DNA from: a virus | Lineage: Duplodnaviria > Heunggongvirae > Uroviricota > Caudoviricetes | Reading direction: 5' to 3' (one strand) | IMG/VR virus record: IMGVR_UViG_3300046779_001955 | Span: 10,116-74,115 of that record | Length of the DNA stretch: 64,000 bases | Shown: piece after piece, positions 1 to 64,000 of the stretch | How positions within the stretch are numbered: the first letter of the stretch is position 1 | Layout: the number at the start of each line of letters is the position of its first letter | Notes under the pieces: generated by a model | What the model was told of the DNA's origin: nothing | The model's database searches: none | What the model saw: only the letters and a program-made list of their open reading frames with translations | Translations under genes and position numbers: made by a program

Positions 1-51
1 GTATGTGTAAATCTCCAAACTCTAAATGTAGGTCAGAACAAACTGCAATTT

Positions 52-417
52 TCATTTACTGGTTACCTCTGTGCCCGATGGGCTTTGTGATTTGAGAGTT
101 TTGATTGTGTCGGGGTCACCGTCGACAATTTGTATGCTAAAATTTTCCCAACGAAGTTTTATTGCTGCTACTAGTTCTTGATAATCACTGCCTTGTGCAA
201 TAAATTCGTTTGTTGAATGGTTATAAAGTAGAAATTGCCCATCACATGATTCTAAACGAGCAGGCACTACATCCAATTTCACTTTTGTTTTGTAGTCACT
301 GTCTTGTTCGGATAGCACTTCTTCCACTGCCTTTTCGATAGCACTGCGAATTTGAAACATGCAAATAATATATCCCAACACCAAGCCTAACACAAAATCC
401 CACATTGCTGACTCCAA
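52..417 (-). CDS. hypothetical protein with N-terminal transmembrane helix
   Basis: 121-aa ORF; hydrophobic N-terminus; sigma70-like promoter immediately upstream. Confidence 0.5.
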   Translation of the reverse strand: MESAMWDFVLGLVLGYIICMFQIRSAIEKAVEEVLSEQDSDYKTKVKLDVVPARLESCDGQFLLYNHSTNEFIAQGSDYQELVAAIKLRWENFSIQIVDGDPDTIKTLKSQSPSGTEVTSK

Positions 418-437
418 ACTGTTATTTACATTGGGTT

Positions 438-466
438 ATTATAGAGTATGTTAGAATCTAGGTCAA
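438..466 (-). promoter_or_regulatory. sigma70-like promoter (TTGACC-17nt-TATAAT on minus strand)
   Basis: revcomp reads TTGACC tagattctaacatactc TATAAT; -10 at 438-443, -35 at 461-466. Confidence 0.6.
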
Positions 467-470
467 TGAA

Positions 471-491
471 AAAAGGCGCCGAAGCGCCTTG
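471..491 (-). terminator. rho-independent terminator, GGCGC-UUCG-GCGCC hairpin plus T6
   Basis: minus strand GGCGCTTCGGCGCCTTTTTT directly after stop of 511..777; UUCG tetraloop. Confidence 0.75.
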
Positions 492-510
492 TTGCCTCAC
501 ACGCGATTGA

Positions 511-777
511 TTAGGCAAGTCCCAATGCAATGGCTTTGTAACCAGCAGCAATCAAGCGACGGCTTGGCTTGCCCATGACATACTCGGTTACTTCAACTCC
601 ATTTGCGGCTTTGCGCTTGTCAGTGTACACACAGAAGCCGTGATTGCGAATACGGCTAATTTCAGCTGCTAGGTTGCCGATGCCCATTTTCTTGGCACGT
701 GAAGCAGAGATTGCCTCGCCGCTACGTAGAACTTGGAACACTTTGTAAGTTTTGGTTTCTTCGTTGATGAGTTTCAC
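511..777 (-). CDS. hypothetical protein (GTG start)
   Basis: 88-aa ORF; SD AAAGGTAA 6 nt upstream of GTG; followed by terminator. Confidence 0.5.
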   Translation of the reverse strand: MKLINEETKTYKVFQVLRSGEAISASRAKKMGIGNLAAEISRIRNHGFCVYTDKRKAANGVEVTEYVMGKPSRRLIAAGYKAIALGLA

Positions 778-866
778 AGTTATTACCTTTCAAAAAATTG
801 TGCTGTTTTTGCAGCTTCAATGATTATAATAGCCATGTGTTAACAAAGCAACAATTTAGGCAAAAC

Positions 867-1235
867 TTATGCAACAAGTTTGCCGGAAATTTCTTCCACG
901 TGGCGACATTTGCTGCGGTATTTAAAACCCGGGCACGAACATACCAATTGCTGTCCTACCATCTCCACTGTGTAGGAATTTCCTTTGCTGCCTGCCACAG
1001 TCCAGATTGATGACGATTGTTTGGGTTTCTCCTTGGGTATGACATAGTTCCACTGATTTTTGACTGCAACAAATCGGCGACGCCGTGCGTCAAATCGGAT
1101 TGGTGTTTTGAATTCTCGGACTGTATTGGTGCCTTGAACCACGTAGGCATACATTTTGTCTTTGCTGTCATTGAGGAGATAGATATGGTTAGGAGTTGCT
1201 GTGACCCACTCAGTAGTTTCTTGAAAGAAATTCAT
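867..1235 (-). CDS. SWIM zinc-finger domain protein
   Basis: CxC-x9-CxH motif (CSCPGFKYRSKCRH); start chosen at internal ATG 1235 forming ATGA overlap with upstream gene. Confidence 0.55.
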   Translation of the reverse strand: MNFFQETTEWVTATPNHIYLLNDSKDKMYAYVVQGTNTVREFKTPIRFDARRRRFVAVKNQWNYVIPKEKPKQSSSIWTVAGSKGNSYTVEMVGQQLVCSCPGFKYRSKCRHVEEISGKLVA

Positions 1236-1420
1236 GATGCCCTTGCAGCCATGCCGGCAAAAGTAATAACGTAATACACGCCCAACAAACCACAGATAAG
1301 GGCAAAGAACCATTGGTACCAAGCCGGTTTTGTGCCTTCGGCTTGATTAATAAGGATAGTGCAGGCAAACATACCCGACATCCAAATCAAACAATACATT
1401 ACTACAGCAAAGATAATCAT
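1232..1420 (-). CDS. small integral membrane protein
   Basis: 62 aa, two hydrophobic segments; promoter at 1449-1477 upstream. Confidence 0.5.
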   Translation of the reverse strand: MIIFAVVMYCLIWMSGMFACTILINQAEGTKPAWYQWFFALICGLLGVYYVITFAGMAARAS

Positions 1421-1448
1421 AGCAAATCCAAGTTGCCTAAGTTTTAAT

Positions 1449-1477
1449 ATTATAGCAAAGGTTGGTTAATTGGTCAA
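1449..1477 (-). promoter_or_regulatory. sigma70-like promoter TTGACC-17-TATAAT
   Basis: revcomp TTGACCaattaaccaacctttgcTATAAT; shares TTGACCAAT extension with other copies. Confidence 0.6.
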
Positions 1478-1675
1478 CCAACTGCAAACCTGCGTGTCTT
1501 GCAAATGTTGCAATTATTGCAATACCTAATTTGATAATATACTCTGTAGTTCCAGATATTTCGTACATGCGAGTTTTCGGGCCCGAGCCATTTGTCCCAT
1601 TGGTGGACACCCAAGGCACAACGCCAATTGTCTCCGAGTGTGGGTAAGTTTTGCAGTATCCGCCACATATTGCGT

Positions 1676-2005
1676 TTAGAGCTGTTCATAATCCGGTGTT
1701 GATAAAATTCGTGCCACAAGATTCTTTTGCCATGCTTCAAACGCTTCGTTCTTGGTTAACCAGGAATTTACAACTTCATAGCTACCCCAACTGCCGCGTG
1801 GTGCATTGAATTCTACCCACTGTATGACGTGTGCTAGTTCAGGTCGATTCCAACCATCGGCTCTAGCAGCAGCACCGTACAGGTCATTGGCCAGGACCGC
1901 TGTGGCAAAGCTACCCGGAGGAAGAGCATGATCCCAATATCGCCTAAATGCTTCTTCAAGGGTTTTGTTTCGGAGATCCCTCATCTCGTCTTTGCGTTGA
2001 CTCAT
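1676..2005 (-). CDS. hypothetical protein
   Basis: 109-aa ORF, no recognised motif. Confidence 0.5.
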   Translation of the reverse strand: MSQRKDEMRDLRNKTLEEAFRRYWDHALPPGSFATAVLANDLYGAAARADGWNRPELAHVIQWVEFNAPRGSWGSYEVVNSWLTKNEAFEAWQKNLVARILSTPDYEQL

Positions 2006-2128
2006 TTTGTTTCTCCACGGGTTGAACTATCACTGTTGCCGGAGGCTCGGGCCAAACTTTTTCCTTGATGGCATTGGCACCGATCCATCCCCAGGCACTA
2101 AAAAATCCCCATACAATCATATCTAATA

Positions 2129-2395
2129 TCATTCCCACTCCTCAGGTACAGTATAGTAATCCCACTTTTGTCCGCCTATCTTTTCCCATGCGTCCCACTT
2201 TTTTATTTCATCTTTGCAATTCTTGGGCATAGCAATGCTACCAACTACTGCACTGCAATGTCCGCAGCGATATGCTATACCTGAATTTTCATCGTAATAT
2301 GCAATACCACCGCAAGGCAGCTTCATCAAGGAATACCGGTCCACTAACTCTTGCTTGTATCCCGCACCACCAGGTGCCCAATCAAATTTACTCAT
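2129..2395 (-). CDS. hypothetical Cys-containing small protein
   Basis: 88 aa; CGG...CGHC cysteine pairs. Confidence 0.4.
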   Translation of the reverse strand: MSKFDWAPGGAGYKQELVDRYSLMKLPCGGIAYYDENSGIAYRCGHCSAVVGSIAMPKNCKDEIKKWDAWEKIGGQKWDYYTVPEEWE

Positions 2396-2396
2396 G

Positions 2397-2621
2397 TTAA
2401 TCCAGTGCCACAGACTTCATTGACTTCTTGCCGATCCAATGTTCATAAGTTACGCAAGTTGCACGTTCTTTGACACCAATCGGACTGGGTTCTCGTTGGT
2501 TAACAATTTTTCGTTGGAATACACAAGTCTTTCGATCTTGTACCACTTCGTGTCGTTTATCAATGAAATCACCTGCTGGTGAATACATTGCAATAATCAA
2601 TACCCAAGCGCCGGAATTCAT
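2397..2621 (-). CDS. hypothetical protein
   Basis: 74-aa ORF abutting previous gene. Confidence 0.4.
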   Translation of the reverse strand: MNSGAWVLIIAMYSPAGDFIDKRHEVVQDRKTCVFQRKIVNQREPSPIGVKERATCVTYEHWIGKKSMKSVALD

Positions 2622-2657
2622 GGAAATCTCCTAATTTAGGCTATGATTATACAATGA

Positions 2658-3719
2658 TTAGAATTTTTGATCAAGTGGTTTTGGCCGACGTTGGTTGCCA
2701 AATGCATTGATATAGTGTATGAGCTTTTGGTAAGATCCTGGTTTAGGAGATTTCCCAATTAAGTCAAGATATGATTCCAGTCCTTGGTATTGACTAGTGT
2801 CAAGATTTAGATTAGGGCCATCCCAACTCATTAAGCTCATGTAATCAGGTTCAATAAGAGGTATTATGGTGTGGTTAACACCTTTGCCTTGAGCATACGC
2901 AACAACTTCTGGTAGATCTTGTATGTTTAAAATACTCAATGTAGTGTGTAGTTCAACATAGTTGGCACACATAATATACTGATCAATACTGCTAGTTACT
3001 TCGAGCCAGTTGGAATCATATCTAATCCAACTGGCTCGTTCTCCAACAGCATCAACACTGATGAACACATGTATTTCCTTCCATGCCTGTTTTAAAATTT
3101 CAAATAGTCGAATATTCTTTGTGCCATTAGTGGTAATTTCTAACTTGGTACGAGTGGAATATCCTTCGGTCAATAAAAAATCCACAAATTGTAACACCAA
3201 AGGATTGTAGGCCGGCTCACCACCTTGTATACAAATGGTAACATCGTCGTGGTAGTTATAACTTTTTAATATATTGTTTTTTAAGTTATCCCAATGTGAT
3301 TTGAACTCGGTATTGGGGTTGGAAAACGTCACATCCAATAGTCCTGCATGTTCTTTGTGTTTTTGGATTTTAGAACTGTAGTTTTCGTTACAAGTCCAAC
3401 AGGCCAAGTTACATGCACTTCCAAAGTTTATACTCCATTCTCTCGGATATGCTGGATTTACAATTGGATTGAGTTTGTTGATGCTGGTGCGCATACTAGC
3501 ACCGGTGCGTTCTTGTATAGCACAATTTTGGCATTCAGGTGGAAACTGCTCGTATTGAAATTGTTCTTTAAACTCATTGAACCGATGATTGGTGTTCCAC
3601 CAGTGATCAAAATCTTGATTGTCGCTGACAATCTCAGGATTAACAGCACAGCAATTTCTATACTGTCCATTGGGCAACACAAAGGCTCGAACAAAAGGCA
3701 TTACGCAAAAGGGTTTCAT
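2658..3719 (-). CDS. radical SAM enzyme with Cys-rich N-terminal extension
   Basis: CNLACWTC (CX3CX2C) core, GGEP SAM-binding motif; N-terminal CxxPF-x12-G-x4-CC ... CxxC resembling an auxiliary-cluster (SPASM/twitch-like) motif. Confidence 0.85.
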   Translation of the reverse strand: MKPFCVMPFVRAFVLPNGQYRNCCAVNPEIVSDNQDFDHWWNTNHRFNEFKEQFQYEQFPPECQNCAIQERTGASMRTSINKLNPIVNPAYPREWSINFGSACNLACWTCNENYSSKIQKHKEHAGLLDVTFSNPNTEFKSHWDNLKNNILKSYNYHDDVTICIQGGEPAYNPLVLQFVDFLLTEGYSTRTKLEITTNGTKNIRLFEILKQAWKEIHVFISVDAVGERASWIRYDSNWLEVTSSIDQYIMCANYVELHTTLSILNIQDLPEVVAYAQGKGVNHTIIPLIEPDYMSLMSWDGPNLNLDTSQYQGLESYLDLIGKSPKPGSYQKLIHYINAFGNQRRPKPLDQKF

Positions 3720-4867
3720 AGAAGTTTTGCCAGTGTGCTTAGATAATTTCCTGTGTTCTTTTGAGCACTTAATAAGTCAAGTAAATCAGGATTTTGTCTA
3801 GCAATAAGTTTTTTACTAATTGCCGAATTCAACATTTGATCAATTTGATCTTTCCATGGCAACATTAAAAATTGTTTTAGAATGTTGATATCTCTCAATG
3901 GCGTAAAGGTCAAGGTGTTGCCAAGATGCCAGTGTTGGTGATCATTAGCAGCACATTCTAAAATGTGTTTGCGTAATGCCATAATATCAGATACCGGATG
4001 ATCTACTTGGCTTTGATACTTTTTCTGATTGTCTTCAATCATAAAGTACTCCCGATGCAGATAATTTTGATTTTTCAGCAGCTGATTTATTGAAGTACCA
4101 TGATGCATTGCCAACAAGTTTCCCATCTCAGGATTGCGCAAGGTAAATTCGTCTCCAGGGCATCCACTTACCAAAACAGTGGGCTTGATCCAATGGTGCA
4201 TTTGTTTGTAAGCCCAGTGATTAGATACTATAGTGTGATGATTACATACCCAAAAACGATCAAATTCAAGGTGTTCAGCTAATACTACTTCGTGTGGTAT
4301 TTCTAGTTTTTGTAAGTAACCCAACATCAAAGTAGTGTCAATACCACCACTCAGAAATATTTTTACTGGAAGATTATTGTAACTAAAAAAGTAATCAAAT
4401 TTTTCTGTTAGTATCTCATCAACATATTCAATCACCTCATCAACAGTTCTCTCTTGGGTTGGTACCTCAGTGATAACGTCAACACCGTCAGTTTTGAATG
4501 TAAGATCCTTGTTTAAAGTCAGTAAACTATCGGCAAAAATCTTTCGACTGAGTGGACAAAGATTTGTTACACCAAAGTTAGGATCATACCACAGTGGAAA
4601 ACTTCGGTACAAACTATGACGAACTTGAGCAGTTTCGTCAGATAAAATTATAATACAGTAGTTTCCACTTCGTGTAACATTGTTGTCAACAATATTGTAA
4701 ATTTCTAGATCAAGATCACCGTGATCAAGATACCCTTTGTAAGCTATAGTTTCTCGATTATGCTCAAGTATATTCCAACCTTGATCCATGTCAAGATGCC
4801 AACCGCGATGGTAATGTCCGTTGACACTAAAATTTAACTTTGGTGATCTGCTAATTGAAAAAAACAT
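3716..4867 (-). CDS. asparagine synthetase-like PP-loop ATP pyrophosphatase (amide/lactam synthetase-like), no N-terminal Cys nucleophile
   Basis: SGGIDTT PP-loop motif mid-protein (~res 172) as in AsnB C-domain; N-domain lacks Cys2; 4-nt overlap with radical SAM gene. Confidence 0.7.
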   Translation of the reverse strand: MFFSISRSPKLNFSVNGHYHRGWHLDMDQGWNILEHNRETIAYKGYLDHGDLDLEIYNIVDNNVTRSGNYCIIILSDETAQVRHSLYRSFPLWYDPNFGVTNLCPLSRKIFADSLLTLNKDLTFKTDGVDVITEVPTQERTVDEVIEYVDEILTEKFDYFFSYNNLPVKIFLSGGIDTTLMLGYLQKLEIPHEVVLAEHLEFDRFWVCNHHTIVSNHWAYKQMHHWIKPTVLVSGCPGDEFTLRNPEMGNLLAMHHGTSINQLLKNQNYLHREYFMIEDNQKKYQSQVDHPVSDIMALRKHILECAANDHQHWHLGNTLTFTPLRDINILKQFLMLPWKDQIDQMLNSAISKKLIARQNPDLLDLLSAQKNTGNYLSTLAKLL

Positions 4868-5454
4868 TATTGTCTCTTGTTTATGACTTTATCTGCTAGT
4901 CCGTATGCCACAGCATCTTCGGCGGTCATGAAATTGTCTCGTTCCATATCCTTTTCAAGTTCACTATAATCCTTACCAGTGTGCGTAGCGTAGATATCAG
5001 TCAAAACTTTTTTCCAACGCAGCAATTCTCGTGCTTGAATTTCAACGTCAGTTGCTTGCCCTGATGCACCACCTAGGGGTTGATGAATCATGTGTCGAGC
5101 ATTGGGTAGAATGAACCTGTGTCCGTGTGCCCCGGCCATTGCCAGTAAAGAACCCATGCTGGCTGCTTGGCCCAACACAATAGTATGTATCGGACAACGC
5201 ACAAATTGCATAGTATCATAGATACTCATACCTGCTGTGACACTGCCGCCCGGTGAGTTAATGTAAAAATTAATGGGCTTGTCAGGATCTTCGCTTTCTA
5301 GGAATAGCATTTGAGCTACGATCAGGCTAGCTGAGTGACTTGAAACTTCGGTATCTAGCATGATTACACGGTCCTTTAGCAGCCTAGAATAGATATCATA
5401 GCTGCGCTCGCCCTTGGAAGTGTGCTCGATTACTATGGGAACCAGGTTTGGCAT
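4867..5454 (-). CDS. clpP: ATP-dependent Clp protease proteolytic subunit ClpP
   Basis: [23 protein letters not shown] motifs; start at ATG 5454 with AAGGAG SD (ORF-track start 5511 is an upstream extension). Confidence 0.95.
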
Positions 5455-5482
5455 TACGTCTCCTTGTTTAGATAAGTAAAGT

Positions 5483-5511
5483 ATTATAACATAACATCCA
5501 ATGATACGCAA
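5483..5511 (-). promoter_or_regulatory. candidate promoter for clpP (TTGCGT-17-TATAAT)
   Basis: revcomp TTGCGTatcattggatgttatgtTATAAT upstream of clpP SD. Confidence 0.4.
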
Positions 5512-7069
5512 GATTCTTGATCAACTCAGCTTTTTAACTGAAAGTACTGGTTTAGCCAATCGCAAACCCGGTGATGTTTTTGCCGATCCTGAAGGCAACG
5601 AGATACGTTTTCAAAGTATTGATTTCTTTCCCCCTGGTGGTGGCAAATATCAAACATCTGAAGAAACACAGAAAGCCATTGACATTGCAATCAAATCTAT
5701 TGGCGTAACACCAATAGAAACAAATTGGTTTCGTGGGTCAACTCGATCATTTGGCATAGCACAATTCCAAGATGCACAAGGGAATCCCTTGGCATTTATT
5801 AGATATTTTGACAAAGAACTTAGTGCTGATCCTAGAGGTAACTATTGGGATAATCAAGGGGGTATACCAGGCTATCGCTATCAGGGCAAAGCTGCTGTAA
5901 AAACTCAGAGCAACGCCACGCCCCAGGATATTTTGACTCAACTAGATGATCTAACTCCTGCAGATATTTTGCGTCAAGTCGAAGAAAAGTTCCCAGGTAG
6001 TAATTTGGTAACAGTTACACAGCATTTGGTGTCAGGTGGTGAGTTACCATTTACTTTTATGCGGCCGCAAGAGATGGATATCTCGGCATTTCAAGATTAT
6101 TTTTGTGAGCTATTACAACCAATCGCGCTACAAACCGGACAGTTTGAAGGTGAAGCTGCGGCTGCTGCATTGGCATTTTTGCCTGATGGAGGTTTTTCTG
6201 ATACTACTATTAACTTCAGTACCAGTAAGACCGAAGGACTCAGTGATTCTATAATGACTGCTCCCGATGGCAGATCAATCAAAGTCAGTAGCAAGGGAGG
6301 TAAAGGTGCACCAGCTTCAGTGGTCAACATTCTCAATGCCTATGACGAATTACAACGCACAGCCAACGGACGCAAATTAACTAAAAAACTAATCAACACA
6401 GTTGAAATTCTCAACACAATCAAAAACACAGGCCAGGCTGAAGGTCCGTTGGTGTTGGCACAACAGTTTGGTATAATCACAGAAAAAGACGCAGAATTTA
6501 TTCGAGCACTCAAGCAAGTAAGACCTTTGCCCTTGGACTCTTTCAAAGATGTCAGTATCAGAGGTAAACAACCTTCTAAAAACCTTGTAAAACTAGCCAA
6601 GGAACGCAACACTAAAGAACCCATGCAGGTAAACTTCTTTTACCATCTCATGGCCAGTGTTGCTTTCAAGGTAGCTGACTATGTCAACAACAAAACTGAT
6701 TTCGGCAAAGATACTGCTGTTATTCTCAACAACAGTGCCTTGATCCAAGTCTACACCAAAGTAACAGCCCGTGGACAACAATGGACATTGCAAAAGTTTG
6801 GTAGTAAGTGGCCTGGATCTATATTCAGTCCCATTGCACTTGATCCTTCCAAGTCATATTACAGCACAGGAATCAAACAAAAATTTACTTTTGATATGAA
6901 GCCTAGAAAGAAATCTTTAGATGATCCACAATCAGCTCATGCTGATATATCTGATCCTGACACTGAATTCAAACGCAGCAAAGTAAAAGCAGCGCAACCT
7001 GAATCACCGCTGGGTAGTGAAAAAACTCTAGGACGTCGCAGACGTCAACGTGCAAATACTGATACATGA
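5501..7069 (+). CDS. hypothetical 522-aa protein (plus strand, between the two clpP paralogs)
   Basis: long uninterrupted ORF; Arg-rich C-terminal tail RRRRQR; no recognised motif. Confidence 0.6.
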
Positions 7070-7611
7070 TCAGTGATATTAAATTTCTGTGCTTCTTCGG
7101 CGCTGAGCCAAATATCTTGCGGTGGTAGCAAATACGTGCGTATATCATCTTCGCTCATACCAGTACACTGTTGATAGTGATTAAGCATCCTGGTCTGTGT
7201 TAGATCAAATTCTTTGATCCTTGCAAATAATTCGTGTGCCTTGCCATCACTTTCCCAAGTAAACTGATGGCTCAATATTGATGTGTTAGGAGTTAAAACT
7301 CTACGTCCTGGTGCACCCGATATAAAGATCAGCAGTGCTGCCGAAGCAATTTGTCCCAGGCCAACTGTTTTAATTGGGGTCGGTGAACTCATCATTACAT
7401 CAATAAGAGCAAAGGCCGCGCTCATGTCACCACCCTCGCTACATATCATCAACAGTAATTCTTTCTTCTTTCGTCGTGTTACATAATTAGATTGAAGAAT
7501 CCATTCAATAACTGGTTTAACACTGTCTATGGTGATTTCTCCCATGAGAAGAAACATTCCCGAATCATTTATCGAAGACACTGCTACTTCATCATCTTTT
7601 TCTGCTGTCAT
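7045..7611 (-). CDS. ClpP-family protease paralog (ClpP2-like), catalytic triad apparently intact
   Basis: SEGG, GQIASAA (Ser), LSHQF (His), Asp near C-term aligned to ClpP triad. Confidence 0.8.
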   Translation of the reverse strand: MTAEKDDEVAVSSINDSGMFLLMGEITIDSVKPVIEWILQSNYVTRRKKKELLLMICSEGGDMSAAFALIDVMMSSPTPIKTVGLGQIASAALLIFISGAPGRRVLTPNTSILSHQFTWESDGKAHELFARIKEFDLTQTRMLNHYQQCTGMSEDDIRTYLLPPQDIWLSAEEAQKFNITDHVSVFAR

Positions 7612-7627
7612 GTAATCTCCGTGAAAA

Positions 7628-7666
7628 AGCCCAAGTACATTATAACATGTAACTTGGGCTTTGCAA
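7628..7666 (-). promoter_or_regulatory. hairpin (8-bp stem, 16-nt loop) plus T-run overlapping a TTGCAA-16-TATAAT promoter
   Basis: minus strand GCCCAAGT...ACTTGGGC TTTTT after lipoprotein gene; loop carries TATAAT; upstream of clpP2-like. Confidence 0.4.
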
Positions 7667-7679
7667 CTAGATTTGGTTA

Positions 7680-8273
7680 TTATTCAGCTGCGCGATTGGC
7701 GTTGGCATCCAATTCTTTGGTGACATCAGCAGCACGAATTTCGGTGGCTTTACGAGCACGAATTCCATCTTTACGTGCTTGTAATTTATTAGCATCGCCC
7801 ATGGGCAAAGCCACCAAAACATAACTACGGAAACGAGTACCCTCGGCAATGGTTCGAGTGTCTACGATCTCAACACCAGTTACATCAACCTGTGGACACA
7901 TTGAACGAATTGCAGTTTCACTGAGTTCGCTGCCACCGCTTTCATTGTCCATCATAAAGACTTTACTTTGCTGATCAACCTTGCCGCCTGCTGACATACA
8001 AATTTTGCCCATTGCCATGAGTTTGGCTTTGGTACGAGCCATCTCCATGTCACGACTTACTGAAGTGCCGTTTGCATAAACTGCACTGTCTGAACTAGGT
8101 ACTTTCTCCATCCATGCCGGAGCCTTGTCAATAGCACGTTCAGCATACTTAACCTGGCGCTCGCGTTCAGCATCAGCACGTTTTTCAAACTTGTCATTGG
8201 TTGTACTACAAGCTGACAAAGTTGCGGCAACTGCTGCAACAAAAACCAATCGATTCAACATTTTATACCTCAT
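7680..8273 (-). CDS. lipoprotein (LPP20-like?)
   Basis: signal peptide with lipobox LSAC; 197 aa. Confidence 0.7.
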   Translation of the reverse strand: MRYKMLNRLVFVAAVAATLSACSTTNDKFEKRADAERERQVKYAERAIDKAPAWMEKVPSSDSAVYANGTSVSRDMEMARTKAKLMAMGKICMSAGGKVDQQSKVFMMDNESGGSELSETAIRSMCPQVDVTGVEIVDTRTIAEGTRFRSYVLVALPMGDANKLQARKDGIRARKATEIRAADVTKELDANANRAAE

Positions 8274-8395
8274 TATTTAGAAGAAATCCAATCGCCAACA
8301 CGACCTAAGTCTTTGCCAGCACCACTAATTGTACCACCTATTGTGCCACAGGCTGCTAGGCTTGTAACTAATAGGGCCAAAACTACAATACGCAT
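8273..8395 (-). CDS. small entericidin-like lipoprotein (40 aa), absent from ORF track
   Basis: MRIVVLALLVTSLAACGTIGGTISGAGKDLGRVGDWISSK; lipobox LAAC; G-x-G-x-D-x-G-R/N pattern like EcnA/B; TAATG overlap with downstream gene. Confidence 0.55.
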   Translation of the reverse strand: MRIVVLALLVTSLAACGTIGGTISGAGKDLGRVGDWISSK

Positions 8396-8419
8396 AAGAC
8401 CTCCATTGTACACGATAAA

Positions 8420-8986
8420 TTAAAAACGGTCAACCACTACCCATTCATTGGCATTGAGTTCGCATACAACACCTTGATATTGGCGCAGATGATCTCGATC
8501 CCAAGCTGGTTCCAGGAACCAACGACATTGCACACCGTTGTGCCAAAAACGATCAGGATAATTTGGATGGGGTCTAAATTGACTAGACTTACCAATCATA
8601 CCCGGCGATGTTTTTTTAATCATGTCAGCATCGGGATTGTCTGAGCATATCATTACTGAATCAGTAACAATTTGTTTTTTGCTCACACGATCGCGTACAT
8701 CGCGTTCGGCTTGCTGCACAGCCTGCGCACACATTTCGGTGCTGGGACGATTGCCATCCCATGTAACTTCACCGTGAGCCGGATGCCACTCGTTATTGAT
8801 TCGAGCACGAAACTCCACTGTACATTTCTTGCCACCGTTGACATCAGGTACTACCGCACGTCTCAAGTCGGCTCGTTCTTGGATGGTTACCTGTGTTCGA
8901 CTCACTGTTTTATCTTGCAAAACACAGTCAGCAGCACTGGCAGAAAGTGCAACCACACTCAGCAATGTTAGATATTTTACGGACAT
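8420..8986 (-). CDS. secreted/periplasmic protein
   Basis: signal peptide (ALSASAADC); 188 aa; several Cys. Confidence 0.6.
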   Translation of the reverse strand: MSVKYLTLLSVVALSASAADCVLQDKTVSRTQVTIQERADLRRAVVPDVNGGKKCTVEFRARINNEWHPAHGEVTWDGNRPSTEMCAQAVQQAERDVRDRVSKKQIVTDSVMICSDNPDADMIKKTSPGMIGKSSQFRPHPNYPDRFWHNGVQCRWFLEPAWDRDHLRQYQGVVCELNANEWVVVDRF

Positions 8987-9324
8987 TCTCTAAGTTCCAT
9001 TAACAGTTGATCAATAAGCCAATTGGTACGTCCACTACTGGATTCGATACGTCGATAATAGTGTTCACCGTCAGTAAACTGTTCCCATGGACGAGTCAGG
9101 TTAGTAAACTTTGCAAACAACATATCGTCAGCACTCATTTTCATTTGTTGCAACATTGCTACTTGTTGCTTTTTGATTTTGCAATTGACTCTAAAAGTGT
9201 CTAAATCGTAAATAGCCATTGGTTCTCGAATCGGAGCACCTGCACAACCCACAAGATTACTAGCGATTGCAATTATAGCGAAGATGCCACATACGAGCTT
9301 TGTACTGACCTTTGCGCTGTTCAT
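8977..9324 (-). CDS. lipoprotein
   Basis: signal peptide plus lipobox LVGC. Confidence 0.6.
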   Translation of the reverse strand: MNSAKVSTKLVCGIFAIIAIASNLVGCAGAPIREPMAIYDLDTFRVNCKIKKQQVAMLQQMKMSADDMLFAKFTNLTRPWEQFTDGEHYYRRIESSSGRTNWLIDQLLMELRECP

Positions 9325-9499
9325 ATTGCTCCTTGGATTCTAGTTTGTATTGAGCTTCATTTGCATAGTGTTCAAGGTATCGTGCCAACTGTTGTTGATT
9401 CAGACAATCATTTGGAACCAATGCAGTGTCCAAAGGCGGAGAAATACTTGGTGTCACGCAGCCTGCCAACGGCAGGCAGGCAATTAAAAGCCATCGCAT
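9260..9499 (-). CDS. lipoprotein
   Basis: internal start MRWLLIACLPLAGC (lipobox LAGC); ORF-track N-terminal extension to 9601 doubtful. Confidence 0.5.
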   Translation of the reverse strand: MRWLLIACLPLAGCVTPSISPPLDTALVPNDCLNQQQLARYLEHYANEAQYKLESKEQYEQRKGQYKARMWHLRYNCNR

Positions 9500-9675
9500 T
9501 CTTGACCTCGCTTGTTGTGTTTGTCCTGACGTTGATATGCACGACGGTTCCGTTCTACGTGCCCACGGAACGGGGTATTGGCCCCATAGAGCTCTACACA
9601 ACGACGTCGTTGCCGCGGTACTCTAAACTGTATATTTTGTGTTTTCATAATTGAAAATCCCAGTTAATGTACACA

Positions 9676-9704
9676 ATTATACACAAACTGGGATTATTGG
9701 TCAA
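9676..9704 (-). promoter_or_regulatory. sigma70-like promoter TTGACC-17-TATAAT
   Basis: revcomp TTGACCaataatcccagtttgtgTATAAT upstream of lipoprotein cluster. Confidence 0.6.
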
Positions 9705-9713
9705 TGGTTGCTT

Positions 9714-9926
9714 TTATACTAACGAATTGTGATTTTTGTAAGTGTATTCTCGTATCCAATGCTCAATGTCAGCTGGGCTTTTGGCACCTTTGAGAACTAG
9801 GTACTTCTCGAGGTCTGTCTGTGACCGACTATCTAACCATTCCCGTACACGTTCTTGGGCACGTTCCATCATTTCTCGGAGGCTAGCAGACATGATAAAT
9901 CGTTCTCCGAAGATAAGTCTCAGCAC
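9714..9926 (-). CDS. hypothetical protein
   Basis: 70-aa ORF; start uncertain. Confidence 0.4.
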   Translation of the reverse strand: MLRLIFGERFIMSASLREMMERAQERVREWLDSRSQTDLEKYLVLKGAKSPADIEHWIREYTYKNHNSLV

Positions 9927-9989
9927 GTCGTTGTCGTGCTTTGATCATTGACTCTATTAGAGAATCAACCAATTTTTTTATTTGACTCA

Positions 9990-10233
9990 TTATGTCTTGA
10001 CCTTGGCTTCTTTGGCCGCTGGCACCACTACCTGTTTCAATGATTCAGTGTAGGCTGTCCACGCATCATTTTGGGCACGAGCAAATTCAAAGCTGGCTTT
10101 GTGCACCACTTCAGCTGCTGAACGAACTTGTTCAGGCAAATAGGTAAGTGCAGTTTTTGCAGTTTTTTCCACTGAGTCAATGACTTCAGAAGCTTTGATT
10201 ATTTGAGTTGAATAAAATTTAGTAAAGTCCATT
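9990..10233 (-). CDS. hypothetical helical protein
   Basis: start at MDFTKFY with AAGGAG SD; Ala/Lys-rich helices (phasin-like look). Confidence 0.5.
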
Positions 10234-10309
10234 TTGGTCTCCTTGTAGTAAGCGAGCAAATCGAACAGCCCGACCTTTCGGCAATGTTCTTTGTTCAACT
10301 TTATTTAGC

Positions 10310-10338
10310 ATTATATTGTGCGTTGCAACAAAAATCAA
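10310..10338 (-). promoter_or_regulatory. candidate promoter TTGATT-17-TATAAT
   Basis: revcomp TTGATTtttgttgcaacgcacaaTATAAT. Confidence 0.45.
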
Positions 10339-10396
10339 GTATTTCTTTCGCCTTTTGTTACGGGATTAAATAATACATTGATTAAGGAGATTTGCA

Positions 10397-10663
10397 ATGG
10401 AACTTTTTATTTTATTGCTAGTGGTAATTGGAGCAGTTTGGTGGTTTACTTCGGTTGAGAACAAAGCAGAAGAATCGGGTCGTCATCCCTTGGATGGTAA
10501 TGTAACTAGACAAGAACCTGACTTAACCACAATACCTGATGGGATTGGTCATCAATCAATTACAGTTGCTCCGGTACTTACACAACAATTGGACGTACCT
10601 GCAACAGAATCAACTGCACCCAAAAAATCACGTAAACCTCGCGCTAAGAAATCAGCGGAGTAA
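10397..10663 (+). CDS. small membrane protein
   Basis: AAGGAG SD 7 nt upstream; N-terminal TM helix; basic C-terminus. Confidence 0.6.
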   Translation: MELFILLLVVIGAVWWFTSVENKAEESGRHPLDGNVTRQEPDLTTIPDGIGHQSITVAPVLTQQLDVPATESTAPKKSRKPRAKKSAE

Positions 10664-11674
10664 TTCTACAACTTGGTCTCGGGCAAGATTTTTGCCCTTG
10701 GCCTCACACTGTATATCCCACTGCTCTGCAAAGGTCAGAGCATATTCATTAACAGCCGAGTTCCAATAAAAGTCCGAGTGTGCTCGTAGCTTGCTCCGAG
10801 TGAAGCCTCTTGAAAGCAGTTGCTCAAGATTGGGTCTAGTACAGGGATCGTGATCCACCAAAAGATCTTCACGACTAACGCTGTAGTGAAGCACAGGGCG
10901 AACACCGCGCCAACTGTCCAAAACACGCTGCGCACGATCATCATCAGGAGTGATGTATTCTCCTGTTTTGACCCAGTGATGATGTATATCCAATGTAATT
11001 GGAACACGATGAATAACACCCAAAACAACATCAAGTCCATTTGTAATTTCATCATTCTCTATAGCGATTAGATTTCTAGCTTCGGGGGTCAATCTATCCA
11101 AAGTTTTTAGAAATTTGTCAGGCCCGCCTTTGCCTGACAAGTGTATGTTAATTTTAAATCCATGATCATGCCACTCAGCACCATAGCCCATCCATCGTGC
11201 AAGATCAACATGGTACTCAAACTCATCAATGCTGCGTTCAACAATATCATCGCTTTCACTTGCAAGAACACAGAACTGACCGGGATGGAAACTCAGACGA
11301 ACACCTAGTCTACGAGCAGCTTCGCCAACAGGTGCAAAAATTCGAGCACAATGATTTTGCACATCACTTTGCTGCCACCATTGTTGCCAGTCCTTTTCAG
11401 TGTAACCGTTGAGCATTTCTGAACCAAGACGAACCATGCGCTGAGTCTCAGGCAATGTGCCCACATGCTCTACCAGTGCTAATGCTGCTGCGGCATTATG
11501 GTTCATGATTTCAAACTGTCGTTGCTCGGCTTCGTCGCGATGCTCACGCAACCAGCGCATAGTAGTTGAACGTCCGTTCATGTGACGACTAGCCGACGTG
11601 GGTTTACGGCCAGCTACTTCTTCGGGATGATCTAGCCATTTGCAGCAAAAACCAATTTTAGTAGTGATAGGCAT
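10652..11674 (-). CDS. uvsE: UV damage endonuclease UvdE/UvsE
   Basis: SFHPGQF, NIHLSG, IENDE, DIHHHW blocks match the UvsE TIM-barrel family. Confidence 0.85.
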   Translation of the reverse strand: MPITTKIGFCCKWLDHPEEVAGRKPTSASRHMNGRSTTMRWLREHRDEAEQRQFEIMNHNAAAALALVEHVGTLPETQRMVRLGSEMLNGYTEKDWQQWWQQSDVQNHCARIFAPVGEAARRLGVRLSFHPGQFCVLASESDDIVERSIDEFEYHVDLARWMGYGAEWHDHGFKINIHLSGKGGPDKFLKTLDRLTPEARNLIAIENDEITNGLDVVLGVIHRVPITLDIHHHWVKTGEYITPDDDRAQRVLDSWRGVRPVLHYSVSREDLLVDHDPCTRPNLEQLLSRGFTRSKLRAHSDFYWNSAVNEYALTFAEQWDIQCEAKGKNLARDQVVELLR

Positions 11675-12098
11675 GAATTTTAGGTTTTACCTTTTCTTTA
11701 AGATATTGTAATTTTATACCACATTGTTGATAACCTTCGGCAATACCTAACACGTAACCCATTGACGGCGATCCAACAATGGGTCGTTGCATTTCGTAAA
11801 AGAAAAAATGCTCGTTGTCTTGACGCCAACGACGACGGTTATAGTATACTGGATAACCTTCGTATCGGTCAAGTGCTGCAATGTCCGAATCGGTTAGAAG
11901 CCAAAGAGCTCCGGGAACCACAGCACCGTGTTTTGGTACAATAGTAGCATGACTTCCAAATTCCAGTTCCCAACCTTTGAGATAAAACGATCGAACAAAT
12001 TGAGCGGTTGGGCACCGAAACGACATTTGGTTATGGTTCATGTTCGAGCCATAACCAAAATATAATTTTGGTAATTTATTAATAGATTTGAGTTTCAT
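11658..12098 (-). CDS. gamma-glutamyl cyclotransferase-like (AIG2/GGCT fold) protein
   Basis: YFGYGSNM motif near N-terminus. Confidence 0.65.
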   Translation of the reverse strand: MKLKSINKLPKLYFGYGSNMNHNQMSFRCPTAQFVRSFYLKGWELEFGSHATIVPKHGAVVPGALWLLTDSDIAALDRYEGYPVYYNRRRWRQDNEHFFFYEMQRPIVGSPSMGYVLGIAEGYQQCGIKLQYLKEKVKPKIHAYHY

Positions 12099-12128
12099 AT
12101 AGTCAAAAAAAAATCAACAACTTAGCAA

Positions 12129-12157
12129 GTATAAGTTATTGATTTTTTAAGGCCAAC
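12129..12157 (-). promoter_or_regulatory. candidate promoter TTGGCC-17-TATACT
   Basis: revcomp TTGGCCttaaaaaatcaataactTATACT. Confidence 0.45.
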
Positions 12158-12172
12158 TGGAATTTTACCGAA

Positions 12173-13090
12173 TTACTTTTCGCGCCAAAGATCCAGGGTT
12201 GTACAGTGGAAACCTCCGCCCAGCGTTCGGCTGTGTGTAAGCGGAATTGGTATAGTGTGGATTCCTTTGGATCTTAGTATTTCAATAAGAACTGTTTGAA
12301 TACTGTCCACTATAACAAGTCCTGGACGTACCACTAACATGTTAAGACCAATCCATTTGCTGGCATAAGGATATTGGTAAAAGTCCCGCGGCACACAGTC
12401 AGTTATGTATACCCTTGTCCAATCGCGCAAACATTGCGGACAATTTTCTTCGTTGACACGTTCACCATTGAGTAACACCAGTCCTTCTTGTATTGGTACA
12501 ATAGTTGAATCAATGTGTACGCCTGAATAGAATCCGCAGGCTTCGATATTGATGTTGGGAAATTGCTCTCGTAACCATTGCATAGCAGGTACATTACCAC
12601 TTTGGCTAACTAGATAGAGCCAATTGTCGTTCATTCTACACACGTTAGCAGCATCTAGAATAAATCCCTGATCTCTAGGCATGTGTCGAACATTTTCAGC
12701 CATGTCAACAATATCTTGCACACATTCAATTTCTTGATCTCTACAAGGATACAGCATAGCTGGATCTACAATGGTATTACCTGCAACCAACAAACGATCA
12801 CGAGGACAATAATTGTACATACCTTGATGAGTGGCAAAGTCGCGATCGTCGGGGCGGTAAACTGCTACACCAAGATTGTATAATACATTGCACAAATGAT
12901 CTAATTCTCTGTTTGCTTCATCAATGATATTCTGCGGTACTGGGCCTGATGGAACTGGAGTTTCTTTCCATAGAGTACGTTTGCTTTCTTGCTGAAATAC
13001 CGGATCATGGCTAGGCCAATTTGCACCAGTGGCAGATCCAACAAGTATTGCTCTTAGCGGATCCCATTCATTAAAACTGTGTATTTTCAT
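12173..13090 (-). CDS. amidinotransferase-superfamily enzyme (AGAT/StrB-like) paralog 1
   Basis: N-terminal HSFNEWDPLRAILVGS and C-terminal GGGFHCTTLDL catalytic-Cys motif; start at MKIHSF (ATGA overlap with upstream gene). Confidence 0.7.
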   Translation of the reverse strand: MKIHSFNEWDPLRAILVGSATGANWPSHDPVFQQESKRTLWKETPVPSGPVPQNIIDEANRELDHLCNVLYNLGVAVYRPDDRDFATHQGMYNYCPRDRLLVAGNTIVDPAMLYPCRDQEIECVQDIVDMAENVRHMPRDQGFILDAANVCRMNDNWLYLVSQSGNVPAMQWLREQFPNINIEACGFYSGVHIDSTIVPIQEGLVLLNGERVNEENCPQCLRDWTRVYITDCVPRDFYQYPYASKWIGLNMLVVRPGLVIVDSIQTVLIEILRSKGIHTIPIPLTHSRTLGGGFHCTTLDLWREK

Positions 13091-13602
13091 ATGCCTGTAA
13101 TTTGTAATGTGTATCGTTCGGTACTGCCAATGTTGGCAGCAATATGAGGTAAATCGTTTTTCCAACAAACCCAGTCGCCAGCTCGCCATTGTACAATTGG
13201 GTTCCCATCAAGTTCTAAATAATGTCCCCGATCCCAGTCTTCTAAAAATACTATTGCCCGAGTAATGTCTTGATCTTGGTCTATGTTGTAAATTTCTCGA
13301 AATCTACTGTAAGTGTCCCGGTGCTCGGGTATAGTTGTGCCCGGCTCCATTCTATACACACTCCAGCTAAAGTGTTCAAAATAGAAAACTCCTCGAAAAA
13401 ACTTCATCCAGGGCGGCTCTGGATTGCGCATATCGTACATGTCACCAGTAAATTTGGTTTGTGTGTATCCAAGCTTTCTCCAGAGCTCTTGGGTAACAGG
13501 ATCGTTAAAAGGTTCGTTTTTATAATCTAACAATCGATGTTGATAACCCCACCATGGTGCAAGATGTCCTTGCGACCAATGATTAGTTTCTAGTATTGCC
13601 AT
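13087..13602 (-). CDS. cupin / 2OG-Fe(II) oxygenase-like protein
   Basis: H-x-D (EHRD) ... H (LPHIA) facial-triad spacing. Confidence 0.45.
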   Translation of the reverse strand: MAILETNHWSQGHLAPWWGYQHRLLDYKNEPFNDPVTQELWRKLGYTQTKFTGDMYDMRNPEPPWMKFFRGVFYFEHFSWSVYRMEPGTTIPEHRDTYSRFREIYNIDQDQDITRAIVFLEDWDRGHYLELDGNPIVQWRAGDWVCWKNDLPHIAANIGSTERYTLQITGI

Positions 13603-14833
13603 AGTGTATTATGGTCACACGATTTGTTTGTGTGTTTAGTTTGCGCCATGGGTCAACTACAACTGAGTTAGTGGGAATGTAACTATAATACTCATCGGCT
13701 TTGACATCCCCGGTGTATCCGTATGTAACTGCACGATTATGTGCCATCAATACTACCGAAGGTTCTGAGAGTTCGGTTACTACATCTATGGGATCATCGG
13801 CCAACGGATCCAAATACACAACCCTGCGACCTAGTTCCTGGATATAGAATCCAACTAGTGTAGAGTAAGATCCAATACAATAAGGTACATCAGGTTTATA
13901 TGCCTTACCATGAATAACAATCGGACTGTTACCTAGTTGATGTAGATCTGCTTGCTCTACTAAAAACTTTGCAAGATTTCGTGCTTGGATTTCGCGAGCA
14001 TGCATGATGGTATCAAACAGATCATAACCTATATCATATTCTTGTGCAAGCCAGCGCAAGGCAATGTTATCACGTGGATGGCATGCTCCAGCATCGCCCA
14101 TGCCTGCTGTCATGTACTTAGGTCCCATGATACGCATGGTACTACGAGCCAGGGCATTAGTTACTACGTCAACATTGATATTGCCAATCTTGAGTGCAAA
14201 GTCTTGAATCATGTTAGCAAGACCAACCTTGGCGCTGATGTATGTGTTATAAAAGATTTTAATAGCTTCACATTCGTCCCAGGTGCCAACTTCGTATCTA
14301 GGATCATTCTTCATAATACCCCGATACAATTCAATAAGTTCGCTGGCAACTCCTGTAACACTACCGTCTTCGGTGCCGATAATAACCATCTCTGGGTTAG
14401 CCATGTCCCACTTAACTGAACCCATAGCAATCAAGTATGGATTGTATAAGAATTGATGTTTCTTATCAAGCAATGTAATGAACTTACGACGTGTTGTCCC
14501 CGGGAGAACTGTGCTAATTAACACAACCTTTTTACTTGATTTGGCATGTTGGTTGATTTTAAGTATAGCATCAATCACAGCTTCATGTCCAAAATCTCTA
14601 GGCTCCATATGAGAACTAGGAATTGATCCATCATAACCTTCGGCATGCGGGGTAGGGACTGCAATAAAAATCCAATCACTGTGGTTGATCATCTCACCGA
14701 TGTCAGAATATACTTGTACAGTTTCACTTTGACGAGGGAAAATATCATATCCATTAGTTGGATACCTCTCAGCAAAAACTTCAGCACAGTCCAAACCTAA
14801 CTTACCTAAACCAATAAAACCTACTCTGGGCAT
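13583..14833 (-). CDS. nucleotide-sugar (UDP-glucose/GDP-mannose family) dehydrogenase
   Basis: VGFIGLGKLG Rossmann motif, GGACHPRD catalytic-Cys block; start at MPRVGF with AAAGGA SD. Confidence 0.8.
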   Translation of the reverse strand: MPRVGFIGLGKLGLDCAEVFAERYPTNGYDIFPRQSETVQVYSDIGEMINHSDWIFIAVPTPHAEGYDGSIPSSHMEPRDFGHEAVIDAILKINQHAKSSKKVVLISTVLPGTTRRKFITLLDKKHQFLYNPYLIAMGSVKWDMANPEMVIIGTEDGSVTGVASELIELYRGIMKNDPRYEVGTWDECEAIKIFYNTYISAKVGLANMIQDFALKIGNINVDVVTNALARSTMRIMGPKYMTAGMGDAGACHPRDNIALRWLAQEYDIGYDLFDTIMHAREIQARNLAKFLVEQADLHQLGNSPIVIHGKAYKPDVPYCIGSYSTLVGFYIQELGRRVVYLDPLADDPIDVVTELSEPSVVLMAHNRAVTYGYTGDVKADEYYSYIPTNSVVVDPWRKLNTQTNRVTIIHYGNTRN

Positions 14834-14897
14834 AAACAATCCTTTGTTGAAAACATTAATTATCAGTGAAAACTGATGGTCTATAAATAATTTTAAC

Positions 14898-15323
14898 ATG
14901 CGTTATCAAAATTTACAACTCCAACCTATATCTATTTCCTTTGAATCAAAACTTTCGGACAATGTAGACACTGAATTTTCTGTGGGTACTCGGTTTGCCT
15001 CAGCTAGCCAATTTGTCAAATTATTACCGGGCCTGACTGTATTCACTGATGTTGTTGAGCTTGGCAATCATGATCAACTGCGTATATTTGTAAAGAATAT
15101 AAAATACGGGGATTCAGTAAGAATTAAAGATATTGAAATTGGTAACGTTACTTTACAGCATTACATTTACCAAGGGTGCCAATATCAGGCTGCTGCCAAA
15201 GACTATTACAAACCTGGCACTGAATTTCATCTTGACGGAGTGTTTGAACTAGACATTACAATGCCCATATGGCGCTGGTTGCTGAATCACATTGAAAGAG
15301 AGATACGTGAAAACCGAACATAA
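14898..15323 (+). CDS. hypothetical protein
   Basis: 141-aa ORF on plus strand inside the enzyme island. Confidence 0.5.
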   Translation: MRYQNLQLQPISISFESKLSDNVDTEFSVGTRFASASQFVKLLPGLTVFTDVVELGNHDQLRIFVKNIKYGDSVRIKDIEIGNVTLQHYIYQGCQYQAAAKDYYKPGTEFHLDGVFELDITMPIWRWLLNHIEREIRENRT

Positions 15324-16074
15324 CTTGCCGGAAATTATCAAACAATTACACGACAACAATCAAGTTGAATTAGATTCTGTATTACACTGTGGTATTCCAT
15401 ACATGATGTTAGATTTACATGCACCGCGATTTTCTCGAGATCAAACTCAGAGTTGGATCAATCAGTGGTTTCATTCACAATCCACTGACCAAACTCCGGA
15501 AACAGAGTTTACAAAATTAACACATCGGTCATTTGAAATTGACAGTGAGCTCAACAAGGGTTGGAAAAGCCGTATTATATTTGGTCCAGCAGAATGGTGC
15601 GAGCATTGGCATCTTGGAACTCACGAAGATGAATATACATTAAGTATCAAGCATCGCAATGATTTTAATTTTGTTTGGCTGGTCAAAGAAAATCATCCAG
15701 TGCGCACATGGATCAATACAATGTTCACCGATGATGAATTACTCAATGTCACTGCTTGGGCGATGCCGCCTGGAGGATATTTAAATCCTCATCAAGACTC
15801 TACTACCAATCGTCACGGTATAAACAATCTTTATTGGGCTGTTCAATGGGATCCGGGTAATGAGTTTGGATTCTATCGTTTTGGAACCATACCTATCAAA
15901 GAAGGATCGGTGTGTCTGGTCAATAACTATTCTTATCCTCATTGGGTAGTCAACAACAGTAGTTCTGATCGCCTTGTATTAAGTATTGGTGCTGATCTAA
16001 ATAAAATTGAGCCTGACATTATTCGTAGTTGGCATCTGATGCATAGTCTCGGCCGGGGAAATAATCCTGCATAG
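15292..16074 (+). CDS. aspartyl/asparaginyl beta-hydroxylase-like cupin oxygenase
   Basis: NPHQDS (HxD) and YPHW (distal His); start codon uncertain (TTG). Confidence 0.5.
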   Translation: MKERYVKTEHNLPEIIKQLHDNNQVELDSVLHCGIPYMMLDLHAPRFSRDQTQSWINQWFHSQSTDQTPETEFTKLTHRSFEIDSELNKGWKSRIIFGPAEWCEHWHLGTHEDEYTLSIKHRNDFNFVWLVKENHPVRTWINTMFTDDELLNVTAWAMPPGGYLNPHQDSTTNRHGINNLYWAVQWDPGNEFGFYRFGTIPIKEGSVCLVNNYSYPHWVVNNSSSDRLVLSIGADLNKIEPDIIRSWHLMHSLGRGNNPA

Positions 16075-17281
16075 TACCTTTGCGACCTAGATCCAGCGTA
16101 TGACAGTGGGTACCAGCGTCCCAGAAGAACTGATGTCTACTGGGTATTACGTGACATGTAATGCCATAGCGTTCCATTGCACGTATGACATTGTCATCAT
16201 GTTGTGCGACCACAGCAGTCTTGGGATCAATCATTAGTATGTTCACAAAGAAACGTGTTTCCAATGCATTACCTGTCCAACTACGTAGATAACTATCAAC
16301 AAAATCTGTGAGTGCAGCCGTGCGTTCTTGTCCTCGTAAATACCAACGTCCAAATCCCCACTGTCTGATCTTTCGCCATCCTTCGCTTTCAACAAGATAA
16401 CTGTTGTCACTACCATAAATTATCTCCCATCCGGGAAAACTCTTTTCATAGTTTGTTCGATCATGGTAGCTGACAATAAGGCCCGGAGCAACCGGACAAA
16501 ATGTGCCATCACTGTGTCCTCCACAATCAATAATGTTAGATCTATATTGAGTTCCAGCAATTTGCTGACTTATGGCAGTGAGCTCAGGAGTTATTTCATC
16601 ATAACTTTCGGTACTGAAATACAGATCTCTCCCAAGTCTAGTGACCATACTACCGTTGACCAAACGCCAGTGATCACTGATGTCAACTATCTGGTTTCCT
16701 TGTTCTATAACCCATTCATAGATACCATTGTAAACTCCACCGGGATTAGTTGATCTTGGTTCCATGGTATACCAAGTTTCATTGCGCCAGTGCAGATATT
16801 GACATTGATTTATTAGAATTTCTTGGATATGTTTGGGGAGTTCTTTGAAACTACTTTCGCGTGAGCAATCTGGCCATCCAGGTTGACGAACGTCTTGATA
16901 AAACTGGCCCCAGCCTGGCCATTCTTCATAATGATCAGCGTAGACCATTGAATCTTGTGTGCGATTTATATAAAATAAATCTCCAATCATTACATGTGCG
17001 TCTCTAGGACACACCGGCGGCCTTGGGTACTCTTTAACTGTTTTGGATTCTATTGATTCTGCAATTTTATGCCAGTCACTGACATTGGGCCTAAATACTC
17101 TTACTCCACGTGATTCAATAAATTGTGCTAACGCATCAAGATCTTCCTGCGTTTCAACAACTATTTTTTCCAATAAGTTTCGCAGTTTGGTATCTTGTAC
17201 GTAGGAGAAAAATTCAGGTGGCCAACAACTCCCGACTACACAAGCTTGAAGTGGATCCCAATGTTGGTAAATTTGTAGCAT
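16019..17281 (-). CDS. amidinotransferase-superfamily enzyme paralog 2
   Basis: YQHWDPLQACVVGS and GTHCHTLDLGR motifs. Confidence 0.7.
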   Translation of the reverse strand: MLQIYQHWDPLQACVVGSCWPPEFFSYVQDTKLRNLLEKIVVETQEDLDALAQFIESRGVRVFRPNVSDWHKIAESIESKTVKEYPRPPVCPRDAHVMIGDLFYINRTQDSMVYADHYEEWPGWGQFYQDVRQPGWPDCSRESSFKELPKHIQEILINQCQYLHWRNETWYTMEPRSTNPGGVYNGIYEWVIEQGNQIVDISDHWRLVNGSMVTRLGRDLYFSTESYDEITPELTAISQQIAGTQYRSNIIDCGGHSDGTFCPVAPGLIVSYHDRTNYEKSFPGWEIIYGSDNSYLVESEGWRKIRQWGFGRWYLRGQERTAALTDFVDSYLRSWTGNALETRFFVNILMIDPKTAVVAQHDDNVIRAMERYGITCHVIPSRHQFFWDAGTHCHTLDLGRKGTMQDYFPGRDYASDANYE

Positions 17282-17283
17282 AG

Positions 17284-18537
17284 GTGATTATGTCAATTCC
17301 GTTAGAACAACTGTATGATTTTTATGACAGCATTATCTCTGATAACCTAATAATTTATCAGTTCTGGCCACATGGATCTAAAAACATCTTGGATTTAAAA
17401 CCTATACAAGCATACAGTTTGGAACAAGTGGTCACAGACCCAATTATGATTTGCCATGACCAAGAACCATTGCATTTTGATTTTTACACTTCAGACAAAA
17501 TATCTGGTCTATGGGCTCACGGAGCTGGCTCTGACTGGCCACCAGAGTTTGCAGAGTTTTGGGAAAGTCGTAATCTTAGATCTGCCTGTGAAGTAAACAT
17601 ACACGATCAATGCCTGTTGTTGCACAGTGAACAACGTAGTAAAAATTTAAACCAATATCAACAATCAGGCTTTGTTCCTGTATATGTCTGGAGTCACGGA
17701 ATTATTGCGAGAGACTGGTATAGATATGCAGAGATTGACCCGAGATTACAAACCCAGCACCAGTCAACTTATGATTTTAACATATATGCTCGAGCTTGGA
17801 CTGGTACAAGAGAATATAGACTGATGCTGTTGGCATTGACAGCGGATATATCGCATCATTGTCGTGTGACATTCGCAGCCAATGATGGTGGATCATATCA
17901 AAAATATCAACCCACTAATCCAAAGTTTTATATCAATCATTTTGATCTTGTAAATCTCTACAGTGACAGTTCGATTAGCAGTGACTCAAGTGCAACCTAC
18001 AATTGGCAGCATTATCAACAGTGTGCAATTGATGTTGTCACTGAAACTTTATTTGATGATGATCGAATGCACTTAACCGAAAAAGTGTTACGCCCCATTG
18101 CCTGTGGCAAACCATTTATCATAGCCGGTCCTTGGGGTAGCCTTGAATATCTAAGAACATATGGATTTGAAACGTTTGAGAGTTTGATAGATGAAACCTA
18201 TGACACTATAGAGAATCCGTATCAACGTCTACGTGCATTGACAGATCTAATGCGTCAGATTGCGAGAATGTCTGGTCACCACAAAAAACAACTGTATCAT
18301 GCCATGAACAACATAGCTCAAAGAAACCGCAGACACTTTTTCAGCACAGAATTTTTTCAACAGTTAATTGTTGAATACAGTGTTAATGCTAGAGATGGTC
18401 TTAGGCAAGTGTACGAAAGTTGTCAAGGCACTGAGTGGAACTCGCACATGTCTGTGTACAATCAATATCCCAACTTGCACAGTGAAATCTTAGATTTACA
18501 ATCAGTGGTGCTAGATAGACTCCACACGACAAGATAG
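17284..18537 (+). CDS. hypothetical 417-aa protein
   Basis: long ORF divergent from amidinotransferase 2, start codons 3 nt apart. Confidence 0.6.
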   Translation: MIMSIPLEQLYDFYDSIISDNLIIYQFWPHGSKNILDLKPIQAYSLEQVVTDPIMICHDQEPLHFDFYTSDKISGLWAHGAGSDWPPEFAEFWESRNLRSACEVNIHDQCLLLHSEQRSKNLNQYQQSGFVPVYVWSHGIIARDWYRYAEIDPRLQTQHQSTYDFNIYARAWTGTREYRLMLLALTADISHHCRVTFAANDGGSYQKYQPTNPKFYINHFDLVNLYSDSSISSDSSATYNWQHYQQCAIDVVTETLFDDDRMHLTEKVLRPIACGKPFIIAGPWGSLEYLRTYGFETFESLIDETYDTIENPYQRLRALTDLMRQIARMSGHHKKQLYHAMNNIAQRNRRHFFSTEFFQQLIVEYSVNARDGLRQVYESCQGTEWNSHMSVYNQYPNLHSEILDLQSVVLDRLHTTR

Positions 18538-18975
18538 AATTTCCAGTGTTTCTAAAATTACGTTCGCTGTTAGATCCACAACATATTCACCTGATCTAAA
18601 TTTATTGTCCAAAACTACAAAATCATCAGTTGTGGTATACCATTCGTTTAATATATGTAACAATTTGTTTTGACAATCAATATATCCATAGGTATAAATT
18701 TTGTGAAATTCTATCTTGTTGATGTCGGTTTTTTCTGGAACCCTAAACCATGTTACACTGTGCAATAATTTGAAATTGCTATTGCCCTTGAAGCTTTCTG
18801 AATGCGCGGCTAAACTCCACTTCACTGCTTCCCCAATCGGTGCCATTTGAGAAATATCAGCTAGTAATTGTTTACCATCAGTTGTATCGCGAAAATCAAA
18901 AGAGTAGCTTGATCCATCTACGGCCCATACAGCAGTAGATACCAACAGTATAAAAGATACAAATAGTTTTTTCAT
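18511..18975 (-). CDS. secreted protein
   Basis: cleavable signal peptide (LLVSTAVWAVDG). Confidence 0.55.
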   Translation of the reverse strand: MKKLFVSFILLVSTAVWAVDGSSYSFDFRDTTDGKQLLADISQMAPIGEAVKWSLAAHSESFKGNSNFKLLHSVTWFRVPEKTDINKIEFHKIYTYGYIDCQNKLLHILNEWYTTTDDFVVLDNKFRSGEYVVDLTANVILETLEILSCRVESI

Positions 18976-19112
18976 AGCGGTTCCTGTATTTGTACTTACA
19001 ATACAGAACTGAAAATTAAACCATGTGTATTATCCTCGGTGTGGGGGTGAAGGTGGCGGCCCTGGAGGTGTTGGTTTAGGCTTTCGATGATTGTACCAGC
19101 TCATATGTATCC

Positions 19113-19147
19113 CCAAAAAAAAGCCCCGTCGCCGGGGCAAAAAAATT
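19113..19147. terminator. bidirectional rho-independent terminator
   Basis: AAAAAAAA GCCCCG tcgc CGGGGC AAAAAAA; hairpin flanked by A/T runs on both strands. Confidence 0.7.
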
Positions 19148-19697
19148 AAATCCAAAGCCAAATACCTTGACTCATTAGTAATAATCCTAGAGCTGCTACT
19201 CCTATACTACTATAGAACATTGTCATTGATACTGCTAAGATACTTGCTGATAATAATACGATTGCAAGTTGATATGCTGTGCCTGCAAATGTCATCCAAG
19301 GACCATGACGTTTGGCCTGATCTCTGTCGGCTTCAAGATGCTGTGCTTTGGCCATAAGTTCTCGTTTGCCTTCGCCTTTTTCCGGATCGCTTTCGTAGCG
19401 TTCAATTTTGGCCCGCATTTTTTCTGCTTTGACCCGATCGCCGCGTTGAATAGCATCATCTAAGTTCTGTTCGGCCAGTGCTTGTTTAATTGATTTTGCT
19501 TGATAGAATGCCCATACGTTGTTTGCTGCAATGGTATTGTTGAGTACTTTGCTTGAAAATCCATTGGCCATGTAAGTATTAACCGCCAGCAGTAAGGCGA
19601 TGACTGTGATTACCCACCCTGCTTTGTCTTTGATTTTTGCTTCGGCTTCGCTGCGTGTTAGGACTTTGCCTGTGACTTTGTCGATCATTTGTTTCAT
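19146..19697 (-). CDS. membrane protein (1 TM + coiled coil + 2 TM)
   Basis: hydrophobic segments, charged coiled-coil middle. Confidence 0.6.
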   Translation of the reverse strand: MKQMIDKVTGKVLTRSEAEAKIKDKAGWVITVIALLLAVNTYMANGFSSKVLNNTIAANNVWAFYQAKSIKQALAEQNLDDAIQRGDRVKAEKMRAKIERYESDPEKGEGKRELMAKAQHLEADRDQAKRHGPWMTFAGTAYQLAIVLLSASILAVSMTMFYSSIGVAALGLLLMSQGIWLWI

Positions 19698-19725
19698 ACT
19701 TGTCCCTTTTCGTTATAGTTGATAT

Positions 19726-20508
19726 TTATCCGTCGATCTCACAATCAACCCACTTGAGGTTATTGTATTGATTATAAAACAGTGTGCCTTTTGGCAGCAA
19801 ACAACGACCTAACTCGGGTCGCATTTCTATACGTATTTGAACCACACTCCAAACCAACCAACACAAATACAGTATGGCTAGAGAAGTCAGACTCCAGCAC
19901 ATCACTTTGTATTTGATTCTTTTTTTACGTGCTGCTCGTGCGCGAGCTGCTGCGCGATCTCGCTGCATTTCAGCAGCGATTGCACCAGCCTGTTCAACAC
20001 CTACAATTTTCATCATGGCTTCAACTTCGGTCCACAGCGCACCTAGTTCTGGTGGTGATTGATACACCATGATCTCACGTAGTTCTGTTCCCATGGCGTC
20101 TAGCTGCTTTTTAAGTAGCACACGCTGCAGAGCACGTTTACCTATACTATCTTCGCCGTGATAGACTTCGGTTTTGCTACGGCGTTCTTCTTCTTCAAAG
20201 ATTGCATTGCATTTGTGAAGGTTATCAAAGTAAACTCCTAGCTGTTCTCCAATCTGTGTGTAGATATTAGTAGTATCACCACTCTGTTTGTTTAAGTTGA
20301 TGATGCGATTTTTTTCTTCAATGTATTGATTTTTTTCAGCAACAGTTGGGGGGTGATCTTTGTAAGCACGATGGAATTGATCATCAAGATCCTTGAGAAC
20401 ATCCTTGATGTCCCCAGCAGCACCTTTGATATCTTTATAAAGCTTACATCCTTCTTTGACGAGCTTTACTGCCCCGTTGGCCAAGGCAAACAGCGTTAGC
20501 GGATCCAC
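19726..20508 (-). CDS. hypothetical protein with C-terminal TM anchor
   Basis: 260 aa; Arg/Ala-rich stretch then hydrophobic helix. Confidence 0.6.
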   Translation of the reverse strand: MDPLTLFALANGAVKLVKEGCKLYKDIKGAAGDIKDVLKDLDDQFHRAYKDHPPTVAEKNQYIEEKNRIINLNKQSGDTTNIYTQIGEQLGVYFDNLHKCNAIFEEEERRSKTEVYHGEDSIGKRALQRVLLKKQLDAMGTELREIMVYQSPPELGALWTEVEAMMKIVGVEQAGAIAAEMQRDRAAARARAARKKRIKYKVMCWSLTSLAILYLCWLVWSVVQIRIEMRPELGRCLLPKGTLFYNQYNNLKWVDCEIDG

Positions 20509-20575
20509 AGCTTGCTCCTATTTTTGTTGTTTTAATAGCTGTAGATCTATTTAAGTGGATTGTTAAGAACTTTTC

Positions 20576-20935
20576 TTAGTTGTTTTTACGCAAAATACCG
20601 TCCCATTCAGGATCTGGCGCTTGATCCTTGAAACCTCGGATACGCTCATGTAAGATATCATAAAAACTATCAACTTTACCGCCCCATTGACCTTTGAGAC
20701 GAGTAATTCCTGACAGACACCCGTCCCAGTCTTGAGCTCGATATGCCTCCATGAGTTCGCGATGCCAAGACTGAAGTTTATCAACCACAGCAAGCTCTTG
20801 GAATGGAACATACTCAAGAACACAGTAAGCAGTGACTGGATTGTTTTGATTTGGTAATACCATAGTGTCAAGTTCTAGTACTATGTGTTTTTGCTCAAGT
20901 TCGGCTTTGGCAACGGGATCAAAAATTATGTGCAT
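20576..20935 (-). CDS. hypothetical protein
   Basis: 119-aa ORF. Confidence 0.5.
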   Translation of the reverse strand: MHIIFDPVAKAELEQKHIVLELDTMVLPNQNNPVTAYCVLEYVPFQELAVVDKLQSWHRELMEAYRAQDWDGCLSGITRLKGQWGGKVDSFYDILHERIRGFKDQAPDPEWDGILRKNN

Positions 20936-20959
20936 ATAAATTCCTTTTAAATATGTATC

Positions 20960-21742
20960 ATGCGTATTTCATTTGATTTAATTTCAGACTTACATATCGA
21001 AACCTGGGATAGTTTTGATTGGACTGGCCAAGCCACAAGTCCATTCTGTATTGTGGCCGGGGACGTTGCCAAAGATAGAACCATAGTTTTAGAAACCTTG
21101 GAACACCTGAACCAATGCTATCGTATGGTATTTTACATTGATGGCAACGATGAACACAAGTATTATATGGACGATGTTGGCCGAAGCTATCGAGAGTTAG
21201 CTGCCTCTATTGATGCCCTGGACAATGTTGTGTATCTACAAGACAATGTTGTTATCATGGACGGCATAGCTGTTATTGGCACCAATGGCTGGTGGGGGTT
21301 TGACTTTGATCCCAATATTGATATAAATCAAACCAAGTATTGGTGGGAAGAACAACAAGTTGATCCAACTAATGCTCGAATAGTTGAAGATCTCAGTAGA
21401 ACTGATGCTGCTTTTTTAATCAAAAGCATTCAAAGATTGCAGCGTCACCAAGATGTACGTCACATTGTTGTGGTAACTCACACCGTTCCAAGATATGATC
21501 TCATAAGCCATGATCTTCAACTTGAAGGAACCTATAGATTCAACTGTATGGGCAACAGTTTGATGGAACTGGCTCAACATGCTGATACAGAATCAAAACT
21601 ACACACTTGGTGTTTTGGACATTATCATAACTCAGTAGATAGATTCGTCAACGGTGTTAGATTTATCAACAACTGCCGCGGGCGTGGAGACACCGAGCAT
21701 AGTAACCCGGTGTATTATCCTAGACGTATTGAATTAGATTAG
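20960..21742 (+). CDS. calcineurin-like metallophosphoesterase
   Basis: DLHIE, GDV, GNDEH, GHYH metal-ligand motifs. Confidence 0.8.
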   Translation: MRISFDLISDLHIETWDSFDWTGQATSPFCIVAGDVAKDRTIVLETLEHLNQCYRMVFYIDGNDEHKYYMDDVGRSYRELAASIDALDNVVYLQDNVVIMDGIAVIGTNGWWGFDFDPNIDINQTKYWWEEQQVDPTNARIVEDLSRTDAAFLIKSIQRLQRHQDVRHIVVVTHTVPRYDLISHDLQLEGTYRFNCMGNSLMELAQHADTESKLHTWCFGHYHNSVDRFVNGVRFINNCRGRGDTEHSNPVYYPRRIELD

Positions 21743-22050
21743 GCTTCGGCTTCAATTTTAACTTGAAGCGGGTAGTTTTGAGTACGTGCGCTCACTGTGA
21801 CTTCAATGCCTTTTTGTTCGGCAAGTTCGTAAGGCAACACTGCCACAGTGGCCGAACCGGACTCGTGTATATCCATAGTGATATCATGAGCGGTAGTGGG
21901 AGTATAATCAAAGAACTCAACTAAGCTACCAATAACAAATTCCATGCTGGTTTGATTGTCATTGAGATAGATCACTTTGTACATTGGTGGTTCTTTGATG
22001 GCTGTTTGTAGTTTTGTACGTGATTCAACGAGTGCGTCAGATTGTGCCAT
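21739..22050 (-). CDS. clpS: ATP-dependent Clp protease adaptor ClpS
   Basis: PPMYKVIYLNDNQTSMEFVI matches ClpS core; ATG 22050 with AAGGAA SD preferred over TTG 22080. Confidence 0.8.
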   Translation of the reverse strand: MAQSDALVESRTKLQTAIKEPPMYKVIYLNDNQTSMEFVIGSLVEFFDYTPTTAHDITMDIHESGSATVAVLPYELAEQKGIEVTVSARTQNYPLQVKIEAEA

Positions 22051-22069
22051 TTTAGATTCCTTGATTTCT

Positions 22070-22088
22070 GGGAGGGACAAGCCCTCCC
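22070..22088. promoter_or_regulatory. GC hairpin GGGAGGG-acaag-CCCTCCC between hsp20 and clpS
   Basis: 7-bp GC stem; weak T-run so function unclear. Confidence 0.3.
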
Positions 22089-22104
22089 ATGTATTTACTT
22101 TAGA

Positions 22105-22545
22105 TTAGTTTGAGTAAGTGATTGCAATGCTCTTAGGCTTAATAACTTCAGGTAACTGACGCTCAAACCTTACAGTTAAAATACCATCGCGGCATACAGC
22201 ATCAACAACTTCAACATACTCACCCATGGTCCAGCTACGCATGAATTTACGATTACTGATTCCTTGATGCTTGTAGCTGTGTCCTTCGGGAAGCGCAGTA
22301 TCGCGCTTTTCACCAGTGATGATAACATCACCATCACGGGTAGCAACATCAATTTCACCTTGCGCAAAGCCAGCCACAGCAAGTTGTAGTTCAAAGGTAT
22401 TTTCGCCGGTTTCTACGATGTTGTAGGGAGGGTAGTTGTTATTGGCAGCATGATCAATTTGATTCATAATTCGATCAAATACGCGATCTACACCAATTGC
22501 ATTGCGGTAAAACGGGGTTAAATCAAAAGCAGTTACTTTAGTCAT
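22105..22545 (-). CDS. small heat-shock protein Hsp20 (IbpA-like)
   Basis: FDLTPFYRNAIGVDRVF ... GYPPYNI ... AVAGFA alpha-crystallin blocks; GAGGAG SD. Confidence 0.9.
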   Translation of the reverse strand: MTKVTAFDLTPFYRNAIGVDRVFDRIMNQIDHAANNNYPPYNIVETGENTFELQLAVAGFAQGEIDVATRDGDVIITGEKRDTALPEGHSYKHQGISNRKFMRSWTMGEYVEVVDAVCRDGILTVRFERQLPEVIKPKSIAITYSN

Positions 22546-22608
22546 GTCATTCTCCTCGTAAGCAAGTTGACTATTGTAGCCCGACCATCGGCACTACAAT
22601 ACTATTTA

Positions 22609-22884
22609 TTATACACTAGATCCAAAATTTGTTTTATTATTTAGGTCAACTACAAAGCGCCATCTTCGTGCGGTGTAACTTCGTGGGTTCCAAGTCACAG
22701 TAAAAAAGGTATAAAGATTATCACTCTCAAAACAGACTCTATGAAATAATTTGACTGTTTTGGATGTGTAAGGAATTCCATACTTCTCGCTCCAGGCCTT
22801 GAGTTCGGTTTCAATTATGTTTAGGGCAATTGCAACAGAACGCATGTGCTGGTCACGGGTGGGCAATGCGAACTCAATGTACAT
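22609..22884 (-). CDS. hypothetical protein
   Basis: ORF overlapping S21 stop; start uncertain. Confidence 0.35.
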   Translation of the reverse strand: MYIEFALPTRDQHMRSVAIALNIIETELKAWSEKYGIPYTSKTVKLFHRVCFESDNLYTFFTVTWNPRSYTARRWRFVVDLNNKTNFGSSV

Positions 22885-23105
22885 CAGTAGAATTGACGAG
22901 GTAATTGTTGGCTGTTGAGGTATTTCTTCCAACGAGCACGAGCAGAATTGCGCTTGATTTTTCTAGCTGTGGTAGGTTTAGTGTACTGTTGACGCTCCCG
23001 CAGATTTATCAACAGTTGCGATTCTGCAACTTTTTTCTTGAGTTTACGCAACGCTTTGTCAACATTGCCATCTTGACCCACATAAACTACTAAACCTCGA
23101 CGCAC
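22884..23105 (-). CDS. rpsU: ribosomal protein S21
   Basis: 73 aa, VDKALRKLKKKV ... RERQQYTKPT ... RKIKRNSARAR pattern. Confidence 0.85.
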   Translation of the reverse strand: MRRGLVVYVGQDGNVDKALRKLKKKVAESQLLINLRERQQYTKPTTARKIKRNSARARWKKYLNSQQLPRQFY

Positions 23106-24304
23106 TAGATGTTCTCCTTTGGTGTAGGGGTATTTACCTGGTCAAGATCAATTTCTACTAACTTTATTTCACGATCTTGATAGTGTTTTAGATTGTACAT
23201 GTGTGGCAACAAGATACGCTCTAATTCACTGTGCAAGCCCCGTGCTCCAGTTTTATTTGCTCGAGTTCTGCGAGCTATTTCTCTTAGACTTTCTGATGTA
23301 AATTTTAGTTCCACACTGTCTTGTTCAAACAACCATTGATACTGTGAAATGTAATTGTGTTTGATATCAGTGAGAATTGAAATTAATTGATCCTCATCTA
23401 GATCTGACAATGTGACCCAGCTCGGAAAGCGTCCCACAAACTCAGGAATCATACCAAACTTCATTAGATCATCAGGCACAACTTGACTTAGACTCACGGA
23501 TTCTCGTGAACCAACATCAGCGGCGAAGCCCATGGCAGTACCTTGTACACGATTCTTTACAATGGTGTTAAGCCCAACAAATGCTCCACCGGCAATAAAC
23601 AAGATATTGCGAGTGTTGATTTCAATCATTTCAAAGTTGGGATTTTTACGTCCAGCAACTGGGCTTACTCTACAGGTTGTACCTTCAACAATTTTTAGCA
23701 ATGCTTGCTGAACACCTTCTCCGGATACGTCTCTTGTGATAGATGCCGACTCACTCTTACGTGCAATTTTGTCTATTTCGTCAATAAACACAATTCCGCG
23801 TTCGGTTTTTTCAACATCACCGTTGGCAGCAATCAGTAGTCTAGATATCAATGTCTCGACATCATCGCCTACGTACCCAGCTTCGGTTATTGAAGTGGCA
23901 TCTGCAATGGCAAACGGAACATCAAGATAACGTGCCACAGTTCGTGCCAATAGAGTTTTGCCCGAACCTGTGGGACCAAGCATTAACACATTGGATTTTT
24001 CTATTTCTACGTCAGTGCTGGTATTGCTGATACGTTTGTAGTGATTGACAATTGACACTGCCAACATGATTTTGGCTTGATCTTGCCCAATGACATATTG
24101 ATCTAAAAAGTTTTTTATTTCAATGGGATCAAGCCTGCGTTGAATATCAACCTTGGGTGTTTCTACTGTGTCGTTTCCTAGCAGTTCTTGACATAGATCC
24201 ACACATTCATTGCAAATACCAACATGATCACCTACTATTAATTTTTTGACCTGATCCTTGTGCTTACCGCAAAAATTGCAGTGGTTAAATTGTTCTTGAG
24301 CCAC
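23105..24304 (-). CDS. clpX: ATP-dependent Clp protease ATPase subunit ClpX
   Basis: N-terminal C4 zinc finger (CNFCGK...CNEC), Walker A GPTGSGKT, ClpX-specific blocks. Confidence 0.95.
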   Translation of the reverse strand: MAQEQFNHCNFCGKHKDQVKKLIVGDHVGICNECVDLCQELLGNDTVETPKVDIQRRLDPIEIKNFLDQYVIGQDQAKIMLAVSIVNHYKRISNTSTDVEIEKSNVLMLGPTGSGKTLLARTVARYLDVPFAIADATSITEAGYVGDDVETLISRLLIAANGDVEKTERGIVFIDEIDKIARKSESASITRDVSGEGVQQALLKIVEGTTCRVSPVAGRKNPNFEMIEINTRNILFIAGGAFVGLNTIVKNRVQGTAMGFAADVGSRESVSLSQVVPDDLMKFGMIPEFVGRFPSWVTLSDLDEDQLISILTDIKHNYISQYQWLFEQDSVELKFTSESLREIARRTRANKTGARGLHSELERILLPHMYNLKHYQDREIKLVEIDLDQVNTPTPKENI

Positions 24305-25884
24305 TATACTCCCGTTGGGTTTTGTTTGTTTAACCTATCAGCTATCTGTTCACGCTCGCTGTAAGTTAATAATTCTGGATCGTATTCCCCAGATTCAATT
24401 TTCTCAATTAGATAATCAATATATGCAGCATCATAAGTGTAACTGTCACTGATGTCTTTGTCAACTTCAATCCACTTTTTGCCATTGTACTTATAAAGCT
24501 GGCTAGGCATGATATCAACTCTTAGGAATGTATCACCTCGCTTTGGCGTTTCAGGGAAATCAATTCCAAACCCCGATACATTTTCAATCTTGGGAGCATT
24601 GTCAGCATGTAATGCTAGATCCTGCATCCATGGCAGTTGTTCAATTTTTCCTGCATCTAGTAGTCGGCGCTGTTCTTTGATGGTGGTTTCTGGATGTGAG
24701 ATTTTCCATGCTCGCATGGCTTCTTTTTCTTCGTCGCTTTGCTCGTTGTCAACAATTGGTTCAACAACATCTACTACAGGCGGATTGCCTTCTTCTAATG
24801 CAGTGTCATAGGCTTTTTCAAATGCAGCAATTTCTTGATCAGTCCAGGGACGAATTGTTATTCCGGCTATGTCTTCGGGTGGACGAATATTCATTGCAGC
24901 CGCATCGTCTGATGAGGGATCCATAGCAAGCGGCTTGACTCCTTCTGTATCAAGCGGAGGCGGCATGGTATCATCAGAATCCAGAGACGAGGGACTCCCA
25001 GGAGCGACATCGGATTCGACTTGAACGTCAGGAAGCGGTTCAAGATCGAGCCCTTTGACTTCTGGCGGATCATCACGGGATTCTACGGTTGCGGCTGCAA
25101 GCGATGAGACTTCATGTTCAAATCTATCACGTTTGATCCAACTCATGCTTTCTGTTGCTGCCAACAGCATCATGATTGCAAGAGGATCAAATACAATAAC
25201 AATACAGATGATGACCCAACGCACTGCTTTTTCCAACATTGTTTCGTCGGGTTTGTCATTGTAAATCAACGCTGCGATATATTTGATAGGGCCAACTTCG
25301 GCTTCGACTTTTCTTAGTTCTTTGGCAACAGGAGCTCGTTCTTCTTTGAGTCGCGTGATTTCTTTTTGAGCTTTTGCAATGTCGTTTTGCAACGAGGTGC
25401 GTTCTCGAGACTGCGCTTTACGTATTTGGTTACTTCTTTCAGCTCCTCGCTCGTCTGACGACCTTCCAAGGATTTGATCCACTTGGCTGTCCATTTGTGC
25501 AAGTGCTCGGCGTGCAGACTCGATATTGTCTTGTTGCGTTTTAATTTTTTCATCGATCATCGTGACCTGATCGGCCACAGCGCCCGAAGGCACTGCTTGA
25601 TCAAGGTGTGCTTTGGATAAGAAACCAAAAATACCCATGCTGGTCAACATCATGAGAATAACCACGGCTGTGCATAGATATGCTTTCATTAATAGCTTGG
25701 CATCACGCCAGTATTCATGCAACCACAGGGTGACAGTGACCTTGGCTGTTTCTAAGATAGATCCCATGATGGCAATGGGTATCACTGCGGCAGCAAATAT
25801 AGCCATAAGGCCAGCTATACTGTAAAAAGCAGCAATGGCACTGAGTGCCACTGCTACCATCAACATAATATAACTTAGAAACAA
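24304..25884 (-). CDS. membrane protein with coiled-coil and acidic Pro-rich region
   Basis: multiple TM helices at N-terminus and middle; 526 aa. Confidence 0.6.
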   Translation of the reverse strand: MFLSYIMLMVAVALSAIAAFYSIAGLMAIFAAAVIPIAIMGSILETAKVTVTLWLHEYWRDAKLLMKAYLCTAVVILMMLTSMGIFGFLSKAHLDQAVPSGAVADQVTMIDEKIKTQQDNIESARRALAQMDSQVDQILGRSSDERGAERSNQIRKAQSRERTSLQNDIAKAQKEITRLKEERAPVAKELRKVEAEVGPIKYIAALIYNDKPDETMLEKAVRWVIICIVIVFDPLAIMMLLAATESMSWIKRDRFEHEVSSLAAATVESRDDPPEVKGLDLEPLPDVQVESDVAPGSPSSLDSDDTMPPPLDTEGVKPLAMDPSSDDAAAMNIRPPEDIAGITIRPWTDQEIAAFEKAYDTALEEGNPPVVDVVEPIVDNEQSDEEKEAMRAWKISHPETTIKEQRRLLDAGKIEQLPWMQDLALHADNAPKIENVSGFGIDFPETPKRGDTFLRVDIMPSQLYKYNGKKWIEVDKDISDSYTYDAAYIDYLIEKIESGEYDPELLTYSEREQIADRLNKQNPTGV

Positions 25885-25888
25885 ACTT

Positions 25889-26158
25889 TTATTCAGCGAT
25901 TTCAGAATCTTCTTCCTTGTCTACAACTTCAACTGGTAATGTATATTTAACCGATAACCAAGAAGCAAACCGTATATCGGGTATTTCGAACCATATTTTA
26001 CGAGGCTGTGGTAGCCAAATACGACTTGCCTCTGCACGAAGTGTTCGTTTTACACGTCGTTGACCTCGCCAATTGCCGGTACCAAACCAACGATTGGCTT
26101 CACGTATAACTGCATACCAATCAGATTGTAGTCTGCATGTTACTAAAATTCTGTGCAT
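25889..26158 (-). CDS. hypothetical basic protein
   Basis: 89-aa ORF. Confidence 0.5.
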   Translation of the reverse strand: MHRILVTCRLQSDWYAVIREANRWFGTGNWRGQRRVKRTLRAEASRIWLPQPRKIWFEIPDIRFASWLSVKYTLPVEVVDKEEDSEIAE

Positions 26159-26176
26159 AAAAGCGAACCGTTATGT

Positions 26177-26299
26177 CTAAGAGATCAACAATATACCAAT
26201 ATATCCTGCTAGCGTGACTGGAATTCCAATGTACCAGGCAATGCGCTTACCACAGGTAGTGACCAGCAATCTGACAGGTATAACATCTACCCTTGCCAT
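26177..26299 (-). CDS. possible 40-aa peptide with C-terminal TM helix (or part of an ncRNA)
   Basis: MARVDVIPVRLLVTTCGKRIAWYIGIPVTLAGYIGILLIS; lies ~225 nt downstream of a consensus promoter; weak SD. Confidence 0.25.
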   Translation of the reverse strand: MARVDVIPVRLLVTTCGKRIAWYIGIPVTLAGYIGILLIS

Positions 26300-26532
26300 T
26301 GCACGATCCAGTCTGCACCGAGCCTACTCTGTGCCCTTGATTCGTACTACGAATATAACACAGTTTTGTCAAAGAGTATCTGGATACATTTATTCCTCTA
26401 TTGACTGCAGACAATGCTCAACCTACTGTAGGACTAAATTTTTCAACTGTATCAGCCACGCTGGGGTGTTACCGTGTTTGCATATCGCAGACTCCCCGCA
26501 TCAGTTCCTACTGAACGCCCTATGCACTTATA

Positions 26533-26561
26533 ATTATACCAAGTTTTTGGTAAACTGTCAA
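26533..26561 (-). promoter_or_regulatory. consensus sigma70 promoter TTGACA-17-TATAAT
   Basis: revcomp TTGACAgtttaccaaaaacttggTATAAT; fires into 370-nt ORF-poor region. Confidence 0.65.
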
Positions 26562-26570
26562 TGACTTCGG

Positions 26571-26903
26571 TTAACTGATAACTGCTTTTTGTTTGGGCCT
26601 GTCGTCTCGAAAACAGTGCCCGTTTTCTCGAACCAATTCAGCAGCGCCCTGCGGATGGTCTTCGAACATCTGAATTATGTCCTCTTTGGTAACACCAGGC
26701 TCGGCACTGACCACATAGATTTCGTAGTGCCGATGAGTGTTGTATTGTGCTCTGAGTTGTAGGTGCATCAAATTTGGAATACGAACCTTGGCGGTTTCTT
26801 CTCGGAGTTTGGACCACATAATTGATTGTGAAATTTCAGTAAGGTCTTCGCAATACTCAAGACCGTACATATCCCACATCACTAAAAATTGGTGCTCGTT
26901 CAT
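26571..26903 (-). CDS. hypothetical protein
   Basis: 110-aa ORF. Confidence 0.5.
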   Translation of the reverse strand: MNEHQFLVMWDMYGLEYCEDLTEISQSIMWSKLREETAKVRIPNLMHLQLRAQYNTHRHYEIYVVSAEPGVTKEDIIQMFEDHPQGAAELVRENGHCFRDDRPKQKAVIS

Positions 26904-27112
26904 GCTAATCCTCGTACGAATCTATGGTAAAATGCCGCAGCCAAACAACTATATGCTAAGTCAGGTCTATCAACACGTTGATAGTGTATCCAGTGCTGGC
27001 CATCTAGTATAATTTCTTCAACAATTCTAAATTGTCGGCCGTCACCATTGCTCCATGTTTCACTCATGCGTTTTCTTAAGCTCCTCAAAAACCATCTCTT
27101 TGGCTCTGGCAT
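26900..27112 (-). CDS. hypothetical protein
   Basis: 70-aa ORF, start uncertain. Confidence 0.4.
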   Translation of the reverse strand: MPEPKRWFLRSLRKRMSETWSNGDGRQFRIVEEIILDGQHWIHYQRVDRPDLAYSCLAAAFYHRFVRGLA

Positions 27113-27356
27113 TGAGTTCTTCGCGTTCGGCTTGAATCATCTTCCAGGCCATGTCTGTTATGTACTCTACAATAGTATCTTTGCCTAGTTCAGTTAGACC
27201 CGAATACTCTCGTCCCACTGAACTAACTCGATAATGGCGATCGCTTTTTAAAATTTCTAACAATCCGCCATAGAGTACATCTTTAGTAGAATTACGTTTC
27301 ATTTTTGTATTCCAATATCTAAGTTGTAACCACAACAGTTTTATATGTTGTATCAT
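27060..27356 (-). CDS. hypothetical protein
   Basis: 98-aa ORF, start uncertain. Confidence 0.4.
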   Translation of the reverse strand: MIQHIKLLWLQLRYWNTKMKRNSTKDVLYGGLLEILKSDRHYRVSSVGREYSGLTELGKDTIVEYITDMAWKMIQAEREELNARAKEMVFEELKKTHE

Positions 27357-27374
27357 AATGTGTATCCACTTTCG

Positions 27375-27608
27375 TCATTTTACAATTTCAATGGTGTTAC
27401 CAAGGGCAAATTGCTCTACTCGGTGTTGATCAAAACATTTGGGACAAAGACAATTGTTGCCGGGTCCGCCCATGCCCGAGATTATAGTTCCGCATCTACT
27501 GCAAGATCTTACGGCTGCTGTAGAGATCATACCGGGTATAGGCGGAGGTATAACGCGATATTGGTTTTTCCCGCAGGGTGTATAGCCTATAATTCCTAAG
27601 TCGTCCAT
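27375..27608 (-). CDS. zinc-ribbon small protein
   Basis: CGK...CSRC...CLCPKC cysteine pairs; start at MDDLG. Confidence 0.5.
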   Translation of the reverse strand: MDDLGIIGYTPCGKNQYRVIPPPIPGMISTAAVRSCSRCGTIISGMGGPGNNCLCPKCFDQHRVEQFALGNTIEIVK

Positions 27609-27904
27609 TTTAATAACCACCATTGAATGTCATTGTAATTGGTAAATCCCCAACACTCTTGATTGTCTTGATTGTTACTCCAAAAGCATCGAACATACCC
27701 TTGTAAATTTTCTCTACACCAAGACCAGTAGTCTGTCTTGGTTGTTCCGGAGGCATTACGAACTTGCCCGACTGTTACAAACCATCCACATAGTGTAGAG
27801 TGTAAATCATGTTCGGGAATCCATAGTGGACTAGCTGGATCAACAGAAACTCCATTAAAATTTCTATCTATCCACTCAATGAATTCTTCTCTGGTTTGTA
27901 TCAT
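27596..27904 (-). CDS. LRW-tail small-protein paralog A (ends LLKWTT)
   Basis: Trp-rich; start at ATG 27904 forming ATGA overlap with paralog B stop. Confidence 0.55.
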   Translation of the reverse strand: MIQTREEFIEWIDRNFNGVSVDPASPLWIPEHDLHSTLCGWFVTVGQVRNASGTTKTDYWSWCRENLQGYVRCFWSNNQDNQECWGFTNYNDIQWWLLKWTT

Positions 27905-28134
27905 GCCCACCTCAAGGCAAATATACTGTAGGTTTTGGCATTGGGAATTGTAACAACCATGCCTTCTACTGACGAATTGTACTTTTGACACCAACGTCGG
28001 AGGTCAGTGTAATGTTCGTTCCAAAAAGTTATGTCTGACAGTATCACTGTGTACTCTAAAAAGTCATAACCTAACTCCAAGGGCGAATGTGTAATAAAAC
28101 GTCGTCGATGTGGATTGTCATAAACTACAGTCAT
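27901..28134 (-). CDS. LRW-tail small-protein paralog B
   Basis: ends IFALRWA; ATG within conserved GAGGTGGTCATGA junction. Confidence 0.6.
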   Translation of the reverse strand: MTVVYDNPHRRRFITHSPLELGYDFLEYTVILSDITFWNEHYTDLRRWCQKYNSSVEGMVVTIPNAKTYSIFALRWA

Positions 28135-28334
28135 GACCACCTCAACGCAAATAGTGTAGCATCAGTTTGATGAGCAAAGTAATAGACTCTATGAAACTCG
28201 TCTTTGTCATAGGGCACATCCCAATCCCAATCACGTTCATCTATGTTCTTAGACAACCATACAAGAAGATTCATAAAATGATCCTGTCCCTTCCAAGGCA
28301 TGGCTACTGGAATATTACACCAGTCTGCTTTCAT
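28131..28334 (-). CDS. LRW-tail small-protein paralog C
   Basis: ends LFALRWS; ATGA-coupled. Confidence 0.6.
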   Translation of the reverse strand: MKADWCNIPVAMPWKGQDHFMNLLVWLSKNIDERDWDWDVPYDKDEFHRVYYFAHQTDATLFALRWS

Positions 28335-28513
28335 GCCCACCTCAACAAGTATAACATATAATCTGATTTATTACGAAAACAAACATATCCACGATTTCGC
28401 CACCACGATCGATTCAGGGCGTAGCCGGTGTCGGGGCCGATATCACCAAAAGTTTGGCGACACCATTCTATCCTGGCGTATGCTTCGGGCATCTTTGCTC
28501 GGTAATAGGTCAC
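28331..28513 (-). CDS. LRW-tail small-protein paralog D (GTG start)
   Basis: ends LYLLRWA; GTGA junction in same position. Confidence 0.55.
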   Translation of the reverse strand: MTYYRAKMPEAYARIEWCRQTFGDIGPDTGYALNRSWWRNRGYVCFRNKSDYMLYLLRWA

Positions 28514-28692
28514 AACCACCTCAAATGAAAAAGCATAATGTTAGCTTCACCGTAGATCACAACGTCATGATGAACAGCATTGTATTCCCAAGGGCCGCCG
28601 TAGGTTCTGACTCCGTATGTGTGGACACACCAGTCCAAGATTTCTTTGCACATCACCCAATTCTTATGTGGTAGATGAAATAATTCTTTCAT
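28510..28692 (-). CDS. LRW-tail small-protein paralog E
   Basis: ends LFHLRWL; ATGA-coupled. Confidence 0.6.
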   Translation of the reverse strand: MKELFHLPHKNWVMCKEILDWCVHTYGVRTYGGPWEYNAVHHDVVIYGEANIMLFHLRWL

Positions 28693-28871
28693 GACCACCT
28701 CAACATAAACATCAGTGCTTCGTTTTCGTTCCCAAAAAAATAATCAATCTTGGACCGGTCGTAAGTGTTGTACCCGTCTTGGTGTACATCATTAGTGATA
28801 TAACTCGGACAATGCTGTTTGGCCCAATCAAGTGCCTGCCACATTGGATCGTAGGGCAAAGTCACTGTCAT
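28689..28871 (-). CDS. LRW-tail small-protein paralog F
   Basis: ends MFMLRWS; ATGA-coupled. Confidence 0.6.
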   Translation of the reverse strand: MTVTLPYDPMWQALDWAKQHCPSYITNDVHQDGYNTYDRSKIDYFFGNENEALMFMLRWS

Positions 28872-29125
28872 CGGCTATATTTTAACATGAACATCATACA
28901 GTCAGATTCTTTTTCAAAAATCAATCGTGCTGATCCTTTATCATATTTCAATACAGCTCCCCACATTGCAAGATGCTGATCGCGTTGTTCATACCATAAT
29001 TCTCGACTTGTTTGACCACCTGCAGGTAAAGAATCAACAAAGTTATCCCACCAGTCAGGTCTAGTTCTATGATCGTTGTCGATGATCACTACTTCTCTAG
29101 TAGTGTTAATTGGTAACTCAGTCAT
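28868..29125 (-). CDS. LRW-tail small-protein paralog G (variant tail MFMLKYSR)
   Basis: ATGA-coupled to paralog H. Confidence 0.55.
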   Translation of the reverse strand: MTELPINTTREVVIIDNDHRTRPDWWDNFVDSLPAGGQTSRELWYEQRDQHLAMWGAVLKYDKGSARLIFEKESDCMMFMLKYSR

Positions 29126-29352
29126 CGCCATCTCAATGCAAATTCCACAGCGTCTCTTTTGTTTTTAAATTCCCAACGAGTAGTATAATCATGCCAACTA
29201 TGAGTACGCTCGCGCCAGGGTGCAGAATTTTTCCGACCATAGCGATCGGCTAACCATGTCCAACGCTGATCATATTCTTCGTAGGTTCGAACCGAAGTCA
29301 CTACACTGTAACTCCAGAGTCTGCGATCCTGTCTACGCTGACTGCTGTTCAT
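29122..29352 (-). CDS. LRW-tail small-protein paralog H
   Basis: ends EFALRWR; first gene of array. Confidence 0.6.
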   Translation of the reverse strand: MNSSQRRQDRRLWSYSVVTSVRTYEEYDQRWTWLADRYGRKNSAPWRERTHSWHDYTTRWEFKNKRDAVEFALRWR

Positions 29353-29584
29353 CTCCGGGTTCCTTTATGACATCAAAGATATCACCGTATTCAACAAATG
29401 GTTCCATGCGATAGCTGTCACCCTGGCGTTCTGTTGCAGTGTAATACTGTTGCTCAAAAATTGGCTGTAACCAAATCCATCGGCCTGACACTGTACGACG
29501 TGGACGCCAGGCCCAGGTCCGACGCCAGGTATAGCAACCATCGTAATCAAAATGTTTTGCTGTGGGTGGTTTATAATAGAACAT
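29333..29584 (-). CDS. hypothetical Trp/Arg-rich protein
   Basis: 83 aa from ATG 29584. Confidence 0.45.
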   Translation of the reverse strand: MFYYKPPTAKHFDYDGCYTWRRTWAWRPRRTVSGRWIWLQPIFEQQYYTATERQGDSYRMEPFVEYGDIFDVIKEPGDEQQSA

Positions 29585-29744
29585 CGTCTTCACCGCGACA
29601 TTGATGTCTAAGTGCCAGCTTTTCTTTCAACCATATCTTGCCGCAATCCGCACAACGCCAGGCGGTACCGTCGCGACTAAAAGGATAATCTCTAATAGGA
29701 TGTGATCCTTGTTTGGTTGTGATTTTTTCTATCTTGGGTTCCAT
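29571..29744 (-). CDS. 57-aa C2HC/C2H2-like zinc-finger protein (not in ORF track)
   Basis: WRCADCGKIWLKEKLALRHQC; TAATG overlap with DNA ligase stop. Confidence 0.35.
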   Translation of the reverse strand: MEPKIEKITTKQGSHPIRDYPFSRDGTAWRCADCGKIWLKEKLALRHQCRGEDDVLL

Positions 29745-31138
29745 TACAATTTTTCTCCAACATCAAACCCACGGAAGCGTACAAATCTAGGGAATCGCAG
29801 TGAGTACGATCCGTCTTGGTTCTGTGTTACTGCATCGGCTTCTACTTCAACAATCTGACCCACGATATTATTTCCATTGACATGATGATTCCAAAACTCA
29901 TCTCTATCACTATCGCTGAGGCCACTACCAACATTGACGGTAATGTGTCGCCCGTTATCGGATCCCTCGCAAACGAGAGCTCCAAGTCGTCCCAGATTTC
30001 TTCCAGTGCCTTCTTCAAGATTGACAACCTCCAAGTCTACTGTGATTGTGGGTTTCCATTTCATCCAATTACTGCTGCGTTTACATTCGTAGTGTGCTTG
30101 AAGGTTCTTAATCATAATACCTTCAAAACCTTCTGCCACAGCGTCTTGTGCAAATTTTTGCATAGTAGATTTGCCAACTGAAGTGTCAAGATCTACTTCA
30201 ATACCTGGCATTATACGAACGCTGGGATTAGAATCTAACAAAGGACGCAGCAATTCAAGTTTTTCACTGCGACGTTCTTGTGATAATTGAATCTGTGATC
30301 CTCGTTTAAATGCATCAAGTGACACCCAGTCAAACACATAAAACTTTGAATCATTGGCATTGGCATCACGTTTACGACGTGCTTGCTTCATTAGGGTTTG
30401 AAAACTTTCGCCAACAATTTCACCGTCAAGAACTATTGGTGCACCATTGGCCAGTAATCGTTTGATTTCTAGTGCGTTACCAATGAGTTGATCTTCTATA
30501 ACACTGAAGTTTTCAAAGACCTTTCCGTTGCGACTGTATAGAGTAACTGCACCGTTATTGTCAATTACAGCCAACACACGAACACCATCAAGTTTGCATT
30601 CGATTCTGGCACGACCAGTCATCTTGTTGGGATGATCTGCAGAGTCTGTGGCCAATTGACAAGTAAACACTGGTATAGCCCAGTCGCTTTTACCTAGTAT
30701 CTTGTTCAGTGTTTTTTCACTAATGCCGCAGCGCAGACCTTTGATCAATACACGACGACACATGTCATTCCACTCTTGACTATCAAATTGGCGACTGCAT
30801 TCTTCCACCATTTGGCGCATGTGATTACCAGTGACTGAACGAGTGCGTAGTGCCTCGCATAGTGCCCAGAACTGTGGCCACGGATTGGGCTGACCTACAA
30901 TATTTTCAGTTTCAGGAACCTGTTTGATATTGTAAGTGTAAAAAGGATTGTATGCAAGATAGCAATTAAACAAAAAGATTTGAGCACTAGAGCTACCTAG
31001 TTTTGCAGCCATAAAGGCTTTTTCAATAACCCGTTCTTTGTGTAAGCGGCTATCTGAGCTTTCAAGATCATGGATCCAATCAGCTGCCACCGGTACTCCG
31101 TTAAAAGAAGTGTCTTTGGGATTGAACACTTGTGCCAT
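29744..31138 (-). CDS. ATP-dependent DNA ligase
   Basis: KxDG adenylation motif (ECKLDGVRV), OB-domain C-terminal region. Confidence 0.9.
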   Translation of the reverse strand: MAQVFNPKDTSFNGVPVAADWIHDLESSDSRLHKERVIEKAFMAAKLGSSSAQIFLFNCYLAYNPFYTYNIKQVPETENIVGQPNPWPQFWALCEALRTRSVTGNHMRQMVEECSRQFDSQEWNDMCRRVLIKGLRCGISEKTLNKILGKSDWAIPVFTCQLATDSADHPNKMTGRARIECKLDGVRVLAVIDNNGAVTLYSRNGKVFENFSVIEDQLIGNALEIKRLLANGAPIVLDGEIVGESFQTLMKQARRKRDANANDSKFYVFDWVSLDAFKRGSQIQLSQERRSEKLELLRPLLDSNPSVRIMPGIEVDLDTSVGKSTMQKFAQDAVAEGFEGIMIKNLQAHYECKRSSNWMKWKPTITVDLEVVNLEEGTGRNLGRLGALVCEGSDNGRHITVNVGSGLSDSDRDEFWNHHVNGNNIVGQIVEVEADAVTQNQDGSYSLRFPRFVRFRGFDVGEKL

Positions 31139-31172
31139 AGTATTTAGAGTCCTTGTAACAGATTAAAAGCGT

Positions 31173-31201
31173 ATTATAAAGAATTATTCTTATTTGGTCA
31201 A
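31173..31201 (-). promoter_or_regulatory. sigma70-like promoter TTGACC-17-TATAAT upstream of ligase
   Basis: revcomp TTGACCaaataagaataattcttTATAAT; AAGGA SD follows. Confidence 0.6.
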
Positions 31202-31576
31202 TTACCAGCTGGAATTGTAGTAGACCTTTAGGCCTAGAAACACTTCGGCTTTGGCTTCGCGAATAAATTGCAAGTCCTGTTCTCGATAATACTCATCTGA
31301 TGGATTGCCAAAGAAAAACCCTTCGGTAAAAGGCAGTTCTCCGGCTGTAATGGTTCGTTCCAGCCGTTCAAGATCATCCCAGGTAAGTTCAAGTTCTACA
31401 CCGTTAAAGTCCCCACCATTGGGATGGTGGTCGTCACCGGGGCGACCTTTTTCTTCCCATAGTCGCTCCATCCAACCGTGTAGGTTTGGATGTTTACGCC
31501 AGTATGAAAGCTCTCGATAATCGTCACTGTCATTTTTGGTAGTTGATCCAACATAAGCGTACATGTCTAAACCCAC
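31202..31576 (-). CDS. hypothetical protein
   Basis: 124-aa ORF. Confidence 0.55.
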   Translation of the reverse strand: MGLDMYAYVGSTTKNDSDDYRELSYWRKHPNLHGWMERLWEEKGRPGDDHHPNGGDFNGVELELTWDDLERLERTITAGELPFTEGFFFGNPSDEYYREQDLQFIREAKAEVFLGLKVYYNSSW

Positions 31577-31586
31577 GGTGTTCTCC

Positions 31587-32399
31587 TTATCGAGTGTTAA
31601 CGATTGGTGTTGCGTTACCGATGATCATAGTACACTTGGAGTTCGCAGCACATTCTTCCATAGCCAATGCTTTCTTGTACTCGATCAACTGGTTGGTAAT
31701 ACTTTGTGTCAAGATGTTGTTGCGACGTGCAGTACCTTCGGCCTCGGCAACTACACGAGCAGCTTCGGCCTTGGCCAATTCAAGCTCGGCTTTCTTGGCT
31801 TCGATCTGTTTCTGCATCTGCACGTTGGCAAGAATACTGTTTTCAATTGCAGGATCTGTTATAACCTGACGCATTACAACACGAGTCACAGTAAACACAC
31901 CAGGATCCGATTTATCCAACTCAGCCTGCACATTTTTCTGTACAGCAGTAGCAACTTCATCACGGTGTTGGTGAATAGTTAGCGAATCGTGTTTGGCAAC
32001 TTCTTCATAAATTGCAGTGCGACTCAAATTCTCAACTAGTTGATATCCTGCGTACCAGTATCCATGTTGGCTACGTGCATTTTGTGCAGCGTACTTGGTG
32101 TAGAGTTCAGGAACTTTGGCGCCGTTTACTCGGTAGTAAACAGTCAAATCCATTTCTTTCAGCGTCAAGTTGTCCTTGGCCTTGGGTGTCATGTTGTCAA
32201 GATTTACAGCAGATTCTTTGGCAGTAAACTCTCGCACACTAGACAGCACCGCAAGATACATGCCGGGTTCAACAGGTTCAGCGTTGACTTTACCAAATGT
32301 AGTACGAACACCTACGTTGCCTTGGTCAATAACACCCATACAACCACCTAATATCAACGTAGTACCAATGACCGCTGTTGTAATTAAACCTCGATACAT
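31587..32399 (-). CDS. SPFH/band-7 (HflC/prohibitin-like) lipoprotein
   Basis: lipobox LGGC; SPFH core; C-terminal AEAE/AKAEAARVVAEAEG helix. Confidence 0.8.
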   Translation of the reverse strand: MYRGLITTAVIGTTLILGGCMGVIDQGNVGVRTTFGKVNAEPVEPGMYLAVLSSVREFTAKESAVNLDNMTPKAKDNLTLKEMDLTVYYRVNGAKVPELYTKYAAQNARSQHGYWYAGYQLVENLSRTAIYEEVAKHDSLTIHQHRDEVATAVQKNVQAELDKSDPGVFTVTRVVMRQVITDPAIENSILANVQMQKQIEAKKAELELAKAEAARVVAEAEGTARRNNILTQSITNQLIEYKKALAMEECAANSKCTMIIGNATPIVNTR

Positions 32400-32400
32400 T

Positions 32401-32577
32401 TTAAACCCTTTCTAATAAAACGATTACAAACAAAACCGCTGTGGCACTGATACCACAATAGGCCATGCGTTTAGACCATAACCCGGTCCAGGCCTTTTCC
32501 TCTTTGTCCATGACATAGTTAATAACAAAGAATCCTAGAGTCAGTACAAACCAACTCACAATTAATCTTATGATCAT
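32401..32577 (-). CDS. small 2-TM membrane protein upstream of SPFH gene (not in ORF track)
   Basis: MIIRLIVSWFVLTLGFFVINYVMDKEEKAWTGLWSKRMAYCGISATAVLFVIVLLERV; ATGA overlap with zinc-ribbon gene. Confidence 0.45.
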   Translation of the reverse strand: MIIRLIVSWFVLTLGFFVINYVMDKEEKAWTGLWSKRMAYCGISATAVLFVIVLLERV

Positions 32578-32792
32578 TTCTTTTTGTCCTTGGGAAATTT
32601 AGTACACCAGATACAGCGAACACTGGGCTTGGCATAAAAGTAACTGCCGGTGTCGGGGAATTTACCTTTGCAGCCGGCACAGATATAAGTTTGCATAGCC
32701 GGACCCCAAGGACCATCCACAGCCGCTTGCTGCCTGGGCCCAAGGTCTCCAGACACAGGCTTTGCTTTAATTTTCGTATTCATAAGGATCAA
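32574..32792 (-). CDS. zinc-ribbon protein
   Basis: CAGCKGKF ... CIWCTKF. Confidence 0.45.
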   Translation of the reverse strand: MILMNTKIKAKPVSGDLGPRQQAAVDGPWGPAMQTYICAGCKGKFPDTGSYFYAKPSVRCIWCTKFPKDKKK

Positions 32793-32921
32793 TCAAGTCG
32801 GCTTCAAGCACAGCATCTTCGTAAGTGGCAGCACCAAGTTGAATTGTGGTGCCATCGGCATAGCAGGCTAGATATGAATTGTACAGCGAATCGTATTCGA
32901 TGCCGGTAAAAAAGTTACCCA

Positions 32922-33113
32922 TTAGAGTCCTCGTAAATGGTTGATGACAATACGTGCTTCTTCAAAGTCGCTGCGAGCCAAGGCTTCTTCGATCATGTGT
33001 GCATGCAGTTCATGCAACTCTTCTAGCATGGCATTGACTATTTGGCGCTTGCGATTCAAGCTTTGGAATTCCACTCGCCGGTAACCACTAAATTGACGAC
33101 TATAATCATTCAC
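32922..33113 (-). CDS. hypothetical protein (GTG start, AAGGAG SD)
   Basis: first gene after promoter 33143-33171. Confidence 0.5.
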   Translation of the reverse strand: MNDYSRQFSGYRRVEFQSLNRKRQIVNAMLEELHELHAHMIEEALARSDFEEARIVINHLRGL

Positions 33114-33142
33114 AGCAGCTCCTTGTTATTCACTATACCCAT

Positions 33143-33171
33143 ATTATAGCAAAAAGGAATTTATTGGTCAA
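33143..33171 (-). promoter_or_regulatory. sigma70-like promoter inside duplicated ~55-nt block (copy 1)
   Basis: revcomp TTGACCaataaattcctttttgcTATAATatgggtatag...aaggagc. Confidence 0.65.
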
Positions 33172-33177
33172 TGGTTG

Positions 33178-33408
33178 CTATTTTTGCAACTTTTCCCAGA
33201 CCAACTCACGTTCGTGAACGTTTGCTACTAACTTGATGTAGCCATTGGAGAAGCAAGTGAGTATTATGTCTCGAATGTTCTGTGGACATGTAGGATCAAA
33301 TTCTATGCCGGCACGGGGAGCAGCCTGGAATCCGTCGCTGATAAAGTAATCCGGATCACCTTGGCGAATTTGTCGAATTTGACGAGTCGGAAGATTATCA
33401 AAATTCAT
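33178..33408 (-). CDS. hypothetical protein
   Basis: 76-aa ORF in overlapping early-gene-like string. Confidence 0.45.
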   Translation of the reverse strand: MNFDNLPTRQIRQIRQGDPDYFISDGFQAAPRAGIEFDPTCPQNIRDIILTCFSNGYIKLVANVHERELVWEKLQK

Positions 33409-33599
33409 TCAAAGTACTCCACGGCATGAGGAATATCGCGCCAGCGTCCCCACCAAGTGCGATACTGCAATACATTGGCAGTGTTGCTGCTGCCTAGTTC
33501 TTGTTTGGCTGTCATCATGCTCACAGAATATTTTTCACTGTATTCTTTGACCATGGCAGCAGTGATGATTCGACGTCGCTGTAACCAACGGAGTTTCAT
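33405..33599 (-). CDS. hypothetical protein
   Basis: 64 aa; ATGA overlap. Confidence 0.45.
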   Translation of the reverse strand: MKLRWLQRRRIITAAMVKEYSEKYSVSMMTAKQELGSSNTANVLQYRTWWGRWRDIPHAVEYFE

Positions 33600-33862
33600 T
33601 ATTTTTTAAGTAGTTTAAAAATTTTATCGGCTGTGACTATTTCATGCAACTGCTTGACTTCTTTGACTCGGACTTCAAATTCCACAATCTCCCAGTCATC
33701 AAGTTGACGGCGATAATAATCCGAAGACGAGTTAAGATGTTGTGTAATTATTGCGCGAAGCTTTCCCAGCGTATCGTAGACCTTGCCAGAATTGTTCCAA
33801 GTGCCGTCGGACTTGCGAAACAGTTCAGGATTCTTACGATTACGTATTTTATAGTAGTTCAT
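33599..33862 (-). CDS. hypothetical protein
   Basis: 87 aa. Confidence 0.45.
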   Translation of the reverse strand: MNYYKIRNRKNPELFRKSDGTWNNSGKVYDTLGKLRAIITQHLNSSSDYYRRQLDDWEIVEFEVRVKEVKQLHEIVTADKIFKLLKK

Positions 33863-34131
33863 ACTTTTTTACGATTTAAAATATCCCAGGCCATGCCATG
33901 CCACCGAGTAAAAACCACTCGCCAAAATCCTGGAAGACTTCCAGCGGCGCAACTCATTTCCCACCATTCGCCGTCGGTACCTTGATACACTACGCGGGCA
34001 TCAATACCGTAGATACCTTTTACTTTTTTAAGTACTTGCTCGGCATCGTTGGTCACACTTGTAGCACCATCTAGATCTTGTAAAAAGATGATGCCATCTT
34101 TGACTCCAACTATTTCCCATTGGCTACGCAT
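33859..34131 (-). CDS. hypothetical protein
   Basis: 90 aa; ATGA overlap. Confidence 0.45.
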   Translation of the reverse strand: MRSQWEIVGVKDGIIFLQDLDGATSVTNDAEQVLKKVKGIYGIDARVVYQGTDGEWWEMSCAAGSLPGFWRVVFTRWHGMAWDILNRKKV

Positions 34132-34136
34132 AATTT

Positions 34137-34529
34137 TTAGCAGTTGACTGCTTCCTGTTTGACAGCAAAGCGATACAGTGCATCACATTCTCGAATAAAG
34201 TGTTCACCTACGTCCATGCTTACATAATCTACACCTTGCATACCTTGCTCGGTATATGAGACATCAAGTATAGCGTCGGGGCTAAATCCAAACGTCTTTT
34301 CCATACAGGTAAGGAATGTGTGTTTCCATCCCATGTCCGAATAGATCAATCCGTCTTGGTCTACGTCCCAATCTCGTGTATCAAAGTAAACACGAAGTTC
34401 ACCAAACTCGTTGTTGCTACTTACTGACGCAAGTTCAACACGATTGACTCGGACGGTTTTGTGCGCTTCAGACCAATATCCAGTTCCTGCAGTTTTAGTA
34501 ACAAAATTAACTTGTCGATCAAATATCAT
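34137..34529 (-). CDS. hypothetical protein
   Basis: 130 aa. Confidence 0.5.
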   Translation of the reverse strand: MIFDRQVNFVTKTAGTGYWSEAHKTVRVNRVELASVSSNNEFGELRVYFDTRDWDVDQDGLIYSDMGWKHTFLTCMEKTFGFSPDAILDVSYTEQGMQGVDYVSMDVGEHFIRECDALYRFAVKQEAVNC

Positions 34530-34702
34530 TCTGTTGCCTCGTTTATAATATCTCTAAACTCTTGCATAGTAAATTCCCGACCTCGCCACCACGCCACAGC
34601 TGGGTCTAATACTTTGACCTTGAGATCCAAGGTAACCTCTACCCACAGGTCACCGTTTTGATGCGGTGCATTCTTAATGCAATATACGTTGCCTTCTTTC
34701 AT
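34526..34702 (-). CDS. 58-aa hypothetical protein (not in ORF track)
   Basis: MKEGNVYCIKNAPHQNGDLWVEV...; ATGA overlaps at both ends. Confidence 0.4.
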   Translation of the reverse strand: MKEGNVYCIKNAPHQNGDLWVEVTLDLKVKVLDPAVAWWRGREFTMQEFRDIINEATE

Positions 34703-34848
34703 GCTGCCTCTAGTTCGCGGATTTGTGCTGCCAGTTTCTGGCGCTGTTCGTCAATGCGAGCATTAGATTCTTCGTCGAGCTCGCCGGCAATCTCATCAAG
34801 ATGAATCAGCTCGTTGTACAATACATCAAGTAAAGTTTGGTCAGCCAT
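34699..34848 (-). CDS. small acidic protein
   Basis: start at MADQTLLD. Confidence 0.4.
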   Translation of the reverse strand: MADQTLLDVLYNELIHLDEIAGELDEESNARIDEQRQKLAAQIRELEAA

Positions 34849-34852
34849 AAAA

Positions 34853-35122
34853 TTACTCCTTGTCCATAATGTATGTAAACAGAACCCACTTGGCACGGTT
34901 AAGCAATTGGCGCTGGTCTTCGATGGTGTTGAAATCAGGCTGTTCGTATGCCATCATTTCTTGTGCATCCGACATCATGGACGCCACAATCATTGCCGGG
35001 CCACTTAGTTTAAAAGTAATGCTAGACTCTATTGCTTCGCGCATGCCGTCTTCGGTTACACCATACATTGAAACTTCACGCTTTTGCTGTTCAGTTAGTG
35101 ATTCGTAAATTGCAGTGGCCAT
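34853..35122 (-). CDS. hypothetical protein
   Basis: AAGGAG SD; 89 aa. Confidence 0.5.
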   Translation of the reverse strand: MATAIYESLTEQQKREVSMYGVTEDGMREAIESSITFKLSGPAMIVASMMSDAQEMMAYEQPDFNTIEDQRQLLNRAKWVLFTYIMDKE

Positions 35123-35251
35123 TTTGTTATCTCCTTAAACTTCTTCCCAACGCCAACCTTTGAAATAAGCCCGCATTGTGAGCAGGGCTGCAATAAAAGC
35201 AACGGCACTTAAAACAGTCATTTGTTGCTCCTTGTTATCTACTATACCCAT

Positions 35252-35280
35252 ATTATAGCAAACAGGGATTTATTGGCCAA
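35252..35280 (-). promoter_or_regulatory. sigma70-like promoter inside duplicated ~55-nt block (copy 2)
   Basis: revcomp TTGGCCaataaatccctgtttgcTATAATatgggtatag...aaggagc. Confidence 0.6.
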
Positions 35281-35297
35281 CCAATTTCTAATGTTGC

Positions 35298-35591
35298 TTA
35301 TTCAACAACAGTCAGCATACTTGCAGGAACACGCCATAGTCTATTATGAGGCGCGAGTTCTGCAACAGTTACATACTTTATTGCAACTTTTTCTACAGTA
35401 CAAATCATTTCACGACCAAGGCGGTTATTGTAAAATTTAACAGTTGCACCTTTTGCAACACTGCGTTTCACAGCCTTTGCCAGTTGAGTGCGACGAAATT
35501 TTACAGCAGAGGCAATACTTTCTAGTTGCTCATTTGTAAACGAGCCAAACATGATTGCTGAATTAACATCCTGAATGGAAAGTTGCGACAT
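35298..35591 (-). CDS. hypothetical protein
   Basis: AGGAG SD; 97 aa. Confidence 0.5.
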   Translation of the reverse strand: MSQLSIQDVNSAIMFGSFTNEQLESIASAVKFRRTQLAKAVKRSVAKGATVKFYNNRLGREMICTVEKVAIKYVTVAELAPHNRLWRVPASMLTVVE

Positions 35592-35621
35592 TGCTAACTC
35601 CTAATAAGTTACAGTATCGTT

Positions 35622-35650
35622 ATTATAAGGAAATTGGGATTAATGGTCAA
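35622..35650 (-). promoter_or_regulatory. sigma70-like promoter TTGACC-17-TATAAT
   Basis: revcomp TTGACCattaatcccaatttcctTATAAT. Confidence 0.6.
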
Positions 35651-36018
35651 CCAAACTGTGTGTTTTGGAATCTTGTAGCTGCTGCTTTTTGCAAGGGTTT
35701 TTTAGATGGTGTTCCGGTGCCTAATTCATCGTGAGTATAAAATCCATATAGAAATACAGTTCTATTGACGATACGATAAACAATGCTGACATCAGGTGTA
35801 AGGTGTGCATGACGAAGTCCCGGAACTTGTCCTAAAGGTGCATCACCTACAAAAGCTCGGTCAGTGGGATTCCATTGTTGATTGGGGTCTTGTCTTTTAA
35901 CATGCATGAACTGTCGAAGTTTAGCACGAACGCCAGGGTACGGAAGAATTCGATGGTTATAGGTACGGCGGAAATCGTTACCGCGAAGAAATGCTGTTTG
36001 CGGCGTCGTATGCTTCAT
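35647..36018 (-). CDS. possible RelE/YafQ-fold toxin-like protein
   Basis: C-terminal HAHLTPDVSIVYRIVNRTVFLYGFYTHDEL resembles RelE/YafQ core; overlaps upstream acidic ORF. Confidence 0.35.
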   Translation of the reverse strand: MKHTTPQTAFLRGNDFRRTYNHRILPYPGVRAKLRQFMHVKRQDPNQQWNPTDRAFVGDAPLGQVPGLRHAHLTPDVSIVYRIVNRTVFLYGFYTHDELGTGTPSKKPLQKAAATRFQNTQFG

Positions 36019-36190
36019 CCCAAGAATCCATTTCTGCAATTAGTTCGTCGGCTGTCTGGGGTTCGCTCCAGCTATCCGATTCATGTGCTTCCATAATACG
36101 CACAAGATCTTCGGTGAGAAAACCAGTGTTATTATTTTCAGCAATCTCTTCACGCAGGTGCCGGCGTCGAGTAACTTCGGTAATTTTCAT
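35978..36190 (-). CDS. small acidic protein (possible antitoxin-like partner)
   Basis: 70 aa, strongly acidic C-terminus, overlaps downstream gene. Confidence 0.4.
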   Translation of the reverse strand: MKITEVTRRRHLREEIAENNNTGFLTEDLVRIMEAHESDSWSEPQTADELIAEMDSWDEAYDAANSISSR

Positions 36191-36220
36191 AGCAATATTT
36201 AGTTAGATCAAAAAGTCTGC

Positions 36221-36249
36221 ACTATAGCAGTATCTTAGTAATTGGTCAA
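36221..36249 (-). promoter_or_regulatory. sigma70-like promoter TTGACC-17-TATAGT
   Basis: revcomp TTGACCaattactaagatactgcTATAGT. Confidence 0.55.
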
Positions 36250-36255
36250 ATGTTG

Positions 36256-37191
36256 TTAATTTGTTATGATCTGACTTGCTGCTTGAGCTGTGGTGTAGTT
36301 GGGATTGGTTAGATTACCAGGCTCTGGTGGTGTAGCCGGAGTCGCAGGAATCTGACTGTTTAGACCTACCCCGGCGTTGTTGAGAGCCGCTATGTTTCTA
36401 GCTTCGCGTAAGGCACCAACTATAGCCTGTCCGGTTTGATTGGTAGTCTGTGCCACTGCTTGAAGATACTCTGCAGGTCCCCCGGCTTCGGTTTGAACTC
36501 CCCAGGTATGTAAATTATCTACAAAACTTTTCACAGCTGGAAAGCTATTGGCCACAAGATTTGCATAATCAATATCAGCAGCGTCAAAGTTCGTGACTTG
36601 GATACTGGCGGCTTCGCTTAGTGTGGTCCAGTTGTTGTTGATGTTGGCAGTTTGGCTGGGGTAACTAGATACTAGGCCAGAAATTGTTGTGTTGGCTGAC
36701 GAACACAGCGAAATAATTGCATCATTGATATTAGAATATGTTCCTTGTCCTGGTCCAGTAGGTATCACAATGGTATTACCAAAACCTGAATATCCGCCTT
36801 GTAACGCAGTGACCATACGAGTGTAGGTTGTGGTCAATGTTGACACATTCATTGTTGCAATGTTGCTGGTTGTGTTGGCCAATTGTCCGGTGATTCTATA
36901 ACCCGATGCTGAACCCATGACATCACCGATGGTCAAAGTTCCATTAGGACCAGTACCAGTGGCTACAGAATTTGCAATGTAATTTTGTACTGACGTAGGC
37001 ACTGCTTGAGTTTGACTGTTAATATTACTCAATCCTTGATTAGTTTCTAACAAGGACACTGCTGTGGCAAATTGTTCTAGACTTTGTATTTCGCTGATGC
37101 CTTTGACTTGATCAAAACTGGCCTGCAAGGCTTTGTTGGCCAAAGCCTGATCAGCGGGGATAATTATTTTCAGTCGTTCATATGTAATCAT
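36256..37191 (-). CDS. virion structural protein (S/T/N/Q-rich)
   Basis: low-charge, Thr/Asn/Gly-rich composition typical of fibre/baseplate proteins. Confidence 0.5.
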   Translation of the reverse strand: MITYERLKIIIPADQALANKALQASFDQVKGISEIQSLEQFATAVSLLETNQGLSNINSQTQAVPTSVQNYIANSVATGTGPNGTLTIGDVMGSASGYRITGQLANTTSNIATMNVSTLTTTYTRMVTALQGGYSGFGNTIVIPTGPGQGTYSNINDAIISLCSSANTTISGLVSSYPSQTANINNNWTTLSEAASIQVTNFDAADIDYANLVANSFPAVKSFVDNLHTWGVQTEAGGPAEYLQAVAQTTNQTGQAIVGALREARNIAALNNAGVGLNSQIPATPATPPEPGNLTNPNYTTAQAASQIITN

Positions 37192-38177
37192 GCTGGTAGT
37201 TCTCGAATATAGTACTGAGGTAACTGTTGCTCTAGATTACTGTTCACAGTTCCTTGATTATCCTTGTAGATTCCACGAACTCCAACATTAGTCGCAGTGG
37301 TCAATGTAGAAAAACTAGTGGGAAACATTTTCACAGGATTGAGCAAATCAGCTAGAGTGTTGATATTGGCTGTGGTTACATCTAAAATTGCTAAACATTG
37401 CTCTAGTGTTGATCCAGTAGTTTTGACCATGACCTGATAGGCTAATTTTTGGTAAGTATCAGCCATATCATAATTGGGATCAGTTATTTGATCAAGTTCT
37501 GATTGTGGTATGCCTTGCGCTAACAATGATGACTGTAGATCCGGGACCACGCCGCCTTGACTAAACAATTGATACAACAATGCTGCTGGTGATCCTAGGT
37601 TACCTAGATTTTGTAAATTAATAAGTTTACCTAACTTCAATAAATCTGCACCAAATGCCGGAAGTGCCAAATTCATGTTGGAAACATCACCAGTGGTTAA
37701 ACTGTCCATGTTGGTGTATGTTGGTCCTAGATAGGTGGCTGAATTTTGTGAAGTGTTGATAACTTCGTTGGTCAAAGCCACATATCCCGTAGCTGAACTA
37801 AAAGCCTGACAGAATTTGCTTAGATCGTTGGCACTAACAACTGCATTGGCTTCAGATAATATTAATCCTGTTACTCCGGGTGCGGCATACCCAACTGTGA
37901 TGTTAGTGATATTGGCCGGTAACGCATCGGCCAATGCAGGACAGGTAGTGCTGCCTATAGTGTACATAACATTTAGAGTTGAATTTGCCAAAGGAGCAAC
38001 ATTGGCCGGAAATGGCACATTGGCCGGAGTACCACCAATAGTGATTGCTTGATGTAACTGTGCCACCCAGGTCTGTGCGTTCCAACTAGATATTTGTGTA
38101 GTCAGTGCGGTGCTGACACCAATGCCTTGATTTTGTTTTATACCTGCTAGTGCAATTAACTGTAATGGAGTTGTCAT
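37188..38177 (-). CDS. virion structural protein
   Basis: composition as above; adjacent to PAAR gene. Confidence 0.5.
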   Translation of the reverse strand: MTTPLQLIALAGIKQNQGIGVSTALTTQISSWNAQTWVAQLHQAITIGGTPANVPFPANVAPLANSTLNVMYTIGSTTCPALADALPANITNITVGYAAPGVTGLILSEANAVVSANDLSKFCQAFSSATGYVALTNEVINTSQNSATYLGPTYTNMDSLTTGDVSNMNLALPAFGADLLKLGKLINLQNLGNLGSPAALLYQLFSQGGVVPDLQSSLLAQGIPQSELDQITDPNYDMADTYQKLAYQVMVKTTGSTLEQCLAILDVTTANINTLADLLNPVKMFPTSFSTLTTATNVGVRGIYKDNQGTVNSNLEQQLPQYYIRELPA

Positions 38178-38464
38178 GCTGCGAATACATCTCCTGAACC
38201 TTGTGCAATGGATGTGCAACCACCATAAGCGTCACCGACTCTAGCAATGGGTCGACCGTTAACAAAAACTGATCCTGAACCTCCGGTGATTTGTGCTGAG
38301 TGCGCTGGACAACTATCGCCTCCGGGTTTCAAATGCACAGTTGAACTATCGCCTTGGCGAGCAGCTCCGCGACCATTAACAAATACATCACCAGACGCTG
38401 ATTGTATGTTATGTCCTGAACAATGTGGTACATTGGTGTCACCTTGTCGAGCTACTGCGGGCAT
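38174..38464 (-). CDS. PAAR-repeat spike-tip protein
   Basis: repeated G-D-x-x-x-H/C ... VFVNGRxxARxGD blocks, 96 aa. Confidence 0.85.
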   Translation of the reverse strand: MPAVARQGDTNVPHCSGHNIQSASGDVFVNGRGAARQGDSSTVHLKPGGDSCPAHSAQITGGSGSVFVNGRPIARVGDAYGGCTSIAQGSGDVFAA

Positions 38465-38651
38465 TTTCTATCCTCATTAATTGTTGCAATTGATTGTTCC
38501 ACTGTTCTATTTCTTCATGCTGCTCTGGAGTATGCGGTCCAGGTGGAATTTCTGGGGCAAATTCTATTACGTGATCAAAATCGTCAGGAATAGAGGCAAA
38601 CTCGTTGTATGTTTCAAGTTTGCCTCTGCGCATTACTACAAAACGATGCAT
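38439..38651 (-). CDS. hypothetical acidic protein
   Basis: 70 aa. Confidence 0.4.
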   Translation of the reverse strand: MHRFVVMRRGKLETYNEFASIPDDFDHVIEFAPEIPPGPHTPEQHEEIEQWNNQLQQLMRIENARSSSTR

Positions 38652-38950
38652 TATCCTGTGATAATTTGCTTGCGAACTGGTGCAATACCAGTTGTTGATT
38701 CAATGTAACTATCACGCACCTGTTCACGAACTTCAGCAAACAAACTTATGTTTGCTTTATTTATTGTGACAACGGCGTCAAGATCTGCGGTAAACAAACT
38801 GGGTATCAGTTGGATACCATTGGGTCCGGGTAACACAGTCAAGGGACTGGATACTGTGATAGTGTCACCGTCATCGGCCATGACTTTAGCCACCAACTCG
38901 TCACCGTTGGAAATTTTAATACTGTATACATCGTGTATTTTAAGCTGCAT
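38651..38950 (-). CDS. hypothetical protein
   Basis: 99 aa. Confidence 0.5.
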   Translation of the reverse strand: MQLKIHDVYSIKISNGDELVAKVMADDGDTITVSSPLTVLPGPNGIQLIPSLFTADLDAVVTINKANISLFAEVREQVRDSYIESTTGIAPVRKQIITG

Positions 38951-39170
38951 TTAAAAACCTTTGTTTGAGTTCTTGGAATCCGCCCACATACTCGTCGTTG
39001 AGTATGATTTGTGGTACTGTGCGAGCTGTTGGAATAGCTTCTAATAGATCTTCTCGGGTGTAACCATCACCAATTTTGCGTTCTTCAAATTCTATGCCCT
39101 TTTGAGTTAACAGGGCTTTGGCTTGATCACAAAACGGACAATGATACTTGCTCCATACTACTGCTTTCAT
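38940..39170 (-). CDS. glutaredoxin (NrdC/NrdH-like)
   Basis: CPFC active site, 76 aa, upstream of RNR genes. Confidence 0.9.
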   Translation of the reverse strand: MKAVVWSKYHCPFCDQAKALLTQKGIEFEERKIGDGYTREDLLEAIPTARTVPQIILNDEYVGGFQELKQRFLNAA

Positions 39171-39182
39171 TATTATTTCTCC

Positions 39183-40283
39183 TTATAGTGCTGGCAACTC
39201 ATCGTAGTCAATTTCATCACTCATGACTCCGATAACATAGTTAGTTGATTCGTTTTCCTGCAATGCAGTTTGCTTCTTGTGTGTATCAACATGTTTATTG
39301 AACCAAGGTATTGGAGTTGATCTTGGATAGGGTTCGTTGTATTTGATACCAATTTCTTTGAGTGCATTGAATGCTGTATAGTCCATGAAGTCTTTGAGAA
39401 TGTTGGCGTTTAGACCAATCACTGGACCTTTTTGGAACAGATAGTCTGCCCAGGCCTTCTCTTCGCGTACTACATCAAGGTACATGTCATAAACATCGGC
39501 CAAGCATTGCTCTTTTGCTTCGGCAAATCGGGGATCGTCTTTGACTACTTGGTTAATTAGATAGCCGGTCCAATCTCTGTGTAATATTTCGTCTTGTAAA
39601 ATCAATCCAATAATATTACCATTGCCAATAAAGATTTTGTTTTCTACCATGGCAAGGCTAGTAGCAAAAGAAACCATAAAGCGTAGAGCTTCCAAGGCAT
39701 AACTGGCATTGAGTGCTAACCAGATCGCACGGATATGTTCGCTGTCGTCAATCTTCTCACCAGTCTCTCGTCTGCAGTTGATCAAGTGCAGTCGATCATA
39801 GAAATATCCAACGTTTGATGCCATGTCAACAATGGGCTGTGTGTCATGTATGGAGTTGAATACTTCCTTGGGTACATTGTAGATATTGCGAATAATGTGT
39901 GAATAACTGCGACTATGAATATTTGTTTCAAAGAATGTCCAGTTATAGATCAAGGCCTCAAGTTCAGGTAATGATACCACCGGTGTAAACACTTGGCTGG
40001 GACCACGTCCTTGCAAACTGTCTAGAGCCGTTTGACGTAGTAAGTTTGAAGTAAAGATATGTCGAACAGTTTCCGAAGATTCTTTGAAATCAGTGGCATC
40101 CTTGGTTAGATTCACTTCTTCGGGCACCCAAAAGAATCCGCGGGCTTCTTGCTCAAACTTTACTATCTTGGGATACTTAACTTCTTCAAAACGCTGAATG
40201 GTAACAGGACCTTCGGGATCCAAGAACATTTTGCGTTGTAGATAATTTGTTTGATGTTTTAAATCGTACTGTGCTTTTGACAT
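39183..40283 (-). CDS. nrdB: ribonucleotide reductase class Ia small subunit
   Basis: ferritin-like di-iron ligands (E...EILH), C-terminal acidic tail. Confidence 0.95.
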   Translation of the reverse strand: MSKAQYDLKHQTNYLQRKMFLDPEGPVTIQRFEEVKYPKIVKFEQEARGFFWVPEEVNLTKDATDFKESSETVRHIFTSNLLRQTALDSLQGRGPSQVFTPVVSLPELEALIYNWTFFETNIHSRSYSHIIRNIYNVPKEVFNSIHDTQPIVDMASNVGYFYDRLHLINCRRETGEKIDDSEHIRAIWLALNASYALEALRFMVSFATSLAMVENKIFIGNGNIIGLILQDEILHRDWTGYLINQVVKDDPRFAEAKEQCLADVYDMYLDVVREEKAWADYLFQKGPVIGLNANILKDFMDYTAFNALKEIGIKYNEPYPRSTPIPWFNKHVDTHKKQTALQENESTNYVIGVMSDEIDYDELPAL

Positions 40284-40422
40284 TTAATTTTACCTAATTT
40301 TTTATTGTATCTTATTGTAAACATAGAATTGCAAATTCTCAAAACAAAACCAAGTTGATTACTTGATCTAGGATAAAAATTCAATCCCTGTTTAACACGG
40401 TGGCCTTCGTCTCTAATGTGTA

Positions 40423-42768
40423 TCATAATTTACAGGCCTCGCAGTCATCTTCGTAGTCTTCGGCTATTAGCATTTCATACTCACGTTTTAGTTGCTCCAA
40501 GGATTCAAGTTCGTCAGAGTCTTGACTTTTAGATCCTTGCTTGTTGATCAAACTATAGTAAAAAGTTTTAATACCCCAGTGGTGTGCTTGCATCAAATTC
40601 TTGGCAATCAATGTTGTAGGCACTTTGCGGTTAGCAAAGTGTGCAGGATTGTAGAATGTGTTTGTTGATATTGATTGGTCTACATAGGCTTGTAGCACTG
40701 CTGCTGTTTTGAGATATCCAACACAGTCAGTTTGATCCCACATCAATTGATATTTGTTTTTAAGTTTATGATAATCTGGTACTACTTGTGTAAATGATCC
40801 TGCTTTGGATTCCTTTACAGTAATCAAACTCATCGGTATCTCAATACCGTTAGTACTATTAATGACAACAGAACTACTCTCAACGGGAGCAATTGCCATA
40901 AGTGTTGCATTCCTAACTCCATAACGTTTCATATCCTCTCGTAGTGGTTCCCAATCAAGTTCAGGAGAAAAATCTGTTAATTCATTGGCTCCTTCGGCAC
41001 GTAGTTCCCAGGGGAAAGTACCTTGACCATACCTTGTACGATCGCTGTCTCGGCAGCGTCCACGTTCTCGAGCTAGCTCAACGGTAGCTTCTGTAAGATA
41101 AAACGCTTGGTGTTCGATCCACGATTTAACTTCTTTAAGAGCATCGTCGTCCCCATAATTGAGGCCTCGCTTGGCGTGCCAATAAGCAAGGTTTGTAATG
41201 CCAATACCAAGCGGCTGGATTTCTTCATTACTAAGGCGACTCTGTACGGAGAGAAAGTCTTGATAGTCAAGTATGTTACAGAGGCTGCGTTGAAGAATTC
41301 TACAAGCGCGGCGCATATCTTCCGGATGTCGGAACGCTCCCCAATTGATTGAGCCCAAGGTACAGAGTGCAATTCTTCCGGACTCATCATCTAATCTCCT
41401 GAATGGTCGGGTAGGTAAAAGTATTTCGCAACATAGGTTTGATTGATAAATTGTGTGCCATTCAGGATCAAACGGACCTTGATTCATTACATTGTCAATA
41501 AACACAAGATAGATGCGCCCTGTGTCTGTGCGCTCTTTTAAAATTCCACTTTTAAAAACTTCTTCTGCTGCAATAACTTTCCGGCGCAGCTTAGGATCTT
41601 TCTCGTATTTGACGTATAGATCTTCAAATCGTTGTGTGTCTCTGTAGAAAGCTTCATATAGGTCCGGTACTTCATTGGGATCAAAAAAGGTAATGTCTTC
41701 TTTATTCTTGAACCGTCTCCAGAAGAACGCAGAAAGAACCACCCCATAATCCATGTGTCTAACTCTTGTTTCTTCTGTGCCTTGATTGTTTTTAAGCACA
41801 ATAAGATCATCAAACTGATGATGCCAAATTGGATAGAACACAGTGGCACTGGCATTGCGAATACCGCCTTGTGAACAACTGCGAAGATCGCCAAACCATT
41901 TCTTTAGGAATGGAATCATTCCTGTGTGCATGATCTCGCCGCCGCGTATGGGTGAGCCCAATGGGCGTAAACGACCAATCTCCAAACCAATGCCAGCACG
42001 TTTGCTGGCATACTTGGCCATCATCTCCCCACTAGCAAATATGCTATCCAGATCGTCGTCACTGCGGATAAGAACACAACTGCTAAACTGTTTAGTAGGA
42101 GTTCCAAGACCAGCGAGCACAGGAGTAGCAAGGGTAAAAAGACCATCACTAGCAGCGTTGTAATACTCTTTGATATACCGCATTCGGGCAGTGTTAGGAT
42201 CTTCACGATGGAACACCGTGGCTGCTGCAACCATGTATCTGACCTGGGGAGTTTCATATATTTCCTTGGTACTGCGATTCTTGACTAGATATTTTTCAAT
42301 TAACTGTTCAATAGCCGCATAGCTGTACTGTTCATCGCGACTATGATCAATAATTTCATCCATGCGATCCCAGTCTTCTTCGGAATACCACTCCAACAGG
42401 TCCGGAGTGTACAAACCGGTCTCAACGTTTCGACAAACAATGTCATATAAACGTGGAACTTCATAACTTCCATAAACGTCTTTGCGTAGCATAGTCAGTC
42501 GTTGTTTACCGGCTACGTATTGATAATTGGTGTGTCCTACATCAGGATTTGCATCTACATCAATTAGATCCACACAGGCTCTAAGTGTAATTTCATCAAT
42601 TTCTCGGGTTGATATTCCGTCATAAAAATGTAGCTGTGCTTTTATTTCAATCATTGATTGGCTAACGTCTGCGGTTCCGGTGCAGACTTTGGCGATTTGA
42701 CCCTGCCATTTTTCTAGCGCCAAAGGCACACGGCTACCATCTCGTTTGACTACTGTGATTGTTGCCAT
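40423..42768 (-). CDS. nrdA: ribonucleotide reductase class Ia large subunit
   Basis: N-terminal ATP cone (VVKRDGSRVP), active-site Cys blocks, C-terminal CEAC. Confidence 0.95.
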   Translation of the reverse strand: MATITVVKRDGSRVPLALEKWQGQIAKVCTGTADVSQSMIEIKAQLHFYDGISTREIDEITLRACVDLIDVDANPDVGHTNYQYVAGKQRLTMLRKDVYGSYEVPRLYDIVCRNVETGLYTPDLLEWYSEEDWDRMDEIIDHSRDEQYSYAAIEQLIEKYLVKNRSTKEIYETPQVRYMVAAATVFHREDPNTARMRYIKEYYNAASDGLFTLATPVLAGLGTPTKQFSSCVLIRSDDDLDSIFASGEMMAKYASKRAGIGLEIGRLRPLGSPIRGGEIMHTGMIPFLKKWFGDLRSCSQGGIRNASATVFYPIWHHQFDDLIVLKNNQGTEETRVRHMDYGVVLSAFFWRRFKNKEDITFFDPNEVPDLYEAFYRDTQRFEDLYVKYEKDPKLRRKVIAAEEVFKSGILKERTDTGRIYLVFIDNVMNQGPFDPEWHTIYQSNLCCEILLPTRPFRRLDDESGRIALCTLGSINWGAFRHPEDMRRACRILQRSLCNILDYQDFLSVQSRLSNEEIQPLGIGITNLAYWHAKRGLNYGDDDALKEVKSWIEHQAFYLTEATVELARERGRCRDSDRTRYGQGTFPWELRAEGANELTDFSPELDWEPLREDMKRYGVRNATLMAIAPVESSSVVINSTNGIEIPMSLITVKESKAGSFTQVVPDYHKLKNKYQLMWDQTDCVGYLKTAAVLQAYVDQSISTNTFYNPAHFANRKVPTTLIAKNLMQAHHWGIKTFYYSLINKQGSKSQDSDELESLEQLKREYEMLIAEDYEDDCEACKL

Positions 42769-42775
42769 TTTTCCT

Positions 42776-43201
42776 CTATCTTAATTTTTGTTTTATTTGT
42801 TGCTGTGTTACTTCACGTCTTATGTTACCGCTCTCGAGGTAGGTATTTAAGATGTCATCTGGAGAATAATTCAGTATATATTTCCTTGAGTGGATCAGGA
42901 CTAAATTGTTCTGATTTTCCTCAACCAACCGTGAATCCTGCATATCGGCGCGATCTAACATGGTTATAGTATACATGATTCCCAGTCCTCGTGCAACATC
43001 ACAGTAGATATTGTCACTCAATAATTGCCATGGATCTGGCCAATCCCGTAGGTCATCCCAGTGTAGGTAATATGGTTGCCAAGGCATTTGGAACCACCAC
43101 TGATTTATTGCCGCAAGACACTGTTCTATCGGCAAAGGAATGCTGGAATCTCTAAGCTGATTCCAAGCTCGAAGTCGATCTTCAAATGCAGCCTGCATCA
43201 A
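42776..43201 (-). CDS. hypothetical Trp-rich protein
   Basis: 141 aa. Confidence 0.5.
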   Translation of the reverse strand: MMQAAFEDRLRAWNQLRDSSIPLPIEQCLAAINQWWFQMPWQPYYLHWDDLRDWPDPWQLLSDNIYCDVARGLGIMYTITMLDRADMQDSRLVEENQNNLVLIHSRKYILNYSPDDILNTYLESGNIRREVTQQQIKQKLR

Positions 43202-44811
43202 GCCAAATGTTGTAGACTATAAGTAATTTCACCGCTTTGACCGGTGCTGGTTGTGGCATAACTCACTGTTATGGTGTTGGTACTTTGTGATACTGTTAAG
43301 GTCAAACCGCTGGTTGCATTTTCAGTGTAGTCATCGGTGTAGAAATATCCACCTGAGCCTGACCCTGCAATCACACTCAACGTACCTGAACGATAAATGG
43401 TTCCACGAACAAATGTATAACGCATGTCAAATGCGTGGAACTGGCCAGTCATTGGACTGCCTGCAGGATTACCACTGTCAGTTGTAAACAATGTTGTGGT
43501 ACTGGCATTGTCAGCAATTGCAGTTACTTGTGCTGCACCAATTTGATAGTTTCCGATATTTACATAGCGGCCATTTTCAAGGTTGACAACAGGATTATCC
43601 AACGTTTGGATGCGTGGGATCAGCGTGGTCTGCACCTGTGTGTCAGTTCTAGCAAACATATCGTTGATGCTGGTGTTGGTGGCTTCGTTGATATAAATTA
43701 CAGGATCTGTGGGTGTTGCAGAAAATCTGTTGCCAACATCATAAAAGGTATTAAATGCCGAAACACAACGATATGAGTTTTCAAAAACCACGCCACGTTG
43801 AAAAATATTGTCAAAGGTCGAACTCACAATACGAATACCTTCAGGAGTTCCCCCCAACACTTGATCTACATAGATACCTTCAAACAATGTGTCAAAATGG
43901 CAGTCGGTAAATGCAATACCTTGTACCACATCAGTGACGTGTGAAGCATAGGTGGTATTGGTAAACAAGCATTGTTGCAAACTGATGTTGTTGACAATCA
44001 AACTACCAGTGCTGTTGAATACTATACCAGAAATGTTGCCTTCGGCACCGGTAGCAATCTGCGTTACTGTGAGAGGACCAGCAAATCCACAATTTATAAA
44101 TGTTGTATCATGTGCAGTATCAACTAAAAACAAATCAATTTCCTGTATGCTCTGAAATCCCATGTTTTGAATGCTAATTTCCATTGGCGGTGTCGCACCG
44201 TTGTTACCAATTTGTGCACCGGTTTGCTGTAGACTATCACCGGTACGTGCAACATAGGAATTTAGTGATGACACGTCTGACGACTGGTCCATCATGATTA
44301 CACTAGCAGTAGGACCGTCACCATAGAGATATGCAAATGGTGGGATAATAATAGATTCACTGATCAGATATACACCGGCTGGAAAATACAGTCCTCGACG
44401 AGCAGCAACATTGTTGCTACGGCAATATAGTTCAAACATTGCACGATTAATGGCGTCAGTATTGTCAGTAATCCCGTCACCCACAGCACCAAAGTCTGTG
44501 ACCACTACAAAACTATCAAGCCGTGCCTGCAAGCTCTGAGTTATTGGAGATCCAGCAGCTGGCCCGGTTTGAGCTACATAACCAGCAGCTTCACCTTTGT
44601 AAGTGTAGGTATTTTGTAGTTCAAAGATATTGGAAAATTCTGTAAGAATTTCAGTATTTCCAATAACTGGTGCGCCTTCTTGCAGTGTGCCGTTACCAAT
44701 GAATAGTCTACGCTCGTTAACTGCATAGCCAAATTCTGCACCGCCTAACTGCGGAAGATCGTCTAGTTGTCCCTTGCGCTGGGTAATTCTACTGATTTGA
44801 ACAATAGCCAC
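43198..44811 (-). CDS. tail fibre / tailspike-like protein (beta-helix-like repeats), GTG start
   Basis: 537 aa, repeating N-I/T-S-G-I hydrophobic ladders; AAAGGAA SD. Confidence 0.5.
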   Translation of the reverse strand: MAIVQISRITQRKGQLDDLPQLGGAEFGYAVNERRLFIGNGTLQEGAPVIGNTEILTEFSNIFELQNTYTYKGEAAGYVAQTGPAAGSPITQSLQARLDSFVVVTDFGAVGDGITDNTDAINRAMFELYCRSNNVAARRGLYFPAGVYLISESIIIPPFAYLYGDGPTASVIMMDQSSDVSSLNSYVARTGDSLQQTGAQIGNNGATPPMEISIQNMGFQSIQEIDLFLVDTAHDTTFINCGFAGPLTVTQIATGAEGNISGIVFNSTGSLIVNNISLQQCLFTNTTYASHVTDVVQGIAFTDCHFDTLFEGIYVDQVLGGTPEGIRIVSSTFDNIFQRGVVFENSYRCVSAFNTFYDVGNRFSATPTDPVIYINEATNTSINDMFARTDTQVQTTLIPRIQTLDNPVVNLENGRYVNIGNYQIGAAQVTAIADNASTTTLFTTDSGNPAGSPMTGQFHAFDMRYTFVRGTIYRSGTLSVIAGSGSGGYFYTDDYTENATSGLTLTVSQSTNTITVSYATTSTGQSGEITYSLQHLA

Positions 44812-44838
44812 TTTGTGTTCCTTTATTTGACCCTGTAT

Positions 44839-45555
44839 TTAGTTGGTCAAATAGTAGAGTTCAAGTCGCTTCCACCACTCGTTGCAATAATAATCAAATT
44901 CCTTGCCCTCGAGTATGAATTCCTGGTATTCGGGATTCTTTATGATGTTTAATTGACTGTCTTGCTCGGGTTTTACGCACATTAGTATTACGCCTTTGCG
45001 TATGTCTGTGCCGTAGACTTCGTTGTGTGCTAGAGCATAGGCTGCTAATTGTAGAAAATAATCACCAATCCACTCACGCTTTTTGGGCCGGTTTGTCTGC
45101 TTGTAGTCCAATATTGATAACTCGCCATGATGTAAGCCCACACCATCTGTTGTACCGGCATATAATCTAGGAAAATAAAGCGGAATTTCAATGCCGTAGA
45201 ATTCCGTCACACGATCTCTAAGACCTTGATCAATCACAGTTCTAGCCATGGCCAGGCTAGCCCAACTAAATGGATTGGTCACTGACTCAGCAATATAATT
45301 GCTGCGTATATAATTTTCAAGATACGTGTGCATTTTTGTGCCACGATTAGCAGCTTCGGTGGTGATTTGCTGCGCACGTTGTGCGCCTACCCGATTACGC
45401 CAGTTTTGCAAACTTTGTTTTGATTCTTCTGATTTTGTGCGATCTAACACTGTGGTAACGCTGGGAACTCGACTGCCGTCGGGGGTTTGATATACTCTTT
45501 GGCCATCGTCGGACATTCTACTCAAAAATTGATATTGGTATTTTTGAATCAGCAT
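44839..45555 (-). CDS. PD-(D/E)xK family exonuclease (lambda-exo/YqaJ-like)
   Basis: D ... ELSILDYKQ (D-ExK) motif, QLAAYALAH. Confidence 0.6.
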   Translation of the reverse strand: MLIQKYQYQFLSRMSDDGQRVYQTPDGSRVPSVTTVLDRTKSEESKQSLQNWRNRVGAQRAQQITTEAANRGTKMHTYLENYIRSNYIAESVTNPFSWASLAMARTVIDQGLRDRVTEFYGIEIPLYFPRLYAGTTDGVGLHHGELSILDYKQTNRPKKREWIGDYFLQLAAYALAHNEVYGTDIRKGVILMCVKPEQDSQLNIIKNPEYQEFILEGKEFDYYCNEWWKRLELYYLTN

Positions 45556-45974
45556 TTAGTAACCCAAATACTAGATTTTGTCAAAAATTCTACACCGGCA
45601 CTATCGCGATAATCCGTACGATAAAACACACGCTCTATGCCACTTTGATAGATTAGTTTTGCACACTCTAGACAAGGTGCATGTGTGACAAATAAACTAG
45701 CACCTAGTCCGCTGTTGGCACTGCGGGCCAATTTGGCTATAGCATTTGATTCTGCGTGTAGAACTTCAGGTTTGGTTGTTAGTACAGCACCATCTTCAAA
45801 GAACTCTTCGTGTTCACAATCATTGTCCCAGCCCGCAGGCATGCCGTTGTAGCCATAACTTATAACAGTATCGTCTTTAACTATGACAGCACCAACATGT
45901 AATCTTCGAGCGTGACTTAGATCTGACGCACGTTGTGCCCAGTCCATGTAAAGATCTATATATTTCTGTTTCAT
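45549..45974 (-). CDS. dCMP deaminase
   Basis: HAESNAI and PCLECAKLI zinc-binding motifs. Confidence 0.9.
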   Translation of the reverse strand: MKQKYIDLYMDWAQRASDLSHARRLHVGAVIVKDDTVISYGYNGMPAGWDNDCEHEEFFEDGAVLTTKPEVLHAESNAIAKLARSANSGLGASLFVTHAPCLECAKLIYQSGIERVFYRTDYRDSAGVEFLTKSSIWVTKC

Positions 45975-46297
45975 ATTCTGAAACTTTCTCCGCAGCCGCA
46001 GCGGTCTCGTTCTCGTGGATTTATAAAATCAAAACCCTCGTTTAATCCCTGGCGTTTCCAATCCATTGTGAGTCCGTCAACATAAGGCAAATCTTTGCCG
46101 TTGACATAAATTTTAACGCCATGGCTTGTGTACCCCATCCAGTCTCTGGTCACCGGTGGATTATCAACATACTCTAATTTGTATGCCAGTCCTGAACAGC
46201 CAGTGGTACGTACTCCTATAGAAATCCCAACACCTTTTCCTCGACTTTCAAGTTGTTGCTGCACTTTACGAGCAGCTAGTTCGGTTAGAGTAATCAT
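45971..46297 (-). CDS. iscA: Fe-S cluster assembly protein IscA/HesB family
   Basis: MITLTELAARKV start, C-terminal CGCGESF. Confidence 0.85.
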   Translation of the reverse strand: MITLTELAARKVQQQLESRGKGVGISIGVRTTGCSGLAYKLEYVDNPPVTRDWMGYTSHGVKIYVNGKDLPYVDGLTMDWKRQGLNEGFDFINPRERDRCGCGESFRI

Positions 46298-46361
46298 AGT
46301 TAAATTATACAGTCCTATTAGAATTAACGCAAATTGTGCAGCGCCAAATATAAATATTTTT

Positions 46362-46952
46362 ATGTTAACAATATTCATTCACGGTGCAACTGCCAGCGGC
46401 GCCAGCTTCAATTATTTACGCTCAGATTTAGATGGCGAACATCTAGTGTTAGAGTATGACAGTGAAGATGGGTTTTTCTACAATTTAGATCAACTCAGCA
46501 AACAGATTGAAGCTGCGCGATCTCGTGAACTTTTCTTTATTGGACACAGCCTAGGTGGAATCTACAGTTTGAGTCTTGCTGATCGATTTCCCAAACAAAC
46601 TCGTGGTGGTATTACTATATCTACTCCCTACGGTGGTTCGGAAATAGCGCCATTTCTCAAATACTTTGTTCCGTTCAACCGATTGCTCAAAGAAATAGGT
46701 CCAAATTCCAAGCCCATACAACACGTCAAAAATATCACTCCATTGGTTCCTTGGCACAATATTGTCACAGTCAAAGGAAATAGTCCCTGGATTGCTGCTG
46801 CCAACGATGGAGTAGTCACAGTTGATTCACAGCGGCATCACGAATGTATTGAGTATATTGAAATGTCGTCTAACCATTATGAAGTTTTAATGAGTCCTGA
46901 AGTGGTAAATCTTGTCAAACAAAAACGAAGTCAGGCCTTACGCAAGAAATAA
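46362..46952 (+). CDS. alpha/beta-hydrolase (lipase/esterase-like)
   Basis: GHSLGG nucleophile elbow; start at ATG 46362 (upstream ORF extension overlaps iscA antisense). Confidence 0.55.
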   Translation: MLTIFIHGATASGASFNYLRSDLDGEHLVLEYDSEDGFFYNLDQLSKQIEAARSRELFFIGHSLGGIYSLSLADRFPKQTRGGITISTPYGGSEIAPFLKYFVPFNRLLKEIGPNSKPIQHVKNITPLVPWHNIVTVKGNSPWIAAANDGVVTVDSQRHHECIEYIEMSSNHYEVLMSPEVVNLVKQKRSQALRKK

Positions 46953-47356
46953 GTTTTAGCCGAACGATTGATCAATTGTCTAATACGATCTTTCAAAGGC
47001 ACATAGGATTTGTAGCCAAAAGTTCTAGCAAACTTTTGCACAAGGCGATCGTAAAGAGGAATCTTGTCTGCTTCCTGTGCTGAAAACGTTATTTTTTCAG
47101 GATGATGACTTTGCACAAACTCTCGTAATATCTGCATGACTTTACCAAACACTTCAAACTCACCGCCTTGACCTGATGTAGTTATTCTGCCACCTACAGT
47201 AAACGCAATGTCATACCCACCGTCATTGGTCTCAGTAAACAGTACATCAATAATTCTGCCTCGACTGTCTTGCGTGGTGGCCCTGGTGTCAGTGAAAAGC
47301 TTTCGCCAGTGTATTGGTTCGTCGTAGCGGGTTTGTAGAACTTCATTAATTTTCAT
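46931..47356 (-). CDS. hypothetical protein with N-terminal MKINE motif
   Basis: shares N-terminal M-K/R-I/L-N-E with two neighbours. Confidence 0.5.
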   Translation of the reverse strand: MKINEVLQTRYDEPIHWRKLFTDTRATTQDSRGRIIDVLFTETNDGGYDIAFTVGGRITTSGQGGEFEVFGKVMQILREFVQSHHPEKITFSAQEADKIPLYDRLVQKFARTFGYKSYVPLKDRIRQLINRSAKTYFLRKA

Positions 47357-47726
47357 GTTTTGCTCGATAGTCAGCCAATGCTGCTTTGATTGCGTCTTCG
47401 GCTAGAATTGAACAGTGTATCTTTACCGGAGGGAGTGCAAGTTCTTCTGCAATCTGAGTATTTTTGATCTGACTTGCTTCATCAAGAGTTTTACCCTTGA
47501 CCCATTCTGAAACCAGCGACGACGAAGCAATTGCCGAGCCGCAGCCATAGGTTTTGAATTTTGCATCGGTAATGACGTTGTCTTCGACTTTGATTTGAAG
47601 TTGTAGTACATCACCACAGGCCGGTGCACCAACTAATCCTGTGCCTACACTGGGATCGGTTCGATCTAGTTTACCCACGTTTTTTGGATTTTCGTAATGT
47701 TCTAAAACCTGTGATGAATATGCCAT
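47346..47726 (-). CDS. iscU: Fe-S cluster scaffold IscU
   Basis: GAPACGD, LPPVKIHCS motifs. Confidence 0.95.
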   Translation of the reverse strand: MAYSSQVLEHYENPKNVGKLDRTDPSVGTGLVGAPACGDVLQLQIKVEDNVITDAKFKTYGCGSAIASSSLVSEWVKGKTLDEASQIKNTQIAEELALPPVKIHCSILAEDAIKAALADYRAKHEN

Positions 47727-47748
47727 GACAAATTATAGACTAGAAGAT

Positions 47749-48099
47749 TTATTTTTGAGCACGTTTGGCCATGTTGGCCACAACATTCTGAGCTTGATCA
47801 GTGTTCATTTCGCCTTTGGTTCCCTGAGTGTCAGCATCTTCGCCAGCACCTTTGAATACAATGCGTCCGGTTCTATCATCGCCTTCGACATTGGCTATGA
47901 TATGACTCAGGGGTGGTTGTCCAACCATTTGTTTGAGTTGATCAACTGTGAGGGGGATACCCATTTGACTTGCTAGTTTAATGAAACTAGCAGTAGAAAA
48001 TGTCTTGGCAACATTTTCGTCTTGAGCACGATTAAGGAGAAACTGGCTTAGTGCAACCAGTTTCCCATTGTCTCGCATTTCAACTTCGTTGATGCGCAT
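47749..48099 (-). CDS. hypothetical protein with N-terminal MRINE motif
   Basis: 116 aa. Confidence 0.5.
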   Translation of the reverse strand: MRINEVEMRDNGKLVALSQFLLNRAQDENVAKTFSTASFIKLASQMGIPLTVDQLKQMVGQPPLSHIIANVEGDDRTGRIVFKGAGEDADTQGTKGEMNTDQAQNVVANMAKRAQK

Positions 48100-48824
48100 T
48101 ATCTACGCTTTCTGCCAAGGCCCTTGCCATCAGGAGGAGGTAAGTCAATTTCAGCATCAACATCTAGTTCGCCGCCGGGAGGAGGCATTTCACCTGCCAT
48201 GCCACCTGGAGCTGCGCCACCAATGTCTGCGCCTGGTGCACCAATGCCTGGAATTTCACCAGGAGCACTACCAATTTGCTGTCCAGTGACCACTGACAAT
48301 GCCTGTTCAAGTTGCTGTTTGGCACCTTGTAAATTTTGAATCATTGTTTGTAATGCTGCGTTGGCATCGTTGTTGAATTGATCAGCTTGTTGTGTACCTA
48401 CTTGGTTGCGAATTGAGTCTACTAGAGCAGGTAATTCTTTAAACTGCATTTCTGACACATCTTCAAGCATGCCTTGTACACTGTCAACCATGTCTTGTGC
48501 TGCAAGAACAACCTGTGCTTGCTGCACTTCACTTTCTTGTAGACGTTGTATACGACGAATTTCACGTTCAGCTGACAGCTCACGTAGACGCTGTGTGAGT
48601 CCTTGCTCCATCATCACTAGCTTGAGATAGCTTTGATTACGCTCGCTTTGATGGAACGCAGGGCTAGCACGATGTTCGCTAACTAATTTAGATACGCGGC
48701 CCAATAGCTGACGTGTTTGCACAGTATTGAGCTGTTCAAATTGCACACGTCCGCCAAAGTAACTTTCAAATACTTTAGCGATATACTTTGATTGGCGCTG
48801 CGCGGCCAGTTCGTTGAGTTTCAT
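48099..48824 (-). CDS. coiled-coil protein with Gly/Pro-rich C-terminus (scaffold/internal-protein-like), N-terminal MKLNE
   Basis: 241 aa; heptad-rich middle; GxPG repeats at C-terminus. Confidence 0.5.
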   Translation of the reverse strand: MKLNELAAQRQSKYIAKVFESYFGGRVQFEQLNTVQTRQLLGRVSKLVSEHRASPAFHQSERNQSYLKLVMMEQGLTQRLRELSAEREIRRIQRLQESEVQQAQVVLAAQDMVDSVQGMLEDVSEMQFKELPALVDSIRNQVGTQQADQFNNDANAALQTMIQNLQGAKQQLEQALSVVTGQQIGSAPGEIPGIGAPGADIGGAAPGGMAGEMPPPGGELDVDAEIDLPPPDGKGLGRKRR

Positions 48825-49269
48825 TTGAGAATCCTTTATGATGTAAATATTTAGCCAATTTTATACATTTTTCTAATTCTGCTAGGGTCCATGATTGGCG
48901 TGCTGCACGATGTTGTGATTTGACTATGGCCAGTTCTTTCAAAACTGGATTATGTGTGTGTTCTTTGACTGCCCGGCGTTGCGATAACCCGTTCTGCGTG
49001 TGTTGTAGTCGCTCGTCTAATTCTAGTATTCGACGTGCTAGATTCAAGTTATTTTGATTGTCGGCTATGCACCAGCTCAGGGCTGTTTTAGTGCTGTGAA
49101 AGCGACCTTGTGTTGTGTCACCTGCGTCGACCCTATATAAACCTTTTTCGGGCACAATACGATAGCGGCCAAATGCTTGATAGCCCTGATCATCTTTTAG
49201 AATCAGATTTGGCTGTAACTCGCGAAGTTCGCTCTGGGCTATTTCTATTAGACGCTGACTGGGTTTCAT
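48775..49269 (-). CDS. hypothetical protein
   Basis: start at MKPSQRL; overlaps downstream gene by ~50 nt. Confidence 0.4.
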   Translation of the reverse strand: MKPSQRLIEIAQSELRELQPNLILKDDQGYQAFGRYRIVPEKGLYRVDAGDTTQGRFHSTKTALSWCIADNQNNLNLARRILELDERLQHTQNGLSQRRAVKEHTHNPVLKELAIVKSQHRAARQSWTLAELEKCIKLAKYLHHKGFSNETQRTGRAAPIKVYR

Positions 49270-49529
49270 TTGGTTACAAAGTGAGTGAGCAAATAGCCAA
49301 TAGTGCTGGCTAAAAATGCAATAATTCCTATGCCCCAATTTATCAATTGATTGTTGCGTTTTTCAGTGATACTACTGACCATGTCTTTGACTTTCCCCAC
49401 ATCGGCTTTTACAGAGGTCAGTGTTGACTCAACAGTTTCTAGTTTTTCTTCAAGAAATCTATAACGCTCGGCGCACAATTCTACGTGCGCTTCAAGACTC
49501 TTTTTTTCAATGTCAGTGGTATCGGCCAT
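49266..49529 (-). CDS. coiled-coil protein with C-terminal TM helix
   Basis: 87 aa. Confidence 0.5.
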   Translation of the reverse strand: MADTTDIEKKSLEAHVELCAERYRFLEEKLETVESTLTSVKADVGKVKDMVSSITEKRNNQLINWGIGIIAFLASTIGYLLTHFVTK

Positions 49530-49551
49530 TTGTTGTTTCCCAATGCTTTAT

Positions 49552-49953
49552 TTATAATTCCATAAACCAAATATTGGCCCCGGAATCAGATGTATCTAGA
49601 GCAGGTTCAAGCTGGGTCGTTTCACCAAGATCAACAATCATTGGCACGTTTTCGCAGTCTAGTTTTAACGATGCAAAATTGTCAGAAAATACATCATCTC
49701 GATCTGATTCTATTTCAAACCACCAAAGTTCTCCGTCAAATTGTGCTGCTGTGATGTTTACTAACTGTGTGCGCAAACTCAATAATTGTATCAGTGTTTC
49801 GTAGTTTCGTTGCTGATTTCGTGAGCGGGTCCAAGATTTTTCGTCTTCAATGAGATTGTCGCGAGCGTCACGATATGGAACTCGTTGACTTCGGTAATGC
49901 CCGGTAGTACCGGTAGTGGTACAATCAAACTTGGTTGTGATGCGAATCTTCAT
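49552..49953 (-). CDS. hypothetical protein
   Basis: 133 aa. Confidence 0.5.
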   Translation of the reverse strand: MKIRITTKFDCTTTGTTGHYRSQRVPYRDARDNLIEDEKSWTRSRNQQRNYETLIQLLSLRTQLVNITAAQFDGELWWFEIESDRDDVFSDNFASLKLDCENVPMIVDLGETTQLEPALDTSDSGANIWFMEL

Positions 49954-50191
49954 TGATTAAATGATAGTATACCTTGACTTGTTCAAGCATGTCAGCTAAC
50001 TGAGTGTTGTTCATAGCAGCCACTCGTATGTTGTGCCATAATTGATTTTCTTGTTGTAACAACTTAGTAGCTGCAACCGTAGGATCTTCATAGTGTAATT
50101 CTCTCGTGGGATTACCCAGTGTTCTACGATAAATGGTTTTGCCACCGTCGGGGCTTTCATATATTAAATTAGGGTTGTGTGCCTGTGCCAT
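49925..50191 (-). CDS. hypothetical protein
   Basis: 88 aa. Confidence 0.45.
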   Translation of the reverse strand: MAQAHNPNLIYESPDGGKTIYRRTLGNPTRELHYEDPTVAATKLLQQENQLWHNIRVAAMNNTQLADMLEQVKVYYHLINEDSHHNQV

Positions 50192-50807
50192 CTATAAATT
50201 GACAGTTAAATGCAACTACTACCCGATCTGTGTTGCCAGTATAGGGCATGCCCGAATGAAGAATCCAACTTGGAAAAATAATCAGTTGACCGTCAGTGGC
50301 TTGTATATCAAAACTTGATGTAAGGCTTGCCCATCTAGTGCCAATATCAGTGTATCCGGGCATTATTGGACTGTAAAATCTATTGCAGCCATTTTTGGCA
50401 TGTACATCACTGTCTGCTGATCGAATGTAATATATTCCGGACCAGCTAGAATTAGGATGCATGTGCATGTCGTGATAACCGCCGGAACGAGTGATATGAC
50501 ACCAGGCTTCGTGTACACTAATGCCAATCCTAGCATTGGCAGGCCAGTGTTTTGCGTTGGCATCTTTGGCTGCTTCAAACACCGAATTACGACACCACTC
50601 CAACAGCGCACGTACACTGTCATGATCATAGTTGAAAAAATCAAAATTGCTTTCGTAAAGCCCTTGTTTGATATTTGAGGCTACACCACTGGTGGATTTT
50701 TTTTGTTCTAGATCATAACACACCGTGATTAAATTTTGTTGATGTTCTGCAGCCTGCTCCCATTCAAATTGGTACATGGGCACAGTCCAAGTCGGTATTG
50801 TTTTCAT
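50169..50807 (-). CDS. 2OG-Fe(II) oxygenase-family protein (cyanophage/marine-phage type)
   Basis: start at MKTIPTW after terminator; His-rich GGYHDMHMHP block. Confidence 0.55.
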   Translation of the reverse strand: MKTIPTWTVPMYQFEWEQAAEHQQNLITVCYDLEQKKSTSGVASNIKQGLYESNFDFFNYDHDSVRALLEWCRNSVFEAAKDANAKHWPANARIGISVHEAWCHITRSGGYHDMHMHPNSSWSGIYYIRSADSDVHAKNGCNRFYSPIMPGYTDIGTRWASLTSSFDIQATDGQLIIFPSWILHSGMPYTGNTDRVVVAFNCQFIDGTGTQP

Positions 50808-50821
50808 GCTGGTATTTACAG

Positions 50822-50852
50822 CAAAGAAAAAGCCCGGCAATAAAAGCCGGGC
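50822..50852 (-). terminator. rho-independent terminator
   Basis: minus strand GCCCGGC-ttttatt-GCCGGGC TTTTTCTTT after gene ending 50875. Confidence 0.75.
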
Positions 50853-50874
50853 TGGGTGCTGCAACCAACTAAAA

Positions 50875-51348
50875 TTACGATGTTGCTAGTTTGAAACCAA
50901 CGTTGGTTACGTCTGAACCGCTGACGTTAACGCCGCGAGTCTGACCACTTGAGTTTGTGATCTGAACGTTGCCAAGTGCTTGGATAGCTGTCTGTAGTGT
51001 AGCAGCGGTCCATGCAGCAGTTGGGTAAACTGCGTAGCTGATCTGACCAGCATTGGTGTTTTCAACCTGATACATGGTGATAGTAGCTTGTGTTTGTACA
51101 GCTTGGTTGATGCTTTGTACAACGCCTGGGTCAGTTACATTACCGCACTCATTGCGTAGATCGATGTTCTGATTAGAACCGTTTTGAATGATTGCTGCAA
51201 AGTAGTCTAACTTAGGACCTTGCATCTGAACTAGAGCTGCTGATGCACCACCAGCTGAACTAGCAATGTTACCTGTTTGTGCACCGTTTGCTACGTCAAG
51301 AGCAAATACCGATTGTGCATCACCGTTTGGACGGAATAATTGTGCCAT
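50875..51348 (-). CDS. probable abundant virion protein
   Basis: AGGAG SD, own terminator; Ala/Gly/Thr/Asn-rich 157 aa. Confidence 0.5.
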   Translation of the reverse strand: MAQLFRPNGDAQSVFALDVANGAQTGNIASSAGGASAALVQMQGPKLDYFAAIIQNGSNQNIDLRNECGNVTDPGVVQSINQAVQTQATITMYQVENTNAGQISYAVYPTAAWTAATLQTAIQALGNVQITNSSGQTRGVNVSGSDVTNVGFKLATS

Positions 51349-51409
51349 TTTAAATCTCCTAATAAAGTGGGCATAGCAGCCCTACTTTTATTTAGTCATT
51401 TTGGTAAAA

Positions 51410-52144
51410 TCACGTGGGATTCATTAAGAAAATACATTGGCCCGTGGCAATTGCGCTGGTATTTGATCCACCATAGGGGTTGGCACTTTGTGTTTTTTGC
51501 AGGGCCGAAGTTGGAGTAGTAAAGTTGCCGGTGTAGACTGCAATGTTGGATACACGGAAATTTGTGATATCTCCGCCAAACTGTTCACTGGCTAGGCCGC
51601 CAGCGGCCTTGCCGCCAATATAGAATTTCTGAGTGCCACCGGTGATGTTAGTGGCGTTGGCCACTCCGCCAAATGCACTAATCAAAGTACCATTTTTGTA
51701 CAAATTAAGACGACTAGAAGCTCTTACTAATGCAAAGTGTACCCACTGATTTTTAAAACTACCTAGTATACCAATACCCATATTGACGAGTGTGTTGGGG
51801 CTGAACCATACATAAGGATTAGTACCTTCTAAACTAATACCTTGCACTGGGTAGTTTACCCCTGTGGTATTGCTTTGCCAGTACACTCGAGGAAATGCGT
51901 TTGAGTCCGTTTCATATTGAAACCACTCCACAGTAAAATTGCCAGTACCAAAACTCAACCCACTATAGTTTTCATAGTAAACATAACTGGTCGTTGCACC
52001 GGTAAATCTATAACTGCTGCCTGACCCAAATGGCGATGTTGATACCACAGTTGCATTACTGACCGCTGTGGGAGTATCGTAAGGGCTTGCAGGAACCGTG
52101 TCCTGTATAGTCACACCTTGTAGATTTACACCTTGAATCAGCAT
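51410..52144 (-). CDS. structural protein with concanavalin/LamG-like composition
   Basis: 244 aa; Gly/Thr/Asn-rich beta-sandwich-like pattern. Confidence 0.45.
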   Translation of the reverse strand: MLIQGVNLQGVTIQDTVPASPYDTPTAVSNATVVSTSPFGSGSSYRFTGATTSYVYYENYSGLSFGTGNFTVEWFQYETDSNAFPRVYWQSNTTGVNYPVQGISLEGTNPYVWFSPNTLVNMGIGILGSFKNQWVHFALVRASSRLNLYKNGTLISAFGGVANATNITGGTQKFYIGGKAAGGLASEQFGGDITNFRVSNIAVYTGNFTTPTSALQKTQSANPYGGSNTSAIATGQCIFLMNPT

Positions 52145-54042
52145 TAGTTGTTACGAGCTCGATTTGTAGCAGTAAATCCGCCAGGTAGTCTGTTCACTGC
52201 TTTGGCATACCCTGCGGGTGTGGCCATGACCCAGCCTTCTTGTCCGGGATGTTGTAGATCCAACTGATGTAGTATGTCCATTTTTAAATCATGCAATAAT
52301 AACCAAATACTAAATGCTGCTGACAATGCTTCGGCATTGCTCTTAGGGCTTTGTAGATATTCTACAATATTGGCATACTTGCGCGGTGTCACTGTTGATT
52401 GTAGCCAGTCGCTAAAACCACCAACAAGATTGCCAAAGCCACGACCCACACGGCTATTGATATAATCCACGCAAAGCTTGGCTAGATCTGTGATCTGTTG
52501 TTGACGCAGTTCAACTGGATTAAACAGTTGATTAATTTGTTGACCGTGTTGCGCAATCAACTGACGAATCTGTTGACCCATATCACGATTTGCCTTGATA
52601 TTTGTACCAGCAATGGGAGGAATCAATAACAAGCCAGGCACTGGTTTGAATTTAATTCCATTGATGGGTTGTTTGGCCGACCCTTGGTCAGCATACATTG
52701 TATGCATGGCAATAGCAGTGTCGGCCCCGGCAATTTGTTGACCAAGCGCACTGTTTAAAGGAATTTTATATTCCACAGTGTTGGGTGTGAATACTGCAAA
52801 GCCGTGATCTTCGTGCCAAGGTTGCTGGGGATAGAACAACAAGTCGCCTTTGACATATCCACGCTGTGACTTTGGAAATGCTGCTTCTAGCTTGGTCCAT
52901 AAGTCTAGATAAATTGGAGCCAGAGTTTCCACACGATTTGCCATGTTGCCTTTGACTCGAGCTGCATCATCTCTGCGTTGCATGTCTTTGGAAATGGCTC
53001 TAGGTGATGTAAACAATCCATCGTAGGTCTTGGCATCAAAACCTGACCCGTCTGTGAGTACAAACTCTCCGGTGCTGGGTTTACGTCCAAAAACCACAGC
53101 GGGCTTGCCATCCCATTTAACTGTAGTGGTTGCGGGATCTTGTGCGGCTGCGGCAATGATTTTTAGTGCTTCATTGGCTCCTGCAGTGCCACGGCGGAAC
53201 ACTAAATCTTCAATGTGCTCAATGCCTTTGGCACGGCCACCAACATTTTCAGTTTCGGGTATAAAACGATCTTCTACCAAGGCCATCATGCCCTGATTAA
53301 CAATGCGATCCCGCAGACGTGCAATAAAACTCACATCACTTTCCTGCACCTGCCCTGGTGGTGTGAGCCCGTCGCGAGCTAGATATTGTTCAAAGTCTGC
53401 GACCTTGGCAGCACGATCTTTGTCACGGGCCAACGCAGCATAGATAGATTCAACATTCTTTAAGTTTTCTCTTGTGGCACGTGGTCCCAACAGCATACGA
53501 GCTGCTTCGTCAGGATCCATTGTGACAACATTGTTGGTAGTACGCGATGCCACACCATTGCTGCCAATCTTCAAACCCAATTGCTTGGCCACTGAACTCA
53601 TTAAGATGTTGCGATATACACCTTTGTATTCCGAATCTTCGCCGCCAGCATAAAAGAATGTGCCCCAATCTAGATTAGGAAAAAACATAAAATCAGTCTG
53701 CACATAGCCTTGATCGGGTCTACCAGCAATGGGAGTGCGCAAATGAACTTCACCTTTGCTGCGGATCCAATCACGAGGTTCTAATCGATGAGCCTGTGCC
53801 CAATGGTTTAATTTTGCCACCAACTGTTCTTTGGTTACTTCGCTGAGATCAACTGCTAGATCAAGATCTCCGGAATCAGGTCTACGTCCGGTAGATCCCA
53901 ACCAACGTTCTTTGGGGAAATCAATACCGGTTACTTGTTCTATCCATTTAATGGTTGTGGGAATATCGGTTTGGCGAATACGTCCAGTGAGAGGATTTCC
54001 GTCACCATCTTTGAAAACATTACCACCTTCGTTTAGATTCAT
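52144..54042 (-). CDS. large protein with nucleotidyltransferase-fold-like motif
   Basis: start at MNLNEGG (TAATG overlap with upstream gene); GSTGRRPDSGDLDLAVD resembles GS-x9-DxD NTase signature. Confidence 0.45.
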   Translation of the reverse strand: MNLNEGGNVFKDGDGNPLTGRIRQTDIPTTIKWIEQVTGIDFPKERWLGSTGRRPDSGDLDLAVDLSEVTKEQLVAKLNHWAQAHRLEPRDWIRSKGEVHLRTPIAGRPDQGYVQTDFMFFPNLDWGTFFYAGGEDSEYKGVYRNILMSSVAKQLGLKIGSNGVASRTTNNVVTMDPDEAARMLLGPRATRENLKNVESIYAALARDKDRAAKVADFEQYLARDGLTPPGQVQESDVSFIARLRDRIVNQGMMALVEDRFIPETENVGGRAKGIEHIEDLVFRRGTAGANEALKIIAAAAQDPATTTVKWDGKPAVVFGRKPSTGEFVLTDGSGFDAKTYDGLFTSPRAISKDMQRRDDAARVKGNMANRVETLAPIYLDLWTKLEAAFPKSQRGYVKGDLLFYPQQPWHEDHGFAVFTPNTVEYKIPLNSALGQQIAGADTAIAMHTMYADQGSAKQPINGIKFKPVPGLLLIPPIAGTNIKANRDMGQQIRQLIAQHGQQINQLFNPVELRQQQITDLAKLCVDYINSRVGRGFGNLVGGFSDWLQSTVTPRKYANIVEYLQSPKSNAEALSAAFSIWLLLHDLKMDILHQLDLQHPGQEGWVMATPAGYAKAVNRLPGGFTATNRARNN

Positions 54043-54791
54043 TATTTGGTTCCTGTTGGCGGTGGTGTTTGTGCTGGTGGTGCACCACCAGCCACGGGTC
54101 CAGCTGATGTTCTCAGCAATCCTAGTCCTGCCAACAACGCATTGACAGCTTGATTGTTTGTGGGTGCGACCTGTTGATTTTGTCCTGCCGGCCATTGCTG
54201 TTGTAACTGAGCAATCTGTGGAGCCATACGTTGCATCATGACCTGAGATGCTGGAGTCAACTGTGGAGATCTAGATGGGTTGTAAACCTGACTCACTGTG
54301 GCCGCTTGAACATTTTGCACAAGACTTTCTAAATGATGTGCAACAAGATTGTTATCTTCGGTCTTGGTCCCGGACACAATACCACGAATATCTGCTTGCA
54401 ATGCTGCTTTGTTTCGCTTTGGCAGGTTATTAACTGCGTCTCGGCCAGCAAACAGTCTAGTATTAATATAATCAGTCAACATTGATGTCAGTGCAAAAGA
54501 ACTTAATTTGCTGGGACTATCAACTTTCATTTGTGCCATTTTAGACGCTACTATACTAGCCCAGGCTGCCATTGCTGCTTCAAGCTGCTTGGGCTGCAAG
54601 GGTTGTAGGAGCTGCTGAGCCACTTTTGCTTCCTGTCCCGACGCAGCCTGTGGAGTTTTACCTGTGATGGCTTGTCCGGCTATGCCTGCCAGTGCGCCAC
54701 CTATTGCTCCCCAGTTGACCTCACTAATTGGTTTCTTTTTGCTTTGGGTAATGTCAGATATTTGCATCAGTTTTCCTAACGGTCCTAACAA
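54042..54791 (-). CDS. Gln/Ala-rich hypothetical protein
   Basis: 249 aa; low complexity. Confidence 0.5.
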   Translation of the reverse strand: MLGPLGKLMQISDITQSKKKPISEVNWGAIGGALAGIAGQAITGKTPQAASGQEAKVAQQLLQPLQPKQLEAAMAAWASIVASKMAQMKVDSPSKLSSFALTSMLTDYINTRLFAGRDAVNNLPKRNKAALQADIRGIVSGTKTEDNNLVAHHLESLVQNVQAATVSQVYNPSRSPQLTPASQVMMQRMAPQIAQLQQQWPAGQNQQVAPTNNQAVNALLAGLGLLRTSAGPVAGGAPPAQTPPPTGTK

Positions 54792-55002
54792 ATTTATTAG
54801 GATCTTTGAATTTTATAGCATTTAAAAATTTTCTCTGTAGATTTTCTGCTTGATCAGCAGGAAAATCCTGTTCAATTTGTTCAAATAATCTAATAGCTGA
54901 TTGAATAATGTTGTCAGCGCGATTTTCCAGCACATGCTTGCGATCGCGATCAACATACATCGAGTTCAATTCTTCAAGAATACTACGTGTCTTTTTTTGC
55001 AT
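54754..55002 (-). CDS. hypothetical protein
   Basis: 82 aa. Confidence 0.45.
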   Translation of the reverse strand: MQKKTRSILEELNSMYVDRDRKHVLENRADNIIQSAIRLFEQIEQDFPADQAENLQRKFLNAIKFKDPNKFVRTVRKTDANI

Positions 55003-55066
55003 TATACGCGACCTTTAGATTATTTATTAATTTTTGGGGTTTGGGTTGGCATCAAATATTTAAGGA

Positions 55067-55891
55067 TTGTCCAACACTCATTTAAATATCAATTCAATGA
55101 GCCAGCCCACAGAAAAATTACACCAGATAAATGATCCGTATTTGCAATCCCTACGCTATAACTGGTACCATAATTCACAGCAGCCAGTTGAAAAATCTCA
55201 ATTTGAACAGGCGGCCAGTGACTGGTTTTTGAGCTCAAAAATCAATAATCTCAACGGAACCGATCAGTTTGCCTATATTGACACTATTCTGGGCTGCACA
55301 CACTATATTGACAGTTTATTGATCAAGCACGGTCGTAATATACAAGTCCTCCCCGGGGATTATCGATATTACAGCTACATGGGCATTCCGCACACTGAAC
55401 CTGGAAATCTAGTGCCTGGTGTTCCTTTGGTTGTTAGTTTACCCAATTGGTTTTACACTGACATAAGACCTGATTGGTTTCAAGTACTGCTAGAATGCGA
55501 ATCCAAGAACATTGACATACACATCGATATGGCCTGGATGCCAGTGTGTAGGGACATTAATTTAAACTTAGATCATCCCTGTATCAAATCATTTGCTATG
55601 AGTCTCAGCAAATACAGCATGGAATGGAACAGGATTGGTTTGAGATGGAGTCGCAGCAGAACCATGGATTCTATCACTGTGTTTAATCATTATCAAGGAG
55701 ATGTTAACCAGAGTGTGATCAGCTGTGGATACTATATTGTCAATAATCTTGCTAGAGATTATGCCTGGGACACATATAGATCCAAACATTTTTCAGTGTG
55801 CCAGGAACACAATCTTGAGCCCAGCCGAGCCATACACGTTGCCTATCAAGGATCAACGCCGGTGGGCATTGCCGGTCTACTGGTCCAATGA
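55067..55891 (+). CDS. hypothetical protein (plus strand)
   Basis: 274 aa; convergent overlap with following gene. Confidence 0.5.
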   Translation: MSNTHLNINSMSQPTEKLHQINDPYLQSLRYNWYHNSQQPVEKSQFEQAASDWFLSSKINNLNGTDQFAYIDTILGCTHYIDSLLIKHGRNIQVLPGDYRYYSYMGIPHTEPGNLVPGVPLVVSLPNWFYTDIRPDWFQVLLECESKNIDIHIDMAWMPVCRDINLNLDHPCIKSFAMSLSKYSMEWNRIGLRWSRSRTMDSITVFNHYQGDVNQSVISCGYYIVNNLARDYAWDTYRSKHFSVCQEHNLEPSRAIHVAYQGSTPVGIAGLLVQ

Positions 55892-56454
55892 GCGTACAAA
55901 CTGTAACGGTTTACACCAGCAGGAACTGGTGTAGTGGTTTGATGTTGGACGTTATGGCTAGTACAGATATATCCAAAATTATGAAAAAAACCAACAACGT
56001 ACCTGGCTCCGTTGACAAAGAATGTTGTGCCACAGCTACTAGGCGCATCAAACAAATAGAGCTGTAGACTGATGTCAATCACAGGATTATCAGTGTGTGG
56101 GCCAAAGTAATACCCTTCGGTATCACGCCAAATCTGAATTCCAGCAAAATTTAATTGTCGTTGAAACTGTTGTTCAAGCTGGGATGTTACCGAAGCGCAC
56201 ACATCATGCAACTCTTCTATTACTGAATCAGCGTCCCAGGTTATCTTATGCCTGGGCATTGATTCTTGTCCCGAGACCAGGGTCCATTGCTGTGGATCAG
56301 ACTGATCAATATAACTTTCAAGTTTGTCTAAGATATCCTCGGTCACAAAGTCCTTGACTATCCAAAGATTTGGAACTAGTGTGGGGGCAGCTTGCTCGGA
56401 AGACAGGCGGGCGCGGCGGCAATTTTTTTCAATTAGATCATAATCAATCATCAA
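55846..56454 (-). CDS. prolyl-4-hydroxylase-like 2OG-Fe(II) oxygenase
   Basis: GPHTDNP (HxD) block and distal His. Confidence 0.55.
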   Translation of the reverse strand: MMIDYDLIEKNCRRARLSSEQAAPTLVPNLWIVKDFVTEDILDKLESYIDQSDPQQWTLVSGQESMPRHKITWDADSVIEELHDVCASVTSQLEQQFQRQLNFAGIQIWRDTEGYYFGPHTDNPVIDISLQLYLFDAPSSCGTTFFVNGARYVVGFFHNFGYICTSHNVQHQTTTPVPAGVNRYSLYAHWTSRPAMPTGVDP

Positions 56455-56516
56455 AATTATTTAATAGAAATTTTATTGCAGTTAAATATCTGCCCAGGCA
56501 TTTATATAGGCACATT

Positions 56517-58226
56517 ATGGCACACTCAGACTTAGAACAAATTCAATTACTCATGGCCCAATTTCGTAGGCCCTGCCCCGAAGATCTAGAATATCAAGAC
56601 CGACTGGTTGAAGAATTTGGTATTATAATTGATCGACGATTCACAGACTATTTTTTAAAAATACGACAGATACTAGATTTAAATTCTGATATACCTCACA
56701 TGACTCGAGGATCAGCGGGATCTAGTCTTGTATGTTACTTAATGGCAATAACTGATGTTGATCCCATTGAGTGGAAAATTCCGTTAGCACGTTTCTTAAA
56801 TCCTTTCCGCGACGATTTACCCGACGTAGACATAGATGTTCCGCATCACAGTCAAGAACGAGCTATGCAACGTATATTTGATGCATGGCCTGGGCGCACT
56901 GCACGTATATCAAACTATGTGATGTACAAGGAAAAATCAGCACGTAGAGAAGCTGCAAAGAGATTAGGTGCACAGGGTAGATTACCTAGAGACATTGATT
57001 ACAAAAAATTAGGCATTGATGTTGAAGAAGCCCAGCGTATAGAAAAAAAACTAATGGGCAAAAAACGTTGCTTGTCAAAACACTGCGGTGGCGTGATTGT
57101 GTTTGATCGTAAACTACCGCAGAGTTTATTTCGTGATGATAATCTCATCTTGCTGGACAAAAACGAAGTGGAAGATCTTGAACACCTCAAGGTTGATATT
57201 CTAGCAAATCGTGGACTTAGTCAACTCATGGAGATTGACCCTACTCGTAGAGTACACGAATATCCCATGGAAGACGATCTAACCTCTGAACTACTGAGTC
57301 AGGGCAATGTTTTGGGTGTGACTCAAGGAGAGTCCCCGGCCATGCGTAGATTGTTCAGAGCAATAAAACCAACTTCGGTACACGACTGCGTGTTTGCCAC
57401 TGCACTTGTGCGTCCGGTAGCTATTGAAGGACGAAAAAAAGCTTCTTGGTTTCACGACTGGACAGCAACCGGAGTCCGAGAACATGCTATTGTATGCGAA
57501 GATGATGCCATAGAACGCATCATGAAATTGATTGGTGTCAACGCATATGAAGCTGATATGTATCGTCGAGCCTTTGCAAAAAAGAACGAGGAAAAGGTCA
57601 TGGAGTTTATGGCACGCTTGGGCGATCATCCTGAACGAGATTCCATACAAAAAGAAATGCAGAATCTAGCAGGGTTTGGCCTTTGTCGAGCTCATGCTGT
57701 TAATCTTGGTAGATTAATCTGGGCATTGGCCTATCAAAAAGCACATAATCCTAGAGAGTTTTGGAGAGCTGTGTTAAAACATTGCCAGGGATCTTATGCT
57801 AAATGGGTCTATCGTAACGAAGCCAAGCGAGCTGGATGGGATCTACGTGATCTTGGTTTTTCAAATTGGATCATAGAAGATCCAATCCAAGCGTTTAAAG
57901 ATTACGGGGCCTGGAACACACCTGGATTTCTACCTAACATGGGAGTGCAAGGTCTTTATCTTGACAGATATGAATTTGCTGGCATAGTGGCAAACTCCCG
58001 AGTGTTCAAACGCGATCGCCAACAGTATATACATTTTATTACACTGGGAGTAGGCGAAGGTGAATATGTAGATTTAATCGTAGACCGTCCTGTGAAATAC
58101 AGTACGGGCAGTGTGATTATAGGTCAGGGCGAAATAAAATCTCGTGATGGCAGTCAATTTTTACAAGTGGATCGGAAAAATATCAAGGCCGTGGATATTG
58201 ACGACTACTTCAAGGTGTCTTTTTAA
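56517..58226 (+). CDS. minimal DnaE-like (Pol III alpha family, C-family) DNA polymerase, copy 1
   Basis: TRGSAGSSLVCYLMAITDVDPI, PDVDIDV catalytic Asp pair, RAHAVNLGRLIWALAYQKAHNPREFW fingers block; start at MAHSDLEQ; no PHP or C-terminal OB domains. Confidence 0.85.
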   Translation: MAHSDLEQIQLLMAQFRRPCPEDLEYQDRLVEEFGIIIDRRFTDYFLKIRQILDLNSDIPHMTRGSAGSSLVCYLMAITDVDPIEWKIPLARFLNPFRDDLPDVDIDVPHHSQERAMQRIFDAWPGRTARISNYVMYKEKSARREAAKRLGAQGRLPRDIDYKKLGIDVEEAQRIEKKLMGKKRCLSKHCGGVIVFDRKLPQSLFRDDNLILLDKNEVEDLEHLKVDILANRGLSQLMEIDPTRRVHEYPMEDDLTSELLSQGNVLGVTQGESPAMRRLFRAIKPTSVHDCVFATALVRPVAIEGRKKASWFHDWTATGVREHAIVCEDDAIERIMKLIGVNAYEADMYRRAFAKKNEEKVMEFMARLGDHPERDSIQKEMQNLAGFGLCRAHAVNLGRLIWALAYQKAHNPREFWRAVLKHCQGSYAKWVYRNEAKRAGWDLRDLGFSNWIIEDPIQAFKDYGAWNTPGFLPNMGVQGLYLDRYEFAGIVANSRVFKRDRQQYIHFITLGVGEGEYVDLIVDRPVKYSTGSVIIGQGEIKSRDGSQFLQVDRKNIKAVDIDDYFKVSF

Positions 58227-59619
58227 GTTGCCCAAGTAATTGCTTTAATTTTGCACTTTGTACGTCTATTGAAATTTTTCCCGGTTCGTCTGCTACAGTA
58301 GCAGACTCTGTGTCGGGGGTGAGTTGACTCTTTGCCTTGATTGATTCATAGATGTTGGGAACATGTTTTTTAAACTCTTGATAATCTTGATCTTCAGCTA
58401 AATCAACAATTCTCATGGTCTCAATATTGTACTCTAGATCAATCTTTTGTCCTACGCCAGTAGAACTACGCGATTTCATACATTGTATTTGATATTTGCC
58501 ACGCTCTCGCATGTTTCTAGAAGTGAAGATGCCAAACACATTGTCAGCTGTGTTGATCTTTGAAATACCACCGGAAATATGCGAGTGATCAAATTCAACT
58601 TCTTCCACAGCAGATCTATTCAACTGTGATGCAGTGACCATCAGTATGCCTAGTTCTTTGGCCAGGTTACGCAGCTCTTCACTCACATACTTGTCCTTGA
58701 CAAACAAGTCATTGGGCGAAACCTTGGCACTTACCGGCATCAACAGATCTAAATAGTCAATCATCATGAAATCAACTTTGTGCCCAGTTTGGATCTGATA
58801 TTCTTTTAGAAAACTGCGTATGTCATTGATATTACTTTGCGCTGGCAATGCTTTGACCTGATAGCTGCCGGCTTTCTTGCTCACCATTTTAACTTTGAGT
58901 GCAGCAGTTTCTTTGTCGCGGCGGATGTCTTTGGTTGACATATTTGTCAACATTGCAGTGGTACGCAATCCCGTGAGCTCCTGACTAAGTTCCAGTGTGA
59001 TGTAAACACCATGAAGACCTGCCTGTACCCAGTTCAATGCAATGTTCATCATCACTAGCGATTTACCAGATCCTGAACCACCAGCAAAGATGTTGAGTTC
59101 ACCTCTGCTGAATCCACCGTACAACAGTTTGTCCATTTGCGGCCATCCTGTTGACACTTGTCCACCAGAATCAAAGTAGCGTTTAAGCATGCCTTCGGGA
59201 TCCTCCCAGAAGTTCATGCCTAGATCCTTGGTTAAACTAATTTGCACAGCATCCTTTATGAGCTTTTCTACAGGATCATATTCACCCTTTTCAATCATGT
59301 CTGCGGCTTTGAGGATAGCACGTTCTAGTTCCTGCCGTTTGGTAAACGATTCAAACTCTTCAAAGAACCACTCAAAATGTCCGTCGCTGATGTCGGGAAT
59401 TGAATTTAATGTTATGCCAGTGACCGCAGCAATCTGTGTTCGATCAGGCATGGTATGATACTGATCAGTATGTTGTTTGATAAACTCAGCTGCTGGGCGT
59501 AGACTTTTTTCAAAGTTTGCTGGATTGTAGATATTTTGTACGCGAACATAACTGCTGGCATCTTCCAGCATCATTTCTAAAAACAATCGTTGTACGTCTT
59601 GGTTATAATTTTTAATCAT
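58210..59619 (-). CDS. DnaB-family replicative helicase
   Basis: Walker A GGSGSGKS, RecA-like C-domain; start at ATG 59619. Confidence 0.9.
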   Translation of the reverse strand: MIKNYNQDVQRLFLEMMLEDASSYVRVQNIYNPANFEKSLRPAAEFIKQHTDQYHTMPDRTQIAAVTGITLNSIPDISDGHFEWFFEEFESFTKRQELERAILKAADMIEKGEYDPVEKLIKDAVQISLTKDLGMNFWEDPEGMLKRYFDSGGQVSTGWPQMDKLLYGGFSRGELNIFAGGSGSGKSLVMMNIALNWVQAGLHGVYITLELSQELTGLRTTAMLTNMSTKDIRRDKETAALKVKMVSKKAGSYQVKALPAQSNINDIRSFLKEYQIQTGHKVDFMMIDYLDLLMPVSAKVSPNDLFVKDKYVSEELRNLAKELGILMVTASQLNRSAVEEVEFDHSHISGGISKINTADNVFGIFTSRNMRERGKYQIQCMKSRSSTGVGQKIDLEYNIETMRIVDLAEDQDYQEFKKHVPNIYESIKAKSQLTPDTESATVADEPGKISIDVQSAKLKQLLGQLKKTP

Positions 59620-59629
59620 ATGAGACTTT

Positions 59630-60304
59630 TCAAATATAATTATCCAGTTTCTGTAGACAATGATTGGCAAACAGTGTCTGTGCTTCATTGCTAGCAACGT
59701 GGAACAGTGGAGCGTTATTTAAGCTTTGATGATACCAGAGGTTAATAGATATTTCGTTGTTATGATAATCAGCGATGATGTTTTCTATAAAGTTTTGTCG
59801 TAGATTTTGATGCCAATCACGACGATACTCAAACCCACCAAGACTATAGACAAATTTTAATTTGTTGATCTGTGCTGTTTGCAAACAGAATGCAATTAAA
59901 AAATAATCTTTTAACCACTCAAAACTTTCACTTGCAGCCAACGTGCGCCATCGATCTATAGCATCAAGCCGAGTCTTGTCTACAACATTTATAAAACTGT
60001 TGGTAATCCAACGTTGTTTTTGAAAGTCAGCTAATTCTGCTGCTGTGATGGCTTTTGGTATGGCTGTGGTATTGTGATCTAATTCGTAACGTCCTTCGGT
60101 AGTAAAAGAAAAAATCACAGCATCAGGTTTTAATTGTAGACCTTGTAGTAGTTGCATGGCAATCATTGCATTGCTTGCCCCACCAGCAGCTAGATTACAC
60201 AGCTCAATGTCAGCACTGTGATTGAGTATTTTTTCACTCCAATGCAGTTCCGGATAGTCAGGATCTGTTATAGCAAAACTGTCGCCACACACCAGTATTC
60301 TCAT
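59630..60304 (-). CDS. SGNH/GDSL hydrolase
   Basis: N-terminal VCGDSF block; sits between primase and helicase genes. Confidence 0.6.
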   Translation of the reverse strand: MRILVCGDSFAITDPDYPELHWSEKILNHSADIELCNLAAGGASNAMIAMQLLQGLQLKPDAVIFSFTTEGRYELDHNTTAIPKAITAAELADFQKQRWITNSFINVVDKTRLDAIDRWRTLAASESFEWLKDYFLIAFCLQTAQINKLKFVYSLGGFEYRRDWHQNLRQNFIENIIADYHNNEISINLWYHQSLNNAPLFHVASNEAQTLFANHCLQKLDNYI

Positions 60305-61284
60305 CGTATTTTCTTTTGTAATTGTTTCTTTGCCAATTCAATGTGCAGTCGACTGTGATGTCGTGCTTGCAATATTGTCAACAATGTGGTAAGTCTTCCC
60401 ATACGGCACACAGCATCATTGATATCTTTGACACCTTCAGGCCAGTTGGGAACACTCACACTCCAGCCCAACTCCAGAGCACGATCAATTAAACTGATAC
60501 CTGAGCGATCTTGATCAGGTACCACAACAACTTCTCGGCCTAGACTGCGGATTAGTCGGACCTGAGCATCGTTGATTTCGCTGTGCAGCACTGCTAGTCC
60601 CGATATGCTCAAGGCATCAAACACGCCTTCGCATACAATTGCATATTGCCAATTGGCTTTTTGCAGGTCTGTGCCAAACACATAGCCTGATTGTATTTCA
60701 TTGATGTATTTTGGTATTTTACCATCTAAGAATCTGCAACTGTAACCAACAATGGTATTGTCATGGGTAAATGGTATGACAACGTGCGGTCGGGTCCAGT
60801 GAACGCCATCGTTGTTGGGCTGAATCATTATGGGATAATCACTAGGTATACAGCGATGTCGTACATAGTCTTGATACTCAGGATATTCATCTGTGAGCAA
60901 TTCAGCAAACGCCGGCAACTCTCGTTCATCAAATTTTATGTCAGCAACAGAATTAAATGTACGCTGCCGATCATTTAATATCCCTTCAATGCTGCGATGT
61001 CGCATGCTTTCAAGATTTAATTGATTAATTTCCTCTTCGGGAACATTAAACCATTCCAATAGCTTGCGAGCTCGGTAAGTTAAATTTCTGCCTAGAATAA
61101 AACTTGCAGTATAGTTACAATTAAAACAATGATAGCTCCAGCCCTGCTCTGACACTTTGATTCCGCCGCGACTACGCCGATCCTGACTGTGACCGTTGTG
61201 AGTGCAGCACACCGCATTGAAACTTATCCAACCCGAACTAGAAGTTTTTCGGCGTCCACCAATGTAACCAAGTATGTCTAGCAT
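60301..61284 (-). CDS. DNA primase (zinc-ribbon + TOPRIM, T7 gp4 N-terminal type)
   Basis: CCTHNGHSQD ... CFNC zinc ribbon; CEGVFDALS TOPRIM. Confidence 0.8.
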   Translation of the reverse strand: MLDILGYIGGRRKTSSSGWISFNAVCCTHNGHSQDRRSRGGIKVSEQGWSYHCFNCNYTASFILGRNLTYRARKLLEWFNVPEEEINQLNLESMRHRSIEGILNDRQRTFNSVADIKFDERELPAFAELLTDEYPEYQDYVRHRCIPSDYPIMIQPNNDGVHWTRPHVVIPFTHDNTIVGYSCRFLDGKIPKYINEIQSGYVFGTDLQKANWQYAIVCEGVFDALSISGLAVLHSEINDAQVRLIRSLGREVVVVPDQDRSGISLIDRALELGWSVSVPNWPEGVKDINDAVCRMGRLTTLLTILQARHHSRLHIELAKKQLQKKIR

Positions 61285-61982
61285 CTTGTTATTATAGCAG
61301 ATTCAATGTGTGAAATCAAGATATCTGCTATAATTTGATGTCCATGTTCGTTGGGATGACGTTGTGGTGCCCAGCAATTGGAATGGGAACTCAATAGAGT
61401 CCTAAGATTGGTATCAGGAAAGATCAGGCTTTTACAATCAAATTGTGGATAACTTTTTAGGATATTAAATTGTAACAACGGTTGTCGATACCGTTGGCCA
61501 TCAAAAAACATCAAGGCCTGTTGATAATTGTTTTCCCAAAGAGCACGACAGTCACTTTGAGCTGTGTAGTATTTGGTTAACTGGTGCCAGGCATCTTGGT
61601 AGCACGTGGTGTTGTGTACCCAGGCGCTGTGTACATATCTATTCCAAGGTGGATCGTTGACATGCTGTACATGATTGGGATTATACCAACTGCTGCGTGA
61701 TGCATCAGTTAGTCCAACTAAAATCAAAGTATTGGCATGATCGGCGTGATTATTAAACCACCAAAGATAGTTCCAAATAGTGCTTTGAAGACTGCCTCCG
61801 GGTATGGCAAAATTTTTTACAGGTACATCAAAGTGTTTTCCAATTAGCCCAACAAAACACTGAGATTCTCTATAGCTGGTGTTTTCTATGCTGTGTGGCA
61901 ATAAATTAGATTGTTTGGGGTCAACTAATTCGTCACCCCAAACCCAACTGTCGCCAAACGCTGCGATGCTGGTGAACTTCAT
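61278..61982 (-). CDS. SGNH/GDSL hydrolase paralog
   Basis: AFGDSWVWG block. Confidence 0.55.
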   Translation of the reverse strand: MKFTSIAAFGDSWVWGDELVDPKQSNLLPHSIENTSYRESQCFVGLIGKHFDVPVKNFAIPGGSLQSTIWNYLWWFNNHADHANTLILVGLTDASRSSWYNPNHVQHVNDPPWNRYVHSAWVHNTTCYQDAWHQLTKYYTAQSDCRALWENNYQQALMFFDGQRYRQPLLQFNILKSYPQFDCKSLIFPDTNLRTLLSSHSNCWAPQRHPNEHGHQIIADILISHIESAIITRC

Positions 61983-63061
61983 TAACGATAGGTAATTTGT
62001 TCAATGACGCCAGGGACTATGGTAACTGTGGCTGCTTGCTGACTTGGAGGCACAGGACTGTATCCTGAACCACCATTGAGCACTGTGACGTTAGTGACCG
62101 CACCACTACTGTTGATGTTGGCCACAGCCGATGCTCCGGCCCCGGCACCTACTATTATCACCAGGGGTTCGGCTAGATAACCTGATCCTGCATTGAGAAT
62201 GTTGACGTTGGTCACTGCACCGTTGCTGACTGTAGCGTTGGCTAGAGCAATTGTAGCTCCGTTTACACCACCGTATTGGTTGATTGCTACTCTAAGCAGA
62301 TTGTAGTTGCCTTGCACTGTGAGATTGATGTTGCTGGTATTGGCATAAAATGAGTAGTTGGGACTCACATCGAACCAAACACTTTCATAATTTTCGGCTG
62401 CTTGAATTTTAATGTTGCCAGTAAAAGTATTGGCTTTCAATACAAATGTACCAACTGCTGTGGGATTACCATCAACATAGCTAGAATAGGTTTCACTGTA
62501 AGTAGCCGGCATTGACTGCTGCGGCAGTGCCCAGTCTGGTCTTGTGGTGTAGGGTTGCGAAGCCGGGTAATCACCAGGACCGTACATGGTAGGAATAGTC
62601 ACTGTTCGGCTTGGTGCAAACTGCGGGTACGTAGAATCTAAGATATAAGCCACACCCCTACCATTGGCACCTTCGTCGGTGAATACTGACTGCGTGAGAT
62701 TTCCCGATGATCTAGTAATGCTATAGCTACATGTCTGCGCATCAATAAGGTCAAGATCAGCTTCGGGTATAGTGACTTTGATACGCCCGTATGTTGCGCT
62801 GAGAATTTCCATAGTGCCGCGATATATTAGTGCTGCACCATCTTGACTTATCAATTGAAAAACAAATGTGCTGCCAGTGACATTCACTGGTTTTTGGTCT
62901 TGATTAAACATTTCAAACAAGAGAACGTTGTCAACGCCTTTGTTTATGGTAATAGGTTTTGAATACACTGGATCCCACCTCGCTGTGAAATAAGCACCAC
63001 TGGTGTCAATCAATAAAACCGGGTAACGCTGTTGATATAAATACGCCGTGGTTGAATACAT
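61982..63061 (-). CDS. structural protein with internal tandem Ig-like repeats
   Basis: GAVTNVNILNAGSGY / GAVTNVTVLNGGSGY repeat. Confidence 0.5.
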   Translation of the reverse strand: MYSTTAYLYQQRYPVLLIDTSGAYFTARWDPVYSKPITINKGVDNVLLFEMFNQDQKPVNVTGSTFVFQLISQDGAALIYRGTMEILSATYGRIKVTIPEADLDLIDAQTCSYSITRSSGNLTQSVFTDEGANGRGVAYILDSTYPQFAPSRTVTIPTMYGPGDYPASQPYTTRPDWALPQQSMPATYSETYSSYVDGNPTAVGTFVLKANTFTGNIKIQAAENYESVWFDVSPNYSFYANTSNINLTVQGNYNLLRVAINQYGGVNGATIALANATVSNGAVTNVNILNAGSGYLAEPLVIIVGAGAGASAVANINSSGAVTNVTVLNGGSGYSPVPPSQQAATVTIVPGVIEQITYR

Positions 63062-63082
63062 AAGAATCTCCAGCTAATATTT

Positions 63083-63460
63083 ATGGGCAGCGACTTTTTT
63101 GCAAAATTAGCTGAAAAATACCCGTTTATAACGTTGTGCGTCTACGCCAGCAACGAATATGTGGGTATAATTCAGAATCGTGACGAAACAATTACCACCA
63201 TCTATGACTTTGGTAGTCTCAAAGATCTTGAGCAAAAACAAAGATTTTTGGATCTTGCCAATGTTTGGTGGTGGGAAAGCAATAGATCAATCCCGATTAA
63301 TATATTCTTGCGCGGGGACTGGGACGAATTTAGAATCAGTTTGCGTACTTTCATCAACAGAGATCTTGAAATAATACACGGCCCTGTGTGCAGTTTACTT
63401 GACATTGCCAAGAAAAAAACCAAACGTAAGTCAATTACTCTGGTTCGCCGTATTGATTAA
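63083..63460 (+). CDS. hypothetical protein
   Basis: 125 aa. Confidence 0.45.
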   Translation: MGSDFFAKLAEKYPFITLCVYASNEYVGIIQNRDETITTIYDFGSLKDLEQKQRFLDLANVWWWESNRSIPINIFLRGDWDEFRISLRTFINRDLEIIHGPVCSLLDIAKKKTKRKSITLVRRID

Positions 63461-64000
63461 ATTCATGTGCAGTGTGACCAAAACTGCATAACTCACAGCA
63501 TGTGCTTTTTTAAAGCTATAACCGTCGGCTGCGGTATCCCATACTGTAACAGCAACTTCCTTCCAAGTTTGCCCAATCAAATGACGTTTGCCCGGGCGAA
63601 TAACAGCTAAAAACATTGCCATTCTAGCAATTGAATCCACAGGCTCTGGCATCTTTAGCAAGGTTTCATAATGATTGCCAATGTGTACAATCTGTTCAAC
63701 AAACTCAGAATCTTGCAATCTTGACCATGGTGGCTCCATAGACAACAGTTCTTGGTAGTGTTCTTGATCCCGAATAGCTTGATATACCGACATATTAAGT
63801 AAATCAAGTTTGAAGTATCCACGTTGTTCGGCTTCTTGATAATCAATTGCTGCGCATTGATTGATCGGATCCCAGGGCACATCTGTGACATACACACCAG
63901 AATTGTGTCTACGTATTTCGCCTTGGTGCCGTTGCATAGCCGGCACAGTGTCAATGAGTTCTAAAACTTTGGTTCGATCTGCAAAGTCTATGTCAATGTC
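63431..64000 (-). CDS. DnaE-like polymerase copy 2 (partial, continues past window end)
   Basis: reading frame open to 64000 with DIDIDFADR catalytic block, RHNSGVYVT and KAHAVSYA fingers motifs. Confidence 0.75.
   Translation of the reverse strand, partial: DIDIDFADRTKVLELIDTVPAMQRHQGEIRRHNSGVYVTDVPWDPINQCAAIDYQEAEQRGYFKLDLLNMSVYQAIRDQEHYQELLSMEPPWSRLQDSEFVEQIVHIGNHYETLLKMPEPVDSIARMAMFLAVIRPGKRHLIGQTWKEVAVTVWDTAADGYSFKKAHAVSYAVLVTLHMNLINTANQSN

Follow-up and report, generated by a model that had tools for sequence, protein, structure and literature searches.

Entericidins (EcnA/EcnB, PF08085) have been known since 1998 as a 'programmed cell death' lipoprotein family. E. coli ecnAB encodes a pair, the toxin EcnB, which is reportedly bacteriolytic, and the antidote EcnA. 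Among the papers listed for entericidins together with phages, none, judged by title or abstract opening, deals with a phage-encoded entericidin. The LPP20/FlgP/FlgT family (PF02169; PDB 5ok8) is a second point of comparison; relatives with this fold, among them FlgP and HP0838, are linked to outer-membrane rings and barrier function. Phages also make small outer-membrane lipoproteins of their own, as the two-component spanin of lambda (Rz/Rz1) and the unimolecular spanin of T1 (gp11) illustrate, and a share of Gram-negative phages has no recognisable spanin. T5 Llp, phi80/N15 Cor and T4 Sp/Imm are superinfection-exclusion proteins; among them Llp and Cor are phage lipoproteins, made early and directed to the outer membrane.

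Among the closest known systems are three pelagimyophage genes, here called C-T-E (Melnitz-3 gp74-76, Mosig gp169-167, HTVC008M gp176-178), which are annotated as hypothetical only. They include true homologs of two genes described below, E (24-32% identity) and C, and share their order and strand. In contrast to our locus, the middle gene T encodes a transmembrane peptide without a lipobox rather than an entericidin, A and B are missing, and E lacks its two internal Cys. The Melnitz paper (PMC9004378) does not discuss these genes; the curli csgGF genes it describes are different ones, located a few kb away.

We analysed a 64,000-nucleotide stretch of phage DNA (the window), in which a preliminary description had proposed five consecutive genes for exported proteins, four of them with a lipobox. 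All five open reading frames are present on the minus strand at 9499-7680 (genes A to E, Table 1), and a lipobox or signal peptide is found in every homolog of each. Very probably they belong to one phage transcription unit that runs from the promoter at 9704 through orf54-A-B-C-D-E to the terminator near 7640, and whose last five genes encode proteins destined for the host envelope.

Table 1. Genes and control elements of the module (window positions)
Feature	Coordinates	Strand	Description
Promoter	9676..9704	-	sigma-70-type TTGACC-N17-TATAAT; 10-bp palindrome (9695-9686 / 9665-9656) brackets the -10 hexamer
orf54	9484..9648	-	operon gene 1; 54-aa basic protein without signal peptide
Gene A	9260..9499	-	79-aa lipoprotein, lipobox LAGC, +2 Val
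Gene B	8977..9324	-	115-aa lipoprotein, lipobox LVGC, +2 Ala, AAGGAG ribosome-binding site
Gene C	8420..8986	-	188-aa secreted periplasmic protein, six invariant Cys, two domains
Internal promoter-like site	8405..8433	-	TTGACC-17-TACAAT at the C/D junction
Gene D	8273..8395	-	40-aa entericidin-family lipoprotein, lipobox LAAC, +2 Gly, GGAGG ribosome-binding site
Gene E	7680..8273	-	LPP20/SHS2-fold lipoprotein, 193-197 aa, lipobox LSAC, +2 Ser
Intrinsic terminator	7624..7662	-	hairpin and T-run after E; overlaps promoter-like site for the downstream ClpP-like gene

The promoter matches the consensus at 11 of 12 positions, the best score in the region, and is of the same class as the one ahead of the DNA ligase gene. 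Eight sites scoring at least 11/12 occur in the window, all on the minus strand, compared with 2.1 +/- 1.3 in shuffles. The promoter that had been suggested is genuine, and it is one of a recurrent class, but the first gene that it drives is the non-secreted orf54, so that the transcription unit comprises six genes. In a related locus, L003, both promoter and palindrome are kept, the latter with compensatory changes. The internal site scores 10/12; its -35 coincides with the V and D codons of WVVVD(K/R)F, the conserved end of the gene C product, and a TATAAT ahead of the D start is kept in L003, L005 and L018. At the other end, a 76-nt stretch (7685-7610) folds at an MFE of -24.1 kcal/mol and is followed by TTTTT. 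L003 shares the terminator sequence without change, and in L005 another strong hairpin occupies this position; the promoter-like site for the ClpP-like gene spans 7666-7639. orf54 is kept as a 53-aa gene in L003 and L004 and as a 54-aa gene in L089. Its sole family match is a weak one to DUF7230 (E 0.0034), and an ArfA-like identity is unsupported.

Signal sequences were called by eye: MRWLLIACLPLAG/C in A, an N-terminus ending in IAIASNLVG/C in B, MRIVVLALLVTSLAA/C in D and M(RYKM)LNRLVFVAAVAATLSA/C in E, whereas gene C carries MSVKYLTLLSVVALSASA/ADC, a site of the signal peptidase I type (ASA/AD). A lipobox regular expression run on all open reading frames of the window gave nine matches, three of them B, D and E; A, whose short h-region includes a Cys, was missed and was added by eye. 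Among the other six matches, only 31587-32399 falls in a long open reading frame (270 aa), which encodes a putative SPFH-like lipoprotein. With so few lipobox genes elsewhere in the window, four lipoproteins within 1.8 kb are not a chance occurrence. The Lol sorting rule of E. coli assigns lipoproteins without Asp at +2 to the outer membrane. None of the four lipoproteins has an Asp there, and by this analogy A, B, D and E are predicted at the inner leaflet of the host outer membrane. Cys residues other than the lipid anchor are conserved and even in number (two in A, two in B, six in C, two in E), as expected for periplasmic disulfides, and C is predicted to be a soluble, disulfide-bonded periplasmic protein.

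The 40-aa open reading frame D, absent from the initial gene list, had been put forward as a gene. Of 87 related loci, 71 carry it directly upstream of E and 16 lack it, and gene callers call it in other assemblies. The 25-residue mature peptide, CGTIGGTISGAGKDLGRVGDWISSK, is nearly invariant and the best-conserved part of the module; in its coding region pS is 0.60 and pN 0.21, while 24 of the 25 codons vary at their third position, a pattern that indicates purifying selection. The signal peptide and lipobox Cys are likewise kept in 53 distinct homologs. Judged by this conservation, D is a real gene.

On its own, D of the window scores 15.6 bits against PF08085 (E 0.016; gathering score 23.3) and gives no NCBIfam entericidin match. 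At the level of the family the likeness to entericidins holds: 21 of 31 members match PF08085 (best E 1.7e-5), the domain is carried by the relative P0127, and hhalign gives 96% probability with EcnA and with EcnB and does not separate antidote from toxin as the counterpart of D. The alignment to both covers the core G-x-G-x-D-[IL]-x3-G-x2-I, and the entericidins share with D a lipobox precursor and a mature peptide of ~25 residues. Unlike the E. coli pair, each phage locus has a single D gene, without a toxin or antidote partner. Furthermore, window-type D has a conserved Trp and, behind the Cys, a 4-residue Gly-rich insert (IGGT), and D always adjoins an LPP20-type gene. Sequence comparison thus places D as a divergent member of the entericidin lipoprotein family. 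An entericidin fixed in a phage module, always beside an LPP20-fold partner, is a concrete pairing in which entericidin function can be tested. Weak matches of D to LptM, VirB7 and Myco_arth_vir_N span the signal peptide and lipobox alone, and these identities were rejected.

The gap between D and E is at most 12 nt, so the two are probably co-translated. The TAATG overlap noted earlier is present for an E start at 8273, but the ATG at 8261 is the more likely start, given its GAGG Shine-Dalgarno sequence, the 193-aa gene calls and the aligned N-termini of homologs. E is an LPP20/SHS2-fold lipoprotein, combining a beta-alpha-beta-beta (SHS2) core with a lipobox. PF02169 does not match E of the window; it matches 3 of 28 close relatives weakly, and 31 of 61 distant ones (best E 3.9e-8). 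Unlike LPP20/FlgP/FlgT, E is encoded by a phage; two conserved Cys clamp its insert, which is helical rather than a beta-hairpin, and long charged helices flank the core on both sides, the C-terminal one (residues 163-196) ending the protein with no transmembrane segment.

The end of gene A overlaps gene B, which is read in another frame, by 65 nt. Iterative HMMs seeded from each converge on one family of ~50 loci with a conserved lipobox and Cys pair, and A and B are paralogs in this new family of small lipoproteins. Gene C consists of a beta-beta-beta-alpha domain followed by an SH3-like one; the viral structure library returned only uncharacterised homologs. Searches of A, B and C against Pfam, PHROGs, NCBIfam and PADLOC gave nothing significant.

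The preliminary description had overlooked that the run is a widely conserved phage module, that E is of the LPP20 family, that A and B are paralogs and that one further gene precedes them in the operon. All 87 loci keep the order [A/B]-C-[T]-[D]-E on one strand, an order that recurs in uncultured jumbo-phage contigs, and only C and E are near-universal; T, a 42-aa peptide in relatives, has no counterpart in the window. Megablast of window 5000-12000 against cultured phages gave no match; the clade is uncultured. Among 185,579 bacterial species genomes the module was found on two MAG contigs only, binned as Bacteroidota and probably mis-binned phage DNA. The module is phage-specific and essentially absent from bacterial genomes. 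An E profile finds 769 clusters at 50% identity, and homologs occur in the globally abundant phages of SAR11 and OM43, so any function found would apply widely. This widespread phage module has three candidate roles: a step in lysis, protection of the envelope and exclusion of competing phages.

We favour the reading that the module carries out the outer-membrane step of lysis, with a probability of about 0.35. It would assemble beneath the outer membrane during infection and act at the final step, destabilising the outer membrane after the wall is cut or setting the timing of that step. D would act on the membrane, like EcnB in E. coli, and E with C and A/B would form a scaffold or restraint that holds it; the module would replace or supplement a spanin. 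More tentatively, it may form a spanin-less lysis device in which the entericidin-type peptide D is held by, and released from, an LPP20-fold assembly of E, C and A/B. It is equally tentative that such a device is common to the uncultured jumbo-phage clade and to pelagimyophages, where the transmembrane peptide would replace D.

Several observations point to lysis. In L009 and L024 a Hydrolase_2 endolysin (PHROG 938), hydrophobic at its N-terminus, is followed by a small membrane protein, read here as holin-like and having about three hydrophobic segments, and then by D, E and a Cys-rich secreted protein; D-E thus sits after endolysin and holin, the usual place of spanin genes. Likewise, the E stop codon of Melnitz overlaps the start of a Hydrolase_2 endolysin, and the homolog of the holin-like protein lies there two genes downstream of a GH108 lysozyme. 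The export and lipidation signals, conserved Cys pairs, operon boundaries, fixed gene order and phage specificity agree with this reading, as does the membership of D in the family of the bacteriolytic EcnB. That jumbo phages and T4-like pelagimyophages alike conserve it agrees better with a core role in the life cycle than with an accessory role. The only other lipobox gene of full length in the window, 31587-32399, encodes a 270-aa product far larger than an o-spanin, so no other o-spanin-type gene is visible there. This conserved outer-membrane module, which some lineages place next to an endolysin and a holin-like gene, offers a candidate for the missing spanin function that can be tested.

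The lysis role listed among the candidates from the start therefore gains from adjacency in three related lineages, but neither in the window nor at the other ~84 loci does an endolysin or holin adjoin the module, which counts against it; phmmer with six endolysin queries, a search of limited sensitivity, found no endolysin in the window. The specific proposal of an o-spanin failed. Region 7400-10800 encodes no Rz-type partner, anchored in the inner membrane and with a long coiled coil in the periplasm, mature D has neither a Pro-rich region nor any Cys beyond the lipid anchor, and E lacks the C-terminal transmembrane segment of T1 gp11. With no such partner and no T peptide in the window, membrane fusion of the spanin type is not possible. 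Further points against lysis are the absence of D from 16 loci while only C and E are near-universal, the net charge of D (+1, i.e. not cationic), unlike the cationic lytic peptide of phage phiKT, and the unaccounted roles of A, B and C; a neighbouring wall hydrolase could also serve the assembly of a periplasmic complex. Sharing a promoter class with the DNA ligase gene suggests early expression, which is weak counter-evidence only, since the spanin and endolysin genes of T4 also lie in early regions.

A second reading, possible at odds well below even, is that a complex of the lipoproteins stabilises outer membrane and wall during infection, or blocks a host envelope-stress or entericidin-type suicide response, with D acting like the antidote EcnA; either way the cell would stay intact through a long jumbo-phage cycle. 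The hhalign match to EcnA as well as EcnB is consistent with this, as are the sigma-70-like promoter shared with the gene upstream of DNA ligase, the links of FlgP and HP0838 to outer-membrane rings and barrier function, the putative SPFH-like lipoprotein of the window and the location among genes for DNA metabolism and proteolysis (UvdE and, in 67 of 87 loci, a ClpP-like gene). Recurrent neighbour clusters also include one matching Pfam Band_7 (SPFH) and one matching Bax1-I. Sequence inspection assigned the two to a cluster that immediately follows E in 6 loci and to one present in 7 loci; such SPFH and BI-1 neighbours are thus confined to few loci, and protection leaves the endolysin and holin-like genes of L009, L024 and Melnitz unexplained.

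Superinfection exclusion, in which lipoproteins made early for the outer membrane, together with a periplasmic protein, would mask a receptor or keep the DNA of later phages from entering, is unlikely. The early-type promoter, the predicted outer-membrane location, the position of the homologs of T4-like pelagimyophages in the early region near RNase H and the precedent of Llp and Cor speak for it. Known receptor-masking proteins, however, are each encoded by a single gene that evolves fast and is specific to one receptor, whereas here five cooperating genes keep a fixed order, and mature D is nearly invariant, across very different phages and host classes. Moreover, no sequence or fold relationship to Llp or Cor was found, PADLOC gave no match, and the match to T5 Llp (PDB 8a60_B; E 0.03-0.7) is limited to the signal-peptide region (residues 1-20 of D, 1-40 of E). 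That the small gene and the lipoboxes arose by chance in short open reading frames of no functional unit, as the sub-threshold Pfam score of window D, the A/B overlap and the differing B starts might suggest, is extremely improbable and is refuted by synteny in 87 loci, the codon pattern of D and the conservation of lipoboxes, Cys pairs, promoter and terminator.

Routine gene calling tends to lose or shorten 40-aa genes and genes with overlapping starts. Automatic callers cut B to 80-91 aa, removing its signal peptide, whereas the long form carries a lipobox in all relatives. Scanning IMG/VR with a single protein gave no homologs, and an alignment-based scan recovered them.

The five consecutive minus-strand genes A to E form a real, widespread, uncharacterised phage envelope module. 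ORFs lie at exactly the coordinates of the preliminary description, whose run of lipoprotein and secreted-protein genes is confirmed and extended here, its interpretation being borne out in part. Likewise, its export signals in all five products and lipoboxes in four are borne out as predictions, judged from the pattern of n-region, h-region and lipobox and from its retention across all homologs. Conserved cysteines other than the lipid anchor are even in number (A, 2; B, 2; C, 6; E, 2), which fits periplasmic disulfides and supports the export-signal calls. The lipobox pattern matched nine ORFs in the window, three of them B, D and E, and only one of the remaining six is a long ORF (270 aa), indicating that the clustered lipoboxes are not due to chance; A was added by eye, because a Cys falls within its short h-region. 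Under the E. coli Lol rule, lipoproteins without Asp at +2 go to the outer membrane. A, B, D and E all lack it and would thus be predicted to reach that membrane. The end of A and the start of B share 65 nt, read in different frames, and relatives keep such an overlap (68 nt in locus L003, 28 nt in L005). Gene-calling software dodges it with a shortened B that loses the signal peptide.

Features of the module and related sites in the window
Feature	Position	Strand	Product or form	Signals
54-aa ORF	9484-9648	minus	54 aa, very basic, MKTQNIQFRVPRQRRRCVELYGANTPFRGHVERNRRAYQRQDKHNKRGQECDGF	first after promoter
A	9499-9260	minus	79 aa	lipobox LAG/C
B	9324-8977	minus	115 aa	lipobox LVG/C; ribosome-binding site AAGGAG
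C	8986-8420	minus	188 aa	cleavage site ASA/AD
D	8395-8273	minus	40 aa	lipobox LAA/C; ribosome-binding site GGAGG
E	8273 or 8261 to 7680	minus	197 or 193 aa	lipobox LSA/C
A/B overlap	9260-9324		65 nt
Module promoter	9704-9676	minus	TTGACC-N17-TATAAT	11/12 match
Promoter sites of exactly this form	466, 1477, 9704, 31201, 33171, 35650	minus	TTGACC-N17-TATAAT
Other promoter sites, at least 11/12	26561, 4794	minus
Palindrome around -10	9656-9695	minus	AATCCCAGTT...AACTGGGATT
Promoter-like site in terminator	7624-7666	minus	TTGCAA-16-TATAAT	upstream TG
ClpP-like genes	7045-7611, 4867-5511	minus
Lipobox-bearing ORF	31587-32399	minus	270 aa	lipobox-like N-terminus LILGG/C

The preliminary description had proposed the 40-aa ORF D, absent from the ORF list, as a gene, and gene calls elsewhere, synteny and codon-position pattern bear this out. 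Gene callers place a gene of 39-40 aa here both in further assemblies of this phage and in relatives with E identities of 86%, 60% and 56%. D is conserved directly upstream of E in 71 of the 87 E-carrying loci. Its signal peptide varies freely, whereas the 25-residue mature peptide is almost fixed: when the window is compared with L005, identity is 72% for mature D (hand count) and 56% for E (against copy P0109). Across the 25 codons of mature D, variation affects 24 third positions, 14 first positions and 11 second positions (mean pS 0.60, mean pN 0.21).

The likeness to entericidins holds for the family, but the window copy itself scores 15.6 bits against Pfam Entericidin, below the cut-off of 23.3, and an NCBIfam search with it gave no entericidin match. 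The family has two types: type 1, that of the window, reads CGT[IV]GGxVSGAGxDLxxAGxWIxxx, and type 2, of classic entericidin appearance, reads C[SG]TVAGVGKDIQSSAEWTKEKMGGK. PF08085 is matched by 21 of 31 family members (best E 1.7e-5), and the family profile aligns to EcnB and EcnA at 96% probability, both E. coli sequences having been entered by hand, with a 4-residue insert in type 1. These family-level matches indicate that D is, by sequence, a divergent entericidin-family lipoprotein. Unlike E. coli EcnA and EcnB, a toxin/antidote pair, the phage D has no such pairing.

Close homologs of E number 613, every one unannotated, and an E profile reaches 769 clusters at 50% identity. In its AlphaFold model (pLDDT 70.6), a beta-alpha-beta-beta core lies between long charged helices, and Pfam LPP20 is matched by 31 of 61 distant members (best E 3.9e-8). 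A 40-residue insert with two conserved Cys runs from the SHS2 helix to the second strand, the site at which ring-forming members of the SHS2 fold carry theirs. HMMs seeded with either A or B arrive at a single family (P) of small lipoproteins that share the motif ...P[ND]DCxN...IWxLRYxC and a conserved pair of Cys. In C, six Cys are invariant and two domains are confidently predicted, with only generic fold matches; a few relatives match 17kDa_Anti_2 weakly within the SH3-like C-terminal domain. A/B and C are unannotated families, and D and E appear as new phage-borne branches of known ones. No phage-encoded entericidin appears in the titles and abstract openings of the papers listed by a full-text literature search for entericidin with phage.

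All 87 loci keep the genes on one strand in an invariant order: P-P-C-D-E (24 loci), C-T-D-E (21), P-C-T-D-E (11), C-E (7), P-P-C-E (6) and others (18). The core is C and E. T, a 42-aa single-pass membrane peptide (MKAFIAGTIFGLVLATVGFSGIARMLDKGVDTVKTQSQELAK) with no family match and no counterpart in the window, sits between C and D in 41 loci (e.g. L007 5735-5863) and overlaps the D start by 4 nt in L007, L016 and L023. The T4-like pelagimyophages Melnitz, Mosig and HTVC008M carry homologous C-T-E trios, not discussed in the Melnitz paper (PMC9004378), with a different small membrane peptide in T's position. A scan of 185,579 species genomes of bacteria and archaea finds E in two MAG contigs only, and the module is therefore phage-specific. 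These contigs (L087, L088), assigned to Haliscomenobacter and Bacteroidetes, are probably phage contigs placed in the wrong bin, since sigma-70 consensus promoters and lipoprotein/entericidin content suggest a proteobacterial host.

Most loci place the module among genes for DNA metabolism and proteases and show no wall hydrolase beside it. Loci L009 (4943-7238) and L024 (158-2517) show a succession resembling a lysis cassette: a Hydrolase_2 endolysin (PHROG 938, hydrophobic N-terminus), a membrane protein of 103-107 aa with about three hydrophobic segments, type-2 D, E and a Cys-rich secreted protein of 218 aa. In Melnitz, the stop of E and the start of a Hydrolase_2 endolysin overlap, and a homolog of the membrane protein (L001 1210-1473) is encoded two genes downstream from a GH108 lysozyme. 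Because one membrane-protein family occurs near wall hydrolases of two unrelated kinds, it would most simply be a holin, which would put D-E in the usual place of spanin genes. EcnB has known bacteriolytic activity. From this activity and the endolysin/holin-like adjacency in three lineages, the single best-supported candidate role, though on thin evidence, is an outer-membrane step of lysis, at a probability of about 0.35. The earlier term o-spanin-like does not hold: there is no inner-membrane coiled-coil partner and, in contrast to spanins, mature D has no Pro or Cys and E no C-terminal membrane segment.

A role in envelope maintenance or against cell death is a less probable alternative. 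It is favoured by an SPFH/Band 7 gene directly downstream of E in a cluster of 6 loci (L052 6567-7496), a Bax-inhibitor-1/YccA-type seven-helix membrane protein in a cluster of 7 (L074 10015-10710), both Pfam matches being placed on these particular ORFs by inference from their sequences, the early-type promoter and nearby ClpP-like genes, which follow E in 67 of the 87 loci, often as two copies. Together the SPFH, Bax-inhibitor-1 and ClpP neighbours suggest a theme of membrane quality control. Superinfection exclusion is slightly less probable still.

The run does have a promoter of its own, as described, but the first gene it drives is the 54-aa ORF, then A. This ORF overlaps the A start by 16 nt, is conserved in L003/L004 and L089 and matches only DUF7230, weakly. 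The window holds eight promoter sites of at least 11/12, all on the minus (coding) strand, against 2.1 +/- 1.3 in shuffles. The recurrent class, often TTGACCAAT(A/T)A, probably represents early promoters for host RNA polymerase; seven of the eight sites are followed, after ~25-35 nt, by a ribosome-binding site with its start codon, one of the class precedes the ligase gene, and site 4794 falls within ORF 3716-4867. The 10-bp palindrome around the -10 hexamer, retained in L003 with both arms altered (TCCAGTTA/TAACTGGA), may be an operator or 5' hairpin.

Downstream of E, a strong hairpin with a T-run (a 76-nt stretch folding at -24.1 kcal/mol) is kept in L003, and L005 has a different hairpin in its place. 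The stem and loop of the window's terminator hairpin contain a promoter-like site for the downstream ClpP-like gene, and a second, conserved promoter-like site spans the C/D junction.

The window (42% G+C) looks like a piece of a large lytic phage genome, encoding UvdE, two ClpP-like proteases, ribonucleotide reductase, ATP-dependent ligase and radical-SAM enzymes. No near-identical relative was found among 50,697 cultured phage records. The nearest UvdE proteins are those of jumbo phages (46% to phage NCTB), exact copies of E occur on metagenome contigs up to 86 kb, and viral contigs bearing relatives measure 200-356 kb. The two ClpP-like genes bracket an oppositely oriented gene of 522 aa (4867-7611). 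The 270-aa ORF, with no sequence match in PDB, shares 25% identity (E 3e-11) with a protein encoded near the module in relatives and taken as a Pfam Band_7 (SPFH) match, and is probably a phage SPFH lipoprotein.

What the first reader, a model, noticed from the sequence alone, without database searches (positions are those of the whole stretch)
12173..18537. Accessory enzyme island with two amidinotransferase-superfamily paralogs, two cupin oxygenases and a nucleotide-sugar dehydrogenase
Seven genes on both strands make up the island: an AGAT/StrB-like enzyme (GGGFHCTTLDL), a cupin, a UDP-sugar-type dehydrogenase (GGACHPRD), an unknown, an Asp-beta-hydroxylase-like cupin, a second amidinotransferase-like enzyme (GTHCHTLDLGR) and a 417-aa unknown. 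The island is flanked by GGCT-like and UvdE genes. Amidinotransferases are unusual in phages. Together with a uronic-acid-forming dehydrogenase and hydroxylases this looks like a tailoring pathway. The target could be a guanidino- or amidino-modified sugar, a virion glycan or a nucleotide; it is undetermined. The amidinotransferase 2 and 417-aa genes start divergently 3 nt apart, leaving no intergenic promoter space.
Basis: partly seen in the sequence, partly recalled or inferred. Interest (0 to 1): 0.8.

Follow-up and report, generated by a model that had tools for sequence, protein, structure and literature searches.

The report
Phage sugar-tailoring and glycosylation gene cassette
A large uncultured phage carries a conserved, phage-only set of enzymes (sugar dehydrogenase, new glycosyltransferase, small oxygenase, streptomycin-type amidinotransferase) that most likely build and attach an unusual charged sugar to an unknown target.

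Summary

The region is not a sporadic accessory island. AT1, cupin A, the dehydrogenase and the GT form a fixed syntenic block in a large lineage of uncultured, often more than 300 kb, phages. All 64 GT loci with enough flank carry cupin A and AT1, and 59 also carry the dehydrogenase. Only ORF4-6 and the GGCT gene are clade-specific.

Fusion proteins tie the parts together: cupinA-GT, dehydrogenase-GT and DegT-cupinA. Independent phage lineages also repeat the amidinotransferase + 2OG oxygenase + glycosyltransferase association.

The best reading is a sugar-tailoring and glycosylation cassette producing a uronic or guanidino glycoconjugate. The acceptor (virion or envelope glycan, DNA, or a small molecule) is unresolved. 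No member has been characterised.

The parts
12173..13090 (-). AT1: StrB1-type L-arginine amidinotransferase (305 aa). Key residues in 305-aa numbering: D98, D146, H192, D194, C296.
   Evidence: phmmer against PDB gives StrB1 1bwd E=3.4e-64, AGAT 4e-30, HsvA 9e-26, SxtG 2.5e-23 and arginine deiminase 0.41. Identity to StrB1 is 46% over 270 aligned residues, and the motif positions were located. The 305-aa start is confirmed by P0241. The ATGA overlap with the upstream cupin was read directly.
13087..13602 (-). Cupin A: small (171 aa) Fe(II)/2-oxoglutarate oxygenase of a phage-restricted family. It is the invariant partner of AT1.
   Evidence: H94, D96, H153 and R163 are invariant or nearly invariant. 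Pfam Asp_Arg_Hydrox scores 20.4 bits, below the 22.6-bit cutoff, but 20 of 49 family members match it, best E=7e-6. The family has 571 cluster representatives, some fused to ORF7-type GTs or to a DegT-like domain. Only 7 hits were found in 185,579 species genomes, all on phage contigs binned into MAGs.
13583..14833 (-). Nucleotide-sugar 6-dehydrogenase of the UDPG/GDP-Man dehydrogenase family, in a distinct phage clade (416 aa from M23).
   Evidence: Pfam UDPG_MGDP_dh_N scores 56.4 bits and the central domain 53.2 bits, both above cutoff. PHROG 9148 gives E=4e-84. PDB UDP-glucose dehydrogenases give E about 1e-14. TIGR03026 scores 132 bits, below its 190-bit cutoff. It is 55% identical to Synechococcus phage Bellamy gp227 and 45% to Pelagibacter phage HTVC008M gp162. 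The clade alignment shows invariant GxCHPRDN, GKAYKP..GS and HYGNTR.
14834..14897 (.). 64-nt divergent intergenic region between the dehydrogenase operon and ORF4.
   Evidence: Sequence read. Two sigma-70-like matches on the minus strand lie at 14918-14890 and 14887-14859, upstream of the M23 start. These are consensus matches only.
14898..15323 (+). ORF4: 141-aa protein of unknown function, present only in the window's closest relatives.
   Evidence: No hit in Pfam, PHROGs or NCBIfam. Homologs of 28-32% identity occur only in L030 and L034, at the same position. It is unrelated to the 144-aa neighbours of AT2 homologs in T4-like phages.
15292..16074 (+). Cupin B: Fe(II)/2OG oxygenase, Asp/Arg-hydroxylase-like (about 255-260 aa; start at 15292 or 15307).
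   Evidence: Pfam Asp_Arg_Hydrox scores 21.2 bits, below cutoff. H167, D169, H217 and R227 are invariant in 4 homologs. The L026 homolog scores 31.7 bits, above cutoff. It aligns weakly but in register with cupin A over the catalytic core (hhalign E=7e-4).
16019..17281 (-). AT2: divergent amidinotransferase-fold enzyme (420 aa) with two large insertions and a Cys393-His256-Asn209 triad.
17282..17289 (.). 8-nt gap between the divergent ORF6 and ORF7 start codons (AGGTGATT). It contains a Shine-Dalgarno-like AGGTGA for ORF7.
   Evidence: Sequence read. In relatives, equally tight head-to-head starts occur between the GT and the dehydrogenase.
17290..18537 (+). ORF7: GT-B fold glycosyltransferase of a new, Pfam-less, phage-borne family (415 aa).
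12108..12148 (-). AT-rich hairpin (17-nt arms, 94% complementary, 7-nt loop) flanked by A/T runs, lying between AT1 and the GGCT gene. It may be a terminator or attenuator marking the end of the core operon.
   Evidence: Inverted repeat I12. The consensus terminator scan did not call it.
10652..12098 (-). Flanking context: GGACT/AIG2-like cyclotransferase (11658-12098) and UvdE endonuclease (10652-11674). These are syntenic neighbours and probably not part of the pathway.
   Evidence: Pfam and PHROG hits. UvdE follows AT1 in nearly all relatives, but it is absent from the two independent lineages that also pair an AT1-like gene with a 2OG oxygenase and GTs, S-SCSM2R and L026. The GGCT gene occurs only in the closest relatives.

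Best explanation
The region is a phage-encoded sugar-tailoring and glycosylation cassette.

The conserved core consists of ORF3, ORF2 and ORF1, transcribed as one tightly packed operon, and ORF7, which is divergently transcribed. I infer that the core works as follows:
1. The dehydrogenase (ORF3) oxidises C6 of a nucleotide hexose to the uronic acid, using NAD+ and its conserved catalytic Cys.
2. The StrB1-type amidinotransferase (ORF1) takes the amidino group from L-arginine onto its active-site Cys296 and passes it to a primary amine of a small sugar-like or cyclitol-like precursor, producing a guanidino group.
3. The small Fe/2OG oxygenase (ORF2) hydroxylates or oxidises either that precursor or the acceptor.
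4. The new GT-B enzyme (ORF7) transfers the sugar onto the acceptor.

In this phage clade a second cassette has been inserted between the dehydrogenase and the GT. It comprises ORF4, a second 2OG oxygenase (ORF5) and a divergent amidinotransferase (ORF6, Cys-His-Asn triad), and presumably adds a second amidination/oxidation step or a variant of the first.

I favour a non-DNA glycoconjugate as the end product, such as a virion protein or cell-envelope glycan carrying acidic and guanidino groups.

Shown here: the fold and family of each enzyme, the integrity of the catalytic residues, the gene order and its conservation, and the existence of fusion proteins. Inferred: the order of steps, the substrates and the acceptor.
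For: Enzyme identities.

Operon packing: the cupin stop and AT1 start overlap as ATGA, and ORF3 and ORF2 overlap by 20 nt.

Conservation: every AT1 locus of the lineage has cupin A, and most have the dehydrogenase and the GT. All 64 GT-family loci with at least 3.5 kb of upstream sequence carry cupin A and AT1, and 59 also carry the dehydrogenase.

Fusion proteins:
- About 520-595-aa proteins consist of cupin A followed by an ORF7-family GT (hhalign probability 98.8%, E=6e-17). One 1018-aa protein appears to have the order GT-cupinA-GT, read by eye from its sequence.
- A 788-aa phage protein combines a UDPG/GDP-Man dehydrogenase with an ORF7-like GT fold (Foldseek E=4.8e-13).
- P0506 combines a DegT/DnrJ/EryC1-type sugar aminotransferase domain with cupin A (Pfam E=1e-15). 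Its N-terminal domain is 43.5% identical to the short DegT-like ORF305 of the S-SCSM2R cluster.

Independent recurrences of AT1-like + 2OG oxygenase + GTs:
- Cyanophage S-SCSM2R ORF301-310 has GTs, a DegT-like gene, a radical SAM enzyme, a cupinA-like gene and an 'inosamine amidinotransferase'.
- Jumbo contig L026 has an ORF7-like GT directly upstream of an AT1-like gene, plus a cupinB-like gene and two radical SAM enzymes.

Close homologs of the dehydrogenase in Bellamy and HTVC008M sit in clusters with GTs, a carbamoyltransferase, a NadE-like amidotransferase and a methyltransferase.

Evidence favouring a non-DNA acceptor:
- The GT, cupin and AT2 families are uniformly acidic, with median pI of 5.4-5.9.
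- The 64-kb window has no DNA methyltransferase, thymidylate-synthase-like hydroxymethylase or TET/JBP enzyme.
- Cupin A is fused to a sugar aminotransferase domain.
- In S-SCSM2R the AT2-like protein and a 2OG oxygenase were detected in purified virions (PMC12801897).
- AT2 homologs lie within the structural gene block of T4-like phages.
Against: - No substrate, product or acceptor has been demonstrated for any member of any of the four families.
- The island has no aminotransferase to make the amine that AT1 would need, so a host or distant phage gene must supply it.
- Synteny within one phage lineage does not alone prove a shared pathway. UvdE and the metallophosphoesterase are equally syntenic.
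- The dehydrogenase is absent from some relatives and the GT from others, so the four are not strictly interdependent.
- The dehydrogenase-GT fusion rests on a Foldseek match and a UniProt name. I could not inspect the sequence.
- The best structural matches of the GT are the two T4 DNA glucosyltransferases, which points toward the DNA rival.
- Net charge is a crude argument against DNA binding.
- The virion-proteome observation concerns a distant AT2 relative (27% identity over 42% of the query).
Confidence: 0.45

Rival explanations
1. DNA hypermodification. Cupin A hydroxylates a base in phage DNA (for example thymine or 5-methylcytosine). The ORF7 GT-B enzyme then glycosylates the new hydroxyl using the uronic acid made by ORF3. 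AT1 and AT2 decorate the appended group with amidino groups. The result would be a bulky zwitterionic modification that blocks restriction enzymes and CRISPR nucleases.
For: - Characterised phage gene clusters pair a 2OG dioxygenase with GT-A or GT-B enzymes that resemble T4 beta-GT. These place hexose, HexNAc, heptose, Kdo and hexuronic acid on 5hmC (preprint 10.1101/2023.12.21.572611).
- Phage thymine dioxygenases are known (PMC13229309, listed).
- CupinA-GT fusions fit a hydroxylate-then-glycosylate logic.
- The module sits beside UvdE and among replication, repair and nucleotide genes, not structural genes.
- The cupin A family is phage-restricted.
Against: - Cupin A is not a TET/JBP (5mYOX) enzyme by sequence. 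Its only consistent affinity is Asp_Arg_Hydrox.
- The window has no methyltransferase or hydroxymethylase.
- The GT and cupin families are acidic throughout.
- Cupin A also occurs fused to a sugar aminotransferase domain, which implies chemistry at the sugar level.
- By my own knowledge of the family, all characterised AGAT/StrB1-family enzymes act on small molecules.
Confidence: 0.2
2. A soluble small-molecule product. The cassette would make a guanidino pseudo-saccharide or aminoglycoside-like metabolite, following streptomycin-type logic: an amino-cyclitol or amino-sugar phosphate is amidinated by AT1, oxidised, and glycosylated by the GT. The compound would act on the host, on competing phages or on neighbouring cells.
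For: - AT1 is 46% identical to StrB1, the scyllo-inosamine-4-phosphate amidinotransferase of streptomycin biosynthesis, and far closer to it than to any other solved amidinotransferase.
- The DegT/DnrJ/EryC1/StrS aminotransferase family, fused to cupin A in P0506 and present in the S-SCSM2R cluster, includes the aminocyclitol aminotransferases (family membership from the Pfam name).
- The N-terminal (acceptor) domain of the GT has several invariant Arg, Trp and His residues within an acidic protein. I interpret this as suited to an anionic small acceptor.
- The authors of the S-SCSM2R paper also read their genes as 'antibiotic synthesis genes' (PMC12801897).
Against: - The island has no inositol dehydrogenase, kinase, phosphatase or exporter.
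- No complete phage-encoded secondary-metabolite pathway of this kind has been demonstrated.
- A lytic phage has little time to benefit from a diffusible product.
- The cyanophage clusters contain many GTs, which is more typical of oligosaccharide assembly.
Confidence: 0.15
3. No common pathway. The genes would be independent auxiliary metabolic genes held together only by lineage synteny. The amidinotransferases would rewire arginine, guanidino or polyamine metabolism (guanidinoacetate, homoarginine or amidinated polyamines for DNA condensation). The dehydrogenase would simply boost UDP-glucuronate, and the cupins would hydroxylate unrelated targets.
For: - The whole neighbourhood, from ClpX to UvdE, is syntenic in relatives, so adjacency alone is weak evidence.
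- The dehydrogenase or the GT is missing in some relatives.
- HsvA, a polyamine amidinotransferase, is the top PDB sequence hit for AT2.
- Metagenomic surveys list viral amidinotransferases simply as amino-acid-metabolism AMGs (PMC8226683; PMC11360552).
Against: - Three kinds of fusion protein physically join cupin A, the GT, the dehydrogenase and a sugar aminotransferase.
- The cupin and AT1 are translationally coupled through the ATGA overlap.
- The AT + 2OG oxygenase + GT association recurs in two unrelated phage lineages with otherwise different neighbours.
Confidence: 0.1
4. Direct protein post-translational modification. The cupins would hydroxylate Lys, Asp, Asn or Arg side chains of virion or host proteins. 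The GT would glycosylate the hydroxylated residue, as in collagen-type Hyl glycosylation. The amidinotransferases would convert lysine side chains to homoarginine.
For: - The Pfam affinity of both cupins is to the protein Asp/Asn beta-hydroxylase family.
- Hydroxylase-GT fusions recall LH3 and mimivirus L230 (from my own knowledge).
- An AT2-like protein and a 2OG oxygenase were found in S-SCSM2R virions (PMC12801897).
- AT2 homologs lie in T4-like structural modules.
- In most of the AT2 family, the Arg that I recall as binding the substrate alpha-carboxylate in AGAT (Arg322) is absent.
Against: - To my knowledge, no AGAT/StrB1-family enzyme is known to act on proteins.
- AT1 keeps the full small-molecule active-site signature of StrB1.
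- No collagen-like G-X-Y repeats are encoded in the window.
- This reading leaves no role for the dehydrogenase beyond supplying the donor sugar.
Confidence: 0.08

Closest known systems
StrB1, L-arginine:scyllo-inosamine-4-phosphate amidinotransferase of streptomycin biosynthesis (PDB 1BWD), and the wider AGAT/StrB1 family (AGAT, HsvA, SxtG)
   Different: The genes are phage-borne and have no other streptomycin-pathway genes beside them. Their partners are a 2OG oxygenase, a sugar dehydrogenase and a GT. ORF6 has Asn in place of the triad Asp, and it carries two insertions of roughly 95 and 40 residues, one with a conserved W-P-[DE]-C motif. The acceptor substrates are unknown.
Phage 5hmC glycosylation gene clusters: C5-methyltransferase + TET-like 5mYOX dioxygenase + GT-A/GT-B glycosyltransferases (Pyle et al. 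2023 preprint, 10.1101/2023.12.21.572611; Burke et al. 2021, PMC8256090)
   Same: Both are phage-specific pairings of an Fe/2OG dioxygenase with a GT-B enzyme whose closest solved structure is T4 beta-glucosyltransferase. Both include sugar-nucleotide tailoring genes next to the GT. Sugar acids, including hexuronic acid, are among the known products.
   Different: The oxygenase here is a 171-aa Asp_Arg_Hydrox-like cupin, not a TET/JBP enzyme. No methyltransferase or hydroxymethylase lies nearby. The GT family is acidic. Amidinotransferases are not mentioned in that paper: the term has 0 occurrences.
Glycan-type gene clusters of T4-like cyanophages and pelagiphages: Bellamy gp220-228, HTVC008M gp156-164, and S-SCSM2R ORF260-270 and ORF301-310
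   Same: The dehydrogenase belongs to the same clade (55% and 45% identity). In S-SCSM2R the same cupinA-like + AT1-like gene pair (29% and 34% identity) occurs, along with an AT2-like + 2OG oxygenase pair, among glycosyltransferases.
   Different: Those clusters use other GT families (GT2, GT25 and others; the adjacent GT ORF307 is not ORF7-like). They combine the dehydrogenase with NadE-like, carbamoyl- and methyl-transferases in place of an amidinotransferase. None has been functionally characterised.
Bifunctional hydroxylase-glycosyltransferases (human LH3/PLOD3, mimivirus L230) and the base-J pathway (JBP + JGT); comparison recalled from my own knowledge, not tested here
   Same: A 2OG oxygenase creates a hydroxyl that a physically linked glycosyltransferase then glycosylates. 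The cupinA-GT fusion proteins have this architecture.
   Different: No sequence relationship to those enzymes was detected. No collagen-like substrate is encoded in the window. The direction and substrate of the hydroxylation are unknown.
Bacterial 2,3-diamino-uronic acid O-antigen pathway (WbpA dehydrogenase, WbpB oxidase, WbpE DegT-type aminotransferase, then N-modification including acetamidino formation); recalled from my own knowledge
   Same: It combines a UDPG_MGDP_dh-family 6-dehydrogenase, an oxidation step, a DegT-family aminotransferase and conversion of the new amine to an amidine-type group on a uronic acid sugar.
   Different: The oxidation step there depends on NAD, not Fe/2OG. 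The amidine there is an acetamidino group made by a PP-loop amidotransferase, not a guanidino group made by an arginine amidinotransferase. No orthology was shown.

Membership tests
AGAT/StrB1 amidinotransferases (pentein/GME superfamily), tested for ORF1 | Significant full-length similarity to characterised amidinotransferases, closer than to the hydrolase branches (ADI, DDAH, PAD) | tested here: met
   StrB1 E=3.4e-64 and AGAT 4e-30, against arginine deiminase 0.41. Identity to StrB1 is 46%.
AGAT/StrB1 amidinotransferases, tested for ORF1 | Catalytic Cys-His-Asp triad and two guanidinium-binding Asp residues (AGAT C407/H303/D254 and D170/D305; StrB1 C332/H227/D179; residue numbers partly from my own knowledge) | tested here: met
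   C296, H192, D146, D98 and D194 align with the StrB1 and AGAT residues in the HMMER alignments. Positions were located.
AGAT/StrB1 amidinotransferases, tested for ORF1 and ORF6 | Arginine-dependent amidino transfer to an amine acceptor through a covalent Cys-amidino intermediate | not testable with these tools
   This requires an enzyme assay.
AGAT/StrB1 amidinotransferases, tested for ORF6 | Pentein fold closest to amidinotransferases | tested here: met
AGAT/StrB1 amidinotransferases, tested for ORF6 | Cys-His-Asp catalytic triad | tested here: not met
   Cys393 and His256 are invariant, but the Asp position is Asn209. It is Asn in most of the 26 family members aligned. A Cys-His-Asn triad could still be catalytic, as in papain (my own knowledge). 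ORF6 should therefore be called amidinotransferase-like, not a proven amidinotransferase.
UDP-glucose/GDP-mannose dehydrogenase family, tested for ORF3 | N-terminal NAD-binding Rossmann domain with GxGxxG, and the central helical domain | tested here: met
   PF03721 scores 56.4 bits and PF00984 53.2 bits, both above cutoff. GLGKLG lies at the N-terminus.
UDP-glucose/GDP-mannose dehydrogenase family, tested for ORF3 | Catalytic Cys in the G-x-C-[FLH]-P-[KR]-D motif | tested here: met
   GACHPRD aligns with GSCFPKD of 3vtf. It is invariant in the phage clade.
UDP-glucose/GDP-mannose dehydrogenase family, tested for ORF3 | Canonical C-terminal nucleotide-binding domain (PF03720) with the FKxxTDDxRxS motif, and assignment to a substrate-specific equivalog | tested here: inconclusive
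   PF03720 was not reported. The PDB alignment does extend through this region, but AFKPNTDDVRES is replaced by AYKPDVPYCIGS, a change that is invariant in the clade. All NCBIfam equivalogs fall far below their cutoffs, and TIGR03026 scores 132 against 190 bits. The nucleotide-sugar substrate cannot be assigned.
Fe(II)/2-oxoglutarate oxygenases, Asp_Arg_Hydrox (PF05118), tested for ORF2 and ORF5 | HxD/E...H facial triad and a basic residue for the 2OG C5 carboxylate on a cupin/DSBH core | tested here: met
   In ORF2, H94, D96, H153 and R163 are invariant or nearly invariant. In ORF5, H167, D169, H217 and R227 are invariant.
Fe(II)/2-oxoglutarate oxygenases, Asp_Arg_Hydrox (PF05118), tested for ORF2 and ORF5 | Score above the Pfam gathering threshold | tested here: not met
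   The scores are 20.4 and 21.2 bits against a cutoff of 22.6. Relatives do better: 20 of 49 cupin A members match, best E=7e-6, and the L026 cupinB-like protein scores 31.7 bits. No solved structure is reachable by sequence. The fold of cupin A could not be modelled under the tool's input rules.
GT-B glycosyltransferases, tested for ORF7 | Two Rossmann-like domains with an interdomain cleft, and structural similarity to solved GT-B enzymes | tested here: met
T4-type DNA glucosyltransferases, tested for ORF7 | Specific relationship to T4 beta-GT or alpha-GT beyond the shared GT-B fold, a DNA-binding groove, and a base-flipping mechanism | tested here: inconclusive
CAZy GT10-like fucosyltransferases (TEK motif), tested for ORF7 | Detectable sequence-profile similarity to GT10 enzymes | tested here: not met

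The most novel reading that the evidence does not exclude
The cassette writes a previously unknown hypermodification. In this reading a phage-specific mini-dioxygenase (cupin A) and a new GT-B family attach a uronic-acid sugar to phage DNA (or to a virion component). StrB1-type amidinotransferases then convert amines on it to guanidinium groups. The result would be the first guanidino-glycan modification of a viral genome or particle and the first biological role for amidinotransferases in viruses.
Probability: 0.2. Interest if true: 0.9.

Novelty: new variant of a known kind. Interest (0 to 1): 0.66.

Why it matters
Phage-encoded glycosylation is an active field, both for DNA (glucosyl-hmC, arabinosyl-hmC and the 5hmC glycans reported in 2023) and for virions. 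It bears on evasion of restriction enzymes and CRISPR, on immune recognition, and on enzyme discovery.

This module would add three uncharacterised, essentially phage-restricted enzyme families: a 171-aa 2OG oxygenase, a Pfam-less GT-B family with thousands of members, and a divergent Cys-His-Asn amidinotransferase. It would also add a chemistry, arginine-derived amidination, that has no demonstrated role in any virus.

The system is abundant in uncultured jumbo phages and recurs in a cultured cyanophage (S-SCSM2R), so it can be tested experimentally. The natural cupin-GT fusion proteins offer single-polypeptide entry points for biochemistry.

The analysis also corrects the usual metagenomic annotation of these genes as 'glycine amidinotransferase / creatine biosynthesis' AMGs.

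Tried and rejected
- Nucleotide search of the region against 50,697 phage records found no match. The phage has no close cultured relative.
- ORF7 by sequence gave nothing: no Pfam, PHROG, NCBIfam or PDB hit, and no tblastn hit in phages. Only structure prediction identified it.
- The GT10 'TEK motif' idea was recalled from memory and is not supported by the profile search.
- AFDB50 Foldseek was unavailable.
The second structure job was therefore used on AT2.
- Cupin profiles against PDB sequences gave only sub-threshold hits: AtsK at E=0.03 and an unrelated phi29 late-gene activator.
- ORF4 is not related to the 144-145-aa neighbours of AT2 homologs in T4-like phages, which themselves have only a weak ATE_C hit.
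- The 167-aa neighbour of those AT2 homologs is not a cupin A.
- The 421-425-aa and 184-244-aa genes that some relatives insert after AT1 gave no hit anywhere.
- The GT next to the S-SCSM2R cupin-AT pair is not ORF7-like.
- No collagen-like repeats were found as candidate substrates.
- No tRNA, Rfam family or island-bounding repeats were found.
- The sigma-70 promoter scan was uninformative for the tight divergent junction.
- Bacterial origin or context for cupin A was rejected, because all 7 'genome' hits are phage contigs binned into MAGs.
- UvdE and GGCT as pathway members were rejected, because they are absent from the independent lineages that repeat the AT + oxygenase + GT association.

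Full report
**What is in the sequence**

The window is a fragment of a large phage genome. It encodes ribonucleotide reductase, an ATP-dependent DNA ligase, a DnaB-like helicase, a DNA polymerase, a primase-like Toprim protein, ClpP (two copies), ClpX, ClpS, HSP20 and ribosomal protein S21. It has no nucleotide-level relative among 50,697 phage records.

The seven ORFs of the finding are all present. Homologs fix the true starts:
- ORF1 is 12173-13090, 305 aa, identical to database protein P0241.
- ORF3 most likely starts at 14833, directly before its GxGxxG motif.
- ORF7 starts at ATG 17290, 415 aa, identical to P0001.

ORF3, ORF2 and ORF1 are packed as an operon on the minus strand. ORF3 and ORF2 overlap by 20 nt. 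The ORF2 stop and the ORF1 start overlap as ATGA. ORF6 and ORF7 start head-to-head 8 nt apart. ORF5 and ORF6 converge and overlap by 56 nt, in C-terminal tails that are not conserved in homologs.

**Identity of each gene**

ORF1 (AT1) is a bona fide member of the amidinotransferase branch of the pentein superfamily.
- Its E-values are 3.4e-64 to StrB1, 4e-30 to AGAT, 9e-26 to HsvA and 2.5e-23 to SxtG, but only 0.4 to arginine deiminase.
- It is 46% identical to StrB1 over 270 residues.
- The nucleophile Cys296, His192, the triad Asp146 and the two guanidinium-binding Asp residues (D98, D194) are all conserved.

ORF6 (AT2) is a divergent paralog.
- It matches HsvA at 3e-13 and StrB1 at 1e-11.
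- In an alignment of 26 family members, Cys393, His256, Asp94 and Asp258 are invariant. The triad Asp is replaced by Asn209 in most members.
- The family also carries two large insertions, one with a conserved W-P-[DE]-C motif.
- I therefore call it amidinotransferase-like. A Cys-His-Asn triad can be catalytic, as in papain (my own knowledge), but canonical membership fails on this point.

ORF3 contains the N-terminal and central domains of the UDP-glucose/GDP-mannose dehydrogenase family above Pfam thresholds, and it has the catalytic Cys.
- It belongs to a distinct phage clade, shared with Synechococcus phage Bellamy (55% identity) and Pelagibacter phage HTVC008M (45%).
- In this clade the canonical C-terminal FKxxTDDxRxS motif is replaced by an invariant GKAYKP..GS, and the protein ends in an invariant HYGNTR.
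- No substrate-specific NCBIfam model is approached, so the nucleotide sugar cannot be named.

ORF2 (cupin A, 171 aa) and ORF5 (cupin B) have intact HxD...H...R motifs. They score just below the Pfam Asp_Arg_Hydrox threshold, while many of their relatives score above it or match significantly.

ORF4 remains unknown.

**It is a conserved module and not an accessory island**

Thirty viral contigs recovered with AT1, eight recovered with ORF7 and eighty more recovered with the ORF7 family profile all show the same block. Many are 200-365 kb long. The order is ClpX, ClpS, metallophosphoesterase, a 119-aa gene, the GT on one strand, then the dehydrogenase, cupin A, AT1 and UvdE on the other.

All 64 GT loci with enough upstream sequence have cupin A and AT1, and 59 also have the dehydrogenase.

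In most relatives the GT and dehydrogenase start codons abut head-to-head, within about 0-10 nt. In the window's own clade, ORF4, ORF5 and ORF6 have been inserted at exactly this junction, and the tight head-to-head arrangement is kept, now with ORF6. The GGCT gene has been inserted between AT1 and UvdE.

In other relatives one or two AT2 paralogs lie beyond UvdE. Some relatives lack the dehydrogenase, and others lack the GT at this locus.

The GC content of the region does not stand out from the rest of the window, and no bounding repeats were found.

A profile scan of one genome for each of 185,579 bacterial and archaeal species found cupin A only on seven MAG contigs. Those long enough to show flanking genes carry this same phage block, so the family appears restricted to phages.

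**Evidence that the genes work together**

Three kinds of natural fusion protein exist.
- Among 571 cupin A cluster representatives, several are the N-terminal domain of proteins of about 520-595 aa. Their C-terminal part is an ORF7-family GT (hhalign probability 98.8%, E=6e-17). One 1018-aa protein appears, by eye, to have the order GT-cupinA-GT.
- A 788-aa phage protein annotated as a UDP-glucose/GDP-mannose dehydrogenase matches the ORF7 fold over 350 alignment columns (Foldseek E=4.8e-13).
- P0506 joins a DegT/DnrJ/EryC1-type sugar aminotransferase domain to cupin A. That domain is 43.5% identical to the short DegT-like ORF305 of the cyanophage S-SCSM2R cluster.

The association also recurs independently.
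- S-SCSM2R is the only cultured phage with a cupin A homolog. That gene sits immediately upstream of an 'inosamine amidinotransferase' (34% identical to AT1), amid several glycosyltransferases, the DegT-like gene and a radical SAM enzyme.
- S-SCSM2R also has an AT2-like gene followed by 2OG oxygenases, next to KdsA and KdsB.
- A 364-kb jumbo contig (L026) places a distant ORF7-family GT (hhalign probability 90%) directly upstream of an AT1-like gene, together with a cupinB-like oxygenase and two radical SAM enzymes.

**Most likely mechanism**

I read the core as a sugar-tailoring and glycosylation cassette. The dehydrogenase makes an NDP-hexuronic acid. AT1 uses L-arginine to turn an amine on a small sugar-like or cyclitol-like precursor into a guanidino group. 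Cupin A hydroxylates or oxidises the precursor or the acceptor. The ORF7 GT makes the glycosidic bond. The ORF4-ORF6 insertion adds a second oxygenase/amidinotransferase pair.

The enzyme families, the catalytic residues, the gene order and the fusions are shown. The substrates, the order of steps and the acceptor are inferred.

**The acceptor is the main open question**

A DNA target is attractive for three reasons.
- The best structural matches of the GT are the T4 DNA glucosyltransferases.
- Characterised phage clusters couple a 2OG dioxygenase to T4-beta-GT-like GT-B enzymes that add glycans, including hexuronic acid, to 5hmC (10.1101/2023.12.21.572611).
- The module lies among replication and repair genes.

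Several observations count against a DNA target.
- Cupin A is not a TET/JBP enzyme.
- No methyltransferase or hydroxymethylase is present in the 64-kb window.
- The GT and cupin families are uniformly acidic, with pI of roughly 5.1-6.7.
- Cupin A is fused to a sugar aminotransferase domain.
- By my own knowledge, all characterised enzymes of the AGAT/StrB1 family act on small molecules.

Some evidence hints at a virion association. In S-SCSM2R the AT2-like protein and a 2OG oxygenase were found in purified virions (PMC12801897). AT2 homologs of about 40% identity sit inside the structural gene block of T4-like phages, between a baseplate gene and gp46/47.

I therefore favour a non-DNA glycoconjugate, with confidence of about 0.45. 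The rivals are DNA hypermodification (0.2), a soluble guanidino-glycoside metabolite (0.15), unrelated AMGs held together by synteny (0.1) and direct protein side-chain modification (0.08).

**Comparison with known systems, and novelty**

The parts belong to known superfamilies, and phage glycosylation cassettes are known. The combination with arginine amidinotransferases is not. No paper found describes a function for any viral amidinotransferase. They appear only as annotations: 'possible glycine amidinotransferase' in Campylobacter phage records, 'antibiotic synthesis gene' in S-SCSM2R, and a KEGG AMG table entry.

The ORF7 GT family and the cupin A family have no curated model.

I classify the finding as a new variant of a known kind. 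There is a real chance, about 0.2, that it encodes a new type of hypermodification.

**Limits**

- Only 64 kb of the genome and ±6-10 kb around homologs were visible.
- AFDB50 was unavailable.
- Cupin A could not be modelled.
- The dehydrogenase-GT fusion could not be inspected at sequence level.
- The host is unknown. The only hints are that related contigs were binned with MAGs of several taxa, including Haliscomenobacter (two contigs), Terrimicrobiaceae, Legionella and Pacearchaeota, which is weak evidence.

Noticed in passing
window 17281/17290; relatives e.g. L005 8267-8268, L044 8281-8284, L062 6000-6001: The GT gene always starts head-to-head with its neighbour, with start codons abutting or within about 0-10 nt. 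The neighbour is the dehydrogenase in most relatives and ORF6 in this clade. More than 50 loci show this. Each promoter and 5' UTR must therefore lie inside the other gene, which suggests leaderless or mutually antisense transcription. When ORF4-6 were inserted, the arrangement was preserved.
   Followed up: partly
L046 7655-8797; L047 8001-9137: AT2 homologs of about 40% identity occur in T4-like phages inside the structural module, between a T4_baseplate gene and the gp46/47 recombination nuclease genes. Beside them lie a DUF6614 protein and a 144-145-aa protein with a weak hit to the arginyl-tRNA-protein transferase C-terminal domain (E=0.006 and 0.04). That would be another arginine-related enzyme, if the hit is real.
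   Followed up: partly
window 2658-8986 and 21739-24304: The phage encodes a proteostasis set: two ClpP paralogs (4867-5511, 7045-7611), ClpX (23105-24304) and ClpS (21739-22080). HSP20 and ribosomal protein S21 genes were called on L042, a contig of the same phage. A radical SAM enzyme lies at 2658-3719.
   Followed up: no
L048-L054 (GTDB genome contigs): Contigs of this phage lineage are binned into MAGs assigned to Haliscomenobacter, Terrimicrobiaceae, Bacteroidetes, Legionella, Bdellovibrionales and even Pacearchaeota. This is either bin contamination or a hint to hosts. The Pacearchaeota contig carries a cupin A gene plus three ORF7-like GT fragments.
   Followed up: partly
window 12108-12148: An AT-rich perfect-looking hairpin (17-nt arms) flanked by A and T runs lies in the 74-nt gap between AT1 and the clade-specific GGCT gene. 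It may be a bidirectional terminator or a scar of the GGCT insertion.
   Followed up: no
window 50169-50864: Another 2OG-Fe(II) oxygenase (PF13759, E=2e-18) lies elsewhere in the window, next to a Laminin_G_3/ConA-like protein (51410-52144) and a large DUF6267 protein (52144-54195). These may be tail-fibre-associated.
   Followed up: no
phage records MH319720, MH319724, MH319727 (Marine virus AG-345-D19): A single-cell-derived marine virus carries three separate AT2-family paralogs of 25-30% identity, which indicates expansion of this divergent amidinotransferase family in some phages.
   Followed up: no
L040 (Bellamy gp225-227), L041 (HTVC008M gp161-162), hit H26 (Sf-FS3): In Kyanoviridae the same dehydrogenase clade is repeatedly adjacent to a NadE-like 'NAD synthetase'. 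This could amidate the uronic acid carboxylate to a uronamide and not make NAD. That would be a parallel nitrogen-adding decoration to the amidinotransferase seen here.
   Followed up: no
L005 10908-12736; L044 10979-12981; L038 5518-7352: Several jumbo relatives insert a conserved pair of unknown genes (about 421-426 aa, plus 184-244 aa) between AT1 and UvdE. L044 and L038 also carry extra ORF7-like GT paralogs nearby. No family or structure hit could be obtained for the 425-aa protein.
   Followed up: partly
protein P0441 (263 aa): One cupin A representative is fused to a LysR-type HTH and substrate-binding fragment. This is probably an assembly or gene-calling chimera and not a real regulator fusion.
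   Followed up: no

Follow-up and report, generated by a model that had tools for sequence, protein, structure and literature searches.

The modular evolution of phages was reportedly explained by Susskind and Botstein in 1978, and by Botstein in 1980, with a 'linker sequence' model that dealt with the large functional modules of lambdoid phages; this model has largely been superseded by random recombination followed by selection. In T4-type phages, modular shuffling in hyperplastic regions has been described for PeSL cassettes, which consist of an early promoter and a stem-loop (Arbiol et al., 2010, PMC2839356; Comeau et al., 2014, PMC4122927). At the level of translation, most overlapping gene pairs of most bacterial groups carry an intragenic Shine-Dalgarno sequence before the downstream start, and at ATGA overlaps such a sequence raised reinitiation in four out of five E. 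coli gene pairs (Huber et al., 2019, PMC6728339). Coupling by ATGA overlap and Shine-Dalgarno sequence and the modular shuffling of phage accessory genes are thus already known themes, and both recur in the locus described here. It lies in a 64 kb window (the whole stretch of DNA that was analysed, 64,000 nucleotides) from an uncultured large phage. With a probability of roughly 60%, we read it as an array of eight anciently diverged small-protein genes in a variable accessory slot, in which the junction between genes would act as ribosome-binding site and as recombination seam and the proteins as separate binders.

Layout of the array and its probable transcription unit

Eight genes (A to H) of 60-102 aa are arranged head to tail on the minus strand at 29352-27596 (Table 1). 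All seven junctions are 4-nt overlaps of co-directional genes, six of them ATGA and one (E>D) GTGA, exactly as the initial annotation had described. From its size range of 53-102 aa only the upper value was retained, as the lower one was obtained by counting gene D from an internal ATG. The GTG of the overlap is supported as the true start of D by the ortholog P0011, which starts MTYYRAK; the N-terminus MT(Y)YRAKMPEAY is found in D orthologs such as P0011 and P0021. Seven C-termini had been assigned to the LRW type: x-L-R-W-x is strict in six of the eight proteins, whereas A fits loosely and G only in its core, so that G drops out. The description of Trp-rich proteins with a recurring core was borne out, with 3.9-9.8% W and a core Trp (h-x-W-[C/A/L]) that is invariant in the alignment.

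Table 1. Features of the array and its surroundings, in order of transcription. The start of each gene is placed inside its overlap; pairing energies were predicted with an E. coli-type 16S 3' tail, which may not be that of the host.
Feature	Positions	Strand	Pairing (kcal/mol)	Remarks
Sigma-70-like promoter	31173..31201	-		TTGACC-17-TATAAT, 11/12 consensus (consensus match only), intergenic, before ligase ATG at 31138
ATP-dependent DNA ligase	29744..31138	-		PF01068 9.6e-21, PF14743 1e-11; first long gene of the unit
57-aa Cys-containing protein	29571..29744	-		Conserved upstream flank of the variable slot; weak DUF7479 match only
83-86-aa gene upstream of array	29333..29593	-		Non-member; 20-nt overlap with H; weak PHROG families of unknown function; cluster c127
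Paralog H	29352-29122	-		76 aa, ends FALRWR; ortholog P0109 with 80% identity
Junction H>G	29122..29136	-	-4.1	TTGAGATGGCGATGA, weakened, Arg = AGA
Paralog G	29125-28868	-		85 aa, degenerate C-terminus FMLKYSR; gives F no Shine-Dalgarno site
Paralog F	28871-28689	-		60 aa, ends FMLRWS; largest, most conserved subfamily (CPSYITND...KIDYFF)
Junction F>E	28689..28703	-	-14.1	TTGAGGTGGTCATGA: Leu-Arg-Trp-Ser codons, Shine-Dalgarno site GAGGUGGUC and stop/start overlap
Paralog E	28692-28510	-		60 aa, ends FHLRWL; orthologs P0002, P0007
Junction E>D	28510..28524	-	-12.5	TTGAGGTGGTTGTGA
Paralog D	28513-28331	-		60 aa from GTG of GTGA overlap, ends YLLRWA
Junction D>C	28331..28345	-	-10.4	TTGAGGTGGGCATGA
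Paralog C	28334-28131	-		67 aa, ends FALRWS; orthologs P0001, P0004
Junction C>B	28131..28145	-	-14.1	TTGAGGTGGTCATGA
Paralog B	28134-27901	-		77 aa, ends FALRWA
Junction B>A	27901..27915	-	-10.4	TTGAGGTGGGCATGA
Paralog A	27904-27596	-		102 aa, ends LLKWTT; N-terminal extension; last array gene
82-aa Cys-rich gene after array	27375..27623	-		Non-member; overlaps end of A
Sigma-70-like promoter, extended -10	26533..26561	-		TTGACA-17-TATAAT, 12/12, preceded by TG

On the DNA level, TTGAGGTGGNNNTGA is the sequence at five of the seven junctions. The conserved block TTGAGGTGG(T/G)CATGA, which had been put forward for the junctions as a whole, is exact at four of them, while E>D and H>G carry variants and no Shine-Dalgarno sequence was found at G>F. 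Allowing for at most one mismatch, the 64 kb window has six copies of TTGAGGTGGNNNTGA, every one of them located at an array junction; shuffled sequences contained 0.42 copies on average and six were reached in none of 100 shuffles. The junction repeat corresponds to repeat family D1 of the window.

Strong promoter-like sites were detected at 31201-31173 and 26561-26533 only. By its match to the consensus, the first is the likely start of the transcription unit carrying the array, which would most likely be co-transcribed with the DNA ligase gene from this one host-type promoter. The second marks the start of the next unit and therefore the likely end of the array unit. At the array junctions, where the overlapping genes leave no intergenic space, no strong promoter- or terminator-like site was found, and the window contains no tRNA genes. 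A homolog of the 57-aa protein holds the same position in another locus (L002). Downstream of the array, an alternative start of the 82-aa gene at 27608 is preceded by GGTGGTTAT, which is provided by the Trp-Trp-Leu codons of A (-9.1 kcal/mol with the E. coli-type 16S tail).

An unannotated family of small proteins

The array paralogs are 15-29% identical to each other. The initial annotation had regarded them as paralogs and had proposed an alignment of the eight products as a check against a mere DNA repeat. In pairwise alignments lacking the last 5-6 residues, the similarity was not significant (mean z 0.6), as would be expected if only the DNA of the junction were repeated and the ORFs were unrelated or untranslated. 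On the profile level, paralogy was upheld and this alternative became next to untenable. When x-L-R-W-x was removed, hhalign of the H, F, E, D and C subfamily profiles gave probabilities of 95-98% (E 1e-8 to 1e-12), with 53% for the F-E pair alone. G without its C-terminus scored 14.5 bits against the family profile, which was reached by none of 2000 shuffles (p<0.0005), the score of the equally shortened B was reached by one of 2000 (p about 0.0005) and that of A by nine of 2000 (p 0.0045). One member, F, has a confidently predicted fold, orthologs in other phages were traced for six of the eight paralogs, and dN/dS is far below 1. Judged by these comparisons, the eight genes are genuine paralogs from a single unannotated family, and their similarity beyond the junction is visible at the profile level only.

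The same data speak against the earlier description of the cassette as rapidly evolving, at least for the sequences themselves: the paralogs are old, dN/dS is 0.05-0.19 (F 0.046, E 0.19, A 0.16; dS saturated) and each of the six paralogs with a traceable ortholog is conserved in other phages. Going by these ratios, the array ORFs behave as coding sequence and are subject to purifying selection. The fast-changing part is the composition of the array, by gain, loss and reordering of cassettes. Recent duplication in place was ruled out, given the low mutual identity and the closer orthologs of six paralogs in other phages.

In the databases, 174 proteins matched the family at E<=0.01, nearly all matches being 50-105 aa long, and 984 clusters of 50% identity, almost all metagenomic, matched at E<=1e-3 with an iterated family profile that may have drifted. 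The ending L-[R/K]-W is present in 245 of 265 database members, and exactly one residue follows the Trp in 203 of the 254 members with an L-x-W ending. All cluster members are labeled 'hypothetical protein' at their source. Scans of the eight proteins gave no Pfam-A match at E<=1 and nothing better than E=0.099 in PHROGs v4. Several entries of UniProt belong to this family without being annotated and carry no functional clue, namely A0A6J7WHX3 ('uncharacterized protein [uncultured Caudovirales phage]'), with 70% identity and a TM-score of 0.99 to paralog F, and other entries from uncultured Caudovirales phages with 23-30% identity.

The AlphaFold model of paralog F (pLDDT 96.6) shows the order beta-alpha-beta-beta-alpha, and the same order of elements was obtained for residues 41-100 of paralog A with low confidence (pLDDT 64) in a model guided by the family alignment. 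The Leu, basic residue and Trp of the C-terminal motif are positioned in the modelled terminal helix. Each member would thus be one small beta-alpha-beta-beta-alpha domain of about 55-65 aa, with the invariant Trp in helix 1 and a last helix that ends in F-x-L-[R/K]-W-x. Such an order invites comparison with RRM and ACT domains (ferredoxin-like, beta-alpha-beta-beta-alpha-beta), and the proteins might bind RNA or small ligands in the manner of small RRM or ACT domains and modulate translation or metabolism of host or phage. This appears improbable, as the fourth strand and any sequence similarity to RRM or ACT are absent, neither RNP motifs nor ligand sites were identified, and the fold scores are those typical of any generic small two-layer alpha/beta sandwich. 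A sequence-profile search of the PDB with the family gave a best E of 0.38. Homology to the ribosome-binder PHIKZ014 (8cd1 chain v; E=0.87 with profile A3) was rejected, since the score fell from 13 bits to 4.7 or lower with other, broader family profiles. Among the best matches of fold searches in BFVD and PDB there was no anti-defence protein.

Searches of 50,697 deposited phage records gave no match for the region with blastn, for F and D with tblastn or for 36 concatenated diverse members with tblastn, a long query that weakens E-values. A scan of 185,579 species-representative genomes of bacteria and archaea with the F-type alignment revealed no relatives. As far as these searches reach, the family is found on phage or phage-like contigs only. 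Of the other genes in the window, RNR matches Xanthomonas, Ralstonia and Stenotrophomonas phages at 53-60%, and the ligase reaches at most 35% to any isolate. The distribution of the family, the small size of its members and the early-type operon context make a role in host takeover or anti-defence plausible. Most likely, each protein would be a small binder in its own right, directed at a macromolecule of host or phage, which is the weakest step of our reading; a common hydrophobic core would carry differing surfaces, and each subfamily would be under purifying selection for its own target.

The Leu-Arg-Trp codons as putative ribosome-binding site

The proposal that the Leu-Arg-Trp codons supply the Shine-Dalgarno sequence of the next gene gained support from codon usage and predicted pairing. 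Non-redundant members, 224 in number, were compared across about 50 contigs; the next ORF overlaps by 4 nt in 145 and by 1 nt in 23 cases (168 of 224 together). Counted without regard to shared ancestry, AGG accounts for 46 of 65 Arg codons (71%) at the motif of overlapping members compared to 36 of 466 (8%) elsewhere in the same genes (p=1e-28). A G in the third position of the Leu codon was counted in 81 of 99 cases at the motif compared to 198 of 501 elsewhere (p=6e-15), and in 12 of 27 members without an overlapping neighbor (p=3e-4). The last codon is mostly TCA, which lengthens the pairing with the 16S tail. These statistics indicate that the Leu-Arg-Trp codons are under selection at the nucleotide level, consistent with a Shine-Dalgarno role.

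Alternatively, L-R-W might be kept purely for the protein and its resemblance to a Shine-Dalgarno sequence be incidental. Leu, a basic residue and Trp do persist in members without an overlapping downstream gene, such as A with its ending LLKWTT, and they sit in the modelled terminal helix. This explanation is nevertheless very unlikely, as the strong synonymous skew to TTG/CTG and AGG is confined to members that are followed by a gene, the last codon is preferentially TCA, and an unrelated family embeds a comparable sequence in its own C-terminal motif. This second small-protein family occurs in the same regions and ends in HFGVEE, with GGAG within the Phe-Gly-Val codons followed by AATGA. 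By its sequence it appears to share the junction design, which suggests a general principle and not a quirk of one family.

The five strong junctions of the window reach -10.4 to -14.1 kcal/mol, whereas for 50 other long genes the median is -3.5 and the strongest value -9.0 kcal/mol (all with the E. coli-type 16S tail); no other ribosome-binding sites predicted in the window are as strong as those at the junctions. GAGGTG is present at 12 sites of the window, five of which are array junctions. Two of the seven junctions lack a proper Shine-Dalgarno sequence (H>G weak, G>F absent), yet the genes persist.

Taken together, the C-terminal codons are selected toward (T/C)TG AGG TGG NNA TGA, so that the same 15 bases finish one protein, form the AUGA overlap and would offer a very strong Shine-Dalgarno sequence, GAGGUGG(UC), at a distance of five bases from the following start. 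Ribosomes might then be handed on along the array by termination-reinitiation, or strong initiation might take place locally at every junction. Translational coupling is plausible, as ATGA overlap and Shine-Dalgarno site both fit, and such very strong sites could also initiate translation independently. No consistent pattern was predicted for RNA structures masking the Shine-Dalgarno site, with the scored segment lying three bases off GAGGUGGNC; strict coupling is therefore not implied.

Variation of cassettes in related phages and relation to known systems

The same junction was found in arrays of 2-12 members on about 50 other phage contigs, in which the order of subfamilies differs, and the number of family members per locus ranges from 1 to at least 12 by the crude gene calls of the compared loci. 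The F-type gene has many different neighbors across 44 contigs. This bears on the idea that the eight proteins are subunits of one hetero-oligomer, with ATGA overlaps fixing the stoichiometry as is common for coupled pairs. Gene pairs that overlap and are coupled frequently code for subunits of a complex (PMC10666635), and the small open-sheet domains could associate through their edges. Since number, order and subfamily content of the arrays vary greatly and F occurs next to so many neighbors, the arrays are a misfit with a fixed complex and we consider a hetero-oligomer unlikely.

Between close relatives, 13 non-redundant indels of 120-1500 nt were identified, all of which have both ends at gene boundaries, 0-24 nt from a stop codon, and which are flanked by exact repeats of up to 26 nt. 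Breaks exactly after the junction are seen, for example, in two pairs (breaks shown by slashes): L034 and L040 differ by TTTATATTGAGGTGGTCATGA/ ...505 nt... TTTATATTGACTTGGTCATGA/ and L035 and L036 by ATATTGAGATGGTCATGA/ ...547 nt... ATATTGGCCTGGTCATGA/. Like L022/L027, these are bounded by the junction block, which does not apply to all 13 events. In the array of the window itself no cassette indel was observed, all events coming from other loci. That the junction is the seam of whole-gene gain and loss in related phages is thus partly shown, at these other loci.

Junction-to-junction recombination is possible because every cassette has the same junction, and it would explain the strong differences in array content among related phages. 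Unequal or ectopic recombination between junctions would add, remove and reorder whole ATGA-to-ATGA cassettes while frame and expression are preserved. Going one step further, the junction may be an evolved, self-contained 'cassette connector', in which 15-21 bases encode the end of a helix, recruit the ribosome for the next gene and give in-register homology for the exchange of cassettes; we put this forward tentatively, as a reading that falls short of even odds.

A possible, if rather doubtful, alternative is that the repeat has no role in recombination. Illegitimate recombination would occur at random, only events exactly at gene boundaries would survive selection and the junction would be kept solely for its protein and Shine-Dalgarno functions. 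Several of the 13 indels indeed have a flanking identity of just 5-6 nt (e.g. GATGA, GAATGA, TGATGA), essentially ATGA itself, and the same boundary pattern could result from breaks at random sites if selection then kept intact genes. It would also agree with the prevailing view of lambdoid phages, in which mosaicism is precise at the boundaries and involves no linker sequences. Other indels argue against it, as they are flanked by junction repeats of 19/21 nt or 26 nt and the surviving copy resembles a hybrid of both junctions.

These results define a large protein family that was previously missed by annotation (about a thousand 50%-identity clusters) and offer a concrete route by which gene content in a phage accessory region could change quickly without loss of expression. 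A C-terminal motif that would be ribosome-binding site and recombination seam at once is a clear, testable case of multiple constraints on one short sequence. If the junction does act as a connector of cassettes, lytic phages would have an integrase-free means to assemble arrays of accessory genes and to rearrange them while they stay expressed, and the early notion of 'linkers' in the modular evolution of phages would be revived in a defined system. Junction motif and family profile provide a handle for finding such arrays in metagenomes and may be used to choose small, well-folded, diversified proteins for host-takeover or anti-defence screens.

Compared to the described ATGA pairs with an intragenic Shine-Dalgarno sequence (PMC6728339), the array has the same co-directional genes, the same 4-nt overlap and a Shine-Dalgarno motif embedded in the 3' end of the preceding gene, at most about 12 nt ahead of the start. 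It differs in that the Shine-Dalgarno sequence is built into a family-wide C-terminal motif and is not specific to one pair, so that each member carries an initiation signal for any gene that follows. By predicted pairing, the sites of the array are also far stronger than those of the other genes of the phage. Like PeSL cassettes, the array has short conserved repeats that bound small non-essential genes and flank indels or replacements in close relatives, and in both cases the repeat also holds an expression signal, so that expression is retained when a gene moves. PeSLs lie between genes and are signals for transcription (a sigma-70-type promoter and a terminator), whereas the repeat of the array lies within coding sequence and is a signal for translation. 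As in the 'linker' model, short homologous sequences at the boundaries would direct the exchange of whole modules; in contrast to that model, the linker of the array is a defined block of 15-21 nt with a coding and translational function of its own.

Paralogy of the array genes

The eight genes H to A overlap through ATGA at six junctions and GTGA at one, their starts being placed in these stop/start overlaps (Table). The initial annotation had described eight overlapping genes of 53-102 aa, seven of which ended in an LRW-type motif. This was borne out overall, but strict x-L-R-W-x endings are present in six rather than seven of the eight proteins (A ends in LLKWTT, G in FMLKYSR) and sizes are 60-102 aa. 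Likewise, the junction block described as conserved was found at five junctions, but not in full at H>G and G>F. When the whole window was searched with TTGAGGTGGNNNTGA, allowing at most one mismatch, six matches were obtained, all at array junctions (shuffled mean 0.42); the block constitutes repeat family D1 of the window. The Trp content of the array proteins is 3.9-9.8%. At the end of paralog A the GAGG block is absent, and the Trp-Trp-Leu codons form a Shine-Dalgarno-like site (-9.1 kcal/mol) five bases 5' of an internal ATG of the next gene, which may be its true start and would give a 13-nt overlap with A.

Pairwise alignments of the eight proteins minus their last 5-6 residues were not significant (mean z 0.6), and therefore paralogy cannot rest on these eight sequences alone; at the profile level, however, significance was reached. 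A core profile of the eight had 174 hits among database proteins (E<=0.01), which are all 51-102 aa long and lack a Pfam domain. Six of the eight paralogs have orthologs of their own in this set, while B and G each match nothing but themselves. When 1.84 billion cluster representatives were searched exhaustively with HMMER, 984 matched at E<=1e-3; the sole long one, P0247 (890 aa), was discarded as a false positive, being repetitive and of low complexity with no aligned stretch. Subfamily profiles built for H, F, E, D and C with the x-L-R-W-x ending removed matched each other with 95-98% probability (E 1e-8 to 1e-12), except for F-E (53%). For G, B and A the orthologs were too few to yield good profiles; these proteins were truncated and scored against a profile of the family from which they had been left out, and the real score was reached by 0, 1 and 9 of 2000 shuffles, respectively. 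Compared with orthologs, dN/dS was 0.046 for F, 0.19 for E and 0.16 for A, dS being saturated for most other ortholog pairs, which hence gave no estimate. Taken together, these results argue that the array consists of real, translated and anciently diverged protein paralogs and not of a DNA repeat alone.

Four further clusters of array genes (80-145 aa), most of which the family profile did not flag, have LRW-like ends. The LRW family, named for its C-terminal F-x-L-[R/K]-W-x, is probably broader than these counts, and some members probably carry N-terminal extensions.

Coordinates of the features discussed (window positions unless another contig is named; junctions on the coding strand)
Feature	Position	Strand	Description
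H	29352-29122	minus	76 aa; junction H>G TTGAGATGGCGATGA, weakened form
G	29125-28868	minus	85 aa; junction G>F ...AAATATAGCCGATGA, without Shine-Dalgarno sequence
F	28871-28689	minus	60 aa; junction F>E TTGAGGTGGTCATGA
E	28692-28510	minus	60 aa; junction E>D TTGAGGTGGTTGTGA
D	28513-28331	minus	60 aa, GTG start; junction D>C TTGAGGTGGGCATGA
C	28334-28131	minus	67 aa; junction C>B TTGAGGTGGTCATGA
B	28134-27901	minus	77 aa; junction B>A TTGAGGTGGGCATGA
A	27904-27596	minus	102 aa
End of A	27596-27623	minus	Trp-Trp-Leu codons TGGTGGTTA
Internal ATG	27608		possible start of 82-aa Cys-rich gene
Sigma-70-like site	31201-31173	coding strand	directly 5' of DNA ligase gene
DNA ligase	29744-31138		
Sigma-70-like site	26561-26533	minus	perfect consensus TTGACA-17-TATAAT, TG before; follows 110-aa gene ending 26571, directly after array operon
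ClpX-like ATPase	23105-24304	minus	
bS21 homolog	22884-23105	minus	73 aa
Hsp20	22105-22545	minus	
RNR large subunit	40423-42768		
HFGVEE family (c1)	L002 12070-13169		three copies
Small genes	L049 about 5200-8500		~13 genes, 56-77 aa
Release factor domain protein	L056 9380-9784; L057 1451-1855		134 aa
Cluster c3	L014 2459-2813		end AKLMWS
Cluster c4	L012 4635-5001		end VVLRFGK
Cluster c32	L014 4094-4334		end FVLRWS
Cluster c31	L010 4761-5001		end FLLKYR

Putative Shine-Dalgarno sites within C-terminal codons

Junctions were compared in 44 viral contigs with an F-type gene (the subfamily of paralog F) and several larger assemblies, using a six-frame scan and an iterated family profile. Each locus holds 1-13 members, with contiguous runs of up to nine, and members always lie on the strand of the gene by which the locus was retrieved. 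Among 224 non-redundant members, the overlap with the next ORF is 4 nt in 145 and 1 nt in 23.

Codons at the motif [LIMV]-x-W-x-stop were then set against the rest of the same genes. In raw counts, which ignore kinship and use crude gene calls, AGG made up 46/65 of the Arg codons at the motif of overlapping members, compared with 36/466 outside it (p=1e-28) and 6/14 at the motif where no overlapping neighbour is present; the first motif codon, mostly Leu, ended in G in 81/99 cases, compared with 198/501 (p=6e-15) and 12/27 (p=3e-4). Outside the motif, no Arg codon of these genes is used less often than AGG. TCA is the last sense codon in 47 of 87 members with a 4-nt overlap, extending the complementarity to GAGGUGGUC. 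With an assumed E. coli-type 16S 3' tail, which may not be that of the host, pairing amounted to -10.4 to -14.1 kcal/mol at the five strong window junctions, while for fifty other long window genes, whose sites are mostly of the AAGGAG or AGGAG type, the median was -3.5 and the best -9.0 kcal/mol. The codon bias and pairing energies support the proposal that the Leu-Arg-Trp codons supply the Shine-Dalgarno site of the next gene. Since Leu, a basic residue and Trp are retained in members without a following gene, the protein itself needs them; that they are written as TTG and AGG, with TCA at the end, is a second constraint, at the nucleotide level.

Strong sigma-70-like sites on the coding strand were found only at the two positions listed in the Table, so that the array probably belongs to one ~4.6 kb transcript, in which the eight paralogs would be preceded by the ligase and two small genes and followed by a further four small genes. 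RNA structure prediction at the junctions gave no consistent fold that covers the Shine-Dalgarno site. Translational coupling is plausible, but these results do not imply it, and ribosomes could be recruited directly by sites of such strength.

The phage encodes a bS21 homolog, whose gene immediately follows that of a ClpX-like ATPase and has an Hsp20 gene nearby. The homolog shares 79% identity with a protein of the related contig L002 that matches PF01165 at 1.7e-11. Because bS21 touches the Shine-Dalgarno/anti-Shine-Dalgarno helix (PMC9723584), we speculate that it may be relevant to the unusually strong junction sites. No tRNA genes were found in the window.

A second family, unrelated to the LRW family, occurs in the same regions. 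Its proteins end in (E)HFGVEE, encoded by CAT TTY GGA GTT GAA GAA TGA, which places a GGAG Shine-Dalgarno site inside the Phe-Gly-Val codons, and the next ATG lies within the AATGA overlap. This family had no match in Pfam or PHROG and forms ATGA-joined tandem arrays in L002, where it fills the slot of the LRW array, and also in L012, L015, L021, L026, L028, L030, L033, L037 and L052. As GGAG is again embedded in C-terminal codons, the design may be general. In L049, mostly ATGA-joined small genes 3' of the F-type gene come from two further small families (c43 and c65), and in L056 and L057 a protein with a release factor domain (PF00472, RF-1) is encoded just downstream of a 12-member array.

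Proposed exchange of cassettes at the junctions

Gene maps labelled by sequence cluster revealed many different subfamilies as neighbours of the F-type gene across phages. Its order also varies, F preceding E in the window and following it in L056. Close relatives (80-99% DNA identity) differ by the gain or loss of entire cassettes, with breaks exactly 3' of the junction. In L040, TTTATATTGAGGTGGTCATGA is followed at the break by AAGACAAT, and in L034 it is followed by 505 nt (two cassettes), TTTATATTGACTTGGTCATGA, the second break and AAGATAAT. L036 and L035 are set apart by a 547-nt segment, bounded by breaks after ATATTGAGATGGTCATGA and ATATTGGCCTGGTCATGA, and two similar junction-bounded cases were observed between L022 and L027. 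In a systematic scan, both ends lay 0-24 nt from a stop codon in 13 of 13 non-redundant indels of 120-1500 nt, demonstrating that the cassette unit extends from ATGA to ATGA. The exact repeats flanking these indels range from 5 nt (the ATGA region alone) to 26 nt (TGTAATGTTTATATTGAGGTGGTCAT). The junction repeat is an obvious candidate recombination substrate in several events; in others, the boundary precision could equally well reflect selection for intact genes.

In L002, whose ligase is 69% identical to that of the window phage, the flanking genes are the same and the slot is filled by different small genes, and in another relative, L055, an A-type ortholog occupies a different slot. The window phage has no close cultured relative: the ligase has at most 35% identity to any deposited phage, and the RNR large subunit shares 53-60% identity with its counterparts in Xanthomonas, Ralstonia and Stenotrophomonas phages.

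Predicted fold, possible function and known systems

AlphaFold predicted paralog F (pLDDT 96.6) as beta1(2-6), alpha1(12-20), beta2(24-31), beta3(37-46) and alpha2(49-59). For paralog A (pLDDT 64, model guided by the family alignment) the same element order was obtained at residues 41-100, preceded by an extra N-terminal helix. Residues W16, F46, L57 and W59 (F numbering) are conserved family-wide; since each is aromatic or aliphatic, they are likely to make up the hydrophobic core. Strongly conserved positions differ by subfamily; those of the F type, whose mean column identity is 72%, include Y24, D28, H30 and D43. Sequence searches of the PDB gave no match to the family, BLAST detected no member in deposited phage genomes, and the F-type subfamily was not found in the 185,579 species-representative prokaryotic genomes scanned. 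A weak match to PHIKZ014, a ribosome-binding protein of phiKZ, became weaker still with broader profiles. Every source that names family members calls them 'hypothetical'.

Our best guess, at roughly 30%, is that a stable mini-scaffold has been diversified into proteins that separately bind targets of the host or the phage and are expressed from a host-type promoter. The host-takeover or anti-defence cassette suggested by the initial annotation is one version of this idea; overall, its observation stands and its interpretation does so in part.

ATGA/Shine-Dalgarno coupling is ordinary, and phage hyperplastic regions are well known to contain small, variable genes in arrays. The LRW array varies these known mechanisms and adds a large and so far unannotated protein family, together with a testable idea of cassette exchange. 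In T4-type phages, the shuffling of small hyperplastic-region genes relies on recombination between conserved PeSL promoter-terminator cassettes (PMC2839356; PMC4122927). In contrast to PeSL, which carries a transcription signal, the LRW junction carries a translation signal; its boundary element lies inside the coding sequence, doubles as a protein motif and is inherited with each family member.
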